Source: Candidatus Eiseniibacteriota bacterium (GTDB lineage Bacteria > Eisenbacteria > RBG-16-71-46). Taken from it: 64,000 nucleotides of DNA. A model generated the notes under the pieces. It had not been told where the DNA came from. It saw nothing but the letters and a program-made list of their open reading frames with translations, and ran no database searches. The translations under genes were made by a program, and so were the position numbers. Location of the stretch: positions 726,423-790,422 of the forward strand of contig CAVQXP010000004.1 of NCBI GenBank assembly GCA_963717935.1, given 5' to 3'. This document shows positions 1-64,000 of the stretch, piece by piece (position 1 is the stretch's first letter; the number at the start of each line of letters is the position of its first letter).

Positions 1-1230
1 GCCGCGCGGGCCGGGCTGCTGCCGAAGCACCCACCGGGGTCGCCGGGACCCGCCGAAGGTGGGTCCGGGTCCGGGTCCGGGGAGGGCGCGCCGGCGCTGG
101 CGGTGCTGGTGGCCTACAACGAGACCGTGGACCAGTACCTGATGCGGCACCCGGAGTACTTCTTCGGCCGTTCGCCCGAGGCCGCGGTGGTGGACCCGCA
201 CAACCCGTACATCCTGGCGCAGCAACTCGCCTGCGCGGCGCTACGAACTGCCACTGACGCCGCGGGGACGAGGCGGTGTTCGGGCCGCAGACCGCGGGCG
301 ATCCTCGCGGCGCTCGAGGAGGCGGGGGAGACGCGCACGATCGATGGCCACACCTACTGGGCGAAGACGGACTTCCCGGCCGCGACCGTCAGCCTGCGCA
401 CCATCTCGGACAACACCTACACCATCATGGACGTGACCCGCGGGAACGCGGTGATCGGCACGGTGGACGCGATCAGCGCGCTGGAGCTGGTCTACCCCGA
501 GGCGGTCTACCTGCACGAGGGCGAGACCTGGTTCGTGAAGCGGCTGGACCTCGAGCAGAAGACGGCGCTGGTCGAGCCGCGCGTGGTGGACTACTACACG
601 CAGCCGGTGCTCGACACGAGCATCCGCGTGCGCGGCGAGCTGCAGGCGAAGACCTGGCGCGGGGAGCGCGCCGTGCTGGGCGAGCTGACCTACTCGTGGC
701 AGACGGTGGCGATGAAGAAGGTCAAGTTCCACTCGCTCGACGCCATCGGCTACCATCCGCTCGACCTGCCGCGGCTCACCCTCGAGACCACGGGCTTCTG
801 GCTGGCGCCCGGCGAGGCCGCCTGGAACGCGGTCGCGCGCCGGGGCCTCAACCCGGTCGAGGGGCTGATGGGCGTGCGCAACCTGTTCATCACGCTGCTC
901 GCGATGCTCAGCATGTGCGATCCGGCCGACCTGGGGGGCAAGATCGATTCGTCGAACCTCGGGCGCCCGGCGCTGTTCATGTTCGACCGCTACCCCGGCA
1001 GGCTGGGTTTCTGCGAGCAGGGCTGGGCGCGTCTCGACGAACTGGCGCAGGCCGCGCTCGAGCACCTCGAGGCCTGCGAGTGCGAGGGCGGCTGCCCGGC
1101 CTGCGTCGGGCTGCCGACCCTATGGCCCGCGCAGCAGCAGGATCCGGATCTGCAGAAGGGCCGCGAGATCCCGGGCAAGGAGGCGGCGCGCACGCTGCTC
1201 CGTCACTGGCGAGGAGAAGAGGACCGATGA
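1..1230 (+). CDS. C-terminal part of a DEAD/DEAH-box helicase with a DUF1998 (MrfA/YprA-like) four-Cys module; 5' end lies outside the window
   Basis: Frame 1 is open from position 1. The C-terminal motif CECEGGCPACVG is the four-Cys zinc module typical of the DUF1998 domain at the end of YprA/MrfA-type helicases. Stop TGA at 1228-1230 overlaps the next ATG (ATGA). Confidence 0.7.
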   Translation, partial: AARAGLLPKHPPGSPGPAEGGSGSGSGEGAPALAVLVAYNETVDQYLMRHPEYFFGRSPEAAVVDPHNPYILAQQLACAALRTATDAAGTRRCSGRRPRAILAALEEAGETRTIDGHTYWAKTDFPAATVSLRTISDNTYTIMDVTRGNAVIGTVDAISALELVYPEAVYLHEGETWFVKRLDLEQKTALVEPRVVDYYTQPVLDTSIRVRGELQAKTWRGERAVLGELTYSWQTVAMKKVKFHSLDAIGYHPLDLPRLTLETTGFWLAPGEAAWNAVARRGLNPVEGLMGVRNLFITLLAMLSMCDPADLGGKIDSSNLGRPALFMFDRYPGRLGFCEQGWARLDELAQAALEHLEACECEGGCPACVGLPTLWPAQQQDPDLQKGREIPGKEAARTLLRHWRGEEDR

Positions 1231-1985
1231 ACTCCCACGAATGGCCGGTCGCGTTCTTCGACGACGACTACCTGCGCATCTACCGCGCCATGATCTCGCC
1301 CGAGATGACCGCGAGCGAAGTGGACTTCCTCGAGGCGGCGATGGCTCTGCCCGCAGGCGGCGAGGTGCTGGACGTGGCCTGCGGCTACGGGCGGCACGCC
1401 ATCGGGCTGGCACGGCGCGGCTACCGGGTGACGGGCGTGGACTTCAACCCGCACTACCTCGCGGCGGCGGCAGGACGACGCGACCGCCGTCGGGGCCACG
1501 GTGCGCTGGGTGGCGGCCGACATGCGTGCGCTGCCTTTCGAGCGCGCCTTCGACGGCGCCTACTCGTACTTCACCTCGTTCGGCTACTTCTCGGACGAGG
1601 AGAACGAACGAGTGCTGGCGGGGTGGCGCGCGCGCTCGGCCCGGCGGGCGGTTCCTGCTCGATGTGCTGAATCGCGACTGGATCCTCACCCACCCGCAGC
1701 AGCGGGTCTGGAACCCGCTCGAGGACGGCTCGCTGCTGATGGAGGAGACCTCGCTGGAACTGCGGCGCTCGCTGGTGATGAATCGCCAGATCCACGTCGC
1801 GCCGCAGAGCGGAGCGCAGATCACCAAGGAGTTCACGCTGCGCGCCTACACCTGCGCCGAGCTGGAATCGCTCTGCACGCGCCACGGGCTCGTGGTGCGC
1901 GAGGTCTGGGGCGGGGCCGACCGCAGCGAGTACACGACCGAGAGCCGCCGGCTGATCCTGCTGGCCGAGCGCGGGCGATCGCGAT
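1227..1985 (+). CDS. Class I SAM-dependent methyltransferase, read through two apparent 1-nt frame breaks (near 1462-1475 and 1620-1640)
   Basis: ATG at 1227. Motif I is EVLDVACGYGRHAIGLARRGYRVTGVDFNPHYL in frame 3. The post-I motif VRWVAADMRALPFERAFDGAYSYFTSFGYFSDEENERVLAG continues in frame 1. The C-terminal part APGGRFLLDVLNRDW...LILLAERG continues in frame 2. Both breaks sit in G/C-rich runs. Confidence 0.6.
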
Positions 1986-2047
1986 GGCTGATCCCGGGCC
2001 CGCTGCGTGCGCGGCTCGGCGAGCTGGCGCGCGCGCGGAAGGCACGC

Positions 2048-3010
2048 ATGGGCGTCGATCCAGCGCCGCAGACCGGAGATCCTGCAGGGGCGGCGGGGCT
2101 TGCACGGACCGGAAGGCGGCCAGGTGCGGACACGCTCGCCTTCCGATCCGTGTCTGCGCCCCGCCGCGGAGATGATCTGGCGGGTGCCCCGTCCGTGTCC
2201 GGGTCCCGCGGAGTGCCACCGGGCTTCTCCGCGCCGGCCGTGGGCGTCGAGGAGTTCCTGCCCGGCGGCGAGTGGCGCGACAGCCCCGACTTCACCGGCC
2301 GGCAGGGCGCCGTCTACGTGCACGAGCGGCTGCGCTCCGGGATCGAGAAGCGGAAGCCCCACTGGGGCCGCATCGAAGCGCCGCCGCCGCACGAGCCGGC
2401 GCTGGTCGCGCTGGCGGCGCGCGGGCTCGAGCACGCGCTGTTCCTCGACCTCGAGACCTGCGGGCTCGCTTCGAGCACGGTCTTCCTGGCCGGCACCATG
2501 CACTGGAACGGCGAGGACTTCGTGCTGCGGCAGTACTTCGCGCGCCACTACGGCGAGGAGGGGCCGCTCCTGCGGGCGCTCAACGAGTCCATGGCCGGCT
2601 TCGAGCACCTGGTGACCTTCAACGGCAGGACCTTCGACGTGCCCTTCCTGCGGGAGCGCGCCGTGGTGCACGGCGTGCGGCTCGCGCTTCCGCCGCACCA
2701 CCTCGACCTGCTCCACGCCGCGCGTCGGCGCTGGCGGGGCGAGTTCGCCGACTGCCGCCTGAAGACCCTCGAGAGCCGGGTCTGCCGGCGCCATCGGGTG
2801 GGAGACGTGCCCGGCGAGGAGATCCCGGGTCTCTACCACGACTACGTGAAGCACGGCGACCCGTACCGGCTCGTGCCGGTGTTCCACCACAACCTGCTCG
2901 ACGTCATCACCATGAGCGACATCCTGCGCGCCCTGTGTCGCCCGGCGCGTGTGGCGACTGCGCCCGGGTCCGGGTCCTGCGGGCCGAAGGGCGGGCGTGC
3001 CCGCCCTTAG
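2048..3010 (+). CDS. MrfB/YprB-like RNase-H-fold (PF13482-type) exonuclease; the start is uncertain and it may be fused to the upstream methyltransferase in the same frame
   Basis: The FLDLETCGL DEDD-like motif, the later NGRTFDVPFL motif, and the C-terminal HNLLDVITMSDILRAL are typical of the YprB family. A possible start ATG at 2048 has GGAAGG 7 nt upstream, but frame 2 is open all the way from the methyltransferase. Confidence 0.55.
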   Translation: MGVDPAPQTGDPAGAAGLARTGRRPGADTLAFRSVSAPRRGDDLAGAPSVSGSRGVPPGFSAPAVGVEEFLPGGEWRDSPDFTGRQGAVYVHERLRSGIEKRKPHWGRIEAPPPHEPALVALAARGLEHALFLDLETCGLASSTVFLAGTMHWNGEDFVLRQYFARHYGEEGPLLRALNESMAGFEHLVTFNGRTFDVPFLRERAVVHGVRLALPPHHLDLLHAARRRWRGEFADCRLKTLESRVCRRHRVGDVPGEEIPGLYHDYVKHGDPYRLVPVFHHNLLDVITMSDILRALCRPARVATAPGSGSCGPKGGRARP

Positions 3011-3102
3011 CCGCCCGCCCGCCCCCTGCGCCCGTCCGTCCGCCTCGCTCGGCAAGGATCCACCGGGTCCGCCCCGCCTGCTTCGTGCCGGTCCCCAGGC
3101 CG

Positions 3103-3132
3103 TTGACACCCATCTTTTTGCCCTCCTATACT
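3103..3132 (+). promoter_or_regulatory. Near-consensus sigma70-type promoter (TTGACA, 18 nt, TATACT) upstream of the cold-shock-domain gene; it implies a leader of about 190 nt
   Basis: TTGACA at 3103-3108 and TATACT at 3127-3132. Cold-shock genes classically have long 5' UTRs. Confidence 0.45.
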
Positions 3133-3322
3133 CGTGCTGCAGTTCCTGAGTGGGCCGACCAGTCGAGCGTGGTTCGTCCGTGAATCTTCTGTCCCAGGTG
3201 AGTGCCCAGTCCTCGTTCCGGGTGGTTCGCCTCGCCCAGTCCATCGCCCTGGCGGGCGCTTGCCTGCCGGGGCATCCGTGTCTCTGTACCGTCCCGCTCC
3301 CTCGGAGGCTCCGCTCCGCGCC

Positions 3323-3964
3323 ATGACGAACGGCGAAGATCAGTCGATCAAGTGTGTGGATTGTGGCGAGCAATTCCTCTTCACGGCTGGCGAGCAGGCG
3401 TTCTACGCCGCCAAGGGACTGACGAACGCTCCCACGCGCTGCAAGGCGTGCCGCGAGGCGCGCAAACAGCAGCGTGCGGAAACGCCGCACGCGCCACGTG
3501 GCAGGGGCGGGCCCGCGGGGGGCGGGCCGCGCGAGATGCACACCGTGGTCTGCGCGGACTGCGGTGCCGAGACGCAGGTGCCCTTCCTGCCGGTCGCGAG
3601 CCGGCCGGTCTACTGCAAGAACTGCTACGAGTCGCACCGGCCCGGGCGTGCTGCGGGCGCGCGCCCGGCGCGCGGCCCGCACGCCGGGCCGCCGGCGGGC
3701 GCGCCGCACGGAGCCCGTGCGGGCCGTTCGTCCGCGCCGATCCCGGTGGAAGGTGGGGTGCACGCCCGTGGCCAGGTGAAGTCGTTCCACGAGGCCAAGG
3801 GGTTCGGCTTCATCCTCGATGAATCCGGCGAAGAGGTGTTCGTGCACTTCTCGGCTATCCTGGGCGAGGGTTTCCGAAGTCTCCGGGAGGGCGAGAAGGT
3901 CGAATTCGACGTGGTGATGGGTCCGAAGGGGAAACAGGCCGCCAACGTCGTGCGCATCGAATAG
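3323..3964 (+). CDS. Cold-shock-domain protein with two N-terminal CxxC...CxxC zinc ribbons
   Basis: Zinc ribbons: KCVDCGEQF...[10 protein letters not shown] and [10 protein letters not shown]...[10 protein letters not shown]-terminal cold-shock domain: [69 protein letters not shown] lies upstream of the ATG at 3323. Confidence 0.8.
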
Positions 3965-3983
3965 GCCCGGCAGGGCCGAAGGG

Positions 3984-4016
3984 GAAGGCCTCTGCGCCCG
4001 GGGCGCGGAGGCCTTC
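3984..4016 (+). terminator. GC-rich hairpin (15-bp stem with one mismatch, 3-4 nt loop) 20 nt after the cold-shock gene stop; no U-tract
   Basis: GAAGGCCTCTGCGCC-cgg-GGCGCGGAGGCCTTC. Confidence 0.4.
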
Positions 4017-4040
4017 CGTCAAGAGGTGGGACGCGACCGC

Positions 4041-5675
4041 ATGCTCGAGACCGTCAAGACCTTCACCGCGCTGAGCGAGGAGTTCGTGGAGGAGAGCCTG
4101 CGCCTGTGGCCGGTCGAGGCCACGGCGGCCGGCATCCACGACTACGACCACAGGCTGCCCGACGACACGGCGGAAGGCTTCCACGCGCGCGGCGCGTGGC
4201 TGCGCGACCTCGAGCAACGGCTCGCGGCCTCGGTGACCTGGGAGGAGTTGCCCACCGAACAGCGCGTGGACTACGCCCTGCTGCGCTCGCGCATCAGCGT
4301 GCTGCGCGCCGAATTCGAGGAGATCCGCGCCCACGCCCGCGATCCCGTTGCCTGCCTGCGCACGGCGCTCGACGGGGTGACGCTGCTGGTGACGCGTCCC
4401 TTCGCTCCGTTCGAAGAACGCAGGGAGGCGATCATCGGGCGCCTGATGGCGATCCCGGAGTACCTGGCCGCGGCGGGTGCGAGCCTCGGGCAGGTGCCCG
4501 GGGTCTGGGTGGAGCTGGCCCTGGAGGTCGCCGACGGGGGCCCGCCGTTCGTCAACGAAGTCGCGCACGCCCTGCTGCGTGCCTTTCCGACCGATGCCGA
4601 GCGCATCGAGCACGCGAGCGTGCGCGCCAGTGCGGGCTTCGCCGCCTTCCGGGAGACGCTCGAGCGCGACCTCGGCCCGCGTGCGGGCGGGGACTTCGCC
4701 CTGGGCGGGCGCTGGCTGGACTTCCGGCTCGAGCGCGAGCACCTGCTGCCGCTGAAGAACGAGGCGCTCGAGGAGCTCGGGCGCGAGCACGTGGCGCGTC
4801 TGCGGCGACTGCTGGAGAACGAGGCGCGGCGGCTCGACCCGCACCGTCCCTGGCGCGAGCAGATCGCGGAGATCCGCTGGCCGGAGGGGCCCCGCGCGCA
4901 GTGCGCGGCGCTCGGGGCCGAGCTCGAGCGAGCGCATCGTTTCGTCGTGGAGCGGCGGCTCGCGCCCCTGCCCGAGGTCCCGCTGGCGGTCGCGGAGGGG
5001 AGGACCTGGCAGCGCCCGCTCCACGCGGGGGTGGCCTACCTGCCGCCCGCGCCATTCGACCTCGATCCGGCGGGCATGTTGTTCGTGCCCGCGGGGGAAG
5101 GCGCGCGATGGTCCCCGACGCGGGCGGAACCGCCCGCGCGCACAGGGCCCGCGCTGGCCGCGGTGCGCCAGGGCTGGCCGGGGCTCCATCTGCAAGCGTC
5201 GCTCGCGATCCACTGCGGCTCGCGTCTGCGCCGGCTCGCGGCCAACCGCGTGTTCGCCGAAGGCTGGGCGCTCTACGCCGAGGAGTTGATGGCGGAGGAG
5301 GACTTCTGCACCTCGCCCGCCGACCGGCTCGGGCTCATCCTCGACCTGCTCGCGGGCGCCGGCTGCGCGGTCGCGGACGCGGGCCTGCACGGCGGGCGCA
5401 TGAGCCTCGTCGCCGCGGCCGGCTACCTCGCCGACGAGGCGCTGCTCGGGCGCGCCGAGGCGCTCGCCGAGGCGAAGCGACTGACCCTCGCGCCCGCGCA
5501 GGCCCTGGGCGGGCTCGTGGGCCGGCTGCAGATCCTCGAGCTGCGCGAAGAGGCGAAACGGCGCCTGGGCGCACGCTACGATCGACTCGACTTCCATGCG
5601 GCCCTGCTCGCGGGGGGCACGCTGCCGCTCGCGCTGATCGGGGAGGAACTGTGGGAGCGGCTGGGGGTGGGCTGA
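4041..5675 (+). CDS. DUF885 family protein; the HExxPGHH-type motif looks degenerate
   Basis: FAEGWALYAEELMAEE and the C-terminal FHAALLAGGTLPLALIGEEL are DUF885 hallmarks. AGGTGG lies 11 nt before the ATG at 4041. The motif region reads GWPGLHLQASLAIH. Confidence 0.6.
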   Translation: MLETVKTFTALSEEFVEESLRLWPVEATAAGIHDYDHRLPDDTAEGFHARGAWLRDLEQRLAASVTWEELPTEQRVDYALLRSRISVLRAEFEEIRAHARDPVACLRTALDGVTLLVTRPFAPFEERREAIIGRLMAIPEYLAAAGASLGQVPGVWVELALEVADGGPPFVNEVAHALLRAFPTDAERIEHASVRASAGFAAFRETLERDLGPRAGGDFALGGRWLDFRLEREHLLPLKNEALEELGREHVARLRRLLENEARRLDPHRPWREQIAEIRWPEGPRAQCAALGAELERAHRFVVERRLAPLPEVPLAVAEGRTWQRPLHAGVAYLPPAPFDLDPAGMLFVPAGEGARWSPTRAEPPARTGPALAAVRQGWPGLHLQASLAIHCGSRLRRLAANRVFAEGWALYAEELMAEEDFCTSPADRLGLILDLLAGAGCAVADAGLHGGRMSLVAAAGYLADEALLGRAEALAEAKRLTLAPAQALGGLVGRLQILELREEAKRRLGARYDRLDFHAALLAGGTLPLALIGEELWERLGVG

Positions 5676-5986
5676 CGCACAACCGTCGAGGCGTCCGGCT
5701 GCGCCACCCCGCCCTCACACGCCTTCGGAACTCGTCCGCGGGCGGCGGGGCGCAGACACGGGGCTCGCAGCGGGGGTCCCGGCCCCGGCCGACGCAGGAT
5801 GCGGCGGCCGGGGAATTGCCGGGGAGCGAGCACCGCCAGGGAAAGCCCGCGCAGCGCGCGGGCGCTGGCGGAGCGGAGCGTCCCCGCGAAGGGCCCCGCG
5901 TCTGCGCCCCGCCGCAGGTTCGATCGGGGGGGCATGACGAAGGGGCGGAGCCGTCAGGCTCCGCCCCTTCGGACACCCGGGGCTGC

Positions 5987-7297
5987 TACCAGTGGTACCC
6001 GACGCCGATGCCCACCGCGTTGACGAAGGTCTTGTACTCACCCGTGAACGTGTCGAGCGGGGACGGCAAGTCCGGCTCGAGCGCCACGCCGACGCGGGGC
6101 CGCGCGAAGATGGCGAGTTCGTAGACGTCCACCGTCCAGCGCTTGTCGGTCCCGAGACGCGCAGCCCAGGCCCAGCGTCAGGCCGTGGCGGTCGGCGTCC
6201 GGCAGCAGGGGCGTGACCGCGTTGACCGGCGCGGGCGACTTGTCGAAGTAGTAGCCGGCACGGTAGGCCAGGCAGCCGCGCCGGTACTCGGCCCCGGTGC
6301 GGGCCTGCCACGCGTTGCCGTAGTCCTCGATCTTGCGCTTGTCCGGCGTCAGAGCGCTCTCGAAGTCGATCGGCAGGTCGTTGAAGACCTTCCACTCGTG
6401 CACGTTGAAGTCCGCCTCGACCGTCCACGCGGGCTTCGGGTTCCACGCCGCTCCGACCGACCACATGGCGGGGAAGCGCAGCACCGTGCTGACGCCCTGG
6501 TCCTTCAATACCGCGGCCAACTGCTGCGTCCAGCAGCGAGATGCCCGTCGCGATGCTGGTGAAGTCGGCCGTGCCGTCGTCTATGTGCACCACGACCTTG
6601 CTGCGGTAGTAGGCGCCCAGCTTCCACTCGGACGTCGGCGTGAACAGCACGGCCGCGTTCCATCCCGGGGCGGGAGTGAAGTCCGACGTGAGGTCCACGT
6701 CCGCCACGTGTTCCGTGCCGAGGCCGTAAGCGCTCAGGTCCCGGTAGGCCTGGTTCTTGAGCCCCACCTTGGCCCACATCACGTCGCCACCGGCCGCGAA
6801 GCTCCACTTCTCGTTGGGCGCATAGGCCAGGCAGAGGCTGGCGTTGAGCCCCTGCAGGTCCGCCTTGGTGACGAGATAGCTGCCCGCGAAGGTCTCCGGG
6901 TCCCACTCGACGCCCAGGCCGAAAGGCGAGTTGATCCCGATGCCGACGGCCCAGCGCTTCGCCCAGCTGCGCGAGGCGTAGACCGTGGGCGGGTAGAAGG
7001 TCTGCCGGACCATGTCCGCCGAGCCGTCGGCGCCGGGGTAGGGGGCCTGGCCCGTGAACTCCGTGACGGGCTGCAGCGCGGTGCCGCCCACGTAGATCCA
7101 GGTCCCCTCGAGTCGGGTCATCGCGGCGGGGTTGAAGAACACCGCCGAGGCGTCGTTCACCGAAGCGGTGGCGGCGCCGGCCATCCCGAGGGCGGCGGCG
7201 CCCTGCTCGTAGATGCTGTATCCGGCCGCGTGGGCCAGCGTGGGGAGCAGGACGGCCACGAGCATCGCGGCGGCCAGCAGGGTCCGGATCGTTTCAT
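5987..7297 (-). CDS. fadL: Outer-membrane long-chain fatty-acid transporter of the FadL/OmpP1/TodX family, with about three internal frame breaks
   Basis: Signal peptide and SIYEQGAAALGMAGAATASVNDASAVFFNPAAMT at the N-terminus. C-terminus ...TFVNAVGIGVGYHW with a terminal aromatic residue, stop at 5987-5989. Middle segments lie in other frames. GAGGAG sits 10 nt before the ATG at 7297. Confidence 0.7.
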
Positions 7298-7301
7298 CGG
7301 G

Positions 7302-9140
<1,839 letters not shown>

Positions 9141-9475
9141 GCCGTGAACCTCAGGCCTTCCAGTGTCCGGAGTCCGGCCCCGGCACCCGGAGCCCTGTCG
9201 CAAGCGAAGCCCGGCACCGAGCCGGGCGTTCGGGAACGGTTAGCCTACTCATGACGTTCCCACAAGCACAAAGTGAGGAGCCCCGCGCTGGTCCAGGCTG
9301 GCCCCTCGTCCGTTGACATGTTCGGGGCCCTGCGGGAGAGTCGCTCCTCGAGTCCGGAGTTCCCGCCGCAACCGGGTCCGCCGGGGTGACCGCACCCGCG
9401 TCTGCCGGGTGCCCCGGGGGTGTCCCGGGGTGTGCGGGCGCCCAGCGGCACCCTCGCAGTGCCATGGAGGCCTTC

Positions 9476-10273
9476 ATGCGCATCCCCTCGTCCCCGGTCG
9501 CGTGGTGTGCCGCGTTCCCGGTCTTGATTCTGCTGCTGGCTCAGCCCACCCTTTCCCAGCCCGGGCACGGCCGCTCGGACGAACTGCTCGGGCAGGCCGC
9601 CGAGCGCTACGCCCACGCGGACCTCAAGGGCGCCCGGGCCAGCTACCTGGAGGCATTGAGCGCCGCGCCCGGGCGTTTCACGGTGCTTCACCGCCTGGCC
9701 CGCGTCGAGTCCATGCTGGCCGAGGACGCCTCGGGAGAGGACGCCCGCCGGCTCGTGGCGGCGGCTGTCGAGCACGCCCGCGAGGCGGTCAAGACCGCCC
9801 CGGACAGCGCGGCCGGCCACCTGGAGTTGGCGGTGGCGCTGGGGCGGCAGGCCCTCAAGGAAGGGCCCAAGACCCAGCTCTCGCTCTCCCGGGAGATCAA
9901 GTCCGAGGTGGAACGGACCCTGGCCCTGGACCCGGCCCTGGGCCGGGCCTGGCACGTCCTGGCGCTGTGGAACCGCAAGCTCGCGAGCCTCAATCTCATC
10001 GAGCGCACCGTCGCCAAGACCGTCCTGGGGGGGGTGCCGAAGGGGGCTTCGATGGAGAACGCGGTGGCGGACCTGCAGAAGGCCATCGAATTGGAGCCTG
10101 CCTACGTGAACCACCGGCTCGAGCTGGGGCGGACGTTCATGCAGCTGAAGCGCCGCGACGAAGCGCGTCGCGAGCTGGAACGCGCGGTCGCCCTGCCACC
10201 CGCGGGCGGCCCGCTCGACCCGAAATACAAGGCCGAGGCGCAGGAGTTGCTGGCCCGGCTCAAGAAGAACTGA
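9476..10273 (+). CDS. Secreted TPR-like protein, 13 nt upstream of the thiolase gene
   Basis: Signal peptide MRIPSSPVAWCAAFPVLILLLAQPTLSQ. Helical repeat character. Same strand as fadA and tightly spaced to it. Confidence 0.5.
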   Translation: MRIPSSPVAWCAAFPVLILLLAQPTLSQPGHGRSDELLGQAAERYAHADLKGARASYLEALSAAPGRFTVLHRLARVESMLAEDASGEDARRLVAAAVEHAREAVKTAPDSAAGHLELAVALGRQALKEGPKTQLSLSREIKSEVERTLALDPALGRAWHVLALWNRKLASLNLIERTVAKTVLGGVPKGASMENAVADLQKAIELEPAYVNHRLELGRTFMQLKRRDEARRELERAVALPPAGGPLDPKYKAEAQELLARLKKN

Positions 10274-10286
10274 CGCCCGGCTCCTC

Positions 10287-11573
10287 ATGACCGCCCCTGC
10301 GGTCTGGATCCTGGGCGGAATCCGCACGCCTTTCGCCAGGGCGGGGACGGCGCTCCGCCTCATGAGCGTCGTCGAGCTCGGGCGTCTGGCCGTGGGCGAG
10401 CTGCTGGCGCGCCACGAGTTGGATCCGGCGCGACTCGACGAGGTCATCCTGGGCAACTGCGCCCAGCCGGCCGAGGCCGCCAACGTCGCGCGCGTGACCG
10501 CCCTGCGCGCCGGCATCCCCGAGCGCGTGCCCGGACTGACCGTGCACCGCAACTGTGCCTCCGGCATGGAAGCCGTGGGGCTGGCCGCGGAGCGTATCCA
10601 GCTCGGGCGCGCGCAGCTCGTCCTGGCCGGCGGCATGGAATCCATGAGCCAGGTCCCGCTGCTGTTCCCGCCCGAATTCGGCGTCTGGCTCGAAGGCGTG
10701 ACCCGGGCGAAACACCCGCTCGCGCGCCTGGGCGCGGCACTGCGCTTCCGGCCCGCGCTGCTGCGGCCGCGGCCCGCGTTGCTCGAGGCGCTGCACGACC
10801 CGGTGTGCGGGCTCGGCATGGGGGAGACCGCGGAGCTCCTGGCACGCGAGTTCGACCTGCGGCGCGAGCGCCAGGACGAGTTCGCGCTCCTGAGCCACCA
10901 GCGTGCGGTGGCGGCGCGCGAAAGGCTGCGCGAGGAGATCGTGCCGGTCTTCCCGCCGCCCACCTGCGAGCTGATGCGCGACGACGCGGGGCCGCGCGAG
11001 GACCAGACGCTCGAGCAACTGGCGCGACTTCGGCCTTGCTTCGACCGGCGCAACGGCACGGTCACCGTGGGCAACGCCTGCCCGGTCACCGATGGGGCGG
11101 TGGCCCTCCTGGTCGGTGGCGAGGAGGCCGCGCGTGACTGGCCCGTGCCGCCGCTGGGGCGGGTGCGGGCCTGGGCGGTCGCGGGGCTCGAACCGCGGCG
11201 CATGGGGCTCGGGCCGGTCCACGCCATCGCGCGCGTGCTCGACGAGACCGGGTTTTCGCTCGAGGATTTCGAACTGTTCGAGATCAACGAAGCCTTCGCC
11301 GTTCAGGTGCTGGCCTGTCTCGAGGCGGCCAGGTCCGTGCCGTTCGCGCGCGCCGAACTGGGCCGCGACCGGGCGCTGGGCGAGATCCCGCTCGAGCGGC
11401 TCAACGTGAACGGCGGGGCCATCGCGCTGGGGCACCCGGTGGGGGCGAGCGGGGCGCGGCTGCTGCTCACGCTGCTGCTCGAGATGCGCCGCCGCGGGGC
11501 GAAGCGCGGGCTCGCGGCGCTGTGCGTGGGTGGCGGACAGGGCGCTGCCTTCGTGCTGGAGCGTGACGGATGA
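10287..11573 (+). CDS. fadA: Acetyl-CoA C-acyltransferase (3-ketoacyl-CoA thiolase)
   Basis: ILGGIRTPFARAG...NCASGMEAV...NGGAIALGHPVGASGARLL...CVGGGQG thiolase signatures. ATGA overlap with the next gene. Confidence 0.85.
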   Translation: MTAPAVWILGGIRTPFARAGTALRLMSVVELGRLAVGELLARHELDPARLDEVILGNCAQPAEAANVARVTALRAGIPERVPGLTVHRNCASGMEAVGLAAERIQLGRAQLVLAGGMESMSQVPLLFPPEFGVWLEGVTRAKHPLARLGAALRFRPALLRPRPALLEALHDPVCGLGMGETAELLAREFDLRRERQDEFALLSHQRAVAARERLREEIVPVFPPPTCELMRDDAGPREDQTLEQLARLRPCFDRRNGTVTVGNACPVTDGAVALLVGGEEAARDWPVPPLGRVRAWAVAGLEPRRMGLGPVHAIARVLDETGFSLEDFELFEINEAFAVQVLACLEAARSVPFARAELGRDRALGEIPLERLNVNGGAIALGHPVGASGARLLLTLLLEMRRRGAKRGLAALCVGGGQGAAFVLERDG

Positions 11574-13735
11574 GCGTGTTCCACGTCGAGTTCCTGCCGT
11601 CGGGTGTGCCGGGTCCGGAGGGGATCGCCCACCTCGTGATGGACGACCCCACACGGCGGGTGAACGTCATCGACGAGCAGGCGCTCGGGGACCTCGAGTC
11701 CGCGCTCGAGCTGCTCGAAGGCCGGCCGGACCTCGGCGGGCTGGTCGTGCGGAGCGGCAAGCCCGGCACCTTCGTCGCCGGCGCCGACGTGGACGCGATC
11801 GCCGCACTCACGGACCGCGCGCTGGCGCTGGCCCTGGTCCGGCGCGCGCAGGCGGCCTTCGCGCGCCTGGCCGCGCTGCCCTTCCCGACGGTCGCGGCCA
11901 TCGACGGGCCCTGCCTGGGCGGGGGCACCGAGCTGGCGCTGGCCTGCCGCTCGCGCGTCGCCGCTCAGGAACCGCACACGCGGATCGGGTTGCCCGAGGT
12001 CCCGCTCGGCATCATCCCGGGCTCCGGCGGAACCACGCGCCTGCCGGGACTCGTGGGGCTCTCGACCGCGCTGGACCTCATCCTCACGGGTCGCACGCTG
12101 GACGCGCGGGGCGCCGAACGCGCGGGGCTGGTCGAGCGCGCGGTGCCCGGCGTGTGGCTCATCGAGCACGCGCACCGGCGCCTGGCCGAACTGGCGGCGC
12201 GCGGGCGGAGCCACGGGCGCGCCGGCGTCCGCTGGCGGCCGCGGGGACTGCGCTCGTGGTTCATGGATGGAACGCCGTTCGGGCGGGGCCTGACGTTCGC
12301 TCGCGCGCGGGCGATGACGAAGGCGCGCACCGGCGGGCACTACCCGGCGGCGGACGCCGCGCTCAGCGTCCTGCACCACGGCTTCGCCCAGCCCATCGAG
12401 GCTTCGCTGCGGCTCGAGGCCGAGTGGGTGAGCGACCTGATCGTCGGGCCGGTGTGCAAGAACCTGGTGCGCGGCTTCCGGCTCGCCGAGCGAGCGCGCA
12501 GGGAGTCGCTGCCCGGGATGGAGGAGGCAGCCCCCGTCGAGCGGCTCCAGGTCGTAGGTGCGGGGGCGATGGGCACCGGTGTCGCCGAACTCGCCAGCCG
12601 GCACGGGATCGAGGTGCGGCTGCGCGACACCGATCCGGCCGCGCTGGCGCGCGCGATGCGCGCGGTGCGCGCGCGCGTCGCCGAACGCTCGGGCCGGCCT
12701 GGGGCCGCGCGGCACGAGACCGAGGGGCAGCTCGCGCGCATCTTCCCCAGTCCGGATCTGGCCGGCCTGAAGCGCGCGGATCTCGCGATCGAGGCGGTGG
12801 TGGAGGATCTGGACGTCAAGCGCCGGGTGTTCGGCGAACTCGAGGTCCGCATGCGACCCGACGCGGTGCTGGCGACCAACACCTCCTCGCTCTCCGTGGA
12901 CGAGCTGGCCGCGGGGCTCGAGCGCCCGCAGCGCTTCGTCGGGATGCATTTCTTCAATCCGGTCCACCGCATGCCGCTGGTCGAGGTGGTGCGCGGCGCG
13001 AAGACGTCGGCAGTGGCGCTGGCCACGGCCGTCACGCTGGCGCGGCGGCTGGGCAGGACCCCGATCGTGGTGAACGACGGACCCGGGTTCGTCGTGAACC
13101 GGGTGCTGACGCCCTATCTGCGGGAGGCGTTTCACCTGGTCGAGGATGGCTACCGCGTGGCCGACGTGGACGCGGCCATGCGGGCCTTCGGCATGCCCAG
13201 GGGGCCCTTCGAGGTGATGGACGATGTGGGCCTCGGCGTCACCGCGAACGTGGCCGCGGTCCTGGGCCGGGCGTTCCCCGGGCGCGTCGCACCCGTGCCG
13301 CAACTCGACGCTCTGCTGAAGGCGGGGCTCCTGGGACGGAAGAGCGGCGCGGGGTTCTACCGTTACTGGAGTGGACGGCGCACGCTGGATCCGCTGGCCG
13401 CGCGGCTACTGCGTCCCGCGCGCGAGCGCCGACCCGCGAGCCTCGAGGTCCTCGCCGAGCGGATGACGCTCGCCATGGTGAACGAGGCCGCGCACTGCCT
13501 CGCCGATGGCGTGGTGGCGGACGCCGGGACGCTGGACCTGGCGCTGCTCTGCGGCGCCGGTTTCCCGCCCTACCGCGGCGGTCCGCTGCGCCACGCCGAC
13601 GCGCTGGGACTCGCCAGGGTGGAAGCCCGGCTGACGGCGCTGCGCGCCGAGAAGGGCGAGCGCTTCAAGCCCGCGCCGCTCATCGAGGAACTCGCGGCCC
13701 GGGGCGGAACGTTCACGGAGCCGGCGAGCGGGTAG
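11570..13735 (+). CDS. fadB: Fatty-acid oxidation complex alpha subunit (enoyl-CoA hydratase / 3-hydroxyacyl-CoA dehydrogenase)
   Basis: N-terminal crotonase fold FVAGADV...DGPCLGGGTELALAC. Central GAGAMGTG Rossmann motif. 721 aa. Confidence 0.85.
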   Translation: MSVFHVEFLPSGVPGPEGIAHLVMDDPTRRVNVIDEQALGDLESALELLEGRPDLGGLVVRSGKPGTFVAGADVDAIAALTDRALALALVRRAQAAFARLAALPFPTVAAIDGPCLGGGTELALACRSRVAAQEPHTRIGLPEVPLGIIPGSGGTTRLPGLVGLSTALDLILTGRTLDARGAERAGLVERAVPGVWLIEHAHRRLAELAARGRSHGRAGVRWRPRGLRSWFMDGTPFGRGLTFARARAMTKARTGGHYPAADAALSVLHHGFAQPIEASLRLEAEWVSDLIVGPVCKNLVRGFRLAERARRESLPGMEEAAPVERLQVVGAGAMGTGVAELASRHGIEVRLRDTDPAALARAMRAVRARVAERSGRPGAARHETEGQLARIFPSPDLAGLKRADLAIEAVVEDLDVKRRVFGELEVRMRPDAVLATNTSSLSVDELAAGLERPQRFVGMHFFNPVHRMPLVEVVRGAKTSAVALATAVTLARRLGRTPIVVNDGPGFVVNRVLTPYLREAFHLVEDGYRVADVDAAMRAFGMPRGPFEVMDDVGLGVTANVAAVLGRAFPGRVAPVPQLDALLKAGLLGRKSGAGFYRYWSGRRTLDPLAARLLRPARERRPASLEVLAERMTLAMVNEAAHCLADGVVADAGTLDLALLCGAGFPPYRGGPLRHADALGLARVEARLTALRAEKGERFKPAPLIEELAARGGTFTEPASG

Positions 13736-13740
13736 GCCCG

Positions 13741-13754
13741 CACCGCCGGCGGTG
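13741..13754 (+). terminator. Perfect 14-nt GC palindrome CACCGCCGGCGGTG 6 nt after the fadB stop; possible terminator hairpin
   Basis: The sequence is self-complementary. No U-tract follows. Confidence 0.3.
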
Positions 13755-14453
13755 GCCGCCCGGCGGCGCACGCTCCGACCGGAATGCGGAAACGCCCGGC
13801 TGGTGGGCCGGGCGTCTGCCGTGGGAGGCCGGAGCTTGCCCACTCCGGGACCCTGCTCGCAACTCTGGAACACTCGCACGACTGGCTAGCTCGCTCGCCA
13901 CGTTCTCGCGTACGTGACGCTACTATTGACGCTCCGAACGGCCGATAAGTTGCAACGCGCGCGCAAAGAACGCGGCGAAGGGGACCAGCGCGGTGGTGCG
14001 GGCGACGAAAGCCGCGTTCATTGGGGTTTTCGCGGGCCTTGCTTGACTTCCTGCTGACCTCGGGCATAGTTGATTCGGGTTTTCGGGCCCACCCCCATGG
14101 GGGGGCACACGGGTCCGACGGCTGTTCCCCCGCTTACCGCGGCCGTCCGGCCGCGCGACCCGAGCGCGGGGGTGCTGACGGGAGCACCGGTACACGGCCA
14201 TGGATCTGCTGTCGCGCTCGAGGGGCTCGTCGCCTGACCGGGAGACGGGTTCTTTTCATTGGTGCGCGGGTGGCCACGGCCCGGCCGTGTCTTTCGCCCG
14301 ATTCTCCGCGGCGGCGTTCGCGCCGGCGCGGTACCTGATCCGGCTGGCTCCGCGCCATGCGGGCCGGACCGACTTCGCCGTTCCTACCGCCGTTGGGCAC
14401 TCCGACACGCACGTCGTCGCGGTCGCCCCCGGCCGGGCTTCCAGGAGAGACTC

Positions 14454-15740
14454 ATGAGCACGAAGGGGTTCAATTCGTTCGAGATCGCCCAGGCCCAGTT
14501 CGACCAGGTCGCCGCACTGCTCGATCTGGACGCCGGGACGCGCGAGTTCCTGCGCTGGCCGATGCGGGAGTACGCCTTCAGCATCCCGGTGCGCATGGAC
14601 GACGGGCACGTGAAGGTCTTCCGCGGCTTCCGCGTGCAGCACAACGACGCCCGCGGACCCTCGAAGGGTGGCATCCGCTTCCACCCGCAGGAGACCGTGG
14701 ACACGGTGCGCGCCCTCTCCATGTGGATGACCTGGAAGTGCGCGGTGGTGGACATCCCGCTGGGCGGCGGCAAGGGCGGCGTGATCTGCGACCCGCACAA
14801 CCTGAGTGCCCGCGAGCAGGAGCAGATCTGCCGTGGCTGGGTGCGGCAGCTGGTGCGCAACGTGGGTCCGGTCCAGGACGTCCCGGCGCCCGACGTCATG
14901 ACCAACGCGCAGCACATGCTGTGGATGCTCGACGAGTTCGAGGCGGTGCGCGGCGGCCGCTACCCCGGGTTCATCACCGGCAAGCCCGTCGGCCTGGGTG
15001 GCTCGCTGGGGCGCACCGAAGCGACCGGCTACGGCGTGGTCTTCACGCTGCGCGAGGCGCTGCGCGAGCACGGCGTCGCGGTCGAATCCACGCGCGCCAG
15101 CGTGCAGGGCTTCGGCAACGTGTCCCAGTACGCCATCCGGCTCTACGAGCAGCTCGGCGGCAAGGTCATCTGCGTGTCCTCGTGGGACCAGAAGGACCAG
15201 GCCTCGTATTCCTTCAAGCGGGTCTCCGGCGTGGACATGGACCAGCTGGTGGGCATCACCGACGTCTTCGGCGGCATCGACAAGGAGAAGGCGAAGAAGC
15301 TCGGCTACGAGGTGCTGCCGGGCGACGCGTGGATCGAGCAGCCGGTCGAGATCCTGATGCCCTGCGCGCTCGAGAACCAGATCACGCCCGTGACCGTGAA
15401 GAAGATCCACGCGGCCGTGAAGTTCGTGGCCGAGGGCGCCAATGGTCCCACCACCACCGAGGCCGACGCGGTGCTCAAGGACCGGGGGATCTACCTGATC
15501 CCGGACTTCCTGGCCAACGCGGGCGGCGTGACCTGCAGCTACTTCGAGCAGGTGCAGTGCAACATGAACTACTACTGGGACAAGGACGAGGTGCTGGGCA
15601 AGCTCGACAGCAAGATGACCTCGGCCTTCCTCGCGGTGAGCGAGCTGGCGCGCGAGCGCAAGCTGTACATGCGTGACGCCGCCTATGTCATCGCCATCAA
15701 CCGCGTCGCCCAGGCCTGCAAGGACCGCGGCTGGGTGTGA
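14454..15740 (+). CDS. gdhA: NAD(P)-dependent glutamate dehydrogenase
   Basis: Catalytic Lys motif PSKGGIRFH. Glycine-rich DIPLGGGKGGV. AGGAGA lies 5 nt before the ATG at 14454. Confidence 0.85.
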   Translation: MSTKGFNSFEIAQAQFDQVAALLDLDAGTREFLRWPMREYAFSIPVRMDDGHVKVFRGFRVQHNDARGPSKGGIRFHPQETVDTVRALSMWMTWKCAVVDIPLGGGKGGVICDPHNLSAREQEQICRGWVRQLVRNVGPVQDVPAPDVMTNAQHMLWMLDEFEAVRGGRYPGFITGKPVGLGGSLGRTEATGYGVVFTLREALREHGVAVESTRASVQGFGNVSQYAIRLYEQLGGKVICVSSWDQKDQASYSFKRVSGVDMDQLVGITDVFGGIDKEKAKKLGYEVLPGDAWIEQPVEILMPCALENQITPVTVKKIHAAVKFVAEGANGPTTTEADAVLKDRGIYLIPDFLANAGGVTCSYFEQVQCNMNYYWDKDEVLGKLDSKMTSAFLAVSELARERKLYMRDAAYVIAINRVAQACKDRGWV

Positions 15741-15792
15741 CGGCGGGAGCCGGGGCGGCGCGCGACGCCGCCCCGGCGACGCGGTCCCGACC

Positions 15793-17595
15793 ATGAACAG
15801 CGACGCTACGGGCGGCCAGGGGTTGCCGCGGTTCGACCGCCGCTTCTTCGAGGGGCGGGAGACCTTCACCACCATCGGCTCGGGCGCTCTCGGGGGCAAG
15901 GCCTCGGGATTGCTCGCCGCGCGTGAAGCGCTGGCGGACCGGCCGGCGGCCCTGCGCCATGAGGACCTGGAGATCTCGGTCCCGACGCTCACCGTGATCA
16001 CCACCAACGCGTTCGACCTGTTCCTCGAGCGTAACCGCCTCCACGAGCTGGTCTACTCGGGCTCCGACGACCGCCAGATCGCGGCCGCGCTGCAGCGAGC
16101 GGAGCTTCCCACGGAGATCGTGGGCGACCTGTGGGCGCTCGTCCGGCGGGTCCACACGCCGCTGGCGGTGCGCTCTTCGAGCCTGCTCGAGGACGCGCTG
16201 GCGCACCCGTTCGCCGGCGTGTACGCGACCAAGATGATCCCCAACAACCCGCACGACCCCGAGACCCGCTTTCGCAAGCTGGTCGAGGCGGTCAAGTTCG
16301 TCTACGCCTCGACCTTCTTCCGCGCGGCGCGCACCTACGTGCGCGTGGCCGGCCGGAAGCCGGAGGAGGAGAAGATGGCGGTGATCGTGCAGGAGGTGGT
16401 GGGGCACCGGCACGGCCCGCGCTTCTACCCCGAGGTCGCGGGGGTGGCCCGCTCGTGGAACTTCTACCCGACGGGACACGCGCAGCCGGCCGACGGTGTG
16501 CTGGACCTGGCGCTCGGTCTGGGCCGGACCATCGTGGACGGCGGGCGCGCGTGGACCTGCTCGCCCGCCCACCCGCGCTCGGTGCCGCCGTTCAACTCGG
16601 TGGGCCACATGATCGAGCAGAGCCAGAGCGAGTTCTGGGCGGTGAACATGGGCCCGCCTCCGGCGTACGACCCCACGATCGAGACGGAATACCTGGTGCA
16701 GGCGGGCCTCGCCGACGCCGAGGCGGACGGGACGCTGGTCCACGTCGCCTCGACCTACGACCCCGACTCGGACCGCGTCGTCATGGGGGTGGGATCCAGC
16801 GGCCCGCGCATCGTGGATTTCGCGCCGATGCTGCGGCTGGCGCGGTGGCCGGTGATCGAGGCGGTGCGCGGCCTGCTCGCGCTCTTCGCCGCCCGCCTGG
16901 GCGCCCCCGTGGAGATCGAGTTCGCGCTCACCTTCCCCGACCCGTCTGCGAAGGGTGCCCGGCCTTCCCCCGGCGCCCCGGAGGGCCTCCCCGCCCGCCT
17001 GGGCTTCCTGCAGGTGCGGCCGATGCTGGTCAGCAGCCAGACGGTCGAGATCGGGGAGGATGAACTTGCCGGTCCGCGGGCCGTGGTGCGCTCCGAGCAC
17101 GTCATGGGGAACGGGGTCATCGAGGGCCTCCGCGATGTCGTGTACGTGAAGCCCGAGGTCTTCGAGGCGCGCCATACGCCGGCGATCGCCGCGGAGGTGG
17201 ACCGCCTGAACCAGGCGCTGGTCGAGGAGGGCCGGTCCTGCGTGCTGGTCGGCTTCGGCCGCTGGGGCAGCGCCGATCCCTGGCTGGGCATCCCGGTCGA
17301 GTGGGCCCAGATCGCGAGCGCACGCGTCATCGTCGAGGCGAGCCTGCCGGCCATGAACGTGGACATGAGCCAGGGCGCGCATTTCTTTCACAACCTGCTG
17401 AGCTTCCGCGTGGTCTACTTCTCCGTGCCGGGCCTCGACGCGTCGGGGATCGACTGGGAGTGGCTGCGCGGGCTCCCGGCCCGGCGGGAGACCGATTTCG
17501 TACGGCACGTGGAGACGCCGGCGCCCCTGCTCGTGAGGGTGGACGGCCGCCGGGGCCGGGGTGTGGTGCTGCGCGGCATGGGGGGGGACGCATGA
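15793..17595 (+). CDS. PEP/pyruvate-binding (PPDK_N, ATP-grasp-like) domain protein
   Basis: VRSSSLLEDALAHPFAGVYATK and MAVIVQEVVGHRHGPRFYPEVAGVARS match the nucleotide-binding domain of PEP synthase / pyruvate phosphate dikinase. Starts 53 nt after gdhA. Confidence 0.65.
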   Translation: MNSDATGGQGLPRFDRRFFEGRETFTTIGSGALGGKASGLLAAREALADRPAALRHEDLEISVPTLTVITTNAFDLFLERNRLHELVYSGSDDRQIAAALQRAELPTEIVGDLWALVRRVHTPLAVRSSSLLEDALAHPFAGVYATKMIPNNPHDPETRFRKLVEAVKFVYASTFFRAARTYVRVAGRKPEEEKMAVIVQEVVGHRHGPRFYPEVAGVARSWNFYPTGHAQPADGVLDLALGLGRTIVDGGRAWTCSPAHPRSVPPFNSVGHMIEQSQSEFWAVNMGPPPAYDPTIETEYLVQAGLADAEADGTLVHVASTYDPDSDRVVMGVGSSGPRIVDFAPMLRLARWPVIEAVRGLLALFAARLGAPVEIEFALTFPDPSAKGARPSPGAPEGLPARLGFLQVRPMLVSSQTVEIGEDELAGPRAVVRSEHVMGNGVIEGLRDVVYVKPEVFEARHTPAIAAEVDRLNQALVEEGRSCVLVGFGRWGSADPWLGIPVEWAQIASARVIVEASLPAMNVDMSQGAHFFHNLLSFRVVYFSVPGLDASGIDWEWLRGLPARRETDFVRHVETPAPLLVRVDGRRGRGVVLRGMGGDA

Positions 17596-20500
17596 CCGAA
17601 CAGGGGCCGATGGACGAGATCCTGAAGGCGTTGCAGGAACGGGCCAAGGAGCTCAACTGCCTCTACCGCATCGACGAGATCGTGCACGACGTGGAGCGGC
17701 CGGTCGAGGATTTGCTGCGCGCGGTGGCCGAGGCGCTGCCGCAGGGCGTGCAGTACCCGGCGCACTGCGTGGCGCGCTGCGTGCTGCGCGATCTCGACGT
17801 GCGCGGCGCGGACTTCGTCGAGACCCCGTGGAAGCTCTCGGCGCCCATCGTCATCTCGAACCGGCGGGTCGGCGAGCTGTGCATCTACTACACGCAGCAG
17901 ATGCCCAGGGCCGACGAGGGGCCGTTCCTCAAGGAGGAGCGCAGGCTCATCGATGCGGCCGCCGACCGTGTCGCCCGGGCCGTCCAGCACCGCGAGCTGA
18001 CCGAGGTGTTCGGGCGCACGCAGATCGGCCACTCCGCGGTGGACGCCGTGCTCCGCCAGGACTGGAGCATCATCCTCGACCTGCTGCGCCGCACCGACCA
18101 GAACCTGTACAACCAGGTCGCGCGCAAGATGCTGAACCACCTGTCCTGGAGCGGCATCGAGGAAGCCAAGGAGCTGCTCCTCAGCATCGCCGGCCCGGAG
18201 GAGGCGTGGGAGCCCGGTGACGAGAATCGCCCGACGCGGCGCAACGCGCCCAAGGACTTCGAGGTCATCAGCGCCGAGACCTTTGAGATCGCGGCTGCCC
18301 ACCTGAGCGAGCAGGAGCTGCTCAGCAGCATCCAGACCTGGATCAAGGAGGACCGGCTCAACTTCCTGGTGCTTGCGCTCGAGAGCAGCAACACCTCGCT
18401 GCCCGAGATCGCCAACGCGCTGGAGCGCTACCACCACACGGGCCTGGACGTGCGCGAGCTGTCGCCCGCCATGCACCTGGGTCTCAAGGTCTCGCTCATC
18501 CGGCGCCTGCTCACCGACAACCTCGAGTTCATCAACACCTGCCGGCCGTGGGTGGAGATCGATGACTTCGTGGACCTCGTCAGCCACACCATCCTGCTGC
18601 CACATAGCCACGGCCGGGTGGGCGGCAAGGCCAGCGGGCTCCTGCTGGCGCGGCACGTCCTGCGGCGCTCTCCCGAGCACCGCGAGCTGCTGGACGGGGT
18701 CAAGGTGCCCCGGACCTGGTACGTGCCCTCGGACGGTCTCCTCCAGTTCCTCGCCTACAACAACCTTGACGACGTCTACAACTGGAAGTACCGCGACTTG
18801 GACGAGATCCGGCAGGAATACCCGCACATGCTCCAGGTCTTCAAGAGCTCGCGTTTCCCGGCCGAGTTCGTGCAGGGGCTCTCGACCGCGCTCGACGACC
18901 TCGGCGACCGGCCGCTCATCGTGCGCAGCTCGAGCCTGCTCGAGGACCGCGCGGGCGCGGCCTTCTCGGGGAAGTACAAGAGCCTGTTCCTCGCGAACCA
19001 GGGCCGCAAGGCCGACCGGCTGGCGGCCCTGCTGGACGCCATCGCCGAGGTCTACGGCTCGGTCTTCGGCCCGGATCCTCTCCAGTACCGCGCGGAGCGC
19101 GGGTTGCTCGAGCATCACGAAGAGATGGGCATCATGATCCAGGAGGTGGTGGGCATGCGCGTGGGCCGCTACTTCCTGCCTTCGTTCGCGGGCGTCGGCT
19201 TCAGCAACAACGAGCTGCGCTGGTCGCCCCGCATCCGGCGCGACGACGGGTTGCTGCGCCTGGTGCCGGGTCTCGGCACGCGCGCGGTGGACCGTCTGGC
19301 CGATGACTACCCGATCCTGGTCGCGCCGGGGCAGCCAGGGCTGCGCGTCAACGTCACCCCGGAGGAGGTCTGCCGCTACTCGCCGCGCAAGGTCGACGTC
19401 ATCAATCTGGAGACCAACTCCTTCGAGACCGTGGACCGCCACACCCTGCTGAAAGAAGTCGGCGGACACCTCCCCAGGCTCGCCCAGATCGTCTCGCTCT
19501 ACGAGCACGACATGCTGCGGCGCCCCGGCGGCCTCGACCTGCGCTTCAACGAGGACAACCTGATCTTCACCTTCGAGGGCCTGTTGACGAACACCGACTT
19601 CGTGCCGCGCATGCAGGCCGTCCTCAAGGTCCTGCGCGAGGCGCAGGGCGTACCGGTGGACATCGAGTTCGCCTCGAACGGAGACGAACTCTACCTGCTG
19701 CAGTGCCGGCCCCAGAGTCACGCGCCGGACACCGCGCCGGCACCCATCCCGCGCGACCTGCCGCAGGAGCGCGTGCTGTTCTCCGCCAACCGCTATGTCT
19801 CGAACGGCGCCGTGCCCGACATCACGCACATCGTCTACGTGGACCCCGATGGCTACAGCCGGCTGGGCGACCTGAACGAGTTGCGCGACGTGAGCCGCGC
19901 CGTCAGCAGTCTCAACAAGATCCTGCCCAAGCGCCAGTTCGTCCTCATGGGACCGGGGCGCTGGGGCAGCCGCGGCGATGTCAAGCTGGGCGTGAGCGTG
20001 ACGTATTCCGACATCAACAACACCGCGATGCTGATCGAGGTCGCGCGCAAGAAGGGCAACTACGTCCCGGATCTCTCGTTCGGCACGCACTTCTTCCAGG
20101 ACCTCATCGAGTCAGGGATCCGCTACCTGCCGCTCTACCCCGACGATCCGGGCGTGGCCTTCAACGAGCCGTTCTTCCGCAAGTCCGAGAACGTCCTGGC
20201 CCGGCTGCTGCCGGACCTCGCGTACCTCGCGGACACCGTGCGGGTGATCGACGTGCCGGAGGCCGCGGGTGGCCAGGTGCTGCGCGTGCTCATGAACGCC
20301 GACCTCGAGGAGGCCGTGGGCGTGCTGGCCCCGCCGGGCGTGGCCGTGGTCACGTCGGCAGCGCTGCCGAGCCCCACGGCGCGGCCGGCGGAGGACCACT
20401 GGCGCTGGCGGTTGCGCATGGCGCAGAAGGTCGCCGCGGACCTCGATCCCGCGCGCTTCGGCGTCCACGCTTTCTACGTCTTCGGCAGCACGAAGAACGC

Positions 20501-20771
20501 CTCGGCCGGGCCCGGCAGCGACATCGACGTCATCATCCACTTCAGGGGCACGCCGGAGCAGCGCCGGGAGCTGGAACTCTGGCTCGAGGGCTGGAGCCTG
20601 TGCCTTGCGGAGATGAACTTCCTGCGCACCGGCTACCACAGCGAGGGCCTGCTGGACGTGCACCTCGTCACCGACGAAGACCTCGTGCGGCAGACCAGCT
20701 ACGCGGCCAAGATCGGGGCCATCACGGACGCCGCGCGTCCGCTCATGCTGGGAGGCCCGGCGGCGGGATGA
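17592..20771 (+). CDS. Large multidomain protein: GAF-like N-terminus, PPDK_N PEP/pyruvate-binding domain, and a C-terminal Pol-beta-type nucleotidyltransferase domain
   Basis: ATGA overlap with the previous CDS. N-terminus ELNCLYRIDEIV...CIYYTQQMP. Central part SHGRVGGKASGLLLARHV...LIVRSSSLLEDRAGAAFSGKYKSLFL...MGIMIQEVVGMRVGRYFLPSFAGVGFS. C-terminus FGVHAFYVFGSTKNASAGPGSDIDVIIHF, a GS...DxD nucleotidyltransferase motif. Confidence 0.65.
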   Translation: MTEQGPMDEILKALQERAKELNCLYRIDEIVHDVERPVEDLLRAVAEALPQGVQYPAHCVARCVLRDLDVRGADFVETPWKLSAPIVISNRRVGELCIYYTQQMPRADEGPFLKEERRLIDAAADRVARAVQHRELTEVFGRTQIGHSAVDAVLRQDWSIILDLLRRTDQNLYNQVARKMLNHLSWSGIEEAKELLLSIAGPEEAWEPGDENRPTRRNAPKDFEVISAETFEIAAAHLSEQELLSSIQTWIKEDRLNFLVLALESSNTSLPEIANALERYHHTGLDVRELSPAMHLGLKVSLIRRLLTDNLEFINTCRPWVEIDDFVDLVSHTILLPHSHGRVGGKASGLLLARHVLRRSPEHRELLDGVKVPRTWYVPSDGLLQFLAYNNLDDVYNWKYRDLDEIRQEYPHMLQVFKSSRFPAEFVQGLSTALDDLGDRPLIVRSSSLLEDRAGAAFSGKYKSLFLANQGRKADRLAALLDAIAEVYGSVFGPDPLQYRAERGLLEHHEEMGIMIQEVVGMRVGRYFLPSFAGVGFSNNELRWSPRIRRDDGLLRLVPGLGTRAVDRLADDYPILVAPGQPGLRVNVTPEEVCRYSPRKVDVINLETNSFETVDRHTLLKEVGGHLPRLAQIVSLYEHDMLRRPGGLDLRFNEDNLIFTFEGLLTNTDFVPRMQAVLKVLREAQGVPVDIEFASNGDELYLLQCRPQSHAPDTAPAPIPRDLPQERVLFSANRYVSNGAVPDITHIVYVDPDGYSRLGDLNELRDVSRAVSSLNKILPKRQFVLMGPGRWGSRGDVKLGVSVTYSDINNTAMLIEVARKKGNYVPDLSFGTHFFQDLIESGIRYLPLYPDDPGVAFNEPFFRKSENVLARLLPDLAYLADTVRVIDVPEAAGGQVLRVLMNADLEEAVGVLAPPGVAVVTSAALPSPTARPAEDHWRWRLRMAQKVAADLDPARFGVHAFYVFGSTKNASAGPGSDIDVIIHFRGTPEQRRELELWLEGWSLCLAEMNFLRTGYHSEGLLDVHLVTDEDLVRQTSYAAKIGAITDAARPLMLGGPAAG

Positions 20772-21621
20772 GCGCGCGGGTCGCCTGCCCGGGCGACTCG
20801 AGATCGAAGCGCACCAGCGCCAGCTCGGGGCCGTCGTGGGCGGCCGAGAGACAGTGCGTGCGCCCGAGGCGGTCGCGCCAATCGCCGGTGAGCCGCGCTG
20901 ACTCGTGCACGTGGCCGTGGAGCGAGAGCAGCGGCTGGCGCGCCTCGAGGAAGCGTCGGACGGCGATGCTCCCCACGTGCGGGTCGAGCGGGACGTGGTC
21001 CACGGTCTGGCCGTCGAGCGCCGCGCGGTCGAGCCGCGTGTCGTAGGGCGGCGCGTGGAAGAGGAAGACCCCCCGGGCGAGGTCCCCGGCGCCGGCGAGC
21101 CGCTCGAGGTCTTCGCGGATCGTGGCGTTGCGTGCCTCGCCCTCGTGCAGCGGGACCGTGCGCCAGCCCTCCTCGGGTGAGGTGCAGCCGGGGTCCACGT
21201 GGCGCGAGACGTCGTAGCGCTCCCAGTCCTTGAGCGCGAAGGGCGTGGGGGGCACGCAGGCGTAGCCGAAGACCGTCCAGTCGCCGAACGGGATGCGCCG
21301 CCCGTGCGCGTATTCCCAGACGCCCGTCGCGGCGGCCTCGATCACGCTCTCCTCCTCGGCGCGCCCGTCGTCGTTGCCGAGGATGAGGAAGACCCGCGGT
21401 GCCGCGGCGCCGAGGTCCTCGCGCACGCGCGTGAAGCCGGGTGCGAGGACCTCCCGCACGAAGTCGCCGTCCGCGGCGCCGACCGCCGCGGCGAGGCCGG
21501 AGGGTAGGAGGTCTCCGCCCAGGAACACGGCGGCCGGACGTTCGGCGCGGATCACCGTGAACAGCGCCGCGTAACGCCCGGCCGCGCCGTGCAGGTCGGC
21601 GACGAAGAGGCAGCGGGTCAT
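20743..21621 (-). CDS. Calcineurin-like metallophosphoesterase
   Basis: LFVADLHG, GGDLL, LGNDDG and LHGHVHE phosphoesterase motifs. 12 nt downstream of ftsH on the same strand. Its 3' end overlaps the convergent multidomain gene by 29 nt. Confidence 0.75.
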   Translation of the reverse strand: MTRCLFVADLHGAAGRYAALFTVIRAERPAAVFLGGDLLPSGLAAAVGAADGDFVREVLAPGFTRVREDLGAAAPRVFLILGNDDGRAEEESVIEAAATGVWEYAHGRRIPFGDWTVFGYACVPPTPFALKDWERYDVSRHVDPGCTSPEEGWRTVPLHEGEARNATIREDLERLAGAGDLARGVFLFHAPPYDTRLDRAALDGQTVDHVPLDPHVGSIAVRRFLEARQPLLSLHGHVHESARLTGDWRDRLGRTHCLSAAHDGPELALVRFDLESPGQATRALIPPPGLPA

Positions 21622-21633
21622 GAAAAGTCCGGG

Positions 21634-23702
<2,069 letters not shown>

Positions 23703-23706
<4 letters not shown>

Positions 23707-24282
23707 GATCCAGCCTCCTCGAGCACGCCGACGTAGGGCAGGTTCCGGTACCGCTCGACGTCGTCCATCCCATAGCCGACCACGAACTCCTTGCCGATCT
23801 TCCAGCCCGAGTAGTCCACGGGTACCTGGATCCTGCGGCAAGGCACCTTGTCGAGCAAGGTCGCGACCCGCAGGCTCGCGGGGCGCCGCCGCTTCAGCAC
23901 GTCGAGCAGGAACGATACGCTCAGGCCGGAGTCCACCACGCCCTCGCAGAGCACCACGTGGCGGTCCGCGACGTCCTCGCGCAGGTCCATCAGCAGGCGC
24001 ACGTTGCCGCTCGACGTCTTTCCGGCGCCGTAGGACGAGACCGAGACGAAGTCGAGGTCCAGGTCGATGGGCGTGGCGCGCGCCAGGTCGCACTGGAACA
24101 TGCAGGCGCCCTTCAGCACCCCGACGAACAGCGGACGTTTGTCCTCGTAGTCGCGCGCCAGCTCCAGTCCGAGCTCGCGCAGGCGCCGGGCGATCTGCTC
24201 GGCGCGTGAACATGACCCGCATGACGGGACCCGTACCCGGGACGATGGCTTCGGCGTGGTCGGCTGGCTGGCTCTCAGTCAT
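23703..24282 (-). CDS. hpt: Hypoxanthine-guanine phosphoribosyltransferase, with one frame break near 24200
   Basis: VLCEGVVDSGLSVSFLLDVL PRPP motif and FVVGYGMDDVERYRNLPYVGVL at the C-terminus. The N-terminal part ...QIARRLRELGLELARDYEDKRPLFVGVLKGA is in an adjacent frame. Confidence 0.75.
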
Positions 24283-25653
24283 GGCGCTCCGCGTGGACCC
24301 AGAGGGCCCTCCGGGTGCCGGCGGTCACCGGCGCGCGCGCCGCGCGGCGCACGCCCACCACCCAGAGGATCCCCCCGGCGTCGGCTAGGACCGTGGGGTA
24401 CTTGCGAATGTCGTTCGAGACTCTCTGCTTGCTCAAAAACCGTCCGAGGTGCGCCGCGCGGGTCCGTCCGAATGGTACGAACCGTTCGTCGGCCCGTGCC
24501 CGCCGCACCACCAGCGGCCCAGCGAGGTCATCGGCGGCGAAGAACTCGCCCGTGCCGGAGCCCGTTGCCATGCGCCGCCGCGCCACCGCTCCGGTGGTCC
24601 AGCGCGCCGCGAGGCGCGCCCCCTCCCACTCGAGCCGGCCCGGAAGCCGGAGACGCGCCTGCGCGAGGCGCCGCTTCGGAGCCCCGCTGCGGAGGCGGAT
24701 GACGTCCCGGTCGCGCTCTGCCGACCAGCCCCCGGGAAGGTGGATAATGGCTCCCCCGCGCGCCCTGTCAATCAGCCCGTCGAGCGCGGCCAGATGCCGG
24801 CGCGTCAGGCCGGTCGCGTGCGGCCCTGTCCGCTGCCACAATCCGGCCGAGGACGGTCAGTCTCAACCCGGTGGGAAGGGTCGCCAGGCGGCGGGCTTCG
24901 AGGGTGGCCATCCCGGGTTGGATGCGGCCCGCCCGGCCGAGGACGCGCCCGGCGAGGGCCTCCAGCGCCCGGGCCGCGACGAGGGTCCCGGCCGCAGCCC
25001 GGGCGGCCCGCCTCGCCAGGAGCGCCCGCCCGCGGGTCGGGTCGAGGCCCGGCAGCAGCGCCCGCGTCAGCGCGGGGACCGCCTCGTGGCGCACGCGGCT
25101 GCGGGTGTAGCGCGGGTCGCGGTTCGAGCGATCCTCGCGCCAGGTCTGGCCGGCCCGGACCAGGTCGGCCTCGATCTCGGCCCGCGTGGCGCCGAGGAGC
25201 GGCTTGAGCCAGAGCATGCGTTCGCCCGGTCCGTCTCCCGTGGCAAGCGCCGGCCTCATGCCCGGCAGCCCGCTGAGCCCGGTGCCGCGGGCGAGACGCA
25301 TGAGCAGCGTCTCGAGTTGGTCGTCGGCCGTGTGGGCCGTGACGATGGCGCATGCCCCCGCGCGCCGCGCGGCGGCAAGCAGGAACTCCCGCCGCAGCGC
25401 GCGCAGGCCGGCCTGGCCGGAGAGCCCACGGCGGCGCAGGCGCGCACGGGTGTCCCAGCGCGCCGCGATGAGCGGCACTCCCAGGCGTGCTGCAGAGCCC
25501 GTGCACGAATTCGAGGTCCGCGTCGGCCTCGGCCCCGCGCAGGCCATGGTGCAGGTGCGCGGCGTGCAACCGCAGGCCCAGGACGCAGGACAGGCGGGCC
25601 ATGCCGATGAGGAGGGCGGTCGAGTCCGCGCCACCGCTCACCGCGACGAGCAT
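24275..25653 (-). CDS. tilS: tRNA(Ile)-lysidine synthetase, with at least two frame breaks
   Basis: PP-loop LVAVSGGADSTALL at the N-terminus. TAHTADDQLETLLMRLARGTG in the middle. C-terminal domain ...DRDVIRL. tilS-hpt-ftsH is a conserved gene order in many bacteria. Confidence 0.7.
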
Positions 25654-25754
25654 GGGTGCCCCGGCGCTCCGGGCCGGCGCGCCGGGAGCGCACGCAGGGC
25701 GCGGCGCAGGACGGGCTCGACCCGGCGCAGGCGCACAGTGGGGCGTGAAGGGTG

Positions 25755-25830
25755 TGGTGGCGGCGCAGGGACTCGAACCCCGGACACAGAGATTATGATT
25801 CTCCTGCTCTACCAGCTGAGCTACGCCGCC
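25755..25830 (-). tRNA. tRNA with CAU anticodon (elongator tRNA-Met most likely), 76 nt with encoded CCA
   Basis: Reverse complement: GGCGGCGTAGCTCAGCTGGTAGAGCAGGAGAATCATAATCTCTGTGTCCGGGGTTCGAGTCCCTGCGCCGCCACCA. Clean cloverleaf. Paired 1:72, so not an initiator tRNA. Confidence 0.85.
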
Positions 25831-25954
25831 ATTAAGACGGGGTCTTCCGGGCGGAAGACGAGCGGAGAGACGTTAGGGTCCGTGCGGCGGGAAGTCAAGG
25901 CAGTCGCCGCGCCGCAAGCCGTGCGGGCGCTGCCGGTTCGGTGCTCCGGTTCCC

Positions 25955-26731
25955 CTACCCGCAGTACTCCTTCGGGCCCTGCTCGAGCATCCAGCGCCAC
26001 ACGGTCCGCATCGTCAGCAGGTCGTCGGCGTTGGAGCCCGCGACTTCCCGCAGGATGCGCTCGCGTTCGGCGGGGTCGTTGCTCGCCCGCGCCCTCCGGT
26101 ACTGGACGATGGACCAGGCCGGGCCCGAATCCGGGTTCTGCCGGCGGAAGCCCGCATGGCCGGCCATCCGCCGGATCGAGCAGGAGTCGGGCGACAGCCG
26201 CACGGCGCGCCGCACGCCCCGGGAGAGCAGCTCGAAGAGCGCCTCCTCCAGACGCTCGAGGAAGCCGGCTGGCGTGTCGCAGGCGGCGGCGTATGCCCGC
26301 AGCCAGGCCTTCTCGCGGGACGAGCCGTGCACCCAGCGCGCGTCGGGGAACCCCTCGAGGATCTGGCCAGCGCGCGCGACGAAGCGCCCCCACGCCCGCC
26401 TGCCGCCACGGTCCTCGAAATCGGCGGTGATGGCTTCGGGCCTGGGCGCGTGCCTGCCGTCGTCCACGGCAAGCCCCCAGAGGTGGATCGCGCGGTCCGC
26501 CTGCCCGCCCTCGTGGCCCCCGTCGAGGGCGAGCCACACGACCGGCCAGGGGGGCAACTGCGGTGGCGAGATCCAGACCCGATCCGGTCCGGGCCGCGCG
26601 AGCCACGGATGCCGCTCGCGCGCGTCGAGCGGGGGGAACGTGCCGGCCGGGACGCGGCCGCCGGGGGGTGGTTCGGGGGTCCCTGGTGGTTCGAGCAAAG
26701 GCGTGGTGGGATCGGGCGTGGCGCTCATCAT
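25955..26731 (-). CDS. YprB/RNase_H_2-fold paralog with the catalytic acidic residues replaced (probable inactive exonuclease-like protein)
   Basis: It aligns by eye to the exonuclease at 2400-3010. WLALDGGHEG matches FLDLETCGL. IHLWGLAVDDGR matches VFLAGTMHWNGED. The C-terminal ILREVAGSNADDLLTMRTVWRWM matches HNLLDVITMSDILRAL. Confidence 0.5.
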   Translation of the reverse strand: MMSATPDPTTPLLEPPGTPEPPPGGRVPAGTFPPLDARERHPWLARPGPDRVWISPPQLPPWPVVWLALDGGHEGGQADRAIHLWGLAVDDGRHAPRPEAITADFEDRGGRRAWGRFVARAGQILEGFPDARWVHGSSREKAWLRAYAAACDTPAGFLERLEEALFELLSRGVRRAVRLSPDSCSIRRMAGHAGFRRQNPDSGPAWSIVQYRRARASNDPAERERILREVAGSNADDLLTMRTVWRWMLEQGPKEYCG

Positions 26732-27081
26732 GAAGGTGCACGATTACCCGGTGGGGCCGGCTCGTCAACCCCACGGCTCGCGCTCGAAGGCGCGACGCCC
26801 CAGGCCCGCGCTGCGGTCCCTGCGCCGCCGGGGACCCGGGTGGATCCCGTTCGTGGCCCATCCTCCCGCGTCCGTCCGCGACCTTGCCGGATCCGGCCGC
26901 CAGGAGGGGCAAGATCCCTCGCACGAGTCCACGCTGTCCCTGATCGTGGCCTCGTCTCCGGCCCGGCGGACCCCCGGGTCCGTGCCGGGAACCTGCCGCT
27001 GGTGGTTGAGGGACTGCCTCGGCAGGAGGGCCGGTAAGGCGAGGTTCGGTACTGCTGCGCCGATTCACATCCGCGGCGGAG

Positions 27082-27891
27082 GTGACGATGAAGATGCCCC
27101 GGCTTCTCATCGGGCTGATGCTCGCCCTGCTGCTCCTGGCGCCGATCCCGTCCGGAGCGGTGGCGGCGAAGCGACCGGTCCACGCGGCGCGCGACACCGC
27201 GATGGTGCTCATCCCTGCCGGTGAGTTCGTGATGGGCCGCGAGGGGACCGGGGACAACAGCCCGGCGCACGCGGTGCGCATCCGAGCCTTCAGCCTCGAC
27301 CGTTGCGAGGTGACGAATGCGGAGTACGCGGCGTTCTGCCAGGCCACCGGCAGATCGCTCCCGTTCTTCTGGGGCCTCGACCGCTTCCGCTCGGGACCGA
27401 AATACCCGGACCACCCGGTGATCGGCGTGAACTCGGGCGATGCGCGGGAGTACGCGGAATGGCGCGGGAAGAGGCTCCCCACCGAGGCCGAATGGGAGTA
27501 CGCCGCGCGCGGGGGGCTTGCGGGGATGAGATACGTGAACGGCAACACGCTGGATTCGTCGAAGGTGAACTTCACACGCTCGCAACGGAACGGCCCGGTT
27601 GCGGTCGGCTCCTACGAGTCCAACGGCTATGGGCTCTACGACATGGCGGGCAACGTCCAGGAATGGGTCGCCGACCGGTACGGCGCCGAGTACTACAAGA
27701 CCAGTCCGGCCGAAGATCCGCAGGGACCGGAGAAGGGCCGGCTCCGCGTGATCCGCGGCGGTGGCTGGTTCACCGGGCCGATGTGCATGGACGTGGACAT
27801 CCGCTACGCGCTGCACTCGAACTGGGTGGACTTCAACGTCGGTTTCCGCTGCGCGAGGGACGCGGAGCCAGGGCCGACGCAGCCGAAGTAG
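27082..27891 (+). CDS. Secreted formylglycine-generating-enzyme (SUMF1/FGE) family protein
   Basis: Signal peptide. RLPTEAEWEYAARGG...YGLYDMAGNVQEWV...RVIRGGGW FGE-sulfatase domain signatures. Confidence 0.75.
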   Translation: MTMKMPRLLIGLMLALLLLAPIPSGAVAAKRPVHAARDTAMVLIPAGEFVMGREGTGDNSPAHAVRIRAFSLDRCEVTNAEYAAFCQATGRSLPFFWGLDRFRSGPKYPDHPVIGVNSGDAREYAEWRGKRLPTEAEWEYAARGGLAGMRYVNGNTLDSSKVNFTRSQRNGPVAVGSYESNGYGLYDMAGNVQEWVADRYGAEYYKTSPAEDPQGPEKGRLRVIRGGGWFTGPMCMDVDIRYALHSNWVDFNVGFRCARDAEPGPTQPK

Positions 27892-27965
27892 GACCGGCGG
27901 GACACGGGCTTCGCCTCATCCGTCCCATCAGCCGGACTGCCGCGCCCGGTCCGATCTGCCTCGCC

Positions 27966-28784
27966 CTACTCGGCCGTCCCCGCGGCCGCCTCGCCGTCCG
28001 CCAGGGGCGCGGACGGTGACACCTCCTCCTCGGGACGCAGGTGGAAGATGCGAGACAGTTCGCTGCGCAGCGCACCACTGTCGAGGTGCTGCTTGAGCGT
28101 CCCGCGGTAGGCGACCGAGATGCCGCCGCTCTCCTCGCTCACCACGACGATGGCGGCATCGGACTCCTCGGAGAGGCCCAGGGCCGCGCGATGCCGCGTG
28201 CCGAGGGCGAACGCCAGCTTGAGGTCGGACGAGAGCGGCAGGATGCAGGAGGCCGCGACCACCGCGTCCTCGCGCAGGATGACCGCGCCGTCGTGGAGCG
28301 GCGAGCCGGGCGAGAACAGCGTCACCAGCAGCTCGGCCGTGACCTTGGCGTCCAGCCGCGTGCCGGTCTCGACGAAGTTCCTCAGGCCGGTGTTGCGTTC
28401 GATCACCATGAGCGCCCCCTGGCGCTTCTCGCCCAGGGTCTCGGCCGCTCGCACCACCTCGCCCAGGACGCCGTAGGAGTCGCCGCGCAGGAACGAGCGG
28501 AAGTAGCGCGTGCGCCCGAACTGGGCGAGCACGTGCCGCAGCTCGGGCTGGAAGAGGATGACGAAGGCGATCAGCCAGATGGTCTTGACGCTGTCCACGA
28601 TCCACTTGACCGCGATCAGGTCGAAGGCGCGGGCGAACAGCCCCACGAGCACGATGAGCAGCAGCCCGACGTACATCTGTCCGGAGCGCGTGCCCTTCAC
28701 CAGCACGAGGAGCCGGTAGAAGAGCAGCGCGACGAGGAAGATGTCGAGCAGGTCGAGCAGCCAGATCTGGTGAACGGGCGTCAT
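27966..28784 (-). CDS. cdaA: Diadenylate cyclase CdaA (c-di-AMP synthase)
   Basis: N-terminal transmembrane helices. DAC domain GALMVIER...DGAVIL...LGTRHRAALGLSEESDAAIVVVSEESGGIS. Confidence 0.85.
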   Translation of the reverse strand: MTPVHQIWLLDLLDIFLVALLFYRLLVLVKGTRSGQMYVGLLLIVLVGLFARAFDLIAVKWIVDSVKTIWLIAFVILFQPELRHVLAQFGRTRYFRSFLRGDSYGVLGEVVRAAETLGEKRQGALMVIERNTGLRNFVETGTRLDAKVTAELLVTLFSPGSPLHDGAVILREDAVVAASCILPLSSDLKLAFALGTRHRAALGLSEESDAAIVVVSEESGGISVAYRGTLKQHLDSGALRSELSRIFHLRPEEEVSPSAPLADGEAAAGTAE

Positions 28785-28842
28785 GGTCGGGTCTCTCGAG
28801 TCACGTTCCGGGAGCGAGAGTAGCAGAAGCGCACGGGCGCGC

Positions 28843-29703
28843 CTACGGTCTCCGTGCCTCGCGCAGCGCGTCGGCGATGCGCACCGCCCGCACCGTGGCT
28901 GCCACGTCGTGCGTGCGCACGATGCGCGCGCCGAGGAACACGGCGACGGCGCTGGCGGCGAGCCCGCCCTCGAGCCGCTGGTCCACGGGCAGATCGAGGG
29001 TCTTCCCGAGGAAGCTCTTGCGCGAGACCCCGATCATCAGGGGGCGGCCGAGGGCTTCCAACTCCTCGAGCCGGGCGAGCAGCTCGAAGTTGTGCCGCGC
29101 GGTCTTGCCGAAGCCGATGCCGGGATCGAGCACGACGCGCTCGGCGGGCACTCCCGCCGCCCGCGCGGCCTCGAGCCGGGCGGCCAGGCGCTCGCGCACC
29201 TCGCGCGCCACGTCCTCGTAGCGCGGATCCCGCTGCATCGTGGCCGGCGTGCCGGCCATGTGCATCAGGACCAGGCCGGCGCCGCTGCGGGTCACGACCG
29301 CGGCCATGCCGGGGTCGGCGAGCGCGGTCACGTCGTTCACGACCCGTGCCCCCAGTTCCAGTGCGCGGTCGGCGACCTCGGCGTTCGCGGTGTCCACCGC
29401 GAGGCAGGCGCGGGGGTCGGCGGCGAGGGCCTCGAGCACGGGTGCCAGCCGCCGGATCTGCTCGGCCGTGGTCACGGGCGCGGCCCCGGGGCGGGTGCTC
29501 TCGGCCCCCAGATCGAGCAGGTCTGCGCCCTCGGCCAGCAACTGGCGGGCGTGGGCGACGGCCGCCCCGGGGGCGAAGAAGCGCCCGCCGTCCGAGAACG
29601 AGTCGGGCGTCACGTTGACCACGCCCATGACGAGCGTGTGCGCGGACAGGTCGAAGACCCGGTCCCGGCAGCGCCAGATCAGCCTGGGCCCTTCTGGGGA
29701 CAT
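28843..29703 (-). CDS. folP: Dihydropteroate synthase
   Basis: VMGVVNVTPDSFSDGG...GADLLDLGAESTRPG...VLDPGIGFGKT pterin-binding signatures. Confidence 0.85.
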   Translation of the reverse strand: MSPEGPRLIWRCRDRVFDLSAHTLVMGVVNVTPDSFSDGGRFFAPGAAVAHARQLLAEGADLLDLGAESTRPGAAPVTTAEQIRRLAPVLEALAADPRACLAVDTANAEVADRALELGARVVNDVTALADPGMAAVVTRSGAGLVLMHMAGTPATMQRDPRYEDVAREVRERLAARLEAARAAGVPAERVVLDPGIGFGKTARHNFELLARLEELEALGRPLMIGVSRKSFLGKTLDLPVDQRLEGGLAASAVAVFLGARIVRTHDVAATVRAVRIADALREARRP

Positions 29704-29858
29704 CCTTTCCTCCTCGTCGGGCGGTGTTGCCGGGGGCCGGCCCGTGGCCCCGGCCCGCGTTGACCTGCGGGGGGCCGGATGGTAGCACTTACCGGACTCT
29801 GTCCGGGCGTTTTCGACCCGGGCTGATGCTGTCCGTCCCTTCGAGGAGGTCGTACCTC

Positions 29859-31341
29859 ATGAGTGGGTCCAAGCGCGCGCTCCTTGTCATCGTCTTCGCG
29901 GCCCTGTGCGCCGCCCCGGCCACCGCCCAGATCGTCGGGCACCCGTTCGAGTTCTCGGGCGGAGCGGGCTACTTCCACTACGACGCGCGCGCCCGGATGA
30001 CGGACGGCCCGGCCTACACGGGCTCGCTCGGCTGGCGGGCCATGCCGTGGCTGTCTCTGGAGGGGCAGGCGACCTTCGGGCCGACGACGGCGGACTCGGT
30101 CTCCTACGACCTCAAGCACAACTTCTCCTACGCGGGCCTCGACGCCCGCTGGGACCTGCGCCCGGCGGACGGGCGCATCGTGCCCTTCCTCCTGACGGGG
30201 TGCGGCTATGGCCTGAGCCACACCACGAGCGCGCTGCCGGAGAAACTCGACCGTGGCGCGGGCAACGTGGGCCTGGGCGTGCTGTGGACGCTGGGCGCCT
30301 CGCAGCGGACGTTCCTGCGGCTGCAGGTGCGCGACTACTTCTTCCGCGAGCGTGAGTCCCTGGAGTTCTCGAACCACGTCGCGGCGACCCTGGGCCTCAC
30401 GTACGTGTGGCGGCGGCAAGGAACGCGACCAGGACCTCGACGGCGTGCGCAACTGGCTCGACAAGTGCGTGAACACGCCGATCGGCGCCAGGGTGGACAA
30501 GTCCGGCTGCCCGCTGGATGGTGACGGCGACGGGGTCTTCGACGGCCTCGACAAGTGCCCGGACACGCCGAAGGGCTGCAAGGTGGACAAGACCGGCTGC
30601 CAGACGGACGCCGACGGCGACGGCGTGTGCGACGGCCTCGACCAGTGTCCCGACACGCCCAGGGGCGCCACGGTGGACGCGAGGGGTTGCCCGAGCGATC
30701 CCGATGGCGACGGTGTCCTGGAGGGTCTCGACAAGTGCGCGGACACGCCGGAGGGCTGTGTCGTGGACCAGGACGGCTGCCCGGTGGACGCGGACGCCGA
30801 CGGCGTGTGCGACGGCGTGGACCAGTGCGCGAACACCCCGGCCGGGCTCCAGGTGGACGAGAAGGGCTGCCCGATCGAGGTGGTCGAGCGCGAGACCGAA
30901 CTGATGGACACCGGGAAGATCCGGCTCCAGAACGTGAACTTCGAGACCGGCAAGGCCGAGTTGAAGCCCGAGTCCTTCCCCTCGTTGGATGCGGTGGGCA
31001 CGGTGCTCTCGCAGTGGCCGCAATTGAGGATCGAGATCGCGGGTCACACGGACGACGTGGGTGGCGCGGCGATGAACCGGCGGCTGTCGCAGGCACGTGC
31101 CGCCTCGGTGCTGTCGTACCTCAGCGAGAGGTACCCGGCGATCGACGGCACGCGGTTCACGGTCAGGGGCTACGGCAAGGACCGGCCCGTGGTGCCGAAC
31201 ACCAGCGACGAGAGCCGGGCGATGAACCGCCGGGTCGAGTTCACCGTGCTCAACAAGGAAATGCTGAAGAAGGAGATCGAGCGCCGGCGACTGCTGAAGG
31301 AAGGCGAGGCCACGCCGGCCGATAGCACCGTGACTCCCTAG
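29859..31341 (+). CDS. OmpA-family outer-membrane protein with an N-terminal beta-barrel, about 6 thrombospondin type-3 calcium-binding repeats, and a C-terminal OmpA peptidoglycan-binding domain; one frame break near 30410
   Basis: GAGGAGG lies before the ATG at 29859. Signal peptide ALCAAPATAQ. Repeats of the form D-x-DGDGV-x-DGLD-x-CPDTP. C-terminal NFETGKAELKP...GHTDDVG...NRRVEF. Confidence 0.75.
30450..30860 (+). repeat. Coding tandem repeats (about 6 units of about 66 nt) that encode the TSP3-like Ca-binding motifs
   Basis: The GCPxDxDGDGVxDGLDxCPDTPxG unit recurs at the protein level. This is not a CRISPR array: the units are in-frame coding sequence with no spacers. Confidence 0.6.
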
Positions 31342-31493
31342 TGGCGGGGAGCTGAAGCTCGAAACGATCGAAGCGGGGACGCCCGGTGGGCGTCCCCGCT
31401 TCGTCGTGGGCGGCCGCCGCGCGGCCGCGGCCGGATCTCGCGCTGTCGCGACGCCTGAATCGCTCCCCCGCGCGTCGCAAGGGAAGGGCCTCC

Positions 31494-31522
31494 TTGACTA
31501 TTATGGGGATATGCCCATAATG
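31494..31522 (+). promoter_or_regulatory. sigma70-like promoter (TTGACT, 16-17 nt, cATAATg) overlapping an inverted repeat, TTATGGG-N6-CCCATAA at 31501-31520, directly upstream of the DUF134 gene
   Basis: An AT-rich island in a 70% GC context. The 7-bp arms are exact. GGAGG lies 9 nt before the ATG at 31542. Confidence 0.45.
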
Positions 31523-31541
31523 ATGGCGGAGGTACTGGAGC

Positions 31542-32051
31542 ATGTCGAGGCCCCACTGCTGTCGCAGGATCTCGGGAAAGCCGGCCGCGTCGATGTTCAA
31601 GCCTGCGGGCGTTCCCGCGCGGGAGCTCGACGAGATCGTGATGACCCTCGATGAATTCGAGGCGCTTCGACTCGCCGATCTCGAAGGGCAGTACCAGGAG
31701 CAGGCCGCGGAGCGGATGGGCGTGTCGCGCTCGACCTTCGGCCGGATCGTCGACTCGGCGCACCGCAAGGTCGCCGAGGTGTTGATCGAGGGCAAGGCGC
31801 TCAGGATCGAGGGCGGACCGGTCTACACGGAGCTGCGGAATCGCTTCCGATGCCGCAGATGCGCGCTCCAGTGGACGGGCCTGGCGCAGGAGGCCGGGGA
31901 GTGCCCGCGATGTCACACGCTGGACGAGCGCCCGGAATCGGTGGACACGGAGACGGACAGCCGCCGTCCGGGAGGCCAGCGCCGGCGCATGAGCCGGGGG
32001 AACCCCAAATCCGGGAGGCTCGTGCGCTTCCCCAAGGAGAAACCACGATGA
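31542..32051 (+). CDS. DUF134 (UPF0251) predicted DNA-binding protein with a C-terminal C4 zinc ribbon
   Basis: MSRPHCCRRI...FKPAGVP...IVMTLDEFEALRLADLEGQYQEQAAERMGVSRSTFGRIVDSAHRKVAEVLIEGKALRIEGG, then CRRC...CPRC. Confidence 0.7.
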   Translation: MSRPHCCRRISGKPAASMFKPAGVPARELDEIVMTLDEFEALRLADLEGQYQEQAAERMGVSRSTFGRIVDSAHRKVAEVLIEGKALRIEGGPVYTELRNRFRCRRCALQWTGLAQEAGECPRCHTLDERPESVDTETDSRRPGGQRRRMSRGNPKSGRLVRFPKEKPR

Positions 32052-32476
32052 TCATCTGTGTTCCCGTCACCGAGGACAAGGGGCTCGAGAGCAACGTCAG
32101 TGCGCACTTCGGTTCGGCTCCGCTCTTCCTGCTCGTCGACACCGGGGACGGAGCCTGCCGGGCGATCGCGAACCGCAATCTCCATCACGGTCACGGGATG
32201 TGCCAGCCGCTGCTGTCGCTCAGAGGCGAAGCGATCGACGGCGTGGTCGTCGGGGGGATCGGGAGGGGCGCCCTCGACAAGTTCCAGGCCGCGAACATCC
32301 ATGTCTACCTCTCGGAGTCGCCGACGGTCGAGGCGACCGTGACGGCCTTCAAGGCCGGCTCCCTGCGGGAAGTGACGCCCGCGGACGCCTGCGGACACCA
32401 TGGCCATGGTCCGCAGGGTCACGGAGCCGGCGGTCGGCACGGCCTCGGCTGCGGCCCCAAAGACCCGTCGCGGTGA
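32048..32476 (+). CDS. NifX/NifB-type dinitrogenase FeMo-cofactor-binding-fold protein with a His-rich tail
   Basis: MIICVPVTEDKGLESNVSAHFGSAPLFLLVD...GIGRGALDKFQAANIHVY. ATGA overlap with the DUF134 gene. Tail CGHHGHGPQGHG. Confidence 0.65.
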   Translation: MIICVPVTEDKGLESNVSAHFGSAPLFLLVDTGDGACRAIANRNLHHGHGMCQPLLSLRGEAIDGVVVGGIGRGALDKFQAANIHVYLSESPTVEATVTAFKAGSLREVTPADACGHHGHGPQGHGAGGRHGLGCGPKDPSR

Positions 32477-32565
32477 ATCCGTACGATCCCTGAGCGCCAC
32501 CGCGGCGCTTCAGGGGGCCGGCGGAGCGTGGACGGCCGCGCCCAGTGGTGACGAAGGCAGCGAGA

Positions 32566-32591
32566 GAGGGGGCGGCCGGAGCCGCCCCCTC
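32566..32591. terminator. Perfect 11-bp GC hairpin GAGGGGGCGGC-cgga-GCCGCCCCCTC between convergent genes; likely a bidirectional terminator
   Basis: Lies between the NifX-like stop (32476) and the peroxiredoxin stop (32614). Confidence 0.4.
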
Positions 32592-32613
32592 CTTCGCAAG
32601 TTGCCGCGCCCGA

Positions 32614-33292
32614 TCACTTCGGGCAGGGCTTGGTGCTCAGGAACCAGTCGTGGATCTTCACCTCGGGGCCCGACTTCTCCACGCGCTCCCGGGCCGCTCC
32701 GCACGAGCCCGGGGTCGGGATGATGACGTCCTCGCCGGGCTGCCAGTTGGCGGGGGTGGCCACCGCATGCTTGTCGCTGGTCTGCAGGGCGACGAGGAGC
32801 CGCTTGATCTCCTCCATGTTCCGGCCGTTGGTGAGCGGGTAGTACAGCAGCGCGCGGATGGTGCCGTTGGGGTCCACGATGAAGACCGCGCGCACCGCCT
32901 GGGTGGAACTGGCCCCGGGCTGGAGCATCCCGTAGAGCTTCGCGACTTCCATCGTGATGTCCGCGATCAACGGGAAGTTCACCTCCACGCCCTTCATGCC
33001 CTCTGTACTCGATCTTCTCCTTGATGGTGCGCAGCCAGGCGATGTGGGCGAAGATGCTGTCGATGGAGAGTCCCACCAGGGCGCAGTTCAGGGCCTTCAA
33101 CGCCGGCTCCATGGAAGCGAAGGTCATGAACTCGGTGGTGCAGACGGGTGTGAAGTCCGCGGGGTGGGAGAAAAGGATCACCCACCGGCCCTTGTAGTCC
33201 TCGGGGAAGTTGATGGGGCCCTGGGTGGTCTCCGCCTTGAAGGACGGAGCCTTGTCCCCGATGAGCGGCAGACGCGTCGTGCTCTCGTTCAT
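32614..33292 (-). CDS. 1-Cys/Prx6-type peroxiredoxin, with one frame break near 33000
   Basis: N-terminus GDKAPSFKAETTQGPINFPEDYKGRWVILFSHPADFTPVCTTE. The C-terminal half NFPLIADITMEVAKLYGML...VFIVDPNGTIRALLYYP is in an adjacent frame. Confidence 0.75.
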
Positions 33293-33447
33293 GGTGGTCT
33301 CCGGATCGTGAGGGGAAGGTGACGGAAACATCTGGCCCCGGGCCCGCCCCCTGTCGGGGACCCGGCGGCTCTCCGAACGCCGCGGCGGTCGTCAGCGACG
33401 GGCGGTTCTGACCCCCGTCCGTGGAGCCGCACGCGACGGGATCGTGC

Positions 33448-34530
33448 CTATCCGATGCCCACGAACGTGCCGGTCGCGGTCGCACACTCCTTTCCATCCT
33501 GCTCGATCGCCGCGTTCAGGGCGTAGATCGTCTTTCGCCGCCGTGCCGGCTGCTCCCGCTGGAGCAGGCTGGCCGTCACCGCGAGCGGGATGCGCGTCTG
33601 CACCGGCGACCGAAAGCGGACATTCAACCGGGCCGTCATGGCCCGGATCCCCAGCCGAAACAGACAGTTGGTCATCGCCGAGTCGAGCAGGAGGGAGACG
33701 ATCCCGCCCTGGACGACACCGTCGTAGCCCTGAAACTTCTCATCGAGGGTGCAGCGGGCGATGACGCCCTCCGTGCCGGCGGCTTCGAAGCGCAGCCCCA
33801 ACCCATCGGGGTTGGCCGGTCCGCAGGCGAAGCACTGCCGGTGATGGATCCGACCGGCCTCGGCCGGCTCGCGCCTCTTCCCGCTGGCGATCCAGACATC
33901 GTTGAGGGGAAGCACGTGGTGCTCGACGCTCTCGAAGCGCGTCCGGAGGAACTCGCAGATCGCCGGCGAGGAGAGCTTGCCTCGTTCGTGCGGCCGGTGG
34001 TGGATCGCCCGATGCACCTGGTCCATGACCCGGAAGCCGTGCGGATTGAATTCGACGATCAGGAGCCTGCCGTCATCCCGGAGCACGCGCGTCATCTCCT
34101 CCAGCACGCGTTCGGGCTCCTCCATGTGGTGCAGGGCGTCGGCCGCGGCCACGTGCGCGAAACTGGCGTCCGGTTGATCGAGACGCGTCGCATCGAAGAC
34201 GCGAAACGTGACGGCGGCCCGCGTGAGGGCGCCGATCCGTTCGCGGGTCTCGCGCACCACCTCGCCGTCGATGTCCCCGGAGATGACCTGGCAGCCGGCA
34301 GCCGCGAGGGCGAATGCCATGCGCCCCGAGCCGGTCGCCACGTCGAGCACGCGATCGGCGGCGCCGAATCCGGCGAGCTCGATGGCGTGGCGATGCTCGC
34401 CCACCAGGTCGTACCCCAGATCGCTCAGCCTCTGGTCGGAGGGGGTCCCGGGGAACTTCGTGCCGATGCTCGAAGGCTCGAAGGAGGCGCTCACGGGCGT
34501 CAGTCTAGAGGGGGCCGAGCGCGCAGGCAA
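33448..34530 (-). CDS. Fusion of a class I SAM-dependent methyltransferase with a PaaI/hot-dog-fold thioesterase-like domain
   Basis: N-terminus VLDVATGSGRMAFALAAAGCQVISGDID...LLIVEF. C-terminus CFACGPANPDGLGLRFE...GYDGVVQGGIVSLLLDSAM. Confidence 0.6.
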   Translation of the reverse strand: MPARSAPSRLTPVSASFEPSSIGTKFPGTPSDQRLSDLGYDLVGEHRHAIELAGFGAADRVLDVATGSGRMAFALAAAGCQVISGDIDGEVVRETRERIGALTRAAVTFRVFDATRLDQPDASFAHVAAADALHHMEEPERVLEEMTRVLRDDGRLLIVEFNPHGFRVMDQVHRAIHHRPHERGKLSSPAICEFLRTRFESVEHHVLPLNDVWIASGKRREPAEAGRIHHRQCFACGPANPDGLGLRFEAAGTEGVIARCTLDEKFQGYDGVVQGGIVSLLLDSAMTNCLFRLGIRAMTARLNVRFRSPVQTRIPLAVTASLLQREQPARRRKTIYALNAAIEQDGKECATATGTFVGIG

Positions 34531-34619
34531 TCAGGTCGGTGTCCCGGGGGCCGTCGGGCGGGAGCGAGCCGGCGCTGCGGTGGGCGCGGGGTCGCGCCGG
34601 CGCTTTGACGACATCGTTC

Positions 34620-34655
34620 CTCAGTGTTATCTATTATTTGATACGTAACACTGAG
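34620..34655. promoter_or_regulatory. Perfect 10-bp inverted repeat CTCAGTGTTA-N16-TAACACTGAG in an AT-rich island; a TTGACG -35-like hexamer lies 10 nt upstream, in the divergent intergenic region
   Basis: The arm sequences are exact. The region lies between the methyltransferase-thioesterase gene (minus strand, start 34530) and the plus-strand gene starting at 34752. Confidence 0.4.
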
Positions 34656-34751
34656 ACGTGGAGCTCCAGGCGCCGGATCCCGGCGCGACGGCCGCGGGAC
34701 ACCGCGCCGGGAGCTTCTTCGCCTGCTGCCGGACCCGCCACGGAGGACCGC

Positions 34752-35513
34752 ATGAAGAGGCACCTGCTGCTCCCGCTCGCCGTCGCACTCGCCGCCCTGG
34801 CGGCCGCGCCTCCGTCGTACGCGTGCTTCGACACCTACGTGTTCCTGCAGAAGCAGAGCCTGGCGTATCCGAAGGGGCTGCTGGCCGTGGAGACCTCCGG
34901 TGAGTACATGGCGCAGGACCTGACTTCCGCAGGCGAGGACGCCTTCTCCGGCGGCCTGAACCTCTACTATGGCCTGGTCGACCGCTTCTCGGTGCAGGGA
35001 GCGCTGGCCTCGTCGGAGAAGGCGCGCAGCGAGTTCGGCTTCGACGAATGGGGCCTGCGCGGGGTCTACGGCCTGGTCCGACCGTACGACGGCGGCTACA
35101 GCCTCGACCTGGTTCTCGAGATGCGCACGGCCACCTCGGGCGGCTCGAGCACCTGGGAGGTGTCGGCCCCGAACATCTGGTACCGGAAGGACGTGACGCT
35201 CGTCGTCCACCCGGTGATGTCGCTTGCCTCGGGCGATGAGTTCGGCCTGCGCGGGCATGGTGGCGTCTTCTACTCGGTGGGTGGGCTGGGGATCGTCGGG
35301 GTCGGGAGCGAATACGAGAGCGCCCAGAGCAGCGACCACTTCAGCCATCGGCTGGTCCGGGGCGCGGGCGCGACCAGCCTGTTCCTCGGCGCCGCCCTGG
35401 GCCCGCACCTGTTCCTGCAGAACGAGTTCATCAAGGGCTGGGGGAGCGGCGGGTCGGACGTCGGCTTCGCGGTGACGCTCAAGTTCCTCCGCCCCGGCGG
35501 CCCGATGCGCTGA
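34752..35513 (+). CDS. Secreted hypothetical protein (signal peptide; Gly/aromatic-rich, beta-strand-like)
   Basis: MKRHLLLPLAVALAALAAAPPSYA. No recognised family. Confidence 0.45.
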   Translation: MKRHLLLPLAVALAALAAAPPSYACFDTYVFLQKQSLAYPKGLLAVETSGEYMAQDLTSAGEDAFSGGLNLYYGLVDRFSVQGALASSEKARSEFGFDEWGLRGVYGLVRPYDGGYSLDLVLEMRTATSGGSSTWEVSAPNIWYRKDVTLVVHPVMSLASGDEFGLRGHGGVFYSVGGLGIVGVGSEYESAQSSDHFSHRLVRGAGATSLFLGAALGPHLFLQNEFIKGWGSGGSDVGFAVTLKFLRPGGPMR

Positions 35514-35571
35514 CCGGGGACGGACCCGGCCGGGGACGGGACTCGCCGCAGCGGGCCACGAAGGATCCAGG

Positions 35572-36879
35572 CTACGTCTTCTGCTTCTTCTTCTCTGCCG
35601 CGGGGAAGAGCACGTTGTTGAGGATCAGCCGGTAGCCGGGCGAGTGCCTGACCTTCGACAGGTCGGTCGCCGGGTCGCCCACGCGGTGCTGGAAGTCCTC
35701 GGGGTCGTGGCCCCCGAGGAAGGTGAACGTGCCGCGCCCGTACTGCCCGTGCAGGTACTTCACCTCGTCGGCGCCCTCGACCTCGCCCAGCACCAGCACG
35801 CCGCTCTTGATGAACTGCCGGCGGAAGCCGGTGGTCTGCCCGAGGAAGTCGAGCACGGCGTTCGCGTGGTCCTGCACCAGCATGGTGGGCACGGGATCGT
35901 TCTTGGCGGAGAAGTCGAACAGCGTGAAGAAGGAGTTGGGCCCGCGGGCGTCGGCCTCCTGGGTCACGTCGATGTCCGAGAACCGGTAGAGGTACGGGTT
36001 CATTTCCAGGTGGAAGTCCTTGAAGGCGAGCGTGAGCGTGAAATCGAGCTCGCGCTGGGCCTGGGGGCGGCCGGATCGCCGTCGTAGACCGTGTCGGCGA
36101 TGTCCACGCCGGTCGGCGGCGAGCGCCATGTCGTAGGTGTCGGTGGCCGAGCACATGCCGAACATGAACCCGCCGCGCCCGATGAAGTCTCTGACGGTTC
36201 GGGCCACGGCACCCTTGAGCTGGGTCACCTTCGCGAAGCCCATCCTGGACGCCATCGCCTTCTGGACGCGCTCCTCCTCCTGGTACCAGGGGAAGCCGTG
36301 GTAGGCGGAGTAGAACTTGCCGTGCTGCCCGGTGAAGTCCTCGTGGTGCAGGTGGAGCCAGTCGTACTTCGCCAGCTCGCCGCGCAGCACCTCTTCGTCC
36401 CAGACGCGGGTGTAGGGGATCTCGGCGTAGTCGAGCGCCAGGGTCACGGCGTCGTCCCAGGGCGGTGTGTTGGGCGGGATGTACACGGCGATCTTCGGCG
36501 GTTTCTCCAGCGCGACCGCCTCCATGTTGTTGTCGGCGATCTCGGCGCGCATGGCCGCCTCGGCGCCGCCGTCCATGGGCTCGAGCGCGACGCCGCGCAC
36601 GTTGGCTTCGCGCTCGATGCCCGGATCGTCGGGCAGCAGGAAGGAGCCGGCACGATAGTTGAGCAGCCACTCGGCCTTCTGCCCCTGCTGGAGCACCCAG
36701 TAGGTGAGCCCGTAGGCCTTGAGGTGGTCGGTCTGCCGGTCGTCCATGGGGACGAGCCACTTCGCCTGCGCGGGCGCGGCTGCGAGCACGACGGCGAGGA
36801 ACGCCGCGGCGATCCCGCGCCCGCCCGGCGCACGCGATCCCGCCGTCCGCCGCTCTCTGCCCGCGATCCCGCGCTTCAT
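35572..36879 (-). CDS. Secreted hypothetical protein, with at least one frame break near 36050-36110
   Basis: GAGGAGG before the ATG at 36879. Signal peptide AAFLAVVLAAAPAQA. Start overlaps the stop of the upstream TPR gene. Confidence 0.45.
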   Translation of the reverse strand: MKRGIAGRERRTAGSRAPGGRGIAAAFLAVVLAAAPAQAKWLVPMDDRQTDHLKAYGLTYWVLQQGQKAEWLLNYRAGSFLLPDDPGIEREANVRGVALEPMDGGAEAAMRAEIADNNMEAVALEKPPKIAVYIPPNTPPWDDAVTLALDYAEIPYTRVWDEEVLRGELAKYDWLHLHHEDFTGQHGKFYSAYHGFPWYQEEERVQKAMASRMGFAKVTQLKGAVARTVRDFIGRGGFMFGMCSATDTYDMALAADRRGHRRHGLRRRSGRPQAQRELDFTLTLAFKDFHLEMNPYLYRFSDIDVTQEADARGPNSFFTLFDFSAKNDPVPTMLVQDHANAVLDFLGQTTGFRRQFIKSGVLVLGEVEGADEVKYLHGQYGRGTFTFLGGHDPEDFQHRVGDPATDLSKVRHSPGYRLILNNVLFPAAEKKKQKT

Positions 36880-36889
36880 CTCATCCTCC

Positions 36890-38596
36890 TCAGAAGACCC
36901 GGCGGTCGCGCCGGAGTCTCTCGGCCACGCGCCGTACCTCGGGCGCGTTCCAGGCGCGCGGGTAGCGGGCGAGGCACTCCTCGTACTGGACCAGAGCGGC
37001 GCGCTCGTCCTTGAGCCGGGAGAGGTAGAGGTCGCCGGCGCGCTGGCGGGCGAGCGGCGCGAGCCGGTCGTCGGGCAGCGAGTCCGCCACCGCCAGCAGG
37101 AGACCGAGCGCCGCGCGCGCGTCGCCCGCGGCTTCACGCTGGGACGCGAGCAGCAGCGCGGCCTGCGCCCAGAGTGCCCCGCGCGGCAGCACCTGCGTGA
37201 GCGAGTCGGTCAGCGCCAGGGCGCGTCGGCGGTCGTTGCGCCACTCCTCGTAGGCGATGCGTCCGAACACCGCGAGCGCGGCTCGCGGCTCCGCGTCCTC
37301 GATCAGGTAGGCGCGCTCGAGGGCGGCGCCGCGGAAGGGCCCCTGCGGGTCCGCGGCGATGCGCTCGTAGAGGTTCAGCGCGGAGTCGCTCCGCCCCGTG
37401 AAGAAGAGCGCCTCGGCGTAGCGCCACGCGCCCTCGCGCGTGGCTCCGGCCAGCGCGGCGAGCCGCGGCAGCGCGCGCTCGGGCGGGCCGTCGCGCAGGT
37501 CGGCGAGGGCTTCTTCGAGGTCGAGCTGGGGCACCGCCGCGGGCGGCACGGCGCCCGCGCGCAGCAACGCGCGTGCCTCGTCGGTGCGGCCGGCCTCGCG
37601 CAGCCCGCGGGCGATCGCCACGAGGAAGTCAACGGGCCAGCGTGCCGTGGGGACGCCATCGAGCGCCCGGGCCAGCGCGGGCGCGGCCTCGTCCCCGGCG
37701 CCGCGCCCGCACTGCAGCGTCCAGGCGTACTGCGCCCCGGTGAGCCGCCAGGTCGCGTCGAAGCGGCCATCGCCCGCGAGCGCGGTCAACGCCGCAGCCG
37801 CGGCGCCCGAGTCACGGGAGGCGCCGGTGGAGGTCAACTGCTGGGCGAAGTCCCAGAGGAGCGGGGCCCGTGCCGTGCCGTGCCGCTCGGCGTGCTCGAG
37901 GGTCGCGAGCGCCGACGCGAGGTCGCCGCCGCGCCAGTCGAGCATGGCGCACGCACGCACGAGATCCGCGCGGTCGGGCCGCGCCTGGGCCGCCCGGCGC
38001 ATCAGCTCCCGCACGCCGCGGGCGTCCGCTGGCGCGAGGCGGATGACGGTCTCCTGGGCCCAGTCGGCGTCGAGCGGTGAGGCGAGCCAGGACTCGAGCG
38101 CCACGCCCGCCGCGTCACGCGGGCGGCCCAGCCGCTCGAGCGCGAGCGCGAGCTCGCGCGCCACCATCAGCGAGTCCCGCTGTGCTGCGCGCTCGATGCG
38201 GCCCAGCCGCTCCGCGCCGGCGAAGTCCTGCCGCGCGAGGAGCAGGCGCGCCTGCTCGGTCACCACGGCCGGGTGGTGCGCGACCTCGGCAAGGAGCGGC
38301 GCCAGGGCGGTCCGGGCCTGCTCGAGACGGCCGCTCGCGCGCAGCGCCCGCGCCTGGCGCAGGCGGGCGACCTGGGTGGGGGAGAGGCGTGGCATGCGGT
38401 GCTGGCTCACCGGGGCCAACTCGGCGTCATCGGCCGCGCCCACGACCAGGAGCCCGGGAGCGATCTGCCGGACGCCGGACTCCCGCGGATCGAGGTCACG
38501 GATGTGCCGGTAGGTGGCGGTCGAGTCGAACGTCTGCGCAGCGGCGGGCGTGGCTGCCACCGCCACCGCGACCATGCCCGCGGCACGCGCCATCAT
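36890..38596 (-). CDS. Secreted TPR-repeat protein
   Basis: MMARAAGMVAVAVAATPAAAQ signal peptide, then a long Ala/Leu/Arg-rich helical repeat region. The 200-aa N-terminal extension in the track ORF is rejected. Confidence 0.55.
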   Translation of the reverse strand: MMARAAGMVAVAVAATPAAAQTFDSTATYRHIRDLDPRESGVRQIAPGLLVVGAADDAELAPVSQHRMPRLSPTQVARLRQARALRASGRLEQARTALAPLLAEVAHHPAVVTEQARLLLARQDFAGAERLGRIERAAQRDSLMVARELALALERLGRPRDAAGVALESWLASPLDADWAQETVIRLAPADARGVRELMRRAAQARPDRADLVRACAMLDWRGGDLASALATLEHAERHGTARAPLLWDFAQQLTSTGASRDSGAAAAALTALAGDGRFDATWRLTGAQYAWTLQCGRGAGDEAAPALARALDGVPTARWPVDFLVAIARGLREAGRTDEARALLRAGAVPPAAVPQLDLEEALADLRDGPPERALPRLAALAGATREGAWRYAEALFFTGRSDSALNLYERIAADPQGPFRGAALERAYLIEDAEPRAALAVFGRIAYEEWRNDRRRALALTDSLTQVLPRGALWAQAALLLASQREAAGDARAALGLLLAVADSLPDDRLAPLARQRAGDLYLSRLKDERAALVQYEECLARYPRAWNAPEVRRVAERLRRDRRVF

Positions 38597-38622
38597 CCGA
38601 AGCCACCGCGACGCGCGGGCCC

Positions 38623-41600
38623 TCACCGGGAGCTCCCGCGGTTCAGCGCGCGCAGGTAAGCCTCGATGAAGGCGCGGTACTGCGACGGATAGCGGTCGGC
38701 CTGGGCCTTGAGCAGGTCGAGCCGCAAGCGGTCGCTCTCTCGCAGCATCTCGGCCGGCAGTGCCGGTGGCGCGGCGCGCGCGGCGTCTTCGCCCGGACGT
38801 GACTCGCGGCGCGGCTCGAAATCCTGGCGATTCACGGAGCGCTGGGCGTCGAGCAGCCGCGACAGGATGTGCTGCTGCTTCTGCTCCACCTCGTCTCCGA
38901 GCTGGCCCTGGCGCAGCGCTTCCTCGACCTGCTTCATCTCCTCGGCGGTCTGGTCGAGCCGCCCGAGGAGCTGGCGCCGCTGCCGCTCCTCCTGCTCGAT
39001 TTGTCCGAGCTCGTCGTGGATCCGCGCCTGCTCCCGGGCCAGGCGCCGCAGCTCGTCCTGATCGCCGGCGGTGAGCCGCGCCTGCTCGGTCAGGCGCTGG
39101 CCCAGCGTGCGCGTGCGATCGTTCAGCTGCGCCTGGCGGTTGCCGAGCTGGTCCATGCGCATGGGCACCGTGCCGCCGGGCTGGCCCTGGCCCGGGTTCT
39201 GGCACATCGAGCTCTCGGCCTGGCGCAGCTTCAGCACGGATTCGACCAGGGCGCCCGCTCCGGAACGTCCCGCTGCCTCGCCGCCGGCGCGGTCGCCCTG
39301 CGCGAATTGCTTGCCCGACTGCTGCAGGCCCTTGATGGCGCGGCCCAGCGCCGCCGCGAGATCGGGGTTGATGAAGGGCGTCTTCTTCCCGAGCGTCCAG
39401 AGCGAGTCCGCGACGCGGGCGGTACCCTCGGAGAGGTCCGTCTGGAGGTCGGCGCGCTGCTTCGCGGGGGAGTTCGAGTCGAGGCTCCGCTCGGCTGCGC
39501 GCTGCAGCGAGACCAGGTCCTGCGCGGCGCGGCGCACCGCCGCGAGGTCCACCTGCTCCCGCTGCTGCTGCATCTGGTTCGAGACGTTGCTGAGCTGCTC
39601 CGAGGCGCGCTGCAGGCTCTGGCTCGCGCGCCGGCCCGCCTGCCGGGCCTGCGCCTGCCGGTTCTGCGCCAGCGCCTGCGCGGCTTCGCGCTGGGCGGGA
39701 GCCGCTTCCTGGTCGAGCTCCTGCGCGGCTTCCCGGAGCCCGGGCTGCGCCTGGGGCTCGTTCATCTCCTGCCCGAGCTGCTGCGCGTCACGGGCGAGCT
39801 GCTCGCTCTCGGCGGCAGCCTGCCTCTGCTCCTCGGCGAGCCCGCGCTGTGCCTGTTCGGCCGCCTTCTGCTCGATCGCCTGGTTGTGCCCGTCCTGCTG
39901 CGCCTTCAACTCCTCGGCGCGCCGGGCCAGCGCCTGGAGGCGCTCCTCCTGCCGCAGCCGCTTCAGCAGCTCGAGCGTGCGCTCGAGGTTCTTCAGCAGC
40001 TGTTCGTTCTGGAGGCGCCAGTCCTGCAGGCCCGGTTCCGGCGGGCGGCGCTGCGTGTTCTCGAGCGCCTCCTGCAGGCGGCGCATCGCTTCCCTGAACT
40101 CCTGCGACTGGATCTGGTCCATGACCTGGGCCAGTTCGCGGAGCTTGCGGGTGAGCTGCTCGTCGAACGCGCGGCGCTCGGTGGCCTGCTGGAGGCCCTC
40201 GCGCAGCTGCCGTGAGGCTTCGTCGATCTGGTGGGAGAGATCCTGCTGGCGGTCGAGCGCGCTCTTCACCTCCTCCTGCCGCTCGAAGGAGCGCGGGCTG
40301 CCGGCGGTCGGCATGGGCGCCTGGCGGGCCAACCTGTCGAGCGACTTCTGCAGTTCCTGCGCGCGGTCCGCCACCTTCTCGAGCGCGCCCTGCACCGAGT
40401 CCTGGCCACGCTCCAGGTCCTGGTACAGCTCGGCGAGCGACGGGAAGCGCAGCTCGTAGGTGGCGCTCGTCGCCACCCCGCGCCCGCCCTCCGCGTCGTC
40501 GAAGAGCTGGAAACGGAAGCTCGCGCTCTGCCCGGGCAGCAGACCGAGCGGGGCCGCGTCCCAGCGCGCGCTGGCGCGGGCCTCGCGGGGCCCGCCGGCG
40601 AAACGCGCCAGCGTCAGGTCCGTCCACGTGGCGTCCGCGTCCTTGCGCACCTGGAGCCGGAGTTCGGTCAGCCCGAGGTCGTCCTGGCCGAGCACCTCGT
40701 AGGGCACCTGCTGGCCGGCCGGCAGGTCCATGTCGCCCTCGGGCACGCGCACGGTGAGGATCGGCGGGGCGTCGGCGAGCGGCTGGATGGGGTAGCGGAA
40801 CCGCCCCTCGCCTCCGAGCTCGTCCTGCGCGGTGCGCGCGAGCGCGCGCAGTTCGTAGTCGCCCGCCTGCCGGATCGCGATCTCGCCGCGCCAGCGACGC
40901 GGATTGAGCGCTCTCCACGGTCGCGCGGGCGCACCCGGGGCGGCGGCCTCGAGCGCCTCCAGGTCGCGGTCGAAGAGCACCTCGATCAGCGCCCGCGAGC
41001 CGCGCAGCGCCGTCAGGTCGCCACGCGTGGCCGCACCGCGCTGCACCGGCAACCGCGCGTAGGCCGGCGGGTGGATCTCGATCTCGAAGCTCACCGGCTG
41101 GGGCGTTCCGGCGAGCGTCACGTGGTAGCGCGGGCTCTCGATCCCGGCCACGCGCACCCGGTAGTCGAGGGAGCGCGTGAGCTGGGTGAGGTCGAACCGC
41201 CACAGCCGCTCGCCGCCGTCGCCGTCGCCCTCGTGAGTACCCGCGTCGGCGGGGGATCCGTCCCGCAGCAGTCGCGGTCGCGCGGTCGTGCCCCAGACCC
41301 GCGCCCGCACCGCCAGCGCGGCGCCCGGCGTGACCGTCACCGAGCCGGGCTCGACCTCGAGACGCACGGGCGGTGCGGCGGTGCGCGGGTCGAGCAGCGT
41401 GTGCCACGAACGCTCCGTGCGCGCGGGGAGCACGAGCCCGAGCGCGGCCACGAACGCGAGCGCGATCGCCATCGCGGCGAGGGGACGACGCGCCTCGAGC
41501 GCGGGCCGCATGGCGACGAGCGGCACCTCCGCCAGCCGGCGCGAGGTCTCGTCGCCCAGGGCCCGGGCCAGCTCGGGCGAGGTGTGAGCCGGCGGACGGC

Positions 41601-41937
41601 GCTCGAAGTCGAGCGCGTTGCGCAGCCAGGAGCGGACCGCCGGGAAGCGATCCTCGATGCGCTCGAGGTAGGCCTCGAAGGAGGGCCGGGCGCGCAGGAG
41701 GCCCGCGACCGCGAGGACCAGGGCCGCGATGCCGGCGCCCGTCGCGGCGAGCAGGCGCGCCCAGGCCAGGGGCTCTCCGGTGGGCCACGCCACGCCGAGT
41801 GCCACCGCTAGCGCAATGACCACGGCGACGCCTCCCGCGGCGCGCAACCCGTGGCGCAGCGCCAGCGCCTGCAGCAGCGCGGCGTGGTGGCGGGAGACGA
41901 GTCGCTCGAGGGCGTTGTCAGGCACGCGAGTGGTCAT
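38623..41937 (-). CDS. Giant (1104 aa) membrane-anchored protein with a Gln/Glu/Arg-rich coiled-coil C-terminal half (DUF4175-like)
   Basis: N-terminal transmembrane helices. Central beta-rich region. Approximately 450 aa of Q/E/R/A coiled coil. Ends YRAFIEAYLRALNR. Immediately downstream of the DUF4159 gene. Confidence 0.55.
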   Translation of the reverse strand: MTTRVPDNALERLVSRHHAALLQALALRHGLRAAGGVAVVIALAVALGVAWPTGEPLAWARLLAATGAGIAALVLAVAGLLRARPSFEAYLERIEDRFPAVRSWLRNALDFERRPPAHTSPELARALGDETSRRLAEVPLVAMRPALEARRPLAAMAIALAFVAALGLVLPARTERSWHTLLDPRTAAPPVRLEVEPGSVTVTPGAALAVRARVWGTTARPRLLRDGSPADAGTHEGDGDGGERLWRFDLTQLTRSLDYRVRVAGIESPRYHVTLAGTPQPVSFEIEIHPPAYARLPVQRGAATRGDLTALRGSRALIEVLFDRDLEALEAAAPGAPARPWRALNPRRWRGEIAIRQAGDYELRALARTAQDELGGEGRFRYPIQPLADAPPILTVRVPEGDMDLPAGQQVPYEVLGQDDLGLTELRLQVRKDADATWTDLTLARFAGGPREARASARWDAAPLGLLPGQSASFRFQLFDDAEGGRGVATSATYELRFPSLAELYQDLERGQDSVQGALEKVADRAQELQKSLDRLARQAPMPTAGSPRSFERQEEVKSALDRQQDLSHQIDEASRQLREGLQQATERRAFDEQLTRKLRELAQVMDQIQSQEFREAMRRLQEALENTQRRPPEPGLQDWRLQNEQLLKNLERTLELLKRLRQEERLQALARRAEELKAQQDGHNQAIEQKAAEQAQRGLAEEQRQAAAESEQLARDAQQLGQEMNEPQAQPGLREAAQELDQEAAPAQREAAQALAQNRQAQARQAGRRASQSLQRASEQLSNVSNQMQQQREQVDLAAVRRAAQDLVSLQRAAERSLDSNSPAKQRADLQTDLSEGTARVADSLWTLGKKTPFINPDLAAALGRAIKGLQQSGKQFAQGDRAGGEAAGRSGAGALVESVLKLRQAESSMCQNPGQGQPGGTVPMRMDQLGNRQAQLNDRTRTLGQRLTEQARLTAGDQDELRRLAREQARIHDELGQIEQEERQRRQLLGRLDQTAEEMKQVEEALRQGQLGDEVEQKQQHILSRLLDAQRSVNRQDFEPRRESRPGEDAARAAPPALPAEMLRESDRLRLDLLKAQADRYPSQYRAFIEAYLRALNRGSSR

Positions 41938-41962
41938 CGTCGTCGGGGTGACCCGGGCCGGT

Positions 41963-42659
41963 TCAATGCGTCAGGACGTAGTGGACGAGGTTCAGGGACA
42001 TGCGCAGCGCAGCCTCGCGCTTCTCGGGTGGATCGCCGTGGATCTCGGGGTCCTCGAGGCCGTCCCCCAGGTCGGTGTCGAACGAATAGAAGACGACCAG
42101 CCTCCCGTCGTGGAAGACACCGTAGGCCCGCGCGGGGCCGCCGTCGTGCTCGTGGATCTTCGGTGGGCCCGCCGGGAACTCGTAGAGCCCGTGGAAGAGC
42201 GGGTGCGAAAATGGCAACTCGACGCAGCGGCGCGTCGGGGAGCACCTGCTTCATCGCCCGCCGGAAGGACGGATCGATTCCGAAGTCGTCGTCCACCCAC
42301 AGGAAGCCGCCGGTCGTGAGGTAGCGACGCAGGTTGGCTGCCTCCGTGGGCGTGAGCTTGAGGTTGCCGTGGCCGCAGGCAAAGACGAACGGGTACTGGA
42401 AGAGCGCGGCCGAGCCGGGCTCGACCACCGCCTCCTTCGTGCCAGCCGTGGGGACCGAGAGGCGCTCCCGCGCGGCTCGCATCAGGTTCGCGAGCGAGGT
42501 GCGGTTCTCGTACCAGTCGCCGCCACCGCCGTACTTGAGGCGGGCGATGCCGAAGGCGCGTGCGCCCGGCGGGACGGGCACGTCGCCCGGCGCCGCGGGC
42601 GACGGTGGCGGATCCGGCACAGCGCGGCCAGGACGAGCAGGGTGGCGAAGCGCTTCACG
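41963..42659 (-). CDS. DUF4159 domain protein, with two frame breaks
   Basis: ARLKYGGGGDWYENRTSLANL...YPFVFACGHGNLKLTPTEAANLRRYLTTGGFLWVDDDFG. The C-terminal LFHGLYEFPAGPPKIHEHDGGP...VVFYSFDTDLGDGLEDPEIHG is in an adjacent frame. GTG start with a signal-like VKRFATLLVLAALC. Confidence 0.6.
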
Positions 42660-42823
42660 GGTCGCGGGTCTCCATGGGCATCGTGGCGGTTCCGCCCTTC
42701 TTGATGATACACGCGCCGGGCGGAGCCTGCCGAAGATGGCACGAAGGCCCGGACCTCGAGGGTCCGGGCCTTCGTCATCGCCGGTGGGGCGCCCGTGGCC
42801 GGGCGCGAGCGCTCAGCCGGTCC

Positions 42824-43792
42824 CTAGGGCGTGGGGAACACCTTGGTGGCGCCGACCCGGAAGCGGCGGTACGAGCCCGGGCTCGCGGACGTACTCCCAG
42901 TCGCCGTAGGTGAAGGCCAGCAACTCGCCCCGCGCGTTCACCGCCGAGACGCGCACCCGGTACTCGACCAGGTTCAGCAGGGTCCGCGCTGCATGAGCAC
43001 CTGCGCCCCCGGCTCGCCGAGCTTGTAGTCGGTGGCCGGCGCGGCCACGTAGCCGACGAAGAAGTTGCGCACATTGCTGAGGACGAACGGCGCCGGCTGC
43101 ACGCGCCAGCAGCTTGGCCTCGAGGTCGCCGCCCATGAACTGGTAGATCTGGATCCAGTAGCCCGCCGCCCCGGGCACCTCCTGCCAGGTCATGGTGATG
43201 TTCGAGTCGGGCGGCATCGTCGCGCCGGTGTAGGTGCAGCGTCGCGATGTCCGAGCTCATCGAGTTCGCCCACGTTGGTGAGCGGGGAGGTCGGTGTCAC
43301 CACTCCGGACGACGACGCCGCGGCCCACGTACGAGGGCGGGTTGAAGCCGGACGGCTGCGCGTCGCCGAAGGCGTAGATCTCCCAGTGCGAATCGAGGAA
43401 GCGGACCACGGGGCTCAGCACGTAGTCCTTGAGCTGCGCGTAGCCGCCGTTGGCTCTCGCGGCGCAGCACCTGGTAGCCGGTCGCCGGCGTGCCGTCCAG
43501 GATCATGCCGTGCAGCGTGCCCGGGGCGACGTAGACCTGTTCCGTGCTCGGCGAGGGTGTCCTCCGGGCCGGGTCCGTCAGGCAGGAAGTCCGTCGAAGG
43601 TCTCCACGGTGATGGGCACGTCGGGATAGACGATCAGACGGGCGTCCGCGCTGTACTGGCCTTCGGGCGCCGTGTAGCTGGCGTCGACGTTGGTGACCTT
43701 CTTGGCGCAGCCGGCCATCGCCAGCGCCACCAGGATGACGGTGGCGAGCGGGGCGACGCGGCGCAGCGGACTGCGGAGATCGTTCATCATGA
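42824..43792 (-). CDS. Lipoprotein (lipobox LAMAGC) with an FN3-like C-terminal region; at least 4 frame breaks
   Basis: MMNDLRSPLRRVAPLATVILVALAMAGCAKK. Segments NITMTWQEVPGAAGYWIQIYQFMGG and EYRVRVSAVNARGELLAFTYGDWEYV. Stop TAG at 42824. Confidence 0.45.
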
Positions 43793-43810
43793 GCCCTTTG
43801 AGCCTTTCGC

Positions 43811-44727
43811 TTACTCGGCCGAAATTCCCTTGCGGCGATCGAGCAGGATCCAGATGTCGAGCGCCAGGGCACTGGCCACGTAGACCGAGGAGTACGTTCC
43901 GAAGACCGACGCCGACCAGCATCGCGAACGAGAAGTCGCGAAGGACCTCGCCGCCCCAGATGAACAGACCGAGCGCCGCCAGGAAGACGGTGAGCGCGGT
44001 GATCACGGTGCGCGACAGGGTCTCGTTGACCGCGATGTCCATGGCCCGGGAGTGCTTCTCCTTGCGGAGGGCCTTGGACCGTTCGCGGATGCGGTCGAAC
44101 ACGACGATGGTGTCGTTGATGGAGTAGCCGGCGATGGTGAGCAGGGCGGCCACCACCGTCAGGGATATCTCACGCCCGGTGAAGCAGAGGAATCCCAGAA
44201 CGACGAGCACGTCGTGGAAGAGGGCTACCACGGCGCCGAAGGCGAATTTGAACTCATAACGGAAGCCCACGTAAAGCAGAATCCCGCCCAGGCTCCAGAG
44301 CACCGCCCAGATCGCCTTGTGGCGCAACTCGTTACCGACCTTCGGCCCGACCGTCTCCTGGCGGCGCAGCTCGGAGGTGACCCCGGGGAAACGGGTCGAG
44401 AGGGCCTGCTGGATGACGGGGAACGGTTCCTGGCTGTCACTCCTGAAGCGCAGCAGGAACTCGTTCCGGTTCTGCCCGGTCATCTGTTGCAGCTCCACTC
44501 CGCGGAAGCCCACGGCGTCGAGGGCCCGGCGCACCTCGTCGGCCGCCAGCACCCGGCTGGTGCGGATCTGGAGCACGGTGCCGCCCGTGAAGTCGACGCT
44601 GCAGGATGGGCCCACCGTGCACGACGAGCCAGACGACCGTCGCCACGACCAGCACGGAGGAGAGCAGGTAGGCGAAGCGCCGGTACTGCATGAAGGGGAT
44701 GTTGGTTCCGATCAGCACCTGAAGCAT
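43811..44727 (-). CDS. secF: Protein translocase subunit SecF, with two frame breaks
   Basis: MLQVLIGTNIPFMQYRRFAYLLSSVLVV at the N-terminus. ...SINDTIVVFDRIRE...FSFAMLVGV, then the true C-terminus ...GTYSSVYVASALALDIWILLDRRKGISAE with stop TAA at 43811-43813. Confidence 0.8.
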
Positions 44728-44749
44728 CGTCTCGTTCTCCTCGTGCCCG

Positions 44750-46326
<1,577 letters not shown>

Positions 46327-46868
46327 CGGATCCCTCAGGGCAGACAACGGCCGGCGCGCCGGGGCAGCCCCACGCTTGGTGCGGGTGCCCCCCGCGGCGC
46401 CGCCGGCAGGCGCAAGACGTTAGGAGCGTGCGAGTCTACGGGGCAGGGTTGGGAGTGTCAACGAATCCGCGACCCGGCTCCTGCCGCGCGTCGTCCCGGG
46501 AGATTCGCGGGTGACCCGGCACAGGCGTGCAGCAGGAGGGCGGACGCCGTCGAGGGACCCGGGACGGGGCCGGTTGGCGGCCGGCCCCTGGGTGAGTCGC
46601 ATTGTTTCCGGAAGGGTCGGGGTGAGGACTGGATGGCGGGATGGTGAGGTGGGTTCCCGGTCCGGAGGCACCGCGACCCAACGCAAGAGGCGTTCCACTC
46701 CGTGGTGGGCGGTCTGGCCGCGCCTTGCGGCCGGGGCCGGCCCGCCCGCGTGTCCACGGGCCGTCATCGTCGACCACGCCGTGACGCTGACGGGTACATG
46801 CGCGGCGTGTGATGCGCCGAAGGTCGTGGCCTCTCCGCCGCGGTGGCGGCAGTCTCCGGCACGGTTTC

Positions 46869-46897
46869 TTGACACCCCCGAAGGCCGTTCCTATAGT
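46869..46897 (+). promoter_or_regulatory. Consensus-like sigma70 promoter TTGACA-N17-TATAGT upstream of the outer-membrane beta-barrel gene
   Basis: TTGACA at 46869-46874 and TATAGT at 46892-46897. AAAAGGAG RBS before the ATG at 46964. Confidence 0.5.
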
Positions 46898-46963
46898 GTG
46901 CCGCTCGTCACACCGGGCCTCTCTCACACCATCCCTTTGCCCGGGAAAAGGAGCCTCCATCGC

Positions 46964-47711
46964 ATGATTCCACGCATTCGCTGGGTGAGCTTCGCCGTGC
47001 TGGCGCTGCTCACAATCGCCTCGGCATGCCCTGCGGCGGAGGGTGAACCGTCCTACAAGCCCGGCAAGGGTGGGGTCGGCGGTCAGTTCGGCGGCTCCTA
47101 CTTCGGCATCGATCGCATGTTCGGCGACGAGTGGCTCGGCGACTACTCGAGCGGCGCCATGCCGCGGGTCTCCTTCGCCGGCCAGTTCCGTTACGTCCAG
47201 AGCAAGCACTGGCGCTGGCAGTTCAGCCCCGGCTTCACCTGGACCGCCTACAAGACCGCCACGGCCATCCCGTTCACGGACCTGAACTACCCGGACGACG
47301 AGGTGAAGGACAGAATGCTCGTCCTGATGCTGCCGGCCACGGCGCAGATCCAGTACGTCGTGAAGCGGGGTCAGTGGTTCTATCACGCGGGTGCGGGGCC
47401 GGGTGCCTACCGGGTGTGGGTCGAGAACCGCCGCAAGGTCTACAGGGACCCCGAGACATTCCGGTCTGCACCGCGGCCTGTACCCGGGCGGGATCTTCGA
47501 GTTGGGCGCCGAGCGCTTCCTCAAGTCGATCACCACGACCAGCGTCGAGCTGACCTGGGCGAGCCACCTGGTCTTCGCGCAGCGCGACGAACAGTTCCCG
47601 AGCGGCTACAACAGCAACCTGATGGCGACGGAATTGCGGGTGGGGGTCAACTACTACTTCGACCCGCTGAGGCAGAAGAAGCAGGGCATCGAGATCCCCG
47701 AGGTCAAGTGA
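46964..47711 (+). CDS. Small outer-membrane beta-barrel-like protein, with one frame break near 47460-47480
   Basis: Signal peptide [22 protein letters not shown]-terminus ...[16 protein letters not shown]... with beta-barrel-like alternating residues. Confidence 0.5.
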
Positions 47712-47792
47712 GCCTGCCGGGAGTCGCGGCGCGCGATTCGCGCCACGGCTCCCGGGTTCGCCGGACGGCGCCGCGTCCCGAGGTCCACCGTC

Positions 47793-49290
<1,498 letters not shown>

Positions 49291-49327
49291 GAGCGATCGC
49301 GGGGCCCCGTTCCTCCCTGCTCCGCAC

Positions 49328-49362
49328 GGAAGCCCCGCGGGTCCTCGGCCCGCGGGGCTTCC
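49328..49362. terminator. Perfect 14-bp GC hairpin GGAAGCCCCGCGGG-tcctcgg-CCCGCGGGGCTTCC between convergent genes
   Basis: Lies between the guaB stop (49290) and the stop of the minus-strand gene at 49415. Confidence 0.45.
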
Positions 49363-49414
49363 ATCGTTCGCCGCGACTGGACGGAGGCGGCGTCTGGTCT
49401 CCCGATGACCCCGG

Positions 49415-50181
49415 CTACGGCTTCTTCGGCAGCTCGAAGTGGAAGTCGGGGTTCAGCTGCCGGATCTCGCCCACCAGGCGCTCGAGGCCTTCCACGGTCT
49501 CGGCGTCCGGCCGCGTCTTCCAGGCCGAGTACAGCTCGAGCAGTTCGTCCTGCTTGGTGCGCAGCAACTGCTGCATCGCGGCCTCGTTCGCCGTGCGCTC
49601 GAGGTGGTAGACCTCGCCCTGGGCCAGCCGCCTGGCCAGGTCCAGCGGCTCGCCGCGCATGTGCGAGAGGATCTTGAGGTAGCGGTCGAAGCCCACCGAC
49701 AGCTTCTCGAGCACCTCGGCCACGCCCGCGCTCTTGCGGTGCATCTGCTGGCTGTAGGTGTAGGCGAAGTGATAGTAGGTCTTGCCCCGCCCGACGTAGG
49801 CTTCCTCGCTGGGCTGAGCGTGCGCCCTGGGCTCACGGGAGGAGCCGGGTTGTCGAAGATGCCGGTCGAGACCAGCAGGAAGTCGGCGTTGGTCTTGTGG
49901 ATGACGTAGCGGATGCGCGCGTCGGACGAGTTGGCGAAGCGCCGGAACACGTCCACGTCGTAGCGCGACAGGAACTTCTTCGACTGCTCGGCGTACTCGG
50001 GGTTGATGAACGCGTGCAGCAGGTGGGCGAGGTAGACGTCCACGTCCTCGTCGTAGCAGTCCGGGTTCGAGACCAGGCCGGTCTCGATCCGGCTGTAGAG
50101 CAGGCAGTTGATGGCGAAGTGGTAGGTCGGCTGGAGATCGCGGCGGGTCTCCTTGAGCTGCACGTCGTGCCGAGGATCCAT
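49415..50181 (-). CDS. Hypothetical protein (about 255 aa), with one frame break near 49830
   Basis: Two long ORF segments in adjacent frames with non-repetitive composition, for example YHFAYTYSQQMHRKSAGVAEVLEKLSVGFDRYLKIL. No family recognised. Confidence 0.4.
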
Positions 50182-50660
50182 GCTGCGCTCCTCCCGGTTG
50201 CCGCGTCTGCTTCAACGCGGGCATCGACCCGCTTCCGACCATGTCTTCCAAGACGTGACTCCTGCATCCGCCATGCCACGGCGGGGTCCGCCGCCCCTGG
50301 GGTGCACCGGCTTGAAGCTGCGTCGCCGCGGTCGTCCGGAGGGTGGTCCGAAGCCTCCGTTCCCAGAGTGATTTGGCTCAGAAGGGCGCCCGGGATGGGG
50401 GTTCTGGCGCGAATCGCCCGGGACCCGGGAGGGGTGGTCGCACGGGCGTTCGCCCTGTCGCGGGCACGCCCCGGCGATGCAATCTTTGCGACTTCACTTG
50501 AAAGGAAATTGCCAGTCCGCGGCCCGGACGCCGCGCAACCGCAGGGAGATGGGCCGCAGCCCGCCCGGCGGCGGCGGCCTTGCATAGTGCAACGCGGTCG
50601 GCGCGGCGCCGGCGCCGCGGTGGGGCGCGGGAACCCGTCCGGAAGGGCCCGCGCCGGGGC

Positions 50661-52262
50661 ATGTCACTTGCGAGTCCCCGGGATGTGACCCAGCATCCTG
50701 CTTGGACTTCCATGCGCGGCCATCGAGTTCCTCCCGCCCCCGGCAACAGCGCTGCCACCGGCGTGGTCCATCCCGGCGCTGGACTCCGCCTGCGGCTGTG
50801 GCTCGGCTGTCTGCTGGGCGGTGTCGTTGGTGGGGGCGCGGTGGTCGGGCTGTTCGCGTGGCTCTCGCCTCCCGATCCGCTCTTCGATCCCCTGGCCCTC
50901 GGCCTCTGGCCCTGGAGCGCCGCCTTCCTCTGCCTTGCCCTCGCGGTGGGCCTGGGTCTCTGGCTCGACCATGGCATCGCCTCGCACCTGCGGGGCCTGA
51001 ACCGCGCGATCGCGGGCGGGGATCCGACCGGGCTGGGCGCGCTGCCGGCGGCCAGGGGCTGGGGCGAGCTCTCGCTTCTGACCTCGCAGCTCCAGAGCCA
51101 ACTCGCGCGCCAGCACGAGATGGGCCGCGCCGTGGCCGAGTTGGAGGAGTTGCGTCACCGCATCCGCGGCCTGCGCGTGGCGGTGGAGATGCGACCGGCG
51201 GGGCAGCGGGCGGAGCCCCTGCGGGCGCTCGAAGGGCCGCTCGGGCCGCTGATCGAGAGTCTCAACCGCCACTGGGCCCAGAAGGAGCGGGTCGAGGGCG
51301 AGGGCCGCGCGGACGCCCTCGGGCTGCGCCACGAGCTGACGCTGGCACTCGTGGACGCACGGGACTCGGCCGAACTGGCCGAGCGCGGCTTCGTCGAGGC
51401 GACCGCGCTGCTCACGACCGTGCGCGAGCTGCAGCGCCTGGGCGGCGAGCTCAGGCAGGAACTGTCGACGGCGCCCGAGGCGCCAGCCGCGCCGGCGCCC
51501 CCGCTCGCGGAGTCGCAGCACCGCTACCGTGAGGCGGCCGTGGCCGCGATCGAGGAGATCGTGTCGGCATCCAACGAGAGCGTCGAACGCCTGGCTGCCG
51601 GGCTCCTCCGGGTGCAGGAGATCGGCGGACCGGTGCAGGTGCTCGCCAACCGGGCGACGCTCATCGCCCTCCATGTCACGCTCTCGGAGCCGGGCGGTTC
51701 GGGCCCGCGGTCCGAGGGGTTGTCGCGCGACCTGCGGAGCCTGGCGGGCGAGGTGCGCGCCGTGACCGACCTGACGGCGGAGCGGTTCGCCGCCATCGAT
51801 CGTGAGGTCGAGGCGGCGGTGGAGCGCATGAAGGGACTGCGGGAGCGCGTCGCCGCGAGGCTGGACGAGGTGCCGCCGATGCCCGAGGCCGGCGCCTCCG
51901 CCCCGGGTGCCGCGCAGCCCGGCGAGGTGGCGCTGCGGTTGCTCGAGCGCGTGCGCGAGATGGTGCAGGATGCGGCAGCCAAGGGCGAGCGGCTCTCGGC
52001 GGCGGGGGAACGGGCCTCGCGCGCGGCCGAGCGTCTCGTGCGCCGGCTCGAGGAGGAGGCGGGCACGCTCGAAGGGCTGGCGACGCGCCTCGGCGCGACC
52101 GCAGAGGAATTGCGCAAAGGCGCGGCGGAGCCGGACGCGCGCCCCGCGTCATCCGCGGGCGAGGTGCGTCCAGGCGACCTGCGGCTGCTCGGACCGGACC
52201 ACGTGAAGCCCCGGGCGGAGGACCCCGAGCCGGGTGACGAGGATGCGGAGGAGCGGCGATGA
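50661..52262 (+). CDS. Membrane protein with coiled-coils and a degenerate MCP-like signalling segment
   Basis: Two transmembrane helices, then HAMP-like and coiled-coil regions. ANRATLIALHVTLSEPGG...LSRDLRSLAGEVRAVTDLTAE resembles the methyl-accepting-chemotaxis-protein signalling-domain core. Confidence 0.45.
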   Translation: MSLASPRDVTQHPAWTSMRGHRVPPAPGNSAATGVVHPGAGLRLRLWLGCLLGGVVGGGAVVGLFAWLSPPDPLFDPLALGLWPWSAAFLCLALAVGLGLWLDHGIASHLRGLNRAIAGGDPTGLGALPAARGWGELSLLTSQLQSQLARQHEMGRAVAELEELRHRIRGLRVAVEMRPAGQRAEPLRALEGPLGPLIESLNRHWAQKERVEGEGRADALGLRHELTLALVDARDSAELAERGFVEATALLTTVRELQRLGGELRQELSTAPEAPAAPAPPLAESQHRYREAAVAAIEEIVSASNESVERLAAGLLRVQEIGGPVQVLANRATLIALHVTLSEPGGSGPRSEGLSRDLRSLAGEVRAVTDLTAERFAAIDREVEAAVERMKGLRERVAARLDEVPPMPEAGASAPGAAQPGEVALRLLERVREMVQDAAAKGERLSAAGERASRAAERLVRRLEEEAGTLEGLATRLGATAEELRKGAAEPDARPASSAGEVRPGDLRLLGPDHVKPRAEDPEPGDEDAEERR

Positions 52263-53965
52263 ATCCGGCCGATGATCGCGGAGGCACCCGTGACCTCGCT
52301 CGCGACCTGGTCGGCGCGCTCGCGCCCGTCCTCTGCGACGTGGCCGAGGGGGACGCCGTCGGTGTCGCGTGCGAGGCCGCGCAATTCCTCGGCCTCGACG
52401 GTCTCGAGCGCCTGCTCGCGGCCTGCGCCCCGCACGCGGGGCACGCCTGGCCCGCCGAGTTGATGCCCGCGCTCGAGCGCCTGCGGCGCCTCGCCGCGAG
52501 CGCCGCCGAGACGGGCGCGCTCGGGATCTTCCGCGAGGCGGACCGCGAACTGGCGGGCCTGGCGGACGAGGTCTCGGCGTTGCAGTGGAGCCCTTCGTGG
52601 CGCGCGGGTTCGGACGACGCGCAGCCGGTCGCCACGCTGAGCGTCGCCGACACGCTGGACGAGCTGCCGCTCGCCGATGACTCCTCGCGCGAGCTTGCGC
52701 GCCGCTCGCGGCTCCTGCCGCCCGTGGCCGCGGCCCTGCGGGCGGCGCTCGACTGGCTCGCGAGCGATTCGGGCCGTCCCCTCGTGCTGCGCGCGGAGGA
52801 CTCGGTGCTCGAGGCGTCGTGCGAGCACGTCGACTTCGGCGCACTCACCCCGGCGACCGAGGTGCTTGCCGCGGTGGGTGCGAACCTCGGGCCCGGCCCG
52901 GGCCTGGCCGGCACCTGGACGGTCCGCGTGCCGCTTCACACCGGGCGCGGGGTCTACCTGATGCTCGTGCACGGCGGCGTGCCGGTCGCGATCCCCTGGC
53001 ATGCGGTGCTGCGTCTGCACATGAGCCGTGCGGCCGAGACCGCCGAGCGCGAGAACCTCGGCGGCTGGCCCGTGCTGAAGGGACCGCTCGGGGGCGGCTC
53101 GCAATCGACCGGCGACGTGCCGCTCGCGCTGGTCGCGCACGGGCGCAAGCGCGGCTGGCTCGTGGCCGACCGGCTGGTCTGGCGGTTGCACGCGGATCCC
53201 GTCGCGCCCACGGAACGCTCGCCCGCCGACGGACTCGTCACGATGGTCGAGACCGAGGAAGGCGAGCACTACTGGCTCGCCGAGCCCGGGTGGCTCCTGC
53301 GCTCGGTGGAGGCCCCGTCACTCGTGAAGCCCGCGCCCGCGCCGCAGCCCGAGTCGCAGCCCGCGCCGGAGTCCGCGTCCGAAGCGGAGCCGCCCGCGCC
53401 GCGCGAGGAGATCCCCGCGTCCCTCCCGGTGGCACCGGCACCGCCGGCTCCTGCACGACCCGCGGTCCATCTGTGGCTGTTGACGCCCGAAGACGTCGAG
53501 CGCATCGAGGCCGAGGACGTCGAACCGATCGCTTCGTCCAGCGGTCCTCCCGTCCCGGCGCACGTCCCCGACTCGGCGCCGCCGGACCGGCGGCCGATGC
53601 GCAGCGCCCTCGTGGCGGAGGACTCCATCACCGCGCGCATCTTTCTCGCGCGACTGCTGACGCGGCTGGGCTTCGACGTCAGCACGGTGGACACCGCGGC
53701 TGCGCTGCGCGCCGAGCTGGAGCGCCGCCCATGGTCGCTCGTCTGCGTGGACATCGAGTTGCCCGACGAGGCCGGCACGGCCTTCCTGGCGGGACTCGCC
53801 GCCCGCCATGGCGCCCGCACGCCCTTCGTCGCGCTGGTGCGCGACGCGGAGGACCGCGTGGCCGCGCGACGCGCCGGCATCGAGCGCATGCTGCGCAAGC
53901 CCTTCGATCACCAGGAAGTCGAGCAGGTCCTGGGCCGCCTCGGCCTCGTCCCCCGGAGGCCGTGA
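52259..53965 (+). CDS. CheW-like domain plus C-terminal response-regulator receiver (CheV-like hybrid)
   Basis: ATGA overlap with the upstream gene. CheW-like region GVYLMLVHGGVPVAIPWHAVLRL...LVADRLVWRLH. C-terminal REC domain ALVAEDSITARIFLARLLTRLGFDV...LVCVDIELPDEAG...RKPFD. Confidence 0.55.
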   Translation: MNPADDRGGTRDLARDLVGALAPVLCDVAEGDAVGVACEAAQFLGLDGLERLLAACAPHAGHAWPAELMPALERLRRLAASAAETGALGIFREADRELAGLADEVSALQWSPSWRAGSDDAQPVATLSVADTLDELPLADDSSRELARRSRLLPPVAAALRAALDWLASDSGRPLVLRAEDSVLEASCEHVDFGALTPATEVLAAVGANLGPGPGLAGTWTVRVPLHTGRGVYLMLVHGGVPVAIPWHAVLRLHMSRAAETAERENLGGWPVLKGPLGGGSQSTGDVPLALVAHGRKRGWLVADRLVWRLHADPVAPTERSPADGLVTMVETEEGEHYWLAEPGWLLRSVEAPSLVKPAPAPQPESQPAPESASEAEPPAPREEIPASLPVAPAPPAPARPAVHLWLLTPEDVERIEAEDVEPIASSSGPPVPAHVPDSAPPDRRPMRSALVAEDSITARIFLARLLTRLGFDVSTVDTAAALRAELERRPWSLVCVDIELPDEAGTAFLAGLAARHGARTPFVALVRDAEDRVAARRAGIERMLRKPFDHQEVEQVLGRLGLVPRRP

Positions 53966-55455
53966 TGAGCACCGGCCAGACGACCACATCCGGATCGGGG
54001 ACGGCGCCCTGCATCCTGCTGGTGGACGACGACCGTCGCATCCTCGAGTTGCTGGAGATCGCCTTCACCGCCCACGGCTTTCGGGTGCTCACCGCACCGG
54101 ATGGCGACGCCGCCATGAAGTGCGCGCTGACCGAGCATCCCGACCTTGTCGTGCTCGATGTGCGCCTGCCCAAGAAGAGCGGGCTCGAGGTCTGCGAGTG
54201 GCTGCGCCGGGATCCCGACGACCCGGGCGTGCCGGTCGTCATGGTCTCCGCCGTCGTGGACATGGAGACCCGGCTGCAGGCGTTCACGCGCGGCGCCGAC
54301 GACTACCTGACCAAGCCGTTCTCCCCGAAGGAGCTGATCGCGCGGGTCAAGCGCCTGCTGGCGCGCTCGGTCGAGGCGCGCGAGGCCTGCGCGCGCCGGC
54401 ACGAGCTCGAGCGCGAGCTGGTGCACGCGCGCAAGGTGGCCGAGCGCTCCCACGCCGCGACCCAGCGCGAGCAGCGCCTGCGCGACTTCGAGCTCGGCCC
54501 GGGTCTCGACCTGCTGGGCGCGGGCGACGAGGACGAGCTGGCCCGCCGGTTGCTGCCCCTGCTTCGCTCCCGGCTGGGCTCGGCCATGGTGGGGCTGCTG
54601 CTGCCCGAGAGCGACGGTGGGGCGCTGATGCCCGCGGCGGTGCGCGGCGATGGACCGGAGCGTCTCGCGAGGCTGGCGCTGCCGCAGACGGGCGCGCTGG
54701 CCGTGTTGCTCGCGGGGCTCGAGCGGCCCGTCCTGCGGCGCGACCTGGAGCGCTTTCCCGATCTGGCCACGGAGGTGGCGCCGTTCGTGGCCGAGGGCGT
54801 GGCGCTGCTCGTGCCGCTGCGCGGCCCCGGCGGACTCGAAGGGCTGCTGGTGCTGGACGAGCGCCGCGACGGACTCCCGTTCCCGCCGTCCGAACTCGAG
54901 GCCCTGGCGAGCCTCGCGCGTTTCGCGGGCGTGGCGCTGCACGAGGTGCGGCGCGTGCGCTCGCTCGCGGAGCGGGCACTCATGGAGCTCGCGCGGCGCG
55001 AGGCTTCGGATGATGACGGCCGCCGTGCGCGTAGCGAGGCGGGTTTCCTGGTGGAGCACGCGGCTCAGGCGGCGCTGGTGCCGCCGCGTCAGCGACGGCT
55101 GCTGGCGCACGCCATCCGGCTCGGACGGGATGCGGCGACGGGCGGCGGGGCGGAGGCGCTCGCGCGGCTGGCCGCGGACGACCCGACCGGGCTCGCGCGC
55201 GACCTCGTGGCGCTCTTCGCGCGGGTGGACGCGGTGGCCGGAGATGGAGACGGTGATCCCGCGACCGGGGACGGGCGAGTGGCCGTGCTGCTCGCGGTGG
55301 CGCTGTCGCACGCCGAGGAACGCGAGCGCGGCGCGGACACGCGATCCGCGCTGTCGCGGGCGCTCGCGGCGGCGGGCGGGCGGCTCGACCCGGTCACGTG
55401 CCAGGCGCTCGAAGCCGCCACGCACGAGCTGGCGCTGGTGATCGAGGCGGCGTAG
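53965..55455 (+). CDS. Response regulator (REC) with a C-terminal GAF-like domain
   Basis: ILLVDDDRRILELLEIAFTAHGFRVLTAPDGDAAMK...DLVVLDVRLPKKSGLEV...DDYLTKPFSPKELIARV. Then an approximately 300-aa GAF-like region. Confidence 0.65.
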   Translation: MSTGQTTTSGSGTAPCILLVDDDRRILELLEIAFTAHGFRVLTAPDGDAAMKCALTEHPDLVVLDVRLPKKSGLEVCEWLRRDPDDPGVPVVMVSAVVDMETRLQAFTRGADDYLTKPFSPKELIARVKRLLARSVEAREACARRHELERELVHARKVAERSHAATQREQRLRDFELGPGLDLLGAGDEDELARRLLPLLRSRLGSAMVGLLLPESDGGALMPAAVRGDGPERLARLALPQTGALAVLLAGLERPVLRRDLERFPDLATEVAPFVAEGVALLVPLRGPGGLEGLLVLDERRDGLPFPPSELEALASLARFAGVALHEVRRVRSLAERALMELARREASDDDGRRARSEAGFLVEHAAQAALVPPRQRRLLAHAIRLGRDAATGGGAEALARLAADDPTGLARDLVALFARVDAVAGDGDGDPATGDGRVAVLLAVALSHAEERERGADTRSALSRALAAAGGRLDPVTCQALEAATHELALVIEAA

Positions 55456-55683
55456 CGCGCGTCTGCCGCCCCCCAACGCCGCTGCCCGCCCGGCGCGAAA
55501 GCCGTCGGCACCCGCCGAGCACGGACGCAGGCCGCAGGGCCCCGGTCTTCGGGCGGGAAGCCGGGTCGATCACCTCGCCGCGGAGGTTGGCCGGGCCCCA
55601 GCCGCCGGTGAGCACGCGGCCTGGTCGTGAGGTCCTCGACCCCGGGCGAGCGGGAGGCGCCAGAGTCGAGTGTGCACGTCGCG

Positions 55684-57342
55684 TCACCTGGCAGGTGCGC
55701 TCCAGGGCGGGATGAGCGGCGTGCCCGAGATCGCGAGCCGTCCTGCCGCCGTGGACCCGACGCGCAGGAACGCGATGAGCGGGAAGGCCCGGCCGGACGC
55801 ACCGAGCAGGGCGGCCACGCTCGGGTGCGCGGACTCCTCGCTCGTCACGCTCACCGGGAACCCGTAAGGCTGGTATCGGGCGTGGAACTCGGGGGAGAGC
55901 AGGAGCTCGAAGTCGGTCAGGAACCACGCTCGTGGGTCACCGCCCAGGAAGCCCTCGGCCGGCCCGAGGATGATCACGTCGGGCGCGCGCCGCAGCACGT
56001 AGGCCCCGTCCCCCTTCATATGACCCGGCACTGCCTGCGAGCCCGTCTGGATCCGGTCGATCCTGCGGCTGGCGATCTCGCGATCGTTCAGGCCGAGCAG
56101 GTCGAGGAAGCACAGGGAGGGTGCGAAGTAGGGCGTCGAGCCGGCGGTCGCGGTCGCGACCAGGGCGCCGGCCGGGAGGTGCGCCTCCAGGTAGCGCCCC
56201 ACGGGCGCGCCGACGGCCAGGGCGGGATCGCGCACCGGCGTCGTCGCGAAAGTCGCGGCCACCTGCCACGCCACTCCCGCACAGACGAGCAGCGTCGCGG
56301 CCAGGGAGCGGAGGCCGGCCGGCCGGTCGTGAATCGCCACGGCGAAGGCCGTGAGCACGATCGCCGGGACGACCAGGCGCGCGGCGAGCATGTGATCGCC
56401 ACCGCCGAGGAAGAGCGAGATCCAGACCGGGAGCGCCAGCGCGAAGACCCACAGCGAGCGGGCCGATGCCGTGATGGCGAGGGCGAGCGCGGCAGCGGCG
56501 AAGCCCGGGAGCCAGCTCGTCCACTGCTGGGACAGGTAGTAGACAGCGGATCGCAGTTGCCAGCCGAGAGGCAATCCGCCGATCTTCATGCGGGCCGAAT
56601 TCGACAGGAAGTCGCCGAAGTAGGCCAGGCGGAACGCCTCGTACGCCACCAGCGGCACGAGGAAGAACGCGGCCGCCGCCAGCGCCGCCCGTGGACGCTT
56701 CGCCCGCGAGATCCAGAGAAGCGCGATGAGGCCGGTGGCGGCGCACTCCGGCCGCGTGAGCGCGGCGGCCGCGAGCGCCGCGCCGGCGAGCGCCGCCGTG
56801 CGCGTCGCCCGGGTGTCCGCCGTCTGGGCGCGCTCCCGCGCCAGGAGGGTCAGCCAGGCCGCGGCCGTCATCCAGAAGCAGATGCTCGCCATCTCGAGTC
56901 CGCCCCTCGCCCAGAGCACGAATCCCGGCTGGGTCGCCACGAGCAGGAGGGCCGTGGGCCGCGCTCTTGCCCGCCACCAGAGCACGAAGAGCACCGCCAC
57001 GTAGGTCAGGCCGAGCGCCCGCGCGGCGGACACCGGGTCCGCACCGAGGCCGTGGAGTAGCGCGAGCTGGCCCAGCCACAGCGGATGCGTGAAGCCCTCG
57101 ACGTGCTCGCCGTCGCTCCAGGTCAGGCCGAGTCCGGAGCCCAGCCGGTGGACGTAGCGCAGGGTGATGAACGCGTCGTCGTGGCAGAAGGCCCGGACAT
57201 GGTAGAGGCCGGCGGCAGCCAGGAACACGGCGGCCAGGAAGAGTGCCGGGCCCACCCACCGCGCCCGCAGGCGTGCCGGTCCGCGTCCCCTAGGGCTCAC
57301 ACCCCTGCGGCCGCGTCCGGGCGAGCGACTCGGCCTCTTCAC
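55684..57342 (-). CDS. Polytopic membrane protein, possibly a GT-C-fold glycosyltransferase
   Basis: About 12 predicted transmembrane segments. An HDDAFITLRY-type motif near the first loop. The function call is weak. Confidence 0.4.
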   Translation of the reverse strand: MKRPSRSPGRGRRGVSPRGRGPARLRARWVGPALFLAAVFLAAAGLYHVRAFCHDDAFITLRYVHRLGSGLGLTWSDGEHVEGFTHPLWLGQLALLHGLGADPVSAARALGLTYVAVLFVLWWRARARPTALLLVATQPGFVLWARGGLEMASICFWMTAAAWLTLLARERAQTADTRATRTAALAGAALAAAALTRPECAATGLIALLWISRAKRPRAALAAAAFFLVPLVAYEAFRLAYFGDFLSNSARMKIGGLPLGWQLRSAVYYLSQQWTSWLPGFAAAALALAITASARSLWVFALALPVWISLFLGGGDHMLAARLVVPAIVLTAFAVAIHDRPAGLRSLAATLLVCAGVAWQVAATFATTPVRDPALAVGAPVGRYLEAHLPAGALVATATAGSTPYFAPSLCFLDLLGLNDREIASRRIDRIQTGSQAVPGHMKGDGAYVLRRAPDVIILGPAEGFLGGDPRAWFLTDFELLLSPEFHARYQPYGFPVSVTSEESAHPSVAALLGASGRAFPLIAFLRVGSTAAGRLAISGTPLIPPWSAPAR

Positions 57343-57396
57343 CCCGGCGGCTCCGAGCGCCCCACCCGCGGGCAGCGGCTCAGCGCGCCCACGCGC

Positions 57397-58008
57397 TCAC
57401 CTCGGCTGTGCCGGCGGGGTCGCGGGCACCTGCCTGATCCCGCTGAAGTCCAGCTTCGGGGTCTCCTTCGCCTCGTCCGGCACCGGGTAGTACGGCTCCT
57501 CCTTGAATCCCAGCGCGCCCGCGTAGAGGTTGGTCGGGAAGCGCTTCACCATGATGTTGAAGCCTCTCACCACCTCGTTGTATCGCATGCGCGCGACCGC
57601 GAGCCGGTTCTCGATGCCGCTGATCTCGTCCATCAGGCTCAGGAACGCCTCGTTGCTCCTGAGCTGCGGGTAGTTCTCCACCACGACCAGCAGCCGCGCG
57701 AGCGCCGAGGTCGTCGCCTGGTCGGCGGCGATCCCCTCCTGGGGGGTGCGGGCGCCGCCCAGCGCGGCCCGTGCCTTCGCGATGTCGCCGAAGACCTGCT
57801 GTTCCTGCAGCGCGGTCCCCTTCACGGCCTCGGCCAGGTTGCCGAGCTTCGAACTGCGGGCCTGGAGCTGATTGCTCACCTCGGCCCAGCCATTCTTCAC
57901 CCCCTCGCGCGCCGTCACGAGGTTGTTGTAGCTCCCGAACAGGCGGCCCGCGATCATGAGGATCACGAGCGCCACGACCGCAAGGACGACCAGGCCACCG
58001 CGCTTCAT
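57397..58008 (-). CDS. lemA: LemA family protein
   Basis: N-terminal transmembrane helix. ...YNNLVTAREGVKNGWAEVSNQLQARS...RYNEVVRGFNIMVKRFPTNLYAGALGF is a typical LemA sequence. Confidence 0.85.
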   Translation of the reverse strand: MKRGGLVVLAVVALVILMIAGRLFGSYNNLVTAREGVKNGWAEVSNQLQARSSKLGNLAEAVKGTALQEQQVFGDIAKARAALGGARTPQEGIAADQATTSALARLLVVVENYPQLRSNEAFLSLMDEISGIENRLAVARMRYNEVVRGFNIMVKRFPTNLYAGALGFKEEPYYPVPDEAKETPKLDFSGIRQVPATPPAQPR

Positions 58009-58062
58009 GCAGACGCTCCTTTCGTCTCGGTCACGTCCGGCGTCGGGCCGGACGATCGCAGA

Positions 58063-58970
58063 CTACCATCCGCCGCTGCCACCGCCTCCGCCGCTCCCGA
58101 ATCCCCCGCCGCCAGTGAAACCGCCGAAGCCGCCACCACCGCCTCCGCCTCCGCCCGAGCCGCCTCCGCCCCAGCCGCCGCTTCCACCCCAGCCACCGAA
58201 CGAACCGGGGCCCACCCACCAGGCGCCGCCGCGCCGTCCGCGCCGTCCGCCGCCGAGCACCTGCGGGAGCAGCCCGAACAGGATCATCGCCACGACGAAG
58301 ACCACGAGCGCCAGCGGGAACTCCCCGCCGCCCCGGCGTTCGCGCGAGTAGCGCAGCTCGCGCCCGTCCCACTCGAGCGTCACGCCGCGATCCTTCGCGA
58401 GGATGCCCGAGACCCGGAGCGTGGCGGCGGTGATGCCGCCCGCGAAGTCGCCGGTCCGGAAGCGCGGCGTCATCTCGGTGCGGATGATGCGCGCCTCGAG
58501 CGCGTCGGGCAGGATCCCCTCGAGTTCGTAGCCGGTCTCGAAGGCGACCCTGCGCTCCTCGATCGCCACCAGCAACAGCAGGCTCGTGGGGTTGCCCTGG
58601 AACCAGCGCCGGTAGGCCTCGGTCTTGTACTGGATCGGATCGAGGGGGGCGGTGGTCCGGAGCGTGAGCACCGCGAACTGCACGCCCGTCTTCCGCTTCA
58701 CCTGGTCGAGGAAGGCCTCGAGCCGCGCGCGAGCGGGCTCGGGCATCACCCCCGCCCGGTCGTTGACGAAACCGGCGGGTGCGGGGTAGCCCGTGTCGGC
58801 GGGGGCCGCAGGCGGTGCTTCGGCGGCGGGTGCCGGCCGCGCGTGCGAGACCGGGGCGCTGTCGGGGCGTGCCGGGACGCCCGCGGCCCCGACACCTGCC
58901 GGCGCCAGAAGGAGCGCCGCGGCCAGGAGCAGGACGCGGGCGCCGGAGCCGATGGTGCTCAGAGGCTCAT
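58063..58970 (-). CDS. TPM-domain (YgcG-like) protein with a transmembrane helix and Gly-rich C-terminal tail; one frame break right after the start
   Basis: GFVNDRAGVMPEPARARLEAFLDQVKRKTGVQFAVLTL...LLLLVAIEERRVAFETGYELEGILPDA. Then a transmembrane helix and a GGGGSGGW-type glycine tail. Confidence 0.75.
58075..58215 (-). repeat. GGN-codon repeat region that encodes the Gly-rich tail of the TPM protein
   Basis: A low-complexity (GGC/GGT/GGA)n coding repeat. The Pro-rich ORF on the opposite strand is an artefact. Confidence 0.6.
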
Positions 58971-59711
58971 CTCGTCGAGCGCGCCGATCAGGCGCTCCAC
59001 CTCCGTCAGGAACCGGTGGTAGAGCACGAGCACCTCGTCCGCCTTGTAACGCCGCGTCGAGTAGCGGAACAGGTGGGCCGAGAGCAGGCTCTGCGCGTCG
59101 AGCTGGTAGAGATCGGCCACGCGCTGGATGATGCGGGCGGGTTCGACGGGCAGCGGCTCGCCGCGCAGCCGCAGCAGCGTGCGGAAGAGCGTGGCGAAGC
59201 CGCTCGCGCTCGCCCGCAGCATGCGCGCCAGCACCGCCCCGTCGGAGCGGTGGAGCAGGTAGGTCTGGCGCAGCTGGATGTGCTTGCCGCGCAGCTCGTG
59301 CTCGCACTGCAGGCGCAGGTAGGTACGGGGCACCTGCAACCCGGTCAGGACGTCGTCGCCCTCGAGTCGCAGGTGGCGCTCCTGGATCTCGAGCCACTCG
59401 ATAGGGAAGGAGTCGAGCGAACCTTCGATCTGGCTGCGGCTGAGGAAGAGGGGCTCGATGAGCGGCGGTTTGCGCTGGGCCGGCAGGGACTTCGCCACCG
59501 CGTCCAGCCGCGGACCGTCGAGCGAGCGCACCACGATCAGCACGTTGACGTGCGAGTGTTTCGGGTCGAAGCCCTGCGTGAGCACGCTGCCCGTGAGGTA
59601 GCCCGCGACGAACTCCGGTCCGACCGCGGCCCGCACCGGGGCAAGCCACTTGCGCGCGAGTTCCACGATCTCGGCCGGGGGCTCGAAGAAGGAATCGCCT
59701 GGAGCGTGCAT
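58959..59711 (-). CDS. Nucleotidyltransferase-fold protein (GS...DxD motif), co-oriented with the TPM and LemA genes
   Basis: AGYLTGSVLTQGFDPKHSHVNVLIVV. Overlaps the TPM gene start by 12 nt. Confidence 0.5.
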   Translation of the reverse strand: MHAPGDSFFEPPAEIVELARKWLAPVRAAVGPEFVAGYLTGSVLTQGFDPKHSHVNVLIVVRSLDGPRLDAVAKSLPAQRKPPLIEPLFLSRSQIEGSLDSFPIEWLEIQERHLRLEGDDVLTGLQVPRTYLRLQCEHELRGKHIQLRQTYLLHRSDGAVLARMLRASASGFATLFRTLLRLRGEPLPVEPARIIQRVADLYQLDAQSLLSAHLFRYSTRRYKADEVLVLYHRFLTEVERLIGALDEMSL

Positions 59712-59907
59712 GACGGTGACGCTAGCCCCCGCAGGGAGGGGGGTCAAGCGCCGCGCGGCGCACGGACGTCGTCCACCGGCGCGGGGTCCGGAGGTGGCGG
59801 TGGGCGAGCGCATGGTGCCTCTGCTCGCCCACCGCCACCTCCGGACCCCGCGTTCACGTGCGGGTGCCGCTTGACCCCCGCTCTTGACAGCGCCTACGGT
59901 CAGCGCC

Positions 59908-60951
59908 ATGGAGGACGCGCGCAACTGCGTGCGCCGTTCCAGGTTCCGCGCACGGCCTTCGGGAGGCGGGTTGCACGAGGTCCTGATCATCGGCGGTGGC
60001 CCGGCCGGGCTCACCGCGGGCATGTACTGCCGGATGCGCAAGCTCTCCGTGCTGGTGGTGGACGCCGGCCGCGTGGGCGGACAACTCGTCTCGGTCTACG
60101 CGGACAAGCCGGTGCACGACTGGCCGGGGCACGCGGAGGTCGTCGCCGACGATCTGGCCGGCCAGCTGGTCGCGCATGCGCGCGAGCTGGATGTCCAGTT
60201 CGCGGAGAACGAGAAGGTCGTGGACGTCCGCCGCCTCGAGGACCGCTTCGAGGTGGTCATCCGCGACGCGCTGACCCACGAGGAGCGCGTCCGTCCCGCG
60301 GCTTCGGTGATCGTCGCGATCGGCGGGGGTGCCTTCGAGCCGCGCCGCCTCCAGGTCCCGGGCGAGGAGGCGCTGTCGGAGGACTCCATCACCTACCGGA
60401 TGCCCGAGCCCGCGAAGGTGGCCGGGCGCACGGTCGTGGTCGTGGGCGGAGGCGATTCCGGGCTCGAGAGCGCCCAGGCCGCTCACCGCGCCGGGGCGAG
60501 CGTGACGATCATCCACACGCATGCCGGCTTCAAGGGCATGGAAGTCAACCTCGACGCCGTCAACCAGATGCGCATCCCGCGCCTGCTCGACACGGAGGTG
60601 AAGGAATTGATGGTCGAGGACGGAGCGCTCCGGGCCCTGATCGTCGAGACCCGCGGCGAGCCCAAACCCCGGCGGCTCGACTGCGACTACCTGGTCGTGA
60701 ACGTCGGCGCCGCCGTGAACCTCGAGGCCGTGCAGGGCTGGGGCGTGGAGGTCGAGGACACCCACATCAAGGTGGACGGCAGCATGCAGACCTCGGTGCC
60801 CGGGATCTTCGCCTGCGGCGACATCGTGACCTACGCGGGCAAGTACAGGCTGCTCATCACCGCATCGAGCGAGGGCGCCGTGGCCGCGAACTCGGCGTAC
60901 GCCTTCGTGCGCAAGCCCCGGCGCGTGACGATGAAGGACCTCTACCGTTGA
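59908..60951 (+). CDS. Thioredoxin-reductase-like FAD/NAD(P)-dependent oxidoreductase
   Basis: HEVLIIGGGPAGLTAG FAD motif. VVVVGGGDSGLESA NAD(P) motif. CGD near the C-terminus. The start could be the upstream GTG at 59884. Confidence 0.7.
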   Translation: MEDARNCVRRSRFRARPSGGGLHEVLIIGGGPAGLTAGMYCRMRKLSVLVVDAGRVGGQLVSVYADKPVHDWPGHAEVVADDLAGQLVAHARELDVQFAENEKVVDVRRLEDRFEVVIRDALTHEERVRPAASVIVAIGGGAFEPRRLQVPGEEALSEDSITYRMPEPAKVAGRTVVVVGGGDSGLESAQAAHRAGASVTIIHTHAGFKGMEVNLDAVNQMRIPRLLDTEVKELMVEDGALRALIVETRGEPKPRRLDCDYLVVNVGAAVNLEAVQGWGVEVEDTHIKVDGSMQTSVPGIFACGDIVTYAGKYRLLITASSEGAVAANSAYAFVRKPRRVTMKDLYR

Positions 60952-60973
60952 GGCCGGACCGGGGGCGGGAGCC

Positions 60974-61471
60974 ATGACCACGGCGGACGGCGCGGGACTC
61001 ACGATCCGCCGGCTCGGTGGCTGCAGCGAAGCGGAGGCCTGCGCGCGGATGATGGCGGCGAGCGAGCCGTGGATCACGTTGCGGCGCGACGTTGACGCGG
61101 CACTCGCCATCCTCACCGACCCGGGACGCGAGTCCTACGTCGCGCTCCTCGAGGGCGAGCTCGTGGGCTTCATCATCCTGGTCATGCACGGCGCGTTCGT
61201 CGGGTACGTCCAGTCGATCTGCGTCGCGCCCGGGCGTCGGGGCCAGGGCCTCGGCCGCCGGCTCATGGCCTTCGCCGAGGAGCGCATCTTCCGCGAGACG
61301 CCCAACGTGTTCCTCAACGTCGCCTCGTTCAACCCGGAGGCGCAGCGGCTCTACGAGCGCCTCGGCTACGAGGTCGTCGGGGAGTTGCGGGACTACATCG
61401 TGCCGGGGCACTCCGAGATCCTGATGCGCAAGAGCACGGGGCCGCTTTGCGAAGGTCCGACGCGGCTCTAG
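60974..61471 (+). CDS. GNAT family N-acetyltransferase
   Basis: VAPGRRGQGLGRRLMAFAEE acetyl-CoA-binding motif. Confidence 0.75.
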   Translation: MTTADGAGLTIRRLGGCSEAEACARMMAASEPWITLRRDVDAALAILTDPGRESYVALLEGELVGFIILVMHGAFVGYVQSICVAPGRRGQGLGRRLMAFAEERIFRETPNVFLNVASFNPEAQRLYERLGYEVVGELRDYIVPGHSEILMRKSTGPLCEGPTRL

Positions 61472-61813
61472 CGCTCCACGTACAGCTCGCGTCCTCACTC
61501 CGGCCTGCGCGATGCCCGCGCTTCGACAGGTTCTGGAATAGGTTCTAGACTGCTCCTGAGAAGCTGAGGGTGAGGAAACGCGATCGGCGCAGGGGCGCCG
61601 GTGCCCCGCAGCGGGTGGCTCGCATGCGCAGGATGCGTCGCAGCGTGGAGCGGCCAAGCCGGGCATCCGCCGAAGGCGGACGCCCATGATCGAATACTCA
61701 GACACAGCCCGGTCTGGCCGCACGGTCGCGAGGGACTCGGCGGCGGACTGCAGGCAGGCGGGATGCCCATGGCCGTAGCGATTCCGTGCCAGACCCCGGG
61801 GATCCATCCGGGC

Positions 61814-62506
61814 ATGCTCGCCTGGCGGGCGGAGGTGCGGCTCGACCCCCTGCGGTTCCTCTTCGCCACGCTCGAAGAGCAGGCCTGGCACCTGCCCAGC
61901 GCCCGCGCGGGCGGCGGTCCTTTCGTCCCCGACGCGCAGCCGCTCGAGACGGATCACGACCGCGACCTGCTGCCCTCCGTGCTGCGCGAGTACCCGCACG
62001 GGACCCGATGGTTCGCCAGGCTGGTGACACGTCACTGGCCACGGACCTGGGCCATCTGCCAGGCGGTGCTCCTGAACGGCGACGACGCGGACGACGCGAC
62101 GCAGGAAGCCTTCCTCAAGGCTCATCGCCATCTTCGCAGCTTCCGCTTCGAGTGCTCCTTCGGCACCTGGCTGGCGCGCATCGCCCGCACCTCTGCCCTG
62201 GACACCCTGGCCGCCCGCCGCCGTGAAGCCACAGCGCGGGCCACGGTCGCGCAGGATCCGGGCCTGCGCCTGCTCTGGAGTCCCTGGCGCTCGCCGGTCC
62301 CGGCGAGCGCCGATGCCCCGCTGCGCCGCGCGCTGACGCGTCTGGCGCCAGCCGACCGCCTGATTCTGGTGCTCCACGACGTCGAGGGCATGGAGTACGA
62401 AGAGGTGGCGGACGCGATCGAGATCGCCCCGGCCGCGGCGCGCATGAGGGTGTCGCGGGCACGGGCGCGGTTGCGTCGGATCCTGGATCGCGAGGTGGCC
62501 CCGTGA
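61814..62506 (+). CDS. ECF-type sigma-70 factor
   Basis: Region 2 DDATQEAFLKAHRHLRSFR...FGTWLARIARTSALD. Region 4 LILVLHDVEGMEYEEVADAIEIAPAAARMRVSRARARLR. Confidence 0.75.
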   Translation: MLAWRAEVRLDPLRFLFATLEEQAWHLPSARAGGGPFVPDAQPLETDHDRDLLPSVLREYPHGTRWFARLVTRHWPRTWAICQAVLLNGDDADDATQEAFLKAHRHLRSFRFECSFGTWLARIARTSALDTLAARRREATARATVAQDPGLRLLWSPWRSPVPASADAPLRRALTRLAPADRLILVLHDVEGMEYEEVADAIEIAPAAARMRVSRARARLRRILDREVAP

Positions 62507-62778
62507 CCAGGAGGGAGGAGGGACCGGGAGGGGCCGGCAGGGGGCTCGAGCCACGTGAGGTGGAGACGCTGCGCGGAATGCTGGGGAAGCCCGGTGCGCC
62601 GCGGATCAGGCAGGCTGTGGAGGAGATCGAGCGCCAGGTGGCGACAGACGACATGATCGTCCTCATGATGGCGGGTTTGTCGGGCGCGGCGCGCGTGTTC
62701 TTCGACGTTCTGGCACAGATCGGCGCAGAGCGGGACGCTCCATCGTCCCGCCGGCGCCGGGAAGGAGATGAACCATGA
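62503..62778 (+). CDS. Small protein (91 aa) translationally coupled to the ECF sigma gene; anti-sigma-like candidate
   Basis: ATGA overlaps on both sides (62503 and 62775). No family recognised. Confidence 0.35.
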   Translation: MTRREEGPGGAGRGLEPREVETLRGMLGKPGAPRIRQAVEEIERQVATDDMIVLMMAGLSGAARVFFDVLAQIGAERDAPSSRRRREGDEP

Positions 62779-63608
62779 GCGACTGGACCGAGTTCCTCCG
62801 GCACGGCTTCGAGAGCCTGCTGGCGCAATCGGCGACCCTCCTGCCGCGTTTGCTGGTCGCCGTCCTGCTCGTGCTGCTGGGCATCGTCCTGGCCTTCGCG
62901 GTCCAGGCCCTGGTGAGGGGGCTCCTGCGGCGCGCCGGCCTGGACCGGCTGGCCGAGCAGACCGGGGTGGGGCAGTTCCTGCAAGGGTTGGGCTACGAGA
63001 ACCCGGCCTCCCACCTGGCGGCCTTCGCGGTGTTCTGGGCGGTCTTCGCGGTCTTCCTCCTCTCGAGCGCCGACGCTTTCGGCCTGGCGGGCGTTTCGTC
63101 GCTGATCGCCGGACTGATCGTCCGACTGCCGGCCCTCGCCCTGGCCGCCCTGCTCATCCTGGTGGGTTTCGCCTTCGCGCGCAGGGCGCGCCACCTGGTC
63201 GAGGAACTGGCCGACCGGTCGCGGCTTCTCTCGGCGCGTCCGCTGGGGGCGGCCGCCTATTACCTCGTGGCGGCGCTCAGCATCGTCATCGCCCTGGGCG
63301 GGCTCGGAATCGACTTCGCGATCGTGAACGGGGTGGTGATCGTCATCCTGGCGTCGGTGGGCTTCGGGCTGGCCCTCAGCGTCGGCCTCGGATCCCGTGA
63401 TGTCGCCCGGAACACGATCGACGGCATCTACGCCCGGCGCCAGGTCCGCACCGGCGATCGCATCCGAGTGGGCGACGTGCAGGGAGAGGTGACCGCGGCG
63501 GGCGACGTGTCCGTCACGCTCAGTGACGGCGGGAAGAGCTGGCTCGTGCCCTACGAGCGCCTCCTGAGTTCGGTCGTCGAAATCGTCGAGCGCTCCTCCG
63601 AGGACTGA
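62775..63608 (+). CDS. Membrane protein with conserved-TM-helix repeats and a C-terminal beta domain (MscS-like small-conductance channel family candidate)
   Basis: Several transmembrane helices with repeating Gly/Ala-rich patterns. C-terminal GDRIRVGDVQGEVTAAGDVSVTLSDGGKSWLVPYERLL resembles the MscS beta-domain. Confidence 0.5.
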   Translation: MSDWTEFLRHGFESLLAQSATLLPRLLVAVLLVLLGIVLAFAVQALVRGLLRRAGLDRLAEQTGVGQFLQGLGYENPASHLAAFAVFWAVFAVFLLSSADAFGLAGVSSLIAGLIVRLPALALAALLILVGFAFARRARHLVEELADRSRLLSARPLGAAAYYLVAALSIVIALGGLGIDFAIVNGVVIVILASVGFGLALSVGLGSRDVARNTIDGIYARRQVRTGDRIRVGDVQGEVTAAGDVSVTLSDGGKSWLVPYERLLSSVVEIVERSSED

Positions 63609-63625
63609 GCCGGCACCCCGGCTCA
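63606..63625 (+). terminator. 8-bp hairpin TGAGCCGG-cacc-CCGGCTCA that overlaps the stop codon of the last ECF-operon gene
   Basis: The arm sequences are exact. Confidence 0.3.
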
Positions 63626-63876
63626 GTCCTCGGCCCCGCCGCGCGGTCGAGAGGCCGGCGGCCCCCCGGGCGTCGTCGTGAAGCGTCCCGGCGCCCTCCC
63701 GTCGGCTTCCACCATGGCTGGCGACTGTCCTGTCCTGCAGTCCATTGGGCGCATGGCCGGCGGCCCACTCGGATTTGCCTGTTGCAGAACGCGGCTGTGG
63801 TGCGTCTATATGGTGAAAGCGAAGGAACCAGCCTCGCCTGCAGTGAGGTCGGGCGTCCGACGGAAAGGGAGTCGTC

Positions 63877-64000
63877 ATGTACATGTGTCGTGCCGCGTTT
63901 CCAGCACTGCTGGCGTGTCTCACCTGCCTGGCGGGGGGTGTCACGGACACGGCCCGTGCCGCTCTGTCCGAACTGGGAGGCACGGGGATCCTCGAGTTGC
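63877..64000 (+). CDS. 5' end of a signal-peptide protein; 3' end lies outside the window
   Basis: AAAGGGAG lies 5 nt before the ATG. MYMCRAAFPALLACLTCLAGG. Confidence 0.4.
   Translation, partial: MYMCRAAFPALLACLTCLAGGVTDTARAALSELGGTGILEL

Follow-up and report, generated by a model that had tools for sequence, protein, structure and literature searches.

Gene content of the locus

Positions 1–3010 of the 64,000-nt window, the whole stretch of DNA analysed, are the 3' two-thirds of an operon for an MrfA-like helicase, a methyltransferase and an MrfB-like exonuclease. The stretch belongs to the Candidatus Eiseniibacteriota contig CAVQXP010000004.1 (GCA_963717935.1) of an uncultured Eisenbacteria bacterium. 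In Bacillus subtilis, MrfA (YprA) and MrfB (YprB) form a pair for repair of mitomycin C damage that is independent of UvrABC. All three domains lie where a first-pass annotation of this DNA had placed them, and its assignment of the outer two proteins as MrfA and MrfB homologues is borne out by matches to solved structures. The genes and their motifs are the following:

1–1230, + strand: MrfA/YprA-type SF2 helicase, C-terminal half, ~409 aa (Pfam; PDB 6znp)
1075–1104, + strand: four-Cys zinc cluster CxCx3CxxC of the MZB domain, aligning with CPCHDGCPSC of YprA
1227–1991, + strand: stand-alone class I SAM methyltransferase gene, 254 aa once corrected (Methyltransf_25, Methyltransf_11; orthologues)
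1365–1391, + strand: SAM-binding motif I VLDVACGYG, with D49, G53 and G55 invariant in the orthologue alignment
1984–3010, + strand: MrfB-type DEDDh 3'-5' exonuclease gene, ~341 aa once corrected (RNase_H_2; PDB 8un9)
2441–2467, + strand: Exo I motif FLDLETCGL, aligning with the MrfB segment that holds catalytic D107 and E109
2618–2650, + strand: Exo II motif FNGRTFDVPFL, aligning with YNGKAFDWP of MrfB and expected to hold D172
2885–2905, + strand: Exo III motif HHNLLDV, aligning with HHNEMDV of MrfB and expected to hold H258 and D262
3103–3132, + strand: strong sigma-70-like promoter (TTGACA, 18-nt spacer, TATACT), 3' of the exonuclease stop

The helicase reads to a TGA at 1228–1230, and its C-terminal half consists of a winged helix, an OB/connector region and the MZB (DUF1998) zinc domain. 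Profile searches located the Pfam families WHD_HRQ1 (1.2e-13) and MZB/DUF1998 (2.8e-18) in frame 1 of 1–1230, and B. subtilis YprA (PDB 6znp) matches over its residues 374–732 with an E of 7.7e-62. The four-cysteine module CECEGGCPAC, already recognised in the first reading, is the zinc cluster of the MZB domain. The N-terminal RecA core lies upstream of position 1, outside the stretch; intact helicases of relatives measure 790–846 aa and contain DEAD, Helicase_C, WHD_HRQ1 and MZB; the SF2 core (DEAD, Helicase_C) ahead of the winged helix is seen in intact relatives at 92% identity (L003). Against TIGR03817 DECH_helic (SftH-type), the C-terminal half by itself reaches 240.7 bits over profile positions 372–717, the cut-off of 874 bits applying to the whole protein.

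The methyltransferase begins at the ATG at 1227, so that, as first noted, the ATGA at 1227–1230 joins the helicase stop to its start in a 4-nt overlap. Once the indels described below are corrected, its true stop is the TGA at 1989–1991, and the product matches Methyltransf_25 at 6.3e-21, in agreement with the class I assignment made earlier from motif I. The exonuclease starts at the ATG at 1984, overlapping the methyltransferase end by 8 nt (ATGGCTGA), and stops at the TAG at 3008–3010. It matches RNase_H_2 (1.5e-30), with FLDLETCGL inside the match, as well as MrfB (PDB 8un9, E 9e-20). All five DEDDh positions, numbered D107, E109, D172, H258 and D262 in MrfB (PMC11194089), are conserved and are invariant in 17 homologues. 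Two features described in the first-pass annotation were not confirmed. The YprB-like C-terminus is absent: the protein ends ~24 aa past the RNase_H_2 match without the TPR domain of MrfB, and a Pfam search found no further domain there. What had been taken for a low-complexity linker of 80 aa belongs to the exonuclease itself as its N-terminal region, formed by a conserved LRxRLGEL helix and then a stretch of variable length. Orthologues span 327–357 aa, and those of 351–352 aa begin with MADPGPLRARLGEL.

The promoter at 3103–3132 starts the next unit, a zinc-ribbon/cold-shock-domain gene, and the operon therefore ends before it. Housekeeping genes flank the locus in conserved synteny, with the same neighbours in the close relatives examined.

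Single-base indels and the apparent fusion

Two frame breaks had been noticed at first; pairwise alignment with four relatives 93–94% identical, including L003, L005 and L006 for the helicase sites, gave eight single-base indels. These, and the open reading frame that results from them, are:

240, 262 and 294, + strand: three single-base insertions in the helicase, frame 1 to 2 to 3 to 1
1471, + strand: single-base insertion in the methyltransferase, frame 3 to 1
1623 and 1637, + strand: two single-base deletions in the methyltransferase, frame 1 to 3 to 2
1976, + strand: single-base insertion five codons ahead of the methyltransferase stop (alignment to relatives)
1997–1999, + strand: extra C in a C run (CCC, CC in relatives) in exonuclease codons 5–6, frame 1 to 2
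1241–3010, + strand: literal frame-2 open reading frame of 589 aa, judged an artefact (open reading frame list compared with alignments to relatives)

The literal frame-1 reading of the helicase scrambles the conserved motif AAYELPL; YELPLT is readable in frame 2 at 242–259, and YprA of B. subtilis has the motif without a change. Likewise, restoring the bases at 1623 and 1637 gives VLAGVARALGPGGRFLLDV, which matches the orthologues. Relatives up to 94% identical carry intact genes of ~846, 254 and 352 aa, and in L001, L003 and L004 the genes are separate (790–846, 254–255 and 351–352 aa) with the same overlaps of 4 and 8 nt.

Breaks of the same kind occur elsewhere in the window. An HMM that tracks the reading frame picked up the breaks already known and returned 22 candidates over the 64 kb; single Pfam families span frame switches in guaB, secD and tilS (in guaB, IMPDH profile positions 1–33 and 35–345), and a FadL gene has two such breaks. 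Since guaB, secD and tilS carry breaks similar to those in the operon, sequence error is the most likely cause of the indels, and the frame breaks and the apparent fusion would then both stem from single-base errors. If the indels were instead real, the strain would have a recently decayed pseudogene operon, in which the methyltransferase is dead, the exonuclease has lost its N-terminus and an 18-residue patch of the helicase is scrambled. Their clustering, with eight in the first 2 kb and two in the next 7 kb, is in keeping with such decay, as is the partial dispensability of the operon in evolution, the methyltransferase being absent from 13 species. However, guaB, secD and tilS are essential, and the same type of break in them would probably not be compatible with viability. 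Moreover, nucleotide identity to relatives peaks in the indel region, at 94%, and the 113 out-of-frame codons, compared with L003 in the ancestral frame, show 15 synonymous and 4 non-synonymous differences, an excess that shows the ancestral frame to have been under selection. Pseudogenes do not usually combine eight indels with substitutions that show no relaxation, and decay is thus considered an unlikely explanation.

The same sites bear on the methyltransferase-exonuclease fusion that had been suggested as possible. An open frame 2 does run from the methyltransferase into the exonuclease (1241–3010), as first described, but it is an artefact and not a fusion. The insertion at 1976 makes the reading frame miss the stop at 1989–1991, and this insertion and that at ~1997–1999 together create the passage from one gene to the other; wrong frames rarely meet a stop because the sequence has a G+C content of 71.6%. 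The first ~130 residues of the literal product are the out-of-frame methyltransferase N-terminus, followed by the last 113 methyltransferase residues and then the exonuclease, so that the SAM-binding half is missing. A true fusion, or programmed frameshifting that yields one, could appeal to this open frame and to contig L002, where the frame of the methyltransferase C-terminus continues into the exonuclease without a stop. Yet the assembly behind L002 is highly fragmented and the scaffold itself contains a run of N, and L002 is the only one of 87 loci with a fused frame: in the other 86 the methyltransferase has its own stop. The frame changes required differ in direction and lie at unrelated sites, and the indels that create the literal frame are absent from relatives, those 94% identical showing the 8-nt stop/start overlap. 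Fusion is therefore scarcely credible. Three separate genes, with sequence artefacts at the frame breaks, make up a joint reading that we hold with good confidence.

Conservation and class of the methyltransferase

Eighty Eisenbacteria species genomes were surveyed, of which 72 could be evaluated. The methyltransferase gene immediately precedes that of the exonuclease in 58 of the 72, and in 46 of these 58 all three genes are contiguous. In 13 species the helicase adjoins the exonuclease with no methyltransferase between them; these lost the gene or never had it, and the helicase-exonuclease pair therefore does not require it. The deepest Eisenbacteria branches and more distant relatives lack it. 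The methyltransferase is thus a conserved operon member in one large clade of Eisenbacteria. Its place and direction are the same in the 58 species, down to 57% protein identity; orthologues of at least 59% identity sit in the operon wherever flanking sequence is available, except at ~5 loci that have no helicase beside them, and homologues of 43% identity or less were never beside a helicase or exonuclease.

The arrangement, rightly called not the textbook one in the first-pass annotation, is accordingly shared by most Eisenbacteria species. That annotation had also allowed for an incidental neighbour: a stand-alone small-molecule methyltransferase with its own stop, in a locus that related genomes would have as plain mrfA-mrfB. 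The gene does have its own stop and looks to be of the small-molecule type, but most related genomes keep it. Its neighbourhood is thus more than incidental, one and the same orthologue being found at this site in most species of Eisenbacteria.

Each of the 120 best homologues is a protein by itself, 175–283 aa long and in nearly every case ~250–260 aa. An AlphaFold model of the methyltransferase has a pLDDT of 90.9, and its top Foldseek matches are CypM, NmbA, CcbJ, C-methyltransferases, TylM1/DesVI and GNMT. The best match by sequence in the PDB is the bacillithiol N-methyltransferase NmbA (E 1.2e-30). From this model and these matches we infer a small-molecule or peptide amine N-methyltransferase of the NmbA/CypM/CcbJ structural class. 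A DNA methyltransferase, whether of a restriction-modification system or of the DrmMI/MII or PglX type, was considered and rejected: the 50 best Foldseek PDB matches listed include none, and the structural neighbours are small-molecule or peptide enzymes. An enzyme of that kind would have a (D/N/S)PP(Y/F/W) motif or the C5 PC/ENV motifs, besides a target-recognition domain, and the 254-aa sequence shows no such motif.

The class of the methyltransferase also bears on a defence-like module, which had been proposed for this locus at first. DISARM, Dpd, Druantia and ARMADA have a YprA-family DUF1998 helicase at their centre (10.1101/2025.09.15.676423), and an anti-phage relative of DISARM, Druantia or ARMADA, with the methyltransferase marking self DNA, would bring helicase, methyltransferase and nuclease together as this operon does. 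PADLOC gave weak matches in that direction: the zinc domain matched DruE, and the SAM-binding fold matched mad2 and DrmMII. These are confined, however, to the generic SF2 core or Rossmann fold: the helicase has partial core matches (DrmA 58 bits; DruE ~100 bits or less, in fragments), the methyltransferase has matches of ~17–18 bits to DrmMII and MTase_II over 30–57 residues of the SAM loop, and no PADLOC model matched the exonuclease. No DISARM or Druantia signature was found at the locus, which has neither a PLD nuclease, nor DrmB, nor a methyltransferase of the PglX or DrmMI/MII type. The helicase shares its operon with an MrfB/YprB exonuclease gene and not with PLD, Vsr or other defence partners, and the published YprA phylogeny places MrfB-associated helicases in a repair branch (10.1101/2025.09.15.676423). 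The locus is, furthermore, vertically conserved across the phylum among housekeeping neighbours. Together with the small-molecule fold, this makes a defence role very unlikely.

Proposed role and comparison with known systems

NmbA of Chlorobaculum tepidum (PDB 9RI2), which matches the methyltransferase over its full length, is also the second-ranked Foldseek match, and the two proteins share a class I Rossmann fold topped by a cap domain of beta-strands. The methyltransferase is ~30% identical to NmbA and the Eisenbacteria orthologues reach a median of 34% and a maximum of 37%, no closer than unrelated homologues that lie in other genomic contexts. The NmbA authors used a BLAST screen (E ≤1e-20, >25% identity, >80% coverage) and a network of 35–95% identity (PMC12719100); the methyltransferase passes the loose screen and lies at the edge of the 35% network threshold. 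CypM and CcbJ superimpose best (TM-scores of 0.81–0.87, rmsd ~2.5 Å, and ~0.82, respectively), whereas the TM-score to the NmbA crystal structure is 0.64–0.72; its authors state that the crystal cap differs from the AlphaFold prediction. N-methyltransferases of the CypM/CcbJ/TylM1 type have the same size and the same four-strand cap, but they share 20–26% sequence identity and sit in biosynthetic gene clusters, none of which was found around the Eisenbacteria operon in the neighbourhoods examined. No link of NmbA itself to helicases or nucleases has been described, and no look-alikes of BshA, BshB or BshC were seen by eye among the other translated genes of the 64-kb stretch.

We tentatively propose that the methyltransferase may methylate a low-molecular-weight metabolite, either a bacillithiol-like thiol or the genotoxic electrophile itself, and not DNA. 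The chemical damage that it would thereby limit or process is the same as that cleared from DNA by the helicase and nuclease. A functional tie to the helicase and exonuclease may exist, as gene order and the overlapping gene ends point to it; in close relatives such overlaps suggest coupled translation. The methyltransferase could also be unrelated to repair, as an NmbA orthologue that makes N-methyl-bacillithiol or as another metabolic enzyme that persists by sharing the transcript. NmbA is its best characterised homologue, NmbA homologues are frequent in related phyla, for example Gemmatimonadota, Bacteroidota and Chlorobiota (PMC12719100), and the gene disappeared on several occasions with helicase and exonuclease remaining side by side. 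Against this stand the position and orientation kept across the 58 species and the apparent translational coupling; no orthologue was found in another context, and a purely selfish position within an operon of two genes should have eroded faster. A role outside repair seems rather unlikely. That the MrfA-MrfB adduct-repair machine gained a dedicated third component in this large clade, an NmbA/CypM-like amine N-methyltransferase, is less likely than not. If such an enzyme acted with the pair, for instance by N-methylating a bacillithiol-type thiol or the DNA-reactive natural product itself, detoxification and helicase-nuclease excision of the same lesion would be joined in one operon, the first case of chemical detoxification and lesion excision so encoded.

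With regard to the defence systems, the likeness is limited to a YprA-family helicase with DUF1998/MZB and to the combination of three activities. Those systems have large PglX or DrmMI/MII methyltransferases and PLD, Vsr or PD-(D/E)xK nucleases (10.1101/2025.09.15.676423), in contrast to the 254-aa small-molecule-type methyltransferase and the DEDDh exonuclease of the Eisenbacteria operon.

The three-gene operon is a lineage-specific variant of the known MrfAB repair operon. The function of MrfAB, with the 3'-5' helicase activity and the mitomycin C sensitivity phenotype, is known only from B. subtilis and the Eisenbacteria operon is known from sequence; by analogy, the helicase would translocate 3'-5' on damaged DNA and the DEDDh exonuclease, probably tethered to it via its N-terminal helix, would degrade the strand bearing a bulky mitomycin-type adduct, independently of UvrABC. 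Complementation by MrfAB is reported to need closely related alleles (10.1101/2025.09.15.676423). The helicase shares with MrfA the C-terminal architecture of winged helix, connector and four-Cys MZB, and the exonuclease shares with MrfB the RNase_H_2 fold, all five DEDDh residues and a segment ahead of the catalytic core, for which, in MrfB, a position wrapped around the winged helix of MrfA has been predicted (PMC11194089). In the Eisenbacteria exonuclease this N-terminal region is longer and variable in length, and the C-terminal TPR domain (residues ~280–413 of the 413-aa MrfB) is missing; a B. subtilis MrfB construct without that domain still complements at high expression (PMC11194089). 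In both operons the helicase gene lies 5' of the exonuclease gene, but only in that of Eisenbacteria does a 254-aa SAM methyltransferase gene stand between the two.

Gene order of the operon and the apparent fusion

Pfam searches and alignments with solved structures bore out the domain identities and gene order of the first-pass annotation, and the ATGA overlap that it described is present at the helicase-methyltransferase junction. [quoted passage not shown] With its frame mended, the methyltransferase matches Pfam Methyltransf_25 (6.3e-21) and Methyltransf_11 (5.1e-16), while the exonuclease, read in frame 2, matches RNase_H_2 (1.5e-30) and aligns with the crystallised core of B. subtilis MrfB (PDB 8un9; E-value 9e-20). 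Downstream of the operon, a promoter agreeing with the consensus at 11 of 12 positions (0 expected in shuffles) precedes a zinc-ribbon/cold-shock-domain gene starting at ~3323.

Table. Features of the operon and its downstream border (window coordinates)
1–1230, + strand, frame 1: C-terminal ~409 residues of the helicase; Pfam WHD_HRQ1 (1.2e-13) and MZB, formerly DUF1998 (2.8e-18)
1075–1104, + strand: zinc cluster CECEGGCPAC of the helicase MZB domain, included in the 6znp alignment
1227–1230, + strand: ATGA overlap of helicase stop and methyltransferase start
1365–1391, + strand: SAM motif I, VLDVACGYG, of the class I SAM methyltransferase
2441, + strand: exonuclease FLDLET, aligned with the MrfB motif expected to hold catalytic D107/E109
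2618, + strand: exonuclease FNGRTFDVP, aligned with the MrfB motif expected to hold D172
2885, + strand: exonuclease HHNLLDV, aligned with the MrfB motif expected to hold H258/D262
3103–3132: strong, near-consensus sigma-70-like promoter (TTGACA, 18-nt spacer, TATACT) opening the next transcription unit

A possible fusion of methyltransferase and exonuclease had been read from the window, in whose ORF listing it appears as a literal ORF of 589 aa (1241–3010); the first ~130 residues of this ORF are out of frame, and the SAM-binding half of the methyltransferase is missing from it. Three contigs of relatives (L001, L003 and L004) carry separately called genes for a helicase of 790–846 aa, a methyltransferase of 254–255 aa and an exonuclease of 351–352 aa, overlapping by 4 nt and 8 nt and followed, as in the window, by the zinc-ribbon/cold-shock-domain and DUF885 genes. 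Since these syntenic relatives have three separate genes, the 589-aa ORF is not a gene. Alignment of the window to L003 (94% DNA identity) gave eight single-base indels where two frame breaks had been noted, and the contigs L005 and L006 of further relatives gave the same result.

Table. Single-base indels in the operon relative to L003, L005 and L006
240, 262 and 294, + strand: insertions in the helicase gene
1471, + strand: insertion in the methyltransferase gene
1623 and 1637, + strand: deletions in the methyltransferase gene
1976, + strand: insertion near the end of the methyltransferase gene
1997–1999, + strand: one extra C in exonuclease codons 5–6

When the indels are undone, the methyltransferase stop returns to TGA 1989–1991 and the exonuclease start to ATG 1984 (ATGGCTGA), the restored exonuclease N-terminus being MADPGPLRARLGEL, which matches the orthologues; the supposed low-complexity linker is the N-terminal region of the exonuclease itself. 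Of the 87 loci with both genes, 86 give the methyltransferase a stop of its own, and its best 120 homologues are all stand-alone proteins. Likewise, Pfam domain combinations across 5.8 billion proteins returned few that mix methyltransferase, MZB or RNase_H_2 domains, and these contain wrong-frame stretches, with the exception of protein P0001 of locus L002. The fusion is therefore an artefact.

The database proteins called as fused (P0001, P0067, P0068 and P0120) were set aside as obvious wrong-frame translations or products of an N-gap scaffold. P0001 (L002 2434–3996; GCA_009772355.1, WNFK01237391.1) marks the only one of the 87 loci where the frame runs without a stop from the methyltransferase C-terminus into the exonuclease; it lacks the N-terminal LRxRLGEL helix of the exonuclease, the methyltransferase part of its scaffold is interrupted by a stretch of N, and either a rare genuine fusion or faulty assembly could account for it.

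The N-terminal part of the exonuclease also contains a variable segment whose length shifts freely among close species. Relative to L003, whose flanking helicase and methyltransferase genes share 94% identity with it, the window shows a deletion of 81 nt, in frame, and an insertion of 27 nt here (window 2056 and 2170–2196; L003 6817–6897).

Origin of the single-base indels

A search of genome_contigs and metagenome_contigs for the same strain, as a direct check on the indels, came no closer than a relative with 94.4% identity to the window. A frame-tracking HMM that uses codon-position G+C found the known breaks again and flagged, over the whole 64 kb, 22 frame switches that have no stop close by, and single Pfam families were seen to cross such switches in the essential genes guaB, secD and tilS.

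Table. Frame breaks and indels elsewhere in the window
6157 and 6526: two single-base insertions in the FadL/Toluene_X gene relative to relatives
~24,841: tilS, PP-loop and C-terminal domains divided between frames
~25,486: further frame break in tilS
~30,419: OmpA-like gene, frame break
~33,004: peroxiredoxin gene, frame break
~44,599: secF, frame break
~45,544 and 45,751: secD, SecD domains divided between frames
~47,936: guaB, IMPDH profile positions 1–33 in one frame and 35–345 in another

The contig thus seems to carry many single-base indels. Over the 113 methyltransferase codons that are out of frame, comparison with L003 in the ancestral frame gave 15 synonymous and 4 non-synonymous differences, as expected of a gene that selection still maintains in that frame. 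Very recent real decay of the operon would agree with the local density of indels, eight in 2 kb as against two in the next 7 kb, but essential genes of the same contig are broken as well and the out-of-frame methyltransferase codons differ mostly at synonymous positions, making decay improbable. Sequence error is favoured as the source, judging from the HMM, the breaks in essential genes and the substitution pattern. Unusual ORFs, fusions and pseudogenes from this contig are consequently suspect and need comparison with relatives or reads.

In other parts of the window, the DUF885 gene is followed directly by the FadL-type outer-membrane gene (5676–5990), while relatives have an alpha/beta-hydrolase gene between the two (L001 12388–14656; L003/L004), L001 having a GDSL-lipase gene as well. 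Further on, a glutamate dehydrogenase-like gene (14,426–15,737) and two adjacent large genes of PEP-utilising/pyruvate phosphate dikinase-type appearance (15,738–20,751; ~617 and 1053 aa) were read by eye.

Distribution and history of the arrangement

A profile search with the exonuclease in species-representative genomes yielded 526 loci, and nearly all of the best 80, which were surveyed, are labelled Candidatus Eisenbacteria; the small remainder come from soil MAG bins under other labels, on contigs of Eisenbacteria-like appearance. Among these, L010, L026, L030, L031, L042, L047 and L071, binned under Terriglobales, Udaeobacter, Saccharimonadaceae, Methylomirabilota, Verrucomicrobiia, Limnocylindria and Acidiferrales, carry the Eisenbacteria-type operon with an exonuclease 57–83% identical, and these contigs are probably mis-binned.

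Upstream sequence sufficed for evaluation in 72 of the 80 loci. The methyltransferase lies immediately 5' of the exonuclease in 58 of these, comprising 46 with the three genes contiguous, 7 with the helicase past the contig end and 5 with the helicase displaced or absent from the flank; in 13 loci the helicase adjoins the exonuclease without a methyltransferase, and one arrangement is unclear. The non-textbook placement of a methyltransferase between mrfA and mrfB homologues, pointed out in the first-pass annotation, is accordingly real.

A rough neighbour-joining tree built from the exonuclease domain has only loci without the methyltransferase on its deepest branches and scatters ~9 others of this kind through the main clade. 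Distant exonuclease homologues (40–47% identity) have either an adjoining helicase without the methyltransferase or no helicase. The simplest history is that the methyltransferase entered an ancestral mrfA-mrfB pair once and was later lost several times.

Metagenome methyltransferases at least 59% identical lie in the operon wherever flanking sequence is available, except at locus L101, where no helicase lies in the upstream flank; at 46 loci with homologues 33–43% identical the helicase or exonuclease is never nearby. The SAM-binding residues are invariant across the orthologues, which, together with the kept position, indicates that the methyltransferase belongs to the operon as a conserved, lineage-specific gene, as opposed to a chance neighbour.

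A family of 519-aa homologues (~40% identity), apparently with sequence beyond a single methyltransferase domain, was considered as helicase-linked and rejected, the one context examined being unrelated. There its member P0055 (L165 3093–4652, on a 4.38-Mb contig; relatives P0053–P0064) has BioY, an oxidoreductase and a short-chain dehydrogenase as neighbours.

The methyltransferase and its relation to known repair and defence systems

Among solved structures, the closest in sequence is 9RI2, the bacillithiol N-methyltransferase NmbA of Chlorobaculum tepidum (E-value 1.2e-30, full length), which methylates the cysteine amine of bacillithiol (PMC12719100). Identity of NmbA to the Eisenbacteria orthologues has a median of 34% and a maximum of 37%, but unrelated homologues are equally close, so that NmbA is a putative orthologue; a literature search gave nothing specific linking bacillithiol with mitomycin. 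An AlphaFold model with 27 homologues as input (pLDDT 90.9) was compared with the PDB by Foldseek, where the top matches were the peptide N-terminal methyltransferase CypM (TM 0.81–0.87), NmbA, CcbJ, several natural-product C-methyltransferases, the sugar N,N-dimethyltransferases TylM1 and DesVI, and glycine N-methyltransferase. DNA methyltransferases are missing from the 50 top matches listed, and the sequence has no (D/N/S)PP(Y/F/W) or C5 motif and no target-recognition domain. All hits to curated NCBIfam models lie far under their cut-offs, and the daptide methyltransferase, the best of them (71 bits, cut-off 175), was rejected as an assignment along with UbiE and TehB.

A defence-like module, raised as a possibility from the sequence, is not borne out. 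PADLOC, run on the window fragments and intact relatives, gave generic-core matches only: the L003 helicase matched, among others, BrxHI (164 bits, profile positions 21–347 of 698) and fragments of DruE and DrmA through its SF2 core, the methyltransferase matched by its Rossmann fold, and the exonuclease had no match. In a survey of the YprA family that splits a repair branch from a defence branch, the latter comprises DISARM, Dpd, Druantia and ARMADA, with PglX- or DrmM-type DNA methyltransferases and PLD, Vsr or PD-(D/E)xK nucleases as partners (10.1101/2025.09.15.676423). The same housekeeping genes surround the operon in the close relatives examined, and it is the repair branch that the locus fits.

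MrfAB of B. subtilis is a repair pathway that was described recently and is specific to natural antibiotics. Judged from this homologous pair, the helicase would translocate 3'–5' along the damaged strand, with the DEDDh exonuclease clearing the part that carries a bulky mitomycin-type adduct, independently of UvrABC. The conserved N-terminal helix of the exonuclease may bind the helicase winged helix, as the published MrfB model suggests. For the methyltransferase, amine-directed N-methylation of a small metabolite, which could be a bacillithiol-like thiol or the reactive genotoxin itself, is tentatively proposed as a chemical protection complementing excision; the main alternative, a metabolic enzyme that only shares the transcript, is considered rather unlikely.

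The MrfB structure paper explicitly brings up 'unknown partners' (PMC11194089), and the embedded methyltransferase, conserved in dozens of species, is a concrete candidate partner or substrate clue. This non-textbook gene order is genuine and conserved, and it is neither a fusion nor defence-like. In comparison with B. subtilis MrfB, which has a TPR domain, the Eisenbacteria exonuclease is without one and is thus MrfB-like, not a full architectural match.

Follow-up and report, generated by a model that had tools for sequence, protein, structure and literature searches.

The window (the whole 64,000-nt stretch of DNA that was analysed) contains a locus in which gdhA is followed by genes for two dikinase-like proteins, designated PPDK1 and PPDK2NT, and by a convergent metallophosphoesterase gene. 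The features are as follows.

14043-14070, + strand: weak sigma-70-like promoter candidate (TTGACT-16-CATAGT, 9 of 12 matches, by consensus alone)
14454-15740, + strand: gdhA, hexameric-type NAD(P) glutamate dehydrogenase (GDH), 428 aa (ELFV_dehydrog_N, E 9e-55; ELFV_dehydrog, E 1e-67)
15749-15777, + strand: perfect 12-bp GC-rich hairpin without a U tract, in the 52-nt gdhA-PPDK1 spacer
15793-17595, + strand: PPDK1, 600 aa (PF01326 over residues 32-417, 115 bits)
17592-20771, + strand: PPDK2NT, 1059 aa (PF01326 over residues 342-722, 184 bits; PF01909, NTP_transf_2, over residues 956-996)
17592-17996, + strand: PPDK2NT residues 1-135, GAF-fold sensor domain
18060-18584, + strand: PPDK2NT residues 157-331, all-helical domain without a Pfam match, function unassigned
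18612-19757, + strand: PPDK2NT residues 341-722, ATP-grasp domain of the PEP synthase/rifampin phosphotransferase type (motifs GGKASG, VRSSSLLED, MIQEVVG and DIEFA...LLQCRP)
19773-20336, + strand: PPDK2NT residues 728-915, divergent swivelling beta/beta/alpha domain
20397-20771, + strand: PPDK2NT residues 936-1059, minimal MNT/Pol-beta nucleotidyltransferase domain (G965-S966, D977-x-D979 and D1022)
20743-21621, - strand: metallophosphoesterase, 292 aa, convergent (PF00149, 35.3 bits against a cut-off of 21.5)

Every coordinate and domain call that the first-pass annotation had given for gdhA, the 600-aa and 1059-aa proteins and the metallophosphoesterase was confirmed, including the GAF-like N-terminus, the second PPDK_N domain and the C-terminal nucleotidyltransferase of the 1059-aa protein (PF01326, PF01909 and the GAF fold). 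PPDK1 starts 52 nt past the gdhA stop codon, the ATG of PPDK2NT overlaps the TGA of PPDK1 as ATGA, and the metallophosphoesterase gene overlaps the 3' end of PPDK2NT by 29 nt. The promoter candidate upstream of gdhA is the sole sigma-70-like site found in 13500-21900 and sits within a 719-nt gap after fadB; an Rfam search of the gdhA leader and spacer returned no riboswitch or other known RNA (single chance match, E 0.098). The gdhA-PPDK1 spacer folds at -46.2 kcal/mol over 71 nt (z -4.0; 0 of 200 shuffles equally stable), and 22 of the 68 related spacers contain similar structures (z <= -2). The hairpin 3' of gdhA could act in attenuation, in termination or in stabilising the mRNA 3' end, and may uncouple the expression of gdhA from that of the PPDK genes. 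The earlier proposal that gdhA is co-transcribed with the PPDK genes is uncertain because of this strong hairpin.

The gdhA product belongs to the hexameric-type ELFV glutamate dehydrogenases, as judged from its Pfam domains and Lys-Gly-rich motif, and is of the archaeal/Bacillus type (phmmer E 2.6e-121 against the T. profundus GDH, 1euz). KGGIRF and GGGKGG align with 1euz, and the GGGKGG motif is kept. Orthologues in related loci are 61-89% identical. The protein carries the clade-specific insertions SWDQKDQASYSF and IDKEKAKKLGY; the insertion SWDQxDQxSY was rejected as a universal docking or modification site, being absent from the GDHs beside core-only variants in loci L164 and L170 (described below).

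PPDK1 has an ATP-grasp domain (PPDK_N) followed by a swivel-type domain, with which the protein ends. It is paralogous to the core of PPDK2NT, sharing 28% identity with residues 341-846. No characterised name for it was found among the 120 homologues listed, which are unnamed, "hypothetical" or "PEP/pyruvate-binding domain". In PPDK2NT, the swivel follows the ATP-grasp directly (residue 722 to residue 728), with no counterpart of the RIF-binding or HpeH substrate domain. Each swivel has an invariant histidine, which is His530 in PPDK1 (codon 17380-17382) and His833 in PPDK2NT (codon 20088-20090); His833 lies in an S-F-G-T-H-F-F motif at a helix N-terminus and is the predicted phosphohistidine carrier. 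Searches with the swivel revealed that (i) PF00391 was unmatched in both proteins, the canonical T-S-H being replaced by G-T-H-F-F; (ii) a Pfam search at E <= 10 did not match the domain to the PEP-utiliser mobile domain; (iii) a profile search of the PDB returned chance matches only; and (iv) the 2.5 Mb of related loci contained no genuine mobile-domain sequences from which an hhalign profile could be made. The PEP/pyruvate TIM barrel (PF02896) was not matched either, and the PPDK2NT C-terminus was modelled as a nucleotidyltransferase instead. The label "PEP/pyruvate-binding", which the proteins had been given, therefore has to be dropped for both: because the PEP/pyruvate domain is missing they do not bind PEP or pyruvate, and because the TIM barrel is missing and T-S-H is replaced they cannot make PEP. 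The core architecture is an ATP-grasp plus swivel-histidine module, as in rifampin phosphotransferase (RPH) and VadK. The helical domain is kept in core-only variants, of which P0264 (767 aa) aligns to PPDK2NT residues 162-912 at 44% identity.

The C-terminal domain of PPDK2NT shows the hG[GS]x9-13Dh[DE]h motif, the third carboxylate and the MNT fold of minimal/Pol-beta nucleotidyltransferases; its PF01909 match scores 26 bits against a cut-off of 21, and its structure matches include HEPN-MNT structures. GlnE and GlnD families were absent from the Pfam and NCBIfam matches of the locus proteins. The metallophosphoesterase displays the metal-ligand motifs DLHG, GGD, GNDD and GHVH and belongs to the calcineurin-like family; it fell into no subfamily, with 0 NCBIfam and 0 PDB matches. 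Of 66 related loci, 40 have a metallophosphoesterase gene no more than 3.5 kb downstream; it is convergent in 37 and usually separated from the PPDK2NT stop by -1 to 80 nt. Such a gene also adjoins the paralogous REC-PPDK genes described below (L088 and L097) and stands upstream of GDH in L170. The convergent metallophosphoesterase is a candidate reversing enzyme.

The linkage to gdhA was compared across 80 species-level genomes from at least 11 phyla, in which 67 loci had enough flank to score gdhA. A gdhA orthologue lies within 3.5 kb upstream of the PPDK genes in 66 of these 67 loci and is co-directional in 63. The loci span Acidobacteriota, Eisenbacteria, Planctomycetota, Ignavibacteria/Bacteroidota, Calditrichota, Zixibacteria, Gemmatimonadota, Krumholzibacteriota, Cloacimonadota, Spirochaetes and others, with 55-93% identity across phyla and a chromosomal, housekeeping-like setting. 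Among the other ORF families in the flanks, none is shared by more than 5 of the 80 loci; general synteny was rejected as the cause of the linkage because the flanks are scrambled apart from gdhA. The gdhA-PPDK linkage is far beyond chance. PPDK1 is absent from 15 of 76 loci, and PPDK1-PPDK2NT fusion proteins of 1523-1654 aa (for example, P0086) occur elsewhere. The GDH-adjoining, ATP-dependent and presumably sensor-gated module is present in at least 596 species-level genomes. The first-pass annotation had named, as the finding that would count against it, ordinary PEP-synthase paralogues unlinked to gdhA and a C-terminal domain that does not model as a nucleotidyltransferase; instead, the linkage is kept and the domain models as a nucleotidyltransferase.

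Related families are also linked to GDH. The paralogous REC-PPDK family (~990 aa) comprises a receiver-like domain, PPDK_N and a swivel. In 42 of 57 metagenome loci it stands downstream of a GDH from another lineage, with direct adjacency in 32. This GDH is of the E. coli GdhA type and ~32% identical to the gdhA product of the present locus; no GDH is nearby in the remaining 15 loci, and only 5 of 80 loci hold REC-PPDK and PPDK2NT together. Of the 4 loci with core-only variants (750-790 aa), L164 and L170 have a GDH gene immediately upstream of the variant, L163 has one 2.1 kb away, and L166 has none nearby. The L170 row also holds a P-II gene, a metallophosphoesterase gene and a HAMP-guanylate cyclase gene. 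The dikinase-like families pair with at least 3 distant GDH lineages, and GDH pairing arose independently in more than one of these families. Because variants without the nucleotidyltransferase or the GAF domain are also GDH-linked, the link belongs to the dikinase-like core and not to the nucleotidyltransferase. The suggested sensor-kinase/nucleotidyltransferase control of GDH is partly supported, and GlnE-style adenylylation is therefore at most a side branch.

Literature searches found no report on the combination of gdhA, PPDK_N and nucleotidyltransferase. The closest precedent for PPDK1 and PPDK2NT appears to be VadK (Rv1127c) of M. tuberculosis, a PPDK-derived regulatory kinase that autophosphorylates at His422 with Mg-ATP and is reported to bind and tune methylcitrate synthase and dehydratase (PMC13400623). 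By that description, VadK has ATP-binding and phosphohistidine domains without a PEP/pyruvate domain, and its architecture is compatible with ours. The differences are that (i) VadK is a single ~490-aa protein derived from PPDK with a canonical His domain, whereas PPDK1 and PPDK2NT are of the PEP-synthase/RPH type with a swivel unrecognised by Pfam; and (ii) unlike VadK, they are found as a paralogous pair or as a single fused protein, are linked to GDH, have additional domains (GAF or receiver, helical and nucleotidyltransferase) and come from other phyla. RPH (5hv1/5hv6) and HpeH of the two-component dikinase HpeHI (9goj; PMC12167813) own a dedicated small-molecule-binding domain, which PPDK1 and PPDK2NT lack; in turn, RPH and HpeHI have no sensor domains, nucleotidyltransferase or GDH linkage. 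RPH aligns well to PPDK2NT over the ATP domain only (276 residues), and the NCBIfam models for RPH (NF041857) and PigC score 39 bits against a cut-off of 999 and 44-53 bits against 1300. PEP synthase and PPDK share the PF01326 ATP-grasp, GGK, VRSS..ED, the Q/E metal ligands and the histidine-bearing swivel that follows, but they have the TIM barrel and T-S-H where PPDK1 and PPDK2NT have no barrel and G-T-H-F-F. Enzyme I-Ntr (PtsP) draws on PEP through a TIM barrel rather than on ATP through an ATP-grasp, has NPr as its acceptor and has no nucleotidyltransferase. Enzyme I hands phosphate from its swivel histidine to a protein.

The likeness to GlnE and GlnD is conceptual only: in those systems a nucleotidyltransferase that senses metabolites exerts reversible covalent control over a central enzyme or regulator of nitrogen assimilation. 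GlnE and GlnD belong to other nucleotidyltransferase subfamilies and architectures, removal is by a second nucleotidyltransferase or an HD domain rather than a metallophosphoesterase, and, in contrast to them, GDH-linked relatives of the present system can do without the nucleotidyltransferase. MntA/MNT of the HEPN-MNT systems, which AMPylates its partner protein, has the same fold and GS...DxD motif as the PPDK2NT domain; however, MNTs occur as separate ~100-130-aa proteins, with a HEPN toxin as partner, whereas the PPDK2NT domain is fused. Mammalian GLUD1 is inactivated by SelO AMPylation (PMC12375108), which shows that GDH can be turned off in this way, although SelO has a pseudokinase fold unrelated to the PPDK2NT nucleotidyltransferase.

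The 2 uncharacterised proteins behind gdhA most likely form a previously undescribed GDH control system. From the observed gene order, domain folds, motif conservation, fusions and repeated GDH linkage, we infer GDH as the target and the chemistry set out here. The reading we favour, at roughly even confidence, is a GDH-dedicated regulatory module around an ATP-dependent, histidine-phosphorylating dikinase-like complex that targets GDH. The paralogues PPDK1 and PPDK2NT would assemble as a heteromer, as suggested by the ATGA-type start/stop overlaps in 45 of 63 loci and by the fusion proteins. Each ATP-grasp would bind ATP and phosphorylate its own swivel histidine (His530 and His833), as in PEP synthase, PPDK, RPH and VadK. 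Because neither a PEP/pyruvate domain nor a small-molecule-binding domain is present, the phosphorylated swivel would act on a protein partner, probably the GDH encoded directly upstream, through phosphoryl transfer or phosphorylation-dependent binding. The N-terminal GAF domain may tune the activity by a metabolite, the C-terminal MNT nucleotidyltransferase of this lineage may add a second nucleotidylyl (AMP-type) mark or serve self-regulation, and the convergent metallophosphoesterase would remove the mark. The family has a signalling character, carrying GAF or receiver domains and lying near P-II and guanylate cyclase genes in L170. Counting against this explanation, the phosphoesterase is found in only ~60% of loci, PPDK1 is not universal, and RPH, HpeHI and PigC, which follow the same two-domain logic without a PEP/pyruvate domain, phosphorylate small molecules. 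The hairpin 3' of gdhA and the REC-family and core-only loci that lack a neighbouring GDH weigh on the same side. More tentative, and on balance doubtful, is a full writer/eraser control of GDH, in which a GAF/receiver-gated protein dikinase would phosphorylate GDH, the MNT domain would AMPylate it in one large clade and the metallophosphoesterase would erase the marks.

On gene neighbourhood, a GDH-protein target cannot be told from a shared pathway or signal. With RPH, HpeHI, PigC and phenylphosphate synthase as model enzymes, the proteins could phosphorylate, and perhaps adenylylate, a metabolite of the GDH reaction or of amino-acid catabolism, GDH being a pathway neighbour. We consider this unlikely: no substrate domain of the RIF-binding or HpeH kind lies between ATP-grasp and swivel, GAF or receiver domains at the N-terminus are what signalling proteins typically carry, the neighbourhood holds no other conserved gene for biosynthesis or catabolism, and pairing with at least 3 distant GDH lineages is more easily reconciled with a protein partner, or with the GDH reaction itself, than with a specialised pathway. 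We give a similarly low probability to a nitrogen/carbon-status signalling module with an output other than GDH, linked to gdhA through a shared regulon, promoter or position, or through GDH supplying the GAF ligand. The sensor domains, the P-II and guanylate cyclase genes of L170, the partly separate expression suggested by the hairpin and the REC-family genes without a neighbouring GDH (15 of 57) favour such an output. By contrast, tight adjacency across at least 11 phyla despite scrambled flanks, and its re-emergence with unrelated GDH lineages, would be unusual for mere co-regulation, and no alternative conserved candidate target is encoded nearby.

Databases label the homologues "pyruvate, water dikinase" or "PEP/pyruvate-binding domain-containing protein", in keeping with ordinary PEP synthase or pyruvate phosphate dikinase paralogues that stand beside gdhA by chance. 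This is very improbable given the gdhA linkage in all but one scored locus and the unmatched PF02896 and PF00391; membership in these enzymes was rejected on the missing PEP/pyruvate domain and on NCBIfam equivalog scores of 25-58 bits against cut-offs of 598-1063. A toxin-antitoxin or anti-phage defence element built on the MNT-like nucleotidyltransferase, which resembles MntA/MNT antitoxins, is scarcely credible and was rejected after a PADLOC search: the weak matches to the candidate PDC-S09 over 33 residues (16-23 bits) cover the GS...D motif only, there is no HEPN partner or conserved HEPN gene in the flanks, and the locus is chromosomal, housekeeping-like, highly conserved and tied to gdhA, without conserved mobile or defence neighbours.

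GDH stands at the junction of carbon and nitrogen metabolism, and bacterial hexameric GDHs are usually held to be controlled mainly by transcription or simple effectors. The recurrence of the GDH-linked module with several unrelated GDH lineages points to a widespread, unnoticed layer of post-translational control in phyla of soil and sediment (Acidobacteriota, Gemmatimonadota, Planctomycetota, Ignavibacteria and others), whose members would be expected to feed mainly on amino acids and peptides. If the favoured reading is true, regulatory dikinases, a class recognised only recently (VadK), would reach far outside the actinobacteria, and the frequent misannotation as "pyruvate, water dikinase" or "PEP/pyruvate-binding protein" would be put right. 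If the writer/eraser control is also true, the system would be a GDH counterpart of the GlnE/glutamine synthetase cascade and would include the first PEP-synthase-type dikinase that modifies a protein.

In the window, whose G+C content is about 71%, gdhA is followed by two genes encoding PPDK_N proteins, which we designate PPDK1 and PPDK2NT, and by a metallophosphoesterase gene (MPE). The open reading frames (ORFs) named in the first-pass annotation were all found at their positions, and the PPDK1 stop codon and the PPDK2NT start codon overlap as ATGA:

14454–15740, gdhA, 428 aa, with the ELFV dehydrogenase domains of Pfam
15793–17595, PPDK1, 600 aa, with PF01326 (PPDK_N)
17592–20771, PPDK2NT, 1059 aa, with PF01326 (PPDK_N) and, at residues 956–996, PF01909 (NTP_transf_2; 26 bits, cut-off 21)
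20743–21621, minus strand, MPE, convergent with PPDK2NT and overlapping it by 29 nt, with PF00149
21634–24282, minus strand, FtsH-like ORF downstream, 882 aa from its first ATG

The FtsH_ext domain of the FtsH-like ORF begins only at residue 239, and the annotation of a close relative in locus L081 gives 629 aa; the window's ORF probably has an over-extended N-terminus. Upstream of gdhA lies a fatty-acid β-oxidation cluster (7302–13735) composed of a fadD-like acyl-CoA synthetase gene (minus strand), a TPR protein gene, a fadA thiolase gene, and fadB. This cluster is kept in the closest relative (L081) and not in other phyla.

The PPDK2NT family is large and strikingly conserved, with more than 6000 matching database clusters and with relatives in at least 596 species when a single genome of each species was scanned. 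The best 120 matches, nearly all full-length, share 54–93% identity and carry only the source names “pyruvate, water dikinase,” “predicted nucleotidyltransferase,” or “hypothetical.” The best 80 loci, which were then searched with the window's proteins and which, like the 80 receiver-type loci described below, represent the closest matches to the queries and not a random sample, span at least eleven phylum-level groups. The first-pass annotation, which had placed the two proteins in one operon with gdhA, would be refuted, on its own terms, by a lack of conserved linkage in relatives. The linkage is clearly conserved: a gdhA orthologue (at least 55% identical and within 3.5 kb upstream) precedes PPDK2NT in 66 of the 67 loci that offer 3.2 kb or more of upstream sequence (co-directional in 63 and divergent in 3). 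PPDK1 lies between gdhA and PPDK2NT in 61 of 76 loci, and most of the remaining loci have PPDK2NT immediately after gdhA. The MPE gene is located within 3.5 kb downstream in 40 of 66 loci, being convergent in 37 and usually within 80 nt. With the four core genes masked, every other ORF family was confined to 5 loci or fewer out of the 80; inherited synteny was therefore rejected as the cause of the linkage.

PPDK1 is a paralogue of residues 341–846 of PPDK2NT (28% identity). In 45 of 63 loci the PPDK1 stop codon overlaps the PPDK2NT start codon, and in 10 more the two are within 30 nt of each other. The two proteins also occur as a single chain: the homologue P0086 (1631 aa) consists of a PPDK1 part (51% identity) followed by PPDK2NT, further fusion proteins of 1523–1654 aa exist in protein databases, and in an Ignavibacteriae genome (L047, about 2820–7754) the two are fused in frame without an intervening stop codon. 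The fusions and the gene arrangement suggest that PPDK1 and PPDK2NT form a heteromeric complex.

The AlphaFold model of PPDK2NT (mean pLDDT 81.8) revealed five domains, including a helical domain (residues 157–331) with no recognisable relative and an α/β domain (residues 728–915). PPDK2NT, PPDK1, and a third paralogous family all share the invariant motifs GxGRWG[ST] and S-x-G-[STA]-H-F-F. The motif histidine (His833 in PPDK2NT and His530 in PPDK1) is positioned at the N-terminus of a helix, as is the catalytic histidine of PPDK and Enzyme I. Neither the Pfam mobile-domain model nor a PDB profile search matched the domain of residues 728–915; its assignment therefore rests on fold and domain order, according to which the modelled domain is probably a swivel-histidine domain. 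The label “PEP/pyruvate-binding” used in databases is a misnomer: both proteins lack the PEP/pyruvate-binding TIM barrel, and their scores against the PEP-synthase and rifampin-phosphotransferase equivalog models are a few percent of the cut-offs. PPDK1 and PPDK2NT are probably ATP-grasp plus swivel-histidine modules.

Other members of the swivel family are also paired with glutamate dehydrogenase (GDH). Several acidobacterial loci carry a second GDH paralogue of 453 aa, and the gene after it encodes a 989-aa protein with receiver-like, PPDK_N, and swivel domains (for example, L035, 14107–18506, minus strand). Proteins of this receiver-type family, about 990 aa in length, also carry a weak DUF5752-like stretch, and a search of metagenome contigs with an alignment of eight of them retrieved 511 relatives. 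Among the 57 loci with enough upstream sequence, a second-clade GDH is directly upstream on the same strand in 32 and 1–5.6 kb upstream in 10 more (42 of 57 in total); none is present in 15. The linked GDH belongs to the E. coli GdhA type and shares only about 32% identity with the GdhA of the window. PPDK2NT is also present in only 5 of the 80 receiver-type loci. Soil and peat metagenomes frequently contain this second, independent pairing (L082–L161).

Among 1.84 billion proteins, a swivel-domain profile matched 2050 cluster representatives at E ≤ 1e-3 (1495 at E ≤ 1e-10). The matches include core-only proteins of 750–800 aa, such as P0264, which is 44% identical to residues 162–912 of PPDK2NT and has neither the GAF nor the nucleotidyltransferase domain. 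Four core-only variants are on contigs with usable flanks: GDH is directly upstream in L164 and L170 and 2.1 kb away on the opposite strand in L163, and no GDH was found on the flanks of L166. The gene order of L170 (873–9145), namely P-II, a 168-aa protein without a Pfam match, a metallophosphoesterase, a HAD hydrolase, GDH, the core-only PPDK-like protein (752 aa), and a HAMP-guanylate cyclase, suggests a nitrogen-signalling context. After the core-only gene, L163 (8497–9891) and L166 (8555–9802) encode on the same strand a 415–464-aa protein without a Pfam match, possibly an additional partner.

Members of the swivel family are paired with GDHs from at least three distant lineages. Because the receiver-type and core-only variants are also GDH-linked, it is the dikinase-like core that carries the link to GDH, and the GAF, receiver, and nucleotidyltransferase domains were added to it in particular lineages. 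A metallophosphoesterase gene likewise adjoins members without a nucleotidyltransferase (L088, L097, and L170), and one related to that of the window directly follows the receiver-type gene in L088 (9649–10515) and L097 (3503–3886). The metallophosphoesterase therefore tracks the dikinase-like core, and a phosphatase role for MPE fits at least as well as that of a de-AMPylase.

Compared with T. profundus GDH (a reference taken from a pairwise alignment, with the first four residues filled in by hand, which is irrelevant to the argument), the PPDK2NT-linked GdhA clade has two conserved insertions in the NAD-binding domain, SWDQxDQxSY and IDKxKAxxLGY (window 15189–15224 and about 15270–15310; residues about 246–257 and 273–286). 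Both are absent from the GDHs beside the core-only variants of L164 and L170. The insertions might act as docking or modification loops in the PPDK2NT-linked clade only.

The non-coding gap between fadB and gdhA (13736–14453) is unusually long (719 nt), and its sole promoter-like site (14043–14070) is weak; transcription from it would produce a leader of about 380 nt. The 52-nt spacer between gdhA and PPDK1 holds a perfect 12-bp GC hairpin (15749–15777), which with its flanks reaches −46.2 kcal/mol over 71 nt (z −4.0; 0 of 200 shuffles equally stable). The hairpin has no U tract and was not flagged by a consensus terminator scan, and no Rfam family matched the gdhA leader or the spacer. Across 68 related loci, with start-codon positions estimated, the median spacer is about 60 nt long, and 22 loci have a spacer with a significantly stable structure (z ≤ −2); many others have an unstructured spacer of less than 40 nt. 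The hairpin may be an attenuator or a stabiliser of the mRNA 3′ end, and differential expression from one promoter, with abundant GDH and scarce regulators, is plausible.

From sequence, models, and gene order, on which all functional statements here are based, these proteins are very probably tied to GDH in function in some way. The best-supported reading, which takes up about half of our confidence, is a sensor-gated regulatory dikinase acting on GDH: (i) the ATP-grasp domain would bind ATP; (ii) the swivel histidine would be phosphorylated; (iii) the charged swivel domain would act on GDH by phosphoryl transfer or phosphorylation-dependent binding; (iv) the GAF domain would set the activity; (v) in the PPDK2NT clade, the nucleotidyltransferase would add a second mark or exert self-control; and (vi) the phosphoesterase would reverse the mark. 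In Enzyme I-Ntr, a GAF sensor is joined to swivel-histidine phosphotransfer onto a protein, and GAF similarity between it and PPDK2NT was found. Minimal nucleotidyltransferase (MNT) domains AMPylate partner proteins, and MNT structures are among the structure matches of the PPDK2NT nucleotidyltransferase. Mammalian GLUD1 is inactivated via SelO-dependent AMPylation (PMC12375108). The closest precedent is VadK of M. tuberculosis, the very recently described regulatory dikinase acting on metabolic enzymes: a truncated PPDK with ATP-binding and His domains only, it uses Mg-ATP to autophosphorylate His422, captures methylcitrate synthase and dehydratase in pull-downs, and tunes methylcitrate-cycle flux (PMC13400623).

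The main rival, a small-molecule dikinase like rifampin phosphotransferase or the two-component HpeHI (PMC12167813), is kept alive by the unassigned helical domain (residues 157–331). However, the ATP-grasp domain leads to the swivel domain without an intervening substrate-binding domain, signalling domains are part of these proteins, and the neighbourhood contains no conserved pathway genes; we consider this rival rather unlikely. We hold a similarly low expectation for a signalling module that has a different target and merely shares its locus with gdhA. An ordinary PEP synthase or a defence element is, even with the two taken together, highly improbable.

We found no publication on the gdhA/PPDK_N/nucleotidyltransferase gene set, whose homologues carry generic names only. 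The ATP-grasp/swivel dikinase chemistry, the GAF domain, the MNT nucleotidyltransferase, and the metallophosphoesterase are of known kinds. What is new is the architecture, the paired or fused paralogues, the divergent swivel domain, and the wide phyletic spread, together with the association with GDH and its recurrence with several GDH lineages.

Follow-up and report, generated by a model that had tools for sequence, protein, structure and literature searches.

Majorek et al. placed the exonuclease-like proteins of Pfam family PF13482 in separate clusters next to the PolB exonucleases (PMC3985635). Cluster F.10 corresponds to COG3359 and is often followed by TPR, and cluster F.13 corresponds to COG2251, a 'RecB family' type that includes a DUF83/Cas4-like domain and was called uncharacterized (PMC3985635). 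In MrfB, both Mg2+ sites are expected to involve residue D107; the D107A, E109A, and H258A mutants were inactive and the D172A and D262A mutants had some ssDNA activity left (PMC11194089). For TM0106, TIGR03491, and the Eisenbacteria, no functional study was found in the literature searched, the subfamily being mentioned solely in the classification of the RNase H-like superfamily. COG3359 (F.10) is the MrfB type, and the 64-kb stretch of DNA analyzed here as a whole, in the following called the window, carries one gene from each of F.10 and F.13.

The F.13-type gene is an internally deleted derivative of the TM0106 family, located on the minus strand at 25955..26731 (stop codon at 25955-25957) and encoding a protein of 258 amino acids. 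Its GC contents at codon positions 1, 2, and 3 were 0.73, 0.59, and 0.91 and resembled those of well-supported neighbors in this window of 71.6% GC, which indicates a real coding frame and sets it apart from the numerous spurious ORFs produced by high GC. A frame break hiding an upstream extension, for which the earlier note had recommended a check, was not present, as an in-frame stop codon is located four codons 5′ of the ATG and a tblastn search of all frames of the 350-bp spacer 5′ of the gene revealed nothing resembling the missing domain described below. A scan of positions 25600-27200 for sigma-70 promoters and terminators gave no match, such a scan being uninformative at 72% GC. PADLOC left the window protein unmatched and recognized only the Cas4/DruK-like N-terminal domain of full-length relatives. 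A profile search of the PDB sequences gave only a spurious dehydrogenase match (E = 0.57).

The family assignment came from NCBIfam TIGR03491 (TM0106 family RecB-like putative nuclease), in which residues 105-248 of the window protein matched positions 328-462 of the 462-position profile (E = 4.4e-8). The score of 32.5 bits is below the cutoff of 97.45 bits, so that the protein does not qualify as a full-length family member; the relatives P0057, P0063, P0068, P0093, and P0099 scored 169-184 bits against the same cutoff. With Pfam, no match of the window protein was obtained even at E ≤ 1 and the gathering score of PF13482 (22 bits) was not reached, while full-length orthologs scored 39-53 bits and the MrfB-like domain of the window 105 bits. 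The DEDD/PolB-exo-like RNase H fold of PF13482 is present in the window protein. The earlier note had described a product of the YprB/RNase_H_2 fold and had proposed a profile comparison with PF13482; a direct match was absent, but the superfamily assignment was borne out by the TIGR03491 match and by the full-length relatives above the PF13482 cutoff.

A first homolog search with the single sequence (phmmer) revealed 52 short proteins of about 180-260 amino acids (48-72% identity, plus one identical record, P0001) and three longer relatives (E = 1e-34 to 1e-37); the short orthologs of the window protein number 51. A profile search retrieved many orthologs of about 500 amino acids, which showed 60-68% identity over the C-terminal 80% of the window protein with E-values down to about 1e-115 and were as close to it as the short forms are to one another. 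These longer proteins carry PF01930 (Cas4) and PF13482. All short and ~500-residue relatives came from Candidatus Eisenbacteria MAGs or metagenomes, and many of the short ones bear the JGI label 'predicted RecB family nuclease'. In the TM0106/COG2251 family, which is widespread and joins a Cas4-like nuclease to a PolB-like exonuclease, 363 representative clusters were matched at E ≤ 0.001. A single pattern-based scan found one locus per genome. In a neighbor-joining tree of the C-terminal domain, the short forms were monophyletic and sister to the full-length clade P0056-P0064.

Comparison with the full-length sister protein P0057 by tblastn defined the architecture of the short form. Residues 1-49 (26585..26731, minus strand) form an N-terminal remnant with 51% identity to P0057 residues 1-49, and residues 52-258 (25958..26578, minus strand), a catalytically degenerate domain with a DEDDy-type 3′-5′ exonuclease fold, correspond to P0057 residues 296-502 with 68% identity. 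The remnant is in the same frame as the C-terminal domain and aligned with the N-termini of the ~500-residue orthologs; it is predicted to be disordered (pLDDT about 50) and evolves fast (dN 0.42, omega 0.62). The two matches of P0057 (1-49 and 296-502) share one frame and are separated by only two codons (deletion junction at 26579..26584, minus strand), and P0057 residues 50-295 had no match anywhere in the 64-kb window, which together indicate that about 246 residues were deleted in frame. The missing part (roughly residues 50-295) comprises the Cas4-like PD-(D/E)XK domain, the cysteine motif, and the linker. The sister clade retains the Cas4-like domain with E/D/D/K and the cysteine motif, the latter consisting of three invariant cysteines and a fourth, N-terminal one where the N-terminus is present. 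The junction is similar across all short loci, and the monophyly of the short forms with a full-length sister clade fits a single ancestral event. As tilS, in the immediate vicinity, is frame-broken in this assembly, an assembly artefact was considered as origin of the short architecture; it was ruled out because this architecture is common to nine independent loci.

In every locus with enough flanking sequence, the gene, in its short or its long form, occupies the same slot between folP-cdaA and tRNA(CAT)-tilS-hpt-ftsH, in some loci with an FGE-sulfatase gene following cdaA. The identity of 60-68% in the C-terminal domain, the nesting in the tree, the shared chromosomal slot, and the common N-terminal leader show that the 258-aa gene descends from the TM0106 family and is the positional ortholog of the ~500-residue TM0106-family (TIGR03491/COG2251) gene. 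In the window, the conserved upstream anchor of the slot is cdaA (diadenylate cyclase; 27966..28784, minus strand). Between cdaA and the 258-aa gene, the divergent FGE-sulfatase family gene (27082..27891, plus strand) represents a variable insertion. It was found in seven short loci (the window, L001, L002, L004, L012, L015, and L032) and is missing from three others (L013, L016, and L021); a match was also present upstream of the full-length locus L018 and a weaker one at L061. Insertion of this gene as the cause of the deletion was rejected, since short forms occur with and without it and a match to it also precedes at least one full-length locus.

On the downstream side, the 258-aa gene sits beside a tRNA gene and the tilS-hpt-ftsH block, in agreement with the first description of the locus. 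The tRNA gene with a CAT anticodon predicted by ARAGORN (25755..25830, minus strand) follows it immediately and precedes tilS, and a tRNA(CAT) directly upstream of tilS was present in 14 of 14 Eisenbacteria loci (L001, L002, L004, L007-L009, L011-L013, L016, L019, L023, L028, and L035). With its G1-C72 pair, this tRNA is of the elongator and not of the initiator type; although ARAGORN labeled it tRNA-Met, it could be the TilS substrate tRNA-Ile2(CAU). The tilS gene of the window (about 24275..25653, minus strand) is split over at least two frames, with tblastn matches of query residues 1-289 and 266-479 in different frames and overlapping ORFs at 24768..25634, 24805..25653, and 24275..24841, which is due to an indel in the assembly or to a genuine frameshift. 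At locus L009 (JBFONE010000563.1, 12319..17220), the ftsH product has 1633 residues and contains an intein (Intein_splicing and LAGLIDADG) within the AAA domain.

The catalytic centre of the full-length proteins is of the DEDDy type with Glu at the third position. Its residues D68, E70, E140, Y233, and D237 (window numbering) and also N234 were invariant in 46 of 46 full-length relatives, and the set D-E-E-Y-D was kept in those representatives of the wider family that were checked, the most distant having about 21% identity, with the exceptions of P0116 and P0190, in which the C-terminal motif III is disrupted. The window protein has A68, D70, E140, S233, and D237 and thus not four acidic ligands together with a Tyr or His as general base. 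In the remnant of motif I (A68-L69-D70, ancestral D-x-E; 26522..26530, minus strand, translated as ALD), Ala has taken the place of the metal-bridging Asp, and in that of motif III (S233-N-A-D-D237, ancestral Y-N-x-D-D; 26021..26035, minus strand, translated as SNADD), Ser has taken that of the general-base Tyr; the acidic residue of motif II, E140 (26312..26314, minus strand), is retained. The same picture emerged among the short orthologs. D68 was found in none of the 51 true short forms, having been replaced by A (38), G (5), and then V, R, T, L, and S, and Y233 likewise in none (0/51), with S as the most common replacement. Position 70 was acidic in about 84% of the short forms and position 236 in 49 of 52; E140 was kept in 49 of 52 short (94%) and 46 of 46 long forms. 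D237 was Asp in only about 31 of the 52 (about 60%) and otherwise N, E, H, G, T, K, or R.

The degenerate catalytic site recognized in the earlier note is therefore consistent in the relatives, D68 and Y233 being lost in 51 of 51, and its details require revision. Motif I, read there as a change from DxE to DGG, is indeed altered, but the register was off by two residues; the actual change is Asp to Ala68 and Glu to Asp70 (WLALD), as given by an alignment including the MrfB-like domain of the window, in which FLDLE and WFDLE are aligned with WLALD. The second acidic motif, regarded as replaced (HGSSREKAWL), in fact contains the conserved acid E140, and the loss of the general base by the exchange of Y233 to Ser was overlooked. 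Since motif II of the MrfB-like domain was not reliably aligned with the TM0106 family by MAFFT, the assignment of E140 relies on the alignment of the TM0106 family and on the location of this residue where helix alphaB begins; in the predicted structure, it is located at the N-terminus of helix 138-150, after strand 132-135.

Of 42 positions conserved to at least 90% in the long forms, 32 were kept and 10 were lost in the short forms. The lost ones are all polar or aromatic (D68, D72, E76, Y83, Y147, D167, K187, W206, Y233, and D236), and the kept ones are mostly core W, F, L, V, P, and G, plus H135, E140, and R242. This pattern of a kept core and lost polar and aromatic positions indicates that the fold was preserved while the active site and the substrate site decayed. 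In MrfB, the mutants corresponding to the losses of D68 and Y233, D107A and H258A, were inactive (PMC11194089). Judged from these residues, the window protein most likely cannot hydrolyze nucleic acid; as D70, E140, and D237 remain together with D236, residual metal binding or weak activity is possible.

Despite these losses, the short domain is under weakened selection. The C-terminal domain was intact in one frame in all nine distinct short DNA loci (9/9), and all indels seen were in frame. The pooled Nei-Gojobori (NG86) omega was 0.51 for four independent short pairs (bootstrap 95% CI 0.42-0.62) and 0.17 for five close full-length pairs (0.14-0.21), all omega values carrying the limit that NG86 is crude at a GC3 of about 0.9. 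At equal CdaA identity, the short domain was about twice as diverged. Because omega values of 0.5, and of 0.87 for the pair formed by the window and L012, are near neutrality, much of the protein may be unconstrained. Single substitutions create a stop codon in 3.1% of cases in this domain, and with pairwise dS values of 0.23-0.73 the neutral probability of encountering no stop was 0.15 to 0.001 per lineage, a figure that leaves indels uncounted. Among 52 sequences, 25 columns were invariant, including the single-codon Trp residues W114, W133, W245, and W247. These data show that constraint on the short domain is relaxed about threefold, yet present, i.e., that purifying selection is weakened.

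The second PF13482 gene of the window is located near its start. The region 103..3010 (plus strand) opens with the C-terminal portion of an MrfA/YprA-like helicase, marked by a Cys-rich CECEGGCPAC motif; this is followed by a SAM-methyltransferase-like stretch in another frame and then by the MrfB-like exonuclease; the 589-aa ORF 1241..3010 appears frame-mixed upstream of the exonuclease domain. The MrfB/YprB-type domain (2438..2935, plus strand) matched PF13482 with E = 4.7e-30 at residues 400-565 of this ORF and has an intact D-E-D-H-D set (motifs read as FLDLE, FD, and HHNLLD). BLASTP of the 258-aa protein against the product of 2300-3010 yielded only a non-colinear match of 25 residues (E = 0.02), and hhalign of family profiles from 52 and 100 sequences against the MrfB-like domain gave probabilities below 1%. 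The 'block-for-block' alignment of the two products noted by eye was therefore not statistically detectable, although motifs I and III of the two domains can be aligned. The window protein lacks what characterizes the MrfB/YprB type, i.e., significant similarity, a TPR domain at the C-terminus, and an association with MrfA: no sequence follows its exonuclease domain and the MrfA-like gene is 23 kb away. Since all direct comparisons were non-significant, homology of the two domains rests on transitive and structural evidence, and by their sequences the 258-aa gene and the MrfB-like exonuclease are to be regarded as related only at the superfamily level, the former being no duplicate of the latter.

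How the short form is to be explained can be derived from these results with differing probability. We consider it likely that the gene is a reduced TM0106 ortholog which underwent an in-frame deletion and decay of the exonuclease centre, is non-catalytic, and is either kept under weak selection or a fading relic. The ancestor would have been a protein of about 500 residues with an N-terminal Cas4-like PD-(D/E)XK domain including the cysteine motif, a linker, and a C-terminal DEDDy 3′-5′ exonuclease domain. In the last common ancestor of one clade, about 246 residues would have been lost by a single in-frame deletion, so that only the start region of the gene, with about 49 codons that are disordered today, was left next to the exonuclease domain, whose centre would have decayed after the deletion, with loss of the metal-bridging Asp and the general-base Tyr in every member and of further polar residues invariant in the full-length relatives (D72, E76, Y83, K187, and W206). 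The most likely reason for keeping the folded protein would be that the exonuclease fold serves in a non-catalytic way, as binding or scaffold surface or in a residual structural role; otherwise, it would be a slowly fading relic. That it is a genuine pseudo-enzyme kept for a specific non-catalytic job, such as gripping a DNA or RNA 3′ end or binding a partner encoded in the cdaA/tRNA(CAT)-tilS-hpt-ftsH neighborhood, is conceivable and at present doubtful. It is unlikely that the gene is a non-functional pseudogene, a remnant not yet destroyed because stop codons are rare in a genome of 72% GC. Such decay could account for the loss of a major domain, for lost or variable catalytic residues, for a two- to threefold faster non-synonymous change, for the start positions and N-termini differing between loci, and for the fact that the window protein is no longer recognized by Pfam. 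It is at odds with the upper confidence limit of 0.62 for the pooled omega of 0.51, with the 25 invariant columns including single-codon Trp, with nine of nine distinct loci intact in one frame despite their dS values, with a neutral probability of 0.15 or less per lineage of remaining free of stops even without counting indels, and with the in-frame nature of all indels seen.

Two further explanations start from the exonuclease fold itself. A still-active stand-alone exonuclease with a modified catalytic set (D70, E140, and D236/D237), freed from the Cas4-like domain, appears very improbable. Three to four acidic residues are left near the former active site of the window protein, E140 and an acidic position 236 are widely conserved, and MrfB D172A and D262A had partial ssDNA activity (PMC11194089). 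The residue lost in all members, however, is the Asp expected to serve both metal sites, whose exchange to Ala inactivated MrfB (PMC11194089), the general-base Tyr is also lost in all members, and the replacements are unfixed (A, G, V, R, T, L, or S at position 68 and D237 replaced in 40%), a pattern of relaxation and not of a new catalytic solution. The earlier note had taken the gene for a probable inactive paralog of the 2400-3010 exonuclease and had suggested that it could serve this MrfB-like enzyme as partner, decoy, or regulator. The common PF13482/DEDD fold, the alignable motifs I and III, and the degenerate catalytic centre are compatible with this proposal, which we nevertheless regard as hardly credible: direct similarity is non-significant, much closer full-length relatives of the TM0106 type occupy the same place in the chromosome, the N-terminal remnant corresponds to the start of the TM0106 proteins, the two proteins belong to different PF13482 subfamilies (COG3359 vs. 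COG2251) that form separate clusters (PMC3985635), the genes are 23 kb apart without an operon link, and a TPR domain is missing. A functional link to MrfAB was not found, leaving the suggested role as partner, decoy, or regulator without support.

A reduced TM0106 ortholog, the explanation we prefer, means that the short form is a clade-specific, domain-deleted, and catalytically degenerate variant of a known uncharacterized family and no new system or mechanism. It illustrates reductive evolution inside TM0106, in which one nuclease domain was deleted and the centre of the other was lost while the fold was kept under measurable selection. If the protein were a genuine pseudo-enzyme, this Eisenbacteria clade would represent a natural separation-of-function mutant and TM0106 would have a role independent of both nuclease activities. 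The scope is modest, as a single gene of an uncultured phylum is concerned. For annotation, the case is a warning that proteins labeled 'predicted RecB family nuclease' by JGI can be without a RecB domain and probably without nuclease activity, and natural variants are available to ask what each TM0106 domain contributes. In a separate full-length TM0106 clade from other Eisenbacteria loci (P0053, P0055, P0069-P0076, P0082, P0083, P0085, P0087, and P0088), the Cas4-like motif is degenerate ('PDF' to 'PAF' and 'DAK' to 'DVR') and the cysteines and the DEDDy pentad are intact; here, inactivation seems to have affected the Cas4-like domain alone, reciprocal to the window case. Further variants of the family include P0176, a distant relative of 901 residues in which DUF3322 and JetD_C (Wadjet JetD nuclease subunit) are fused to a TM0106-type RNase_H_2 domain with intact D-E-E-Y-D, and P0123, which carries an additional Mrr_cat restriction-endonuclease domain at its N-terminus. 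The full-length ortholog P0101 (533 residues, on a 264-kb ENA contig) has an exonuclease domain that is frame-shifted after about residue 410, representing either a frameshift or an assembly error in another MAG.

Compared with the TM0106 family, the window protein has a homologous C-terminal domain, the same slot, and the same N-terminal leader, but is devoid of the Cas4-like domain, the cysteine motif, and the linker (about 246 residues) and of D68 and Y233, two of the five invariant exonuclease residues. MrfB/YprB (COG3359, cluster F.10), a DEDDh mitomycin-repair exonuclease with a known structure (8un9) and a homolog in the same window, shares the alignable motifs I and III; in contrast to it, the window protein is derived from a DEDDy and not from a DEDDh enzyme, has neither a TPR domain nor an MrfA neighbor, has lost the catalytic Asp and the general base, and shows no significant sequence similarity. 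An exonuclease fold that was kept while catalytic residues were lost is also found in the catalytic subunits of Pol alpha and Pol zeta, in the EXO-like domain of Exuperantia, and in EXD1. Exuperantia and EXD1 are non-catalytic binding modules. The exonuclease domain of POLA1 was called inactive (PMC11194089). The likeness of the window protein to these four is an analogy only, without close relationship, and their domains, unlike the window protein, have documented structural or RNA-binding roles. A further difference is that in the window protein inactivation appears to have followed the loss of a partner nuclease domain from the same polypeptide.
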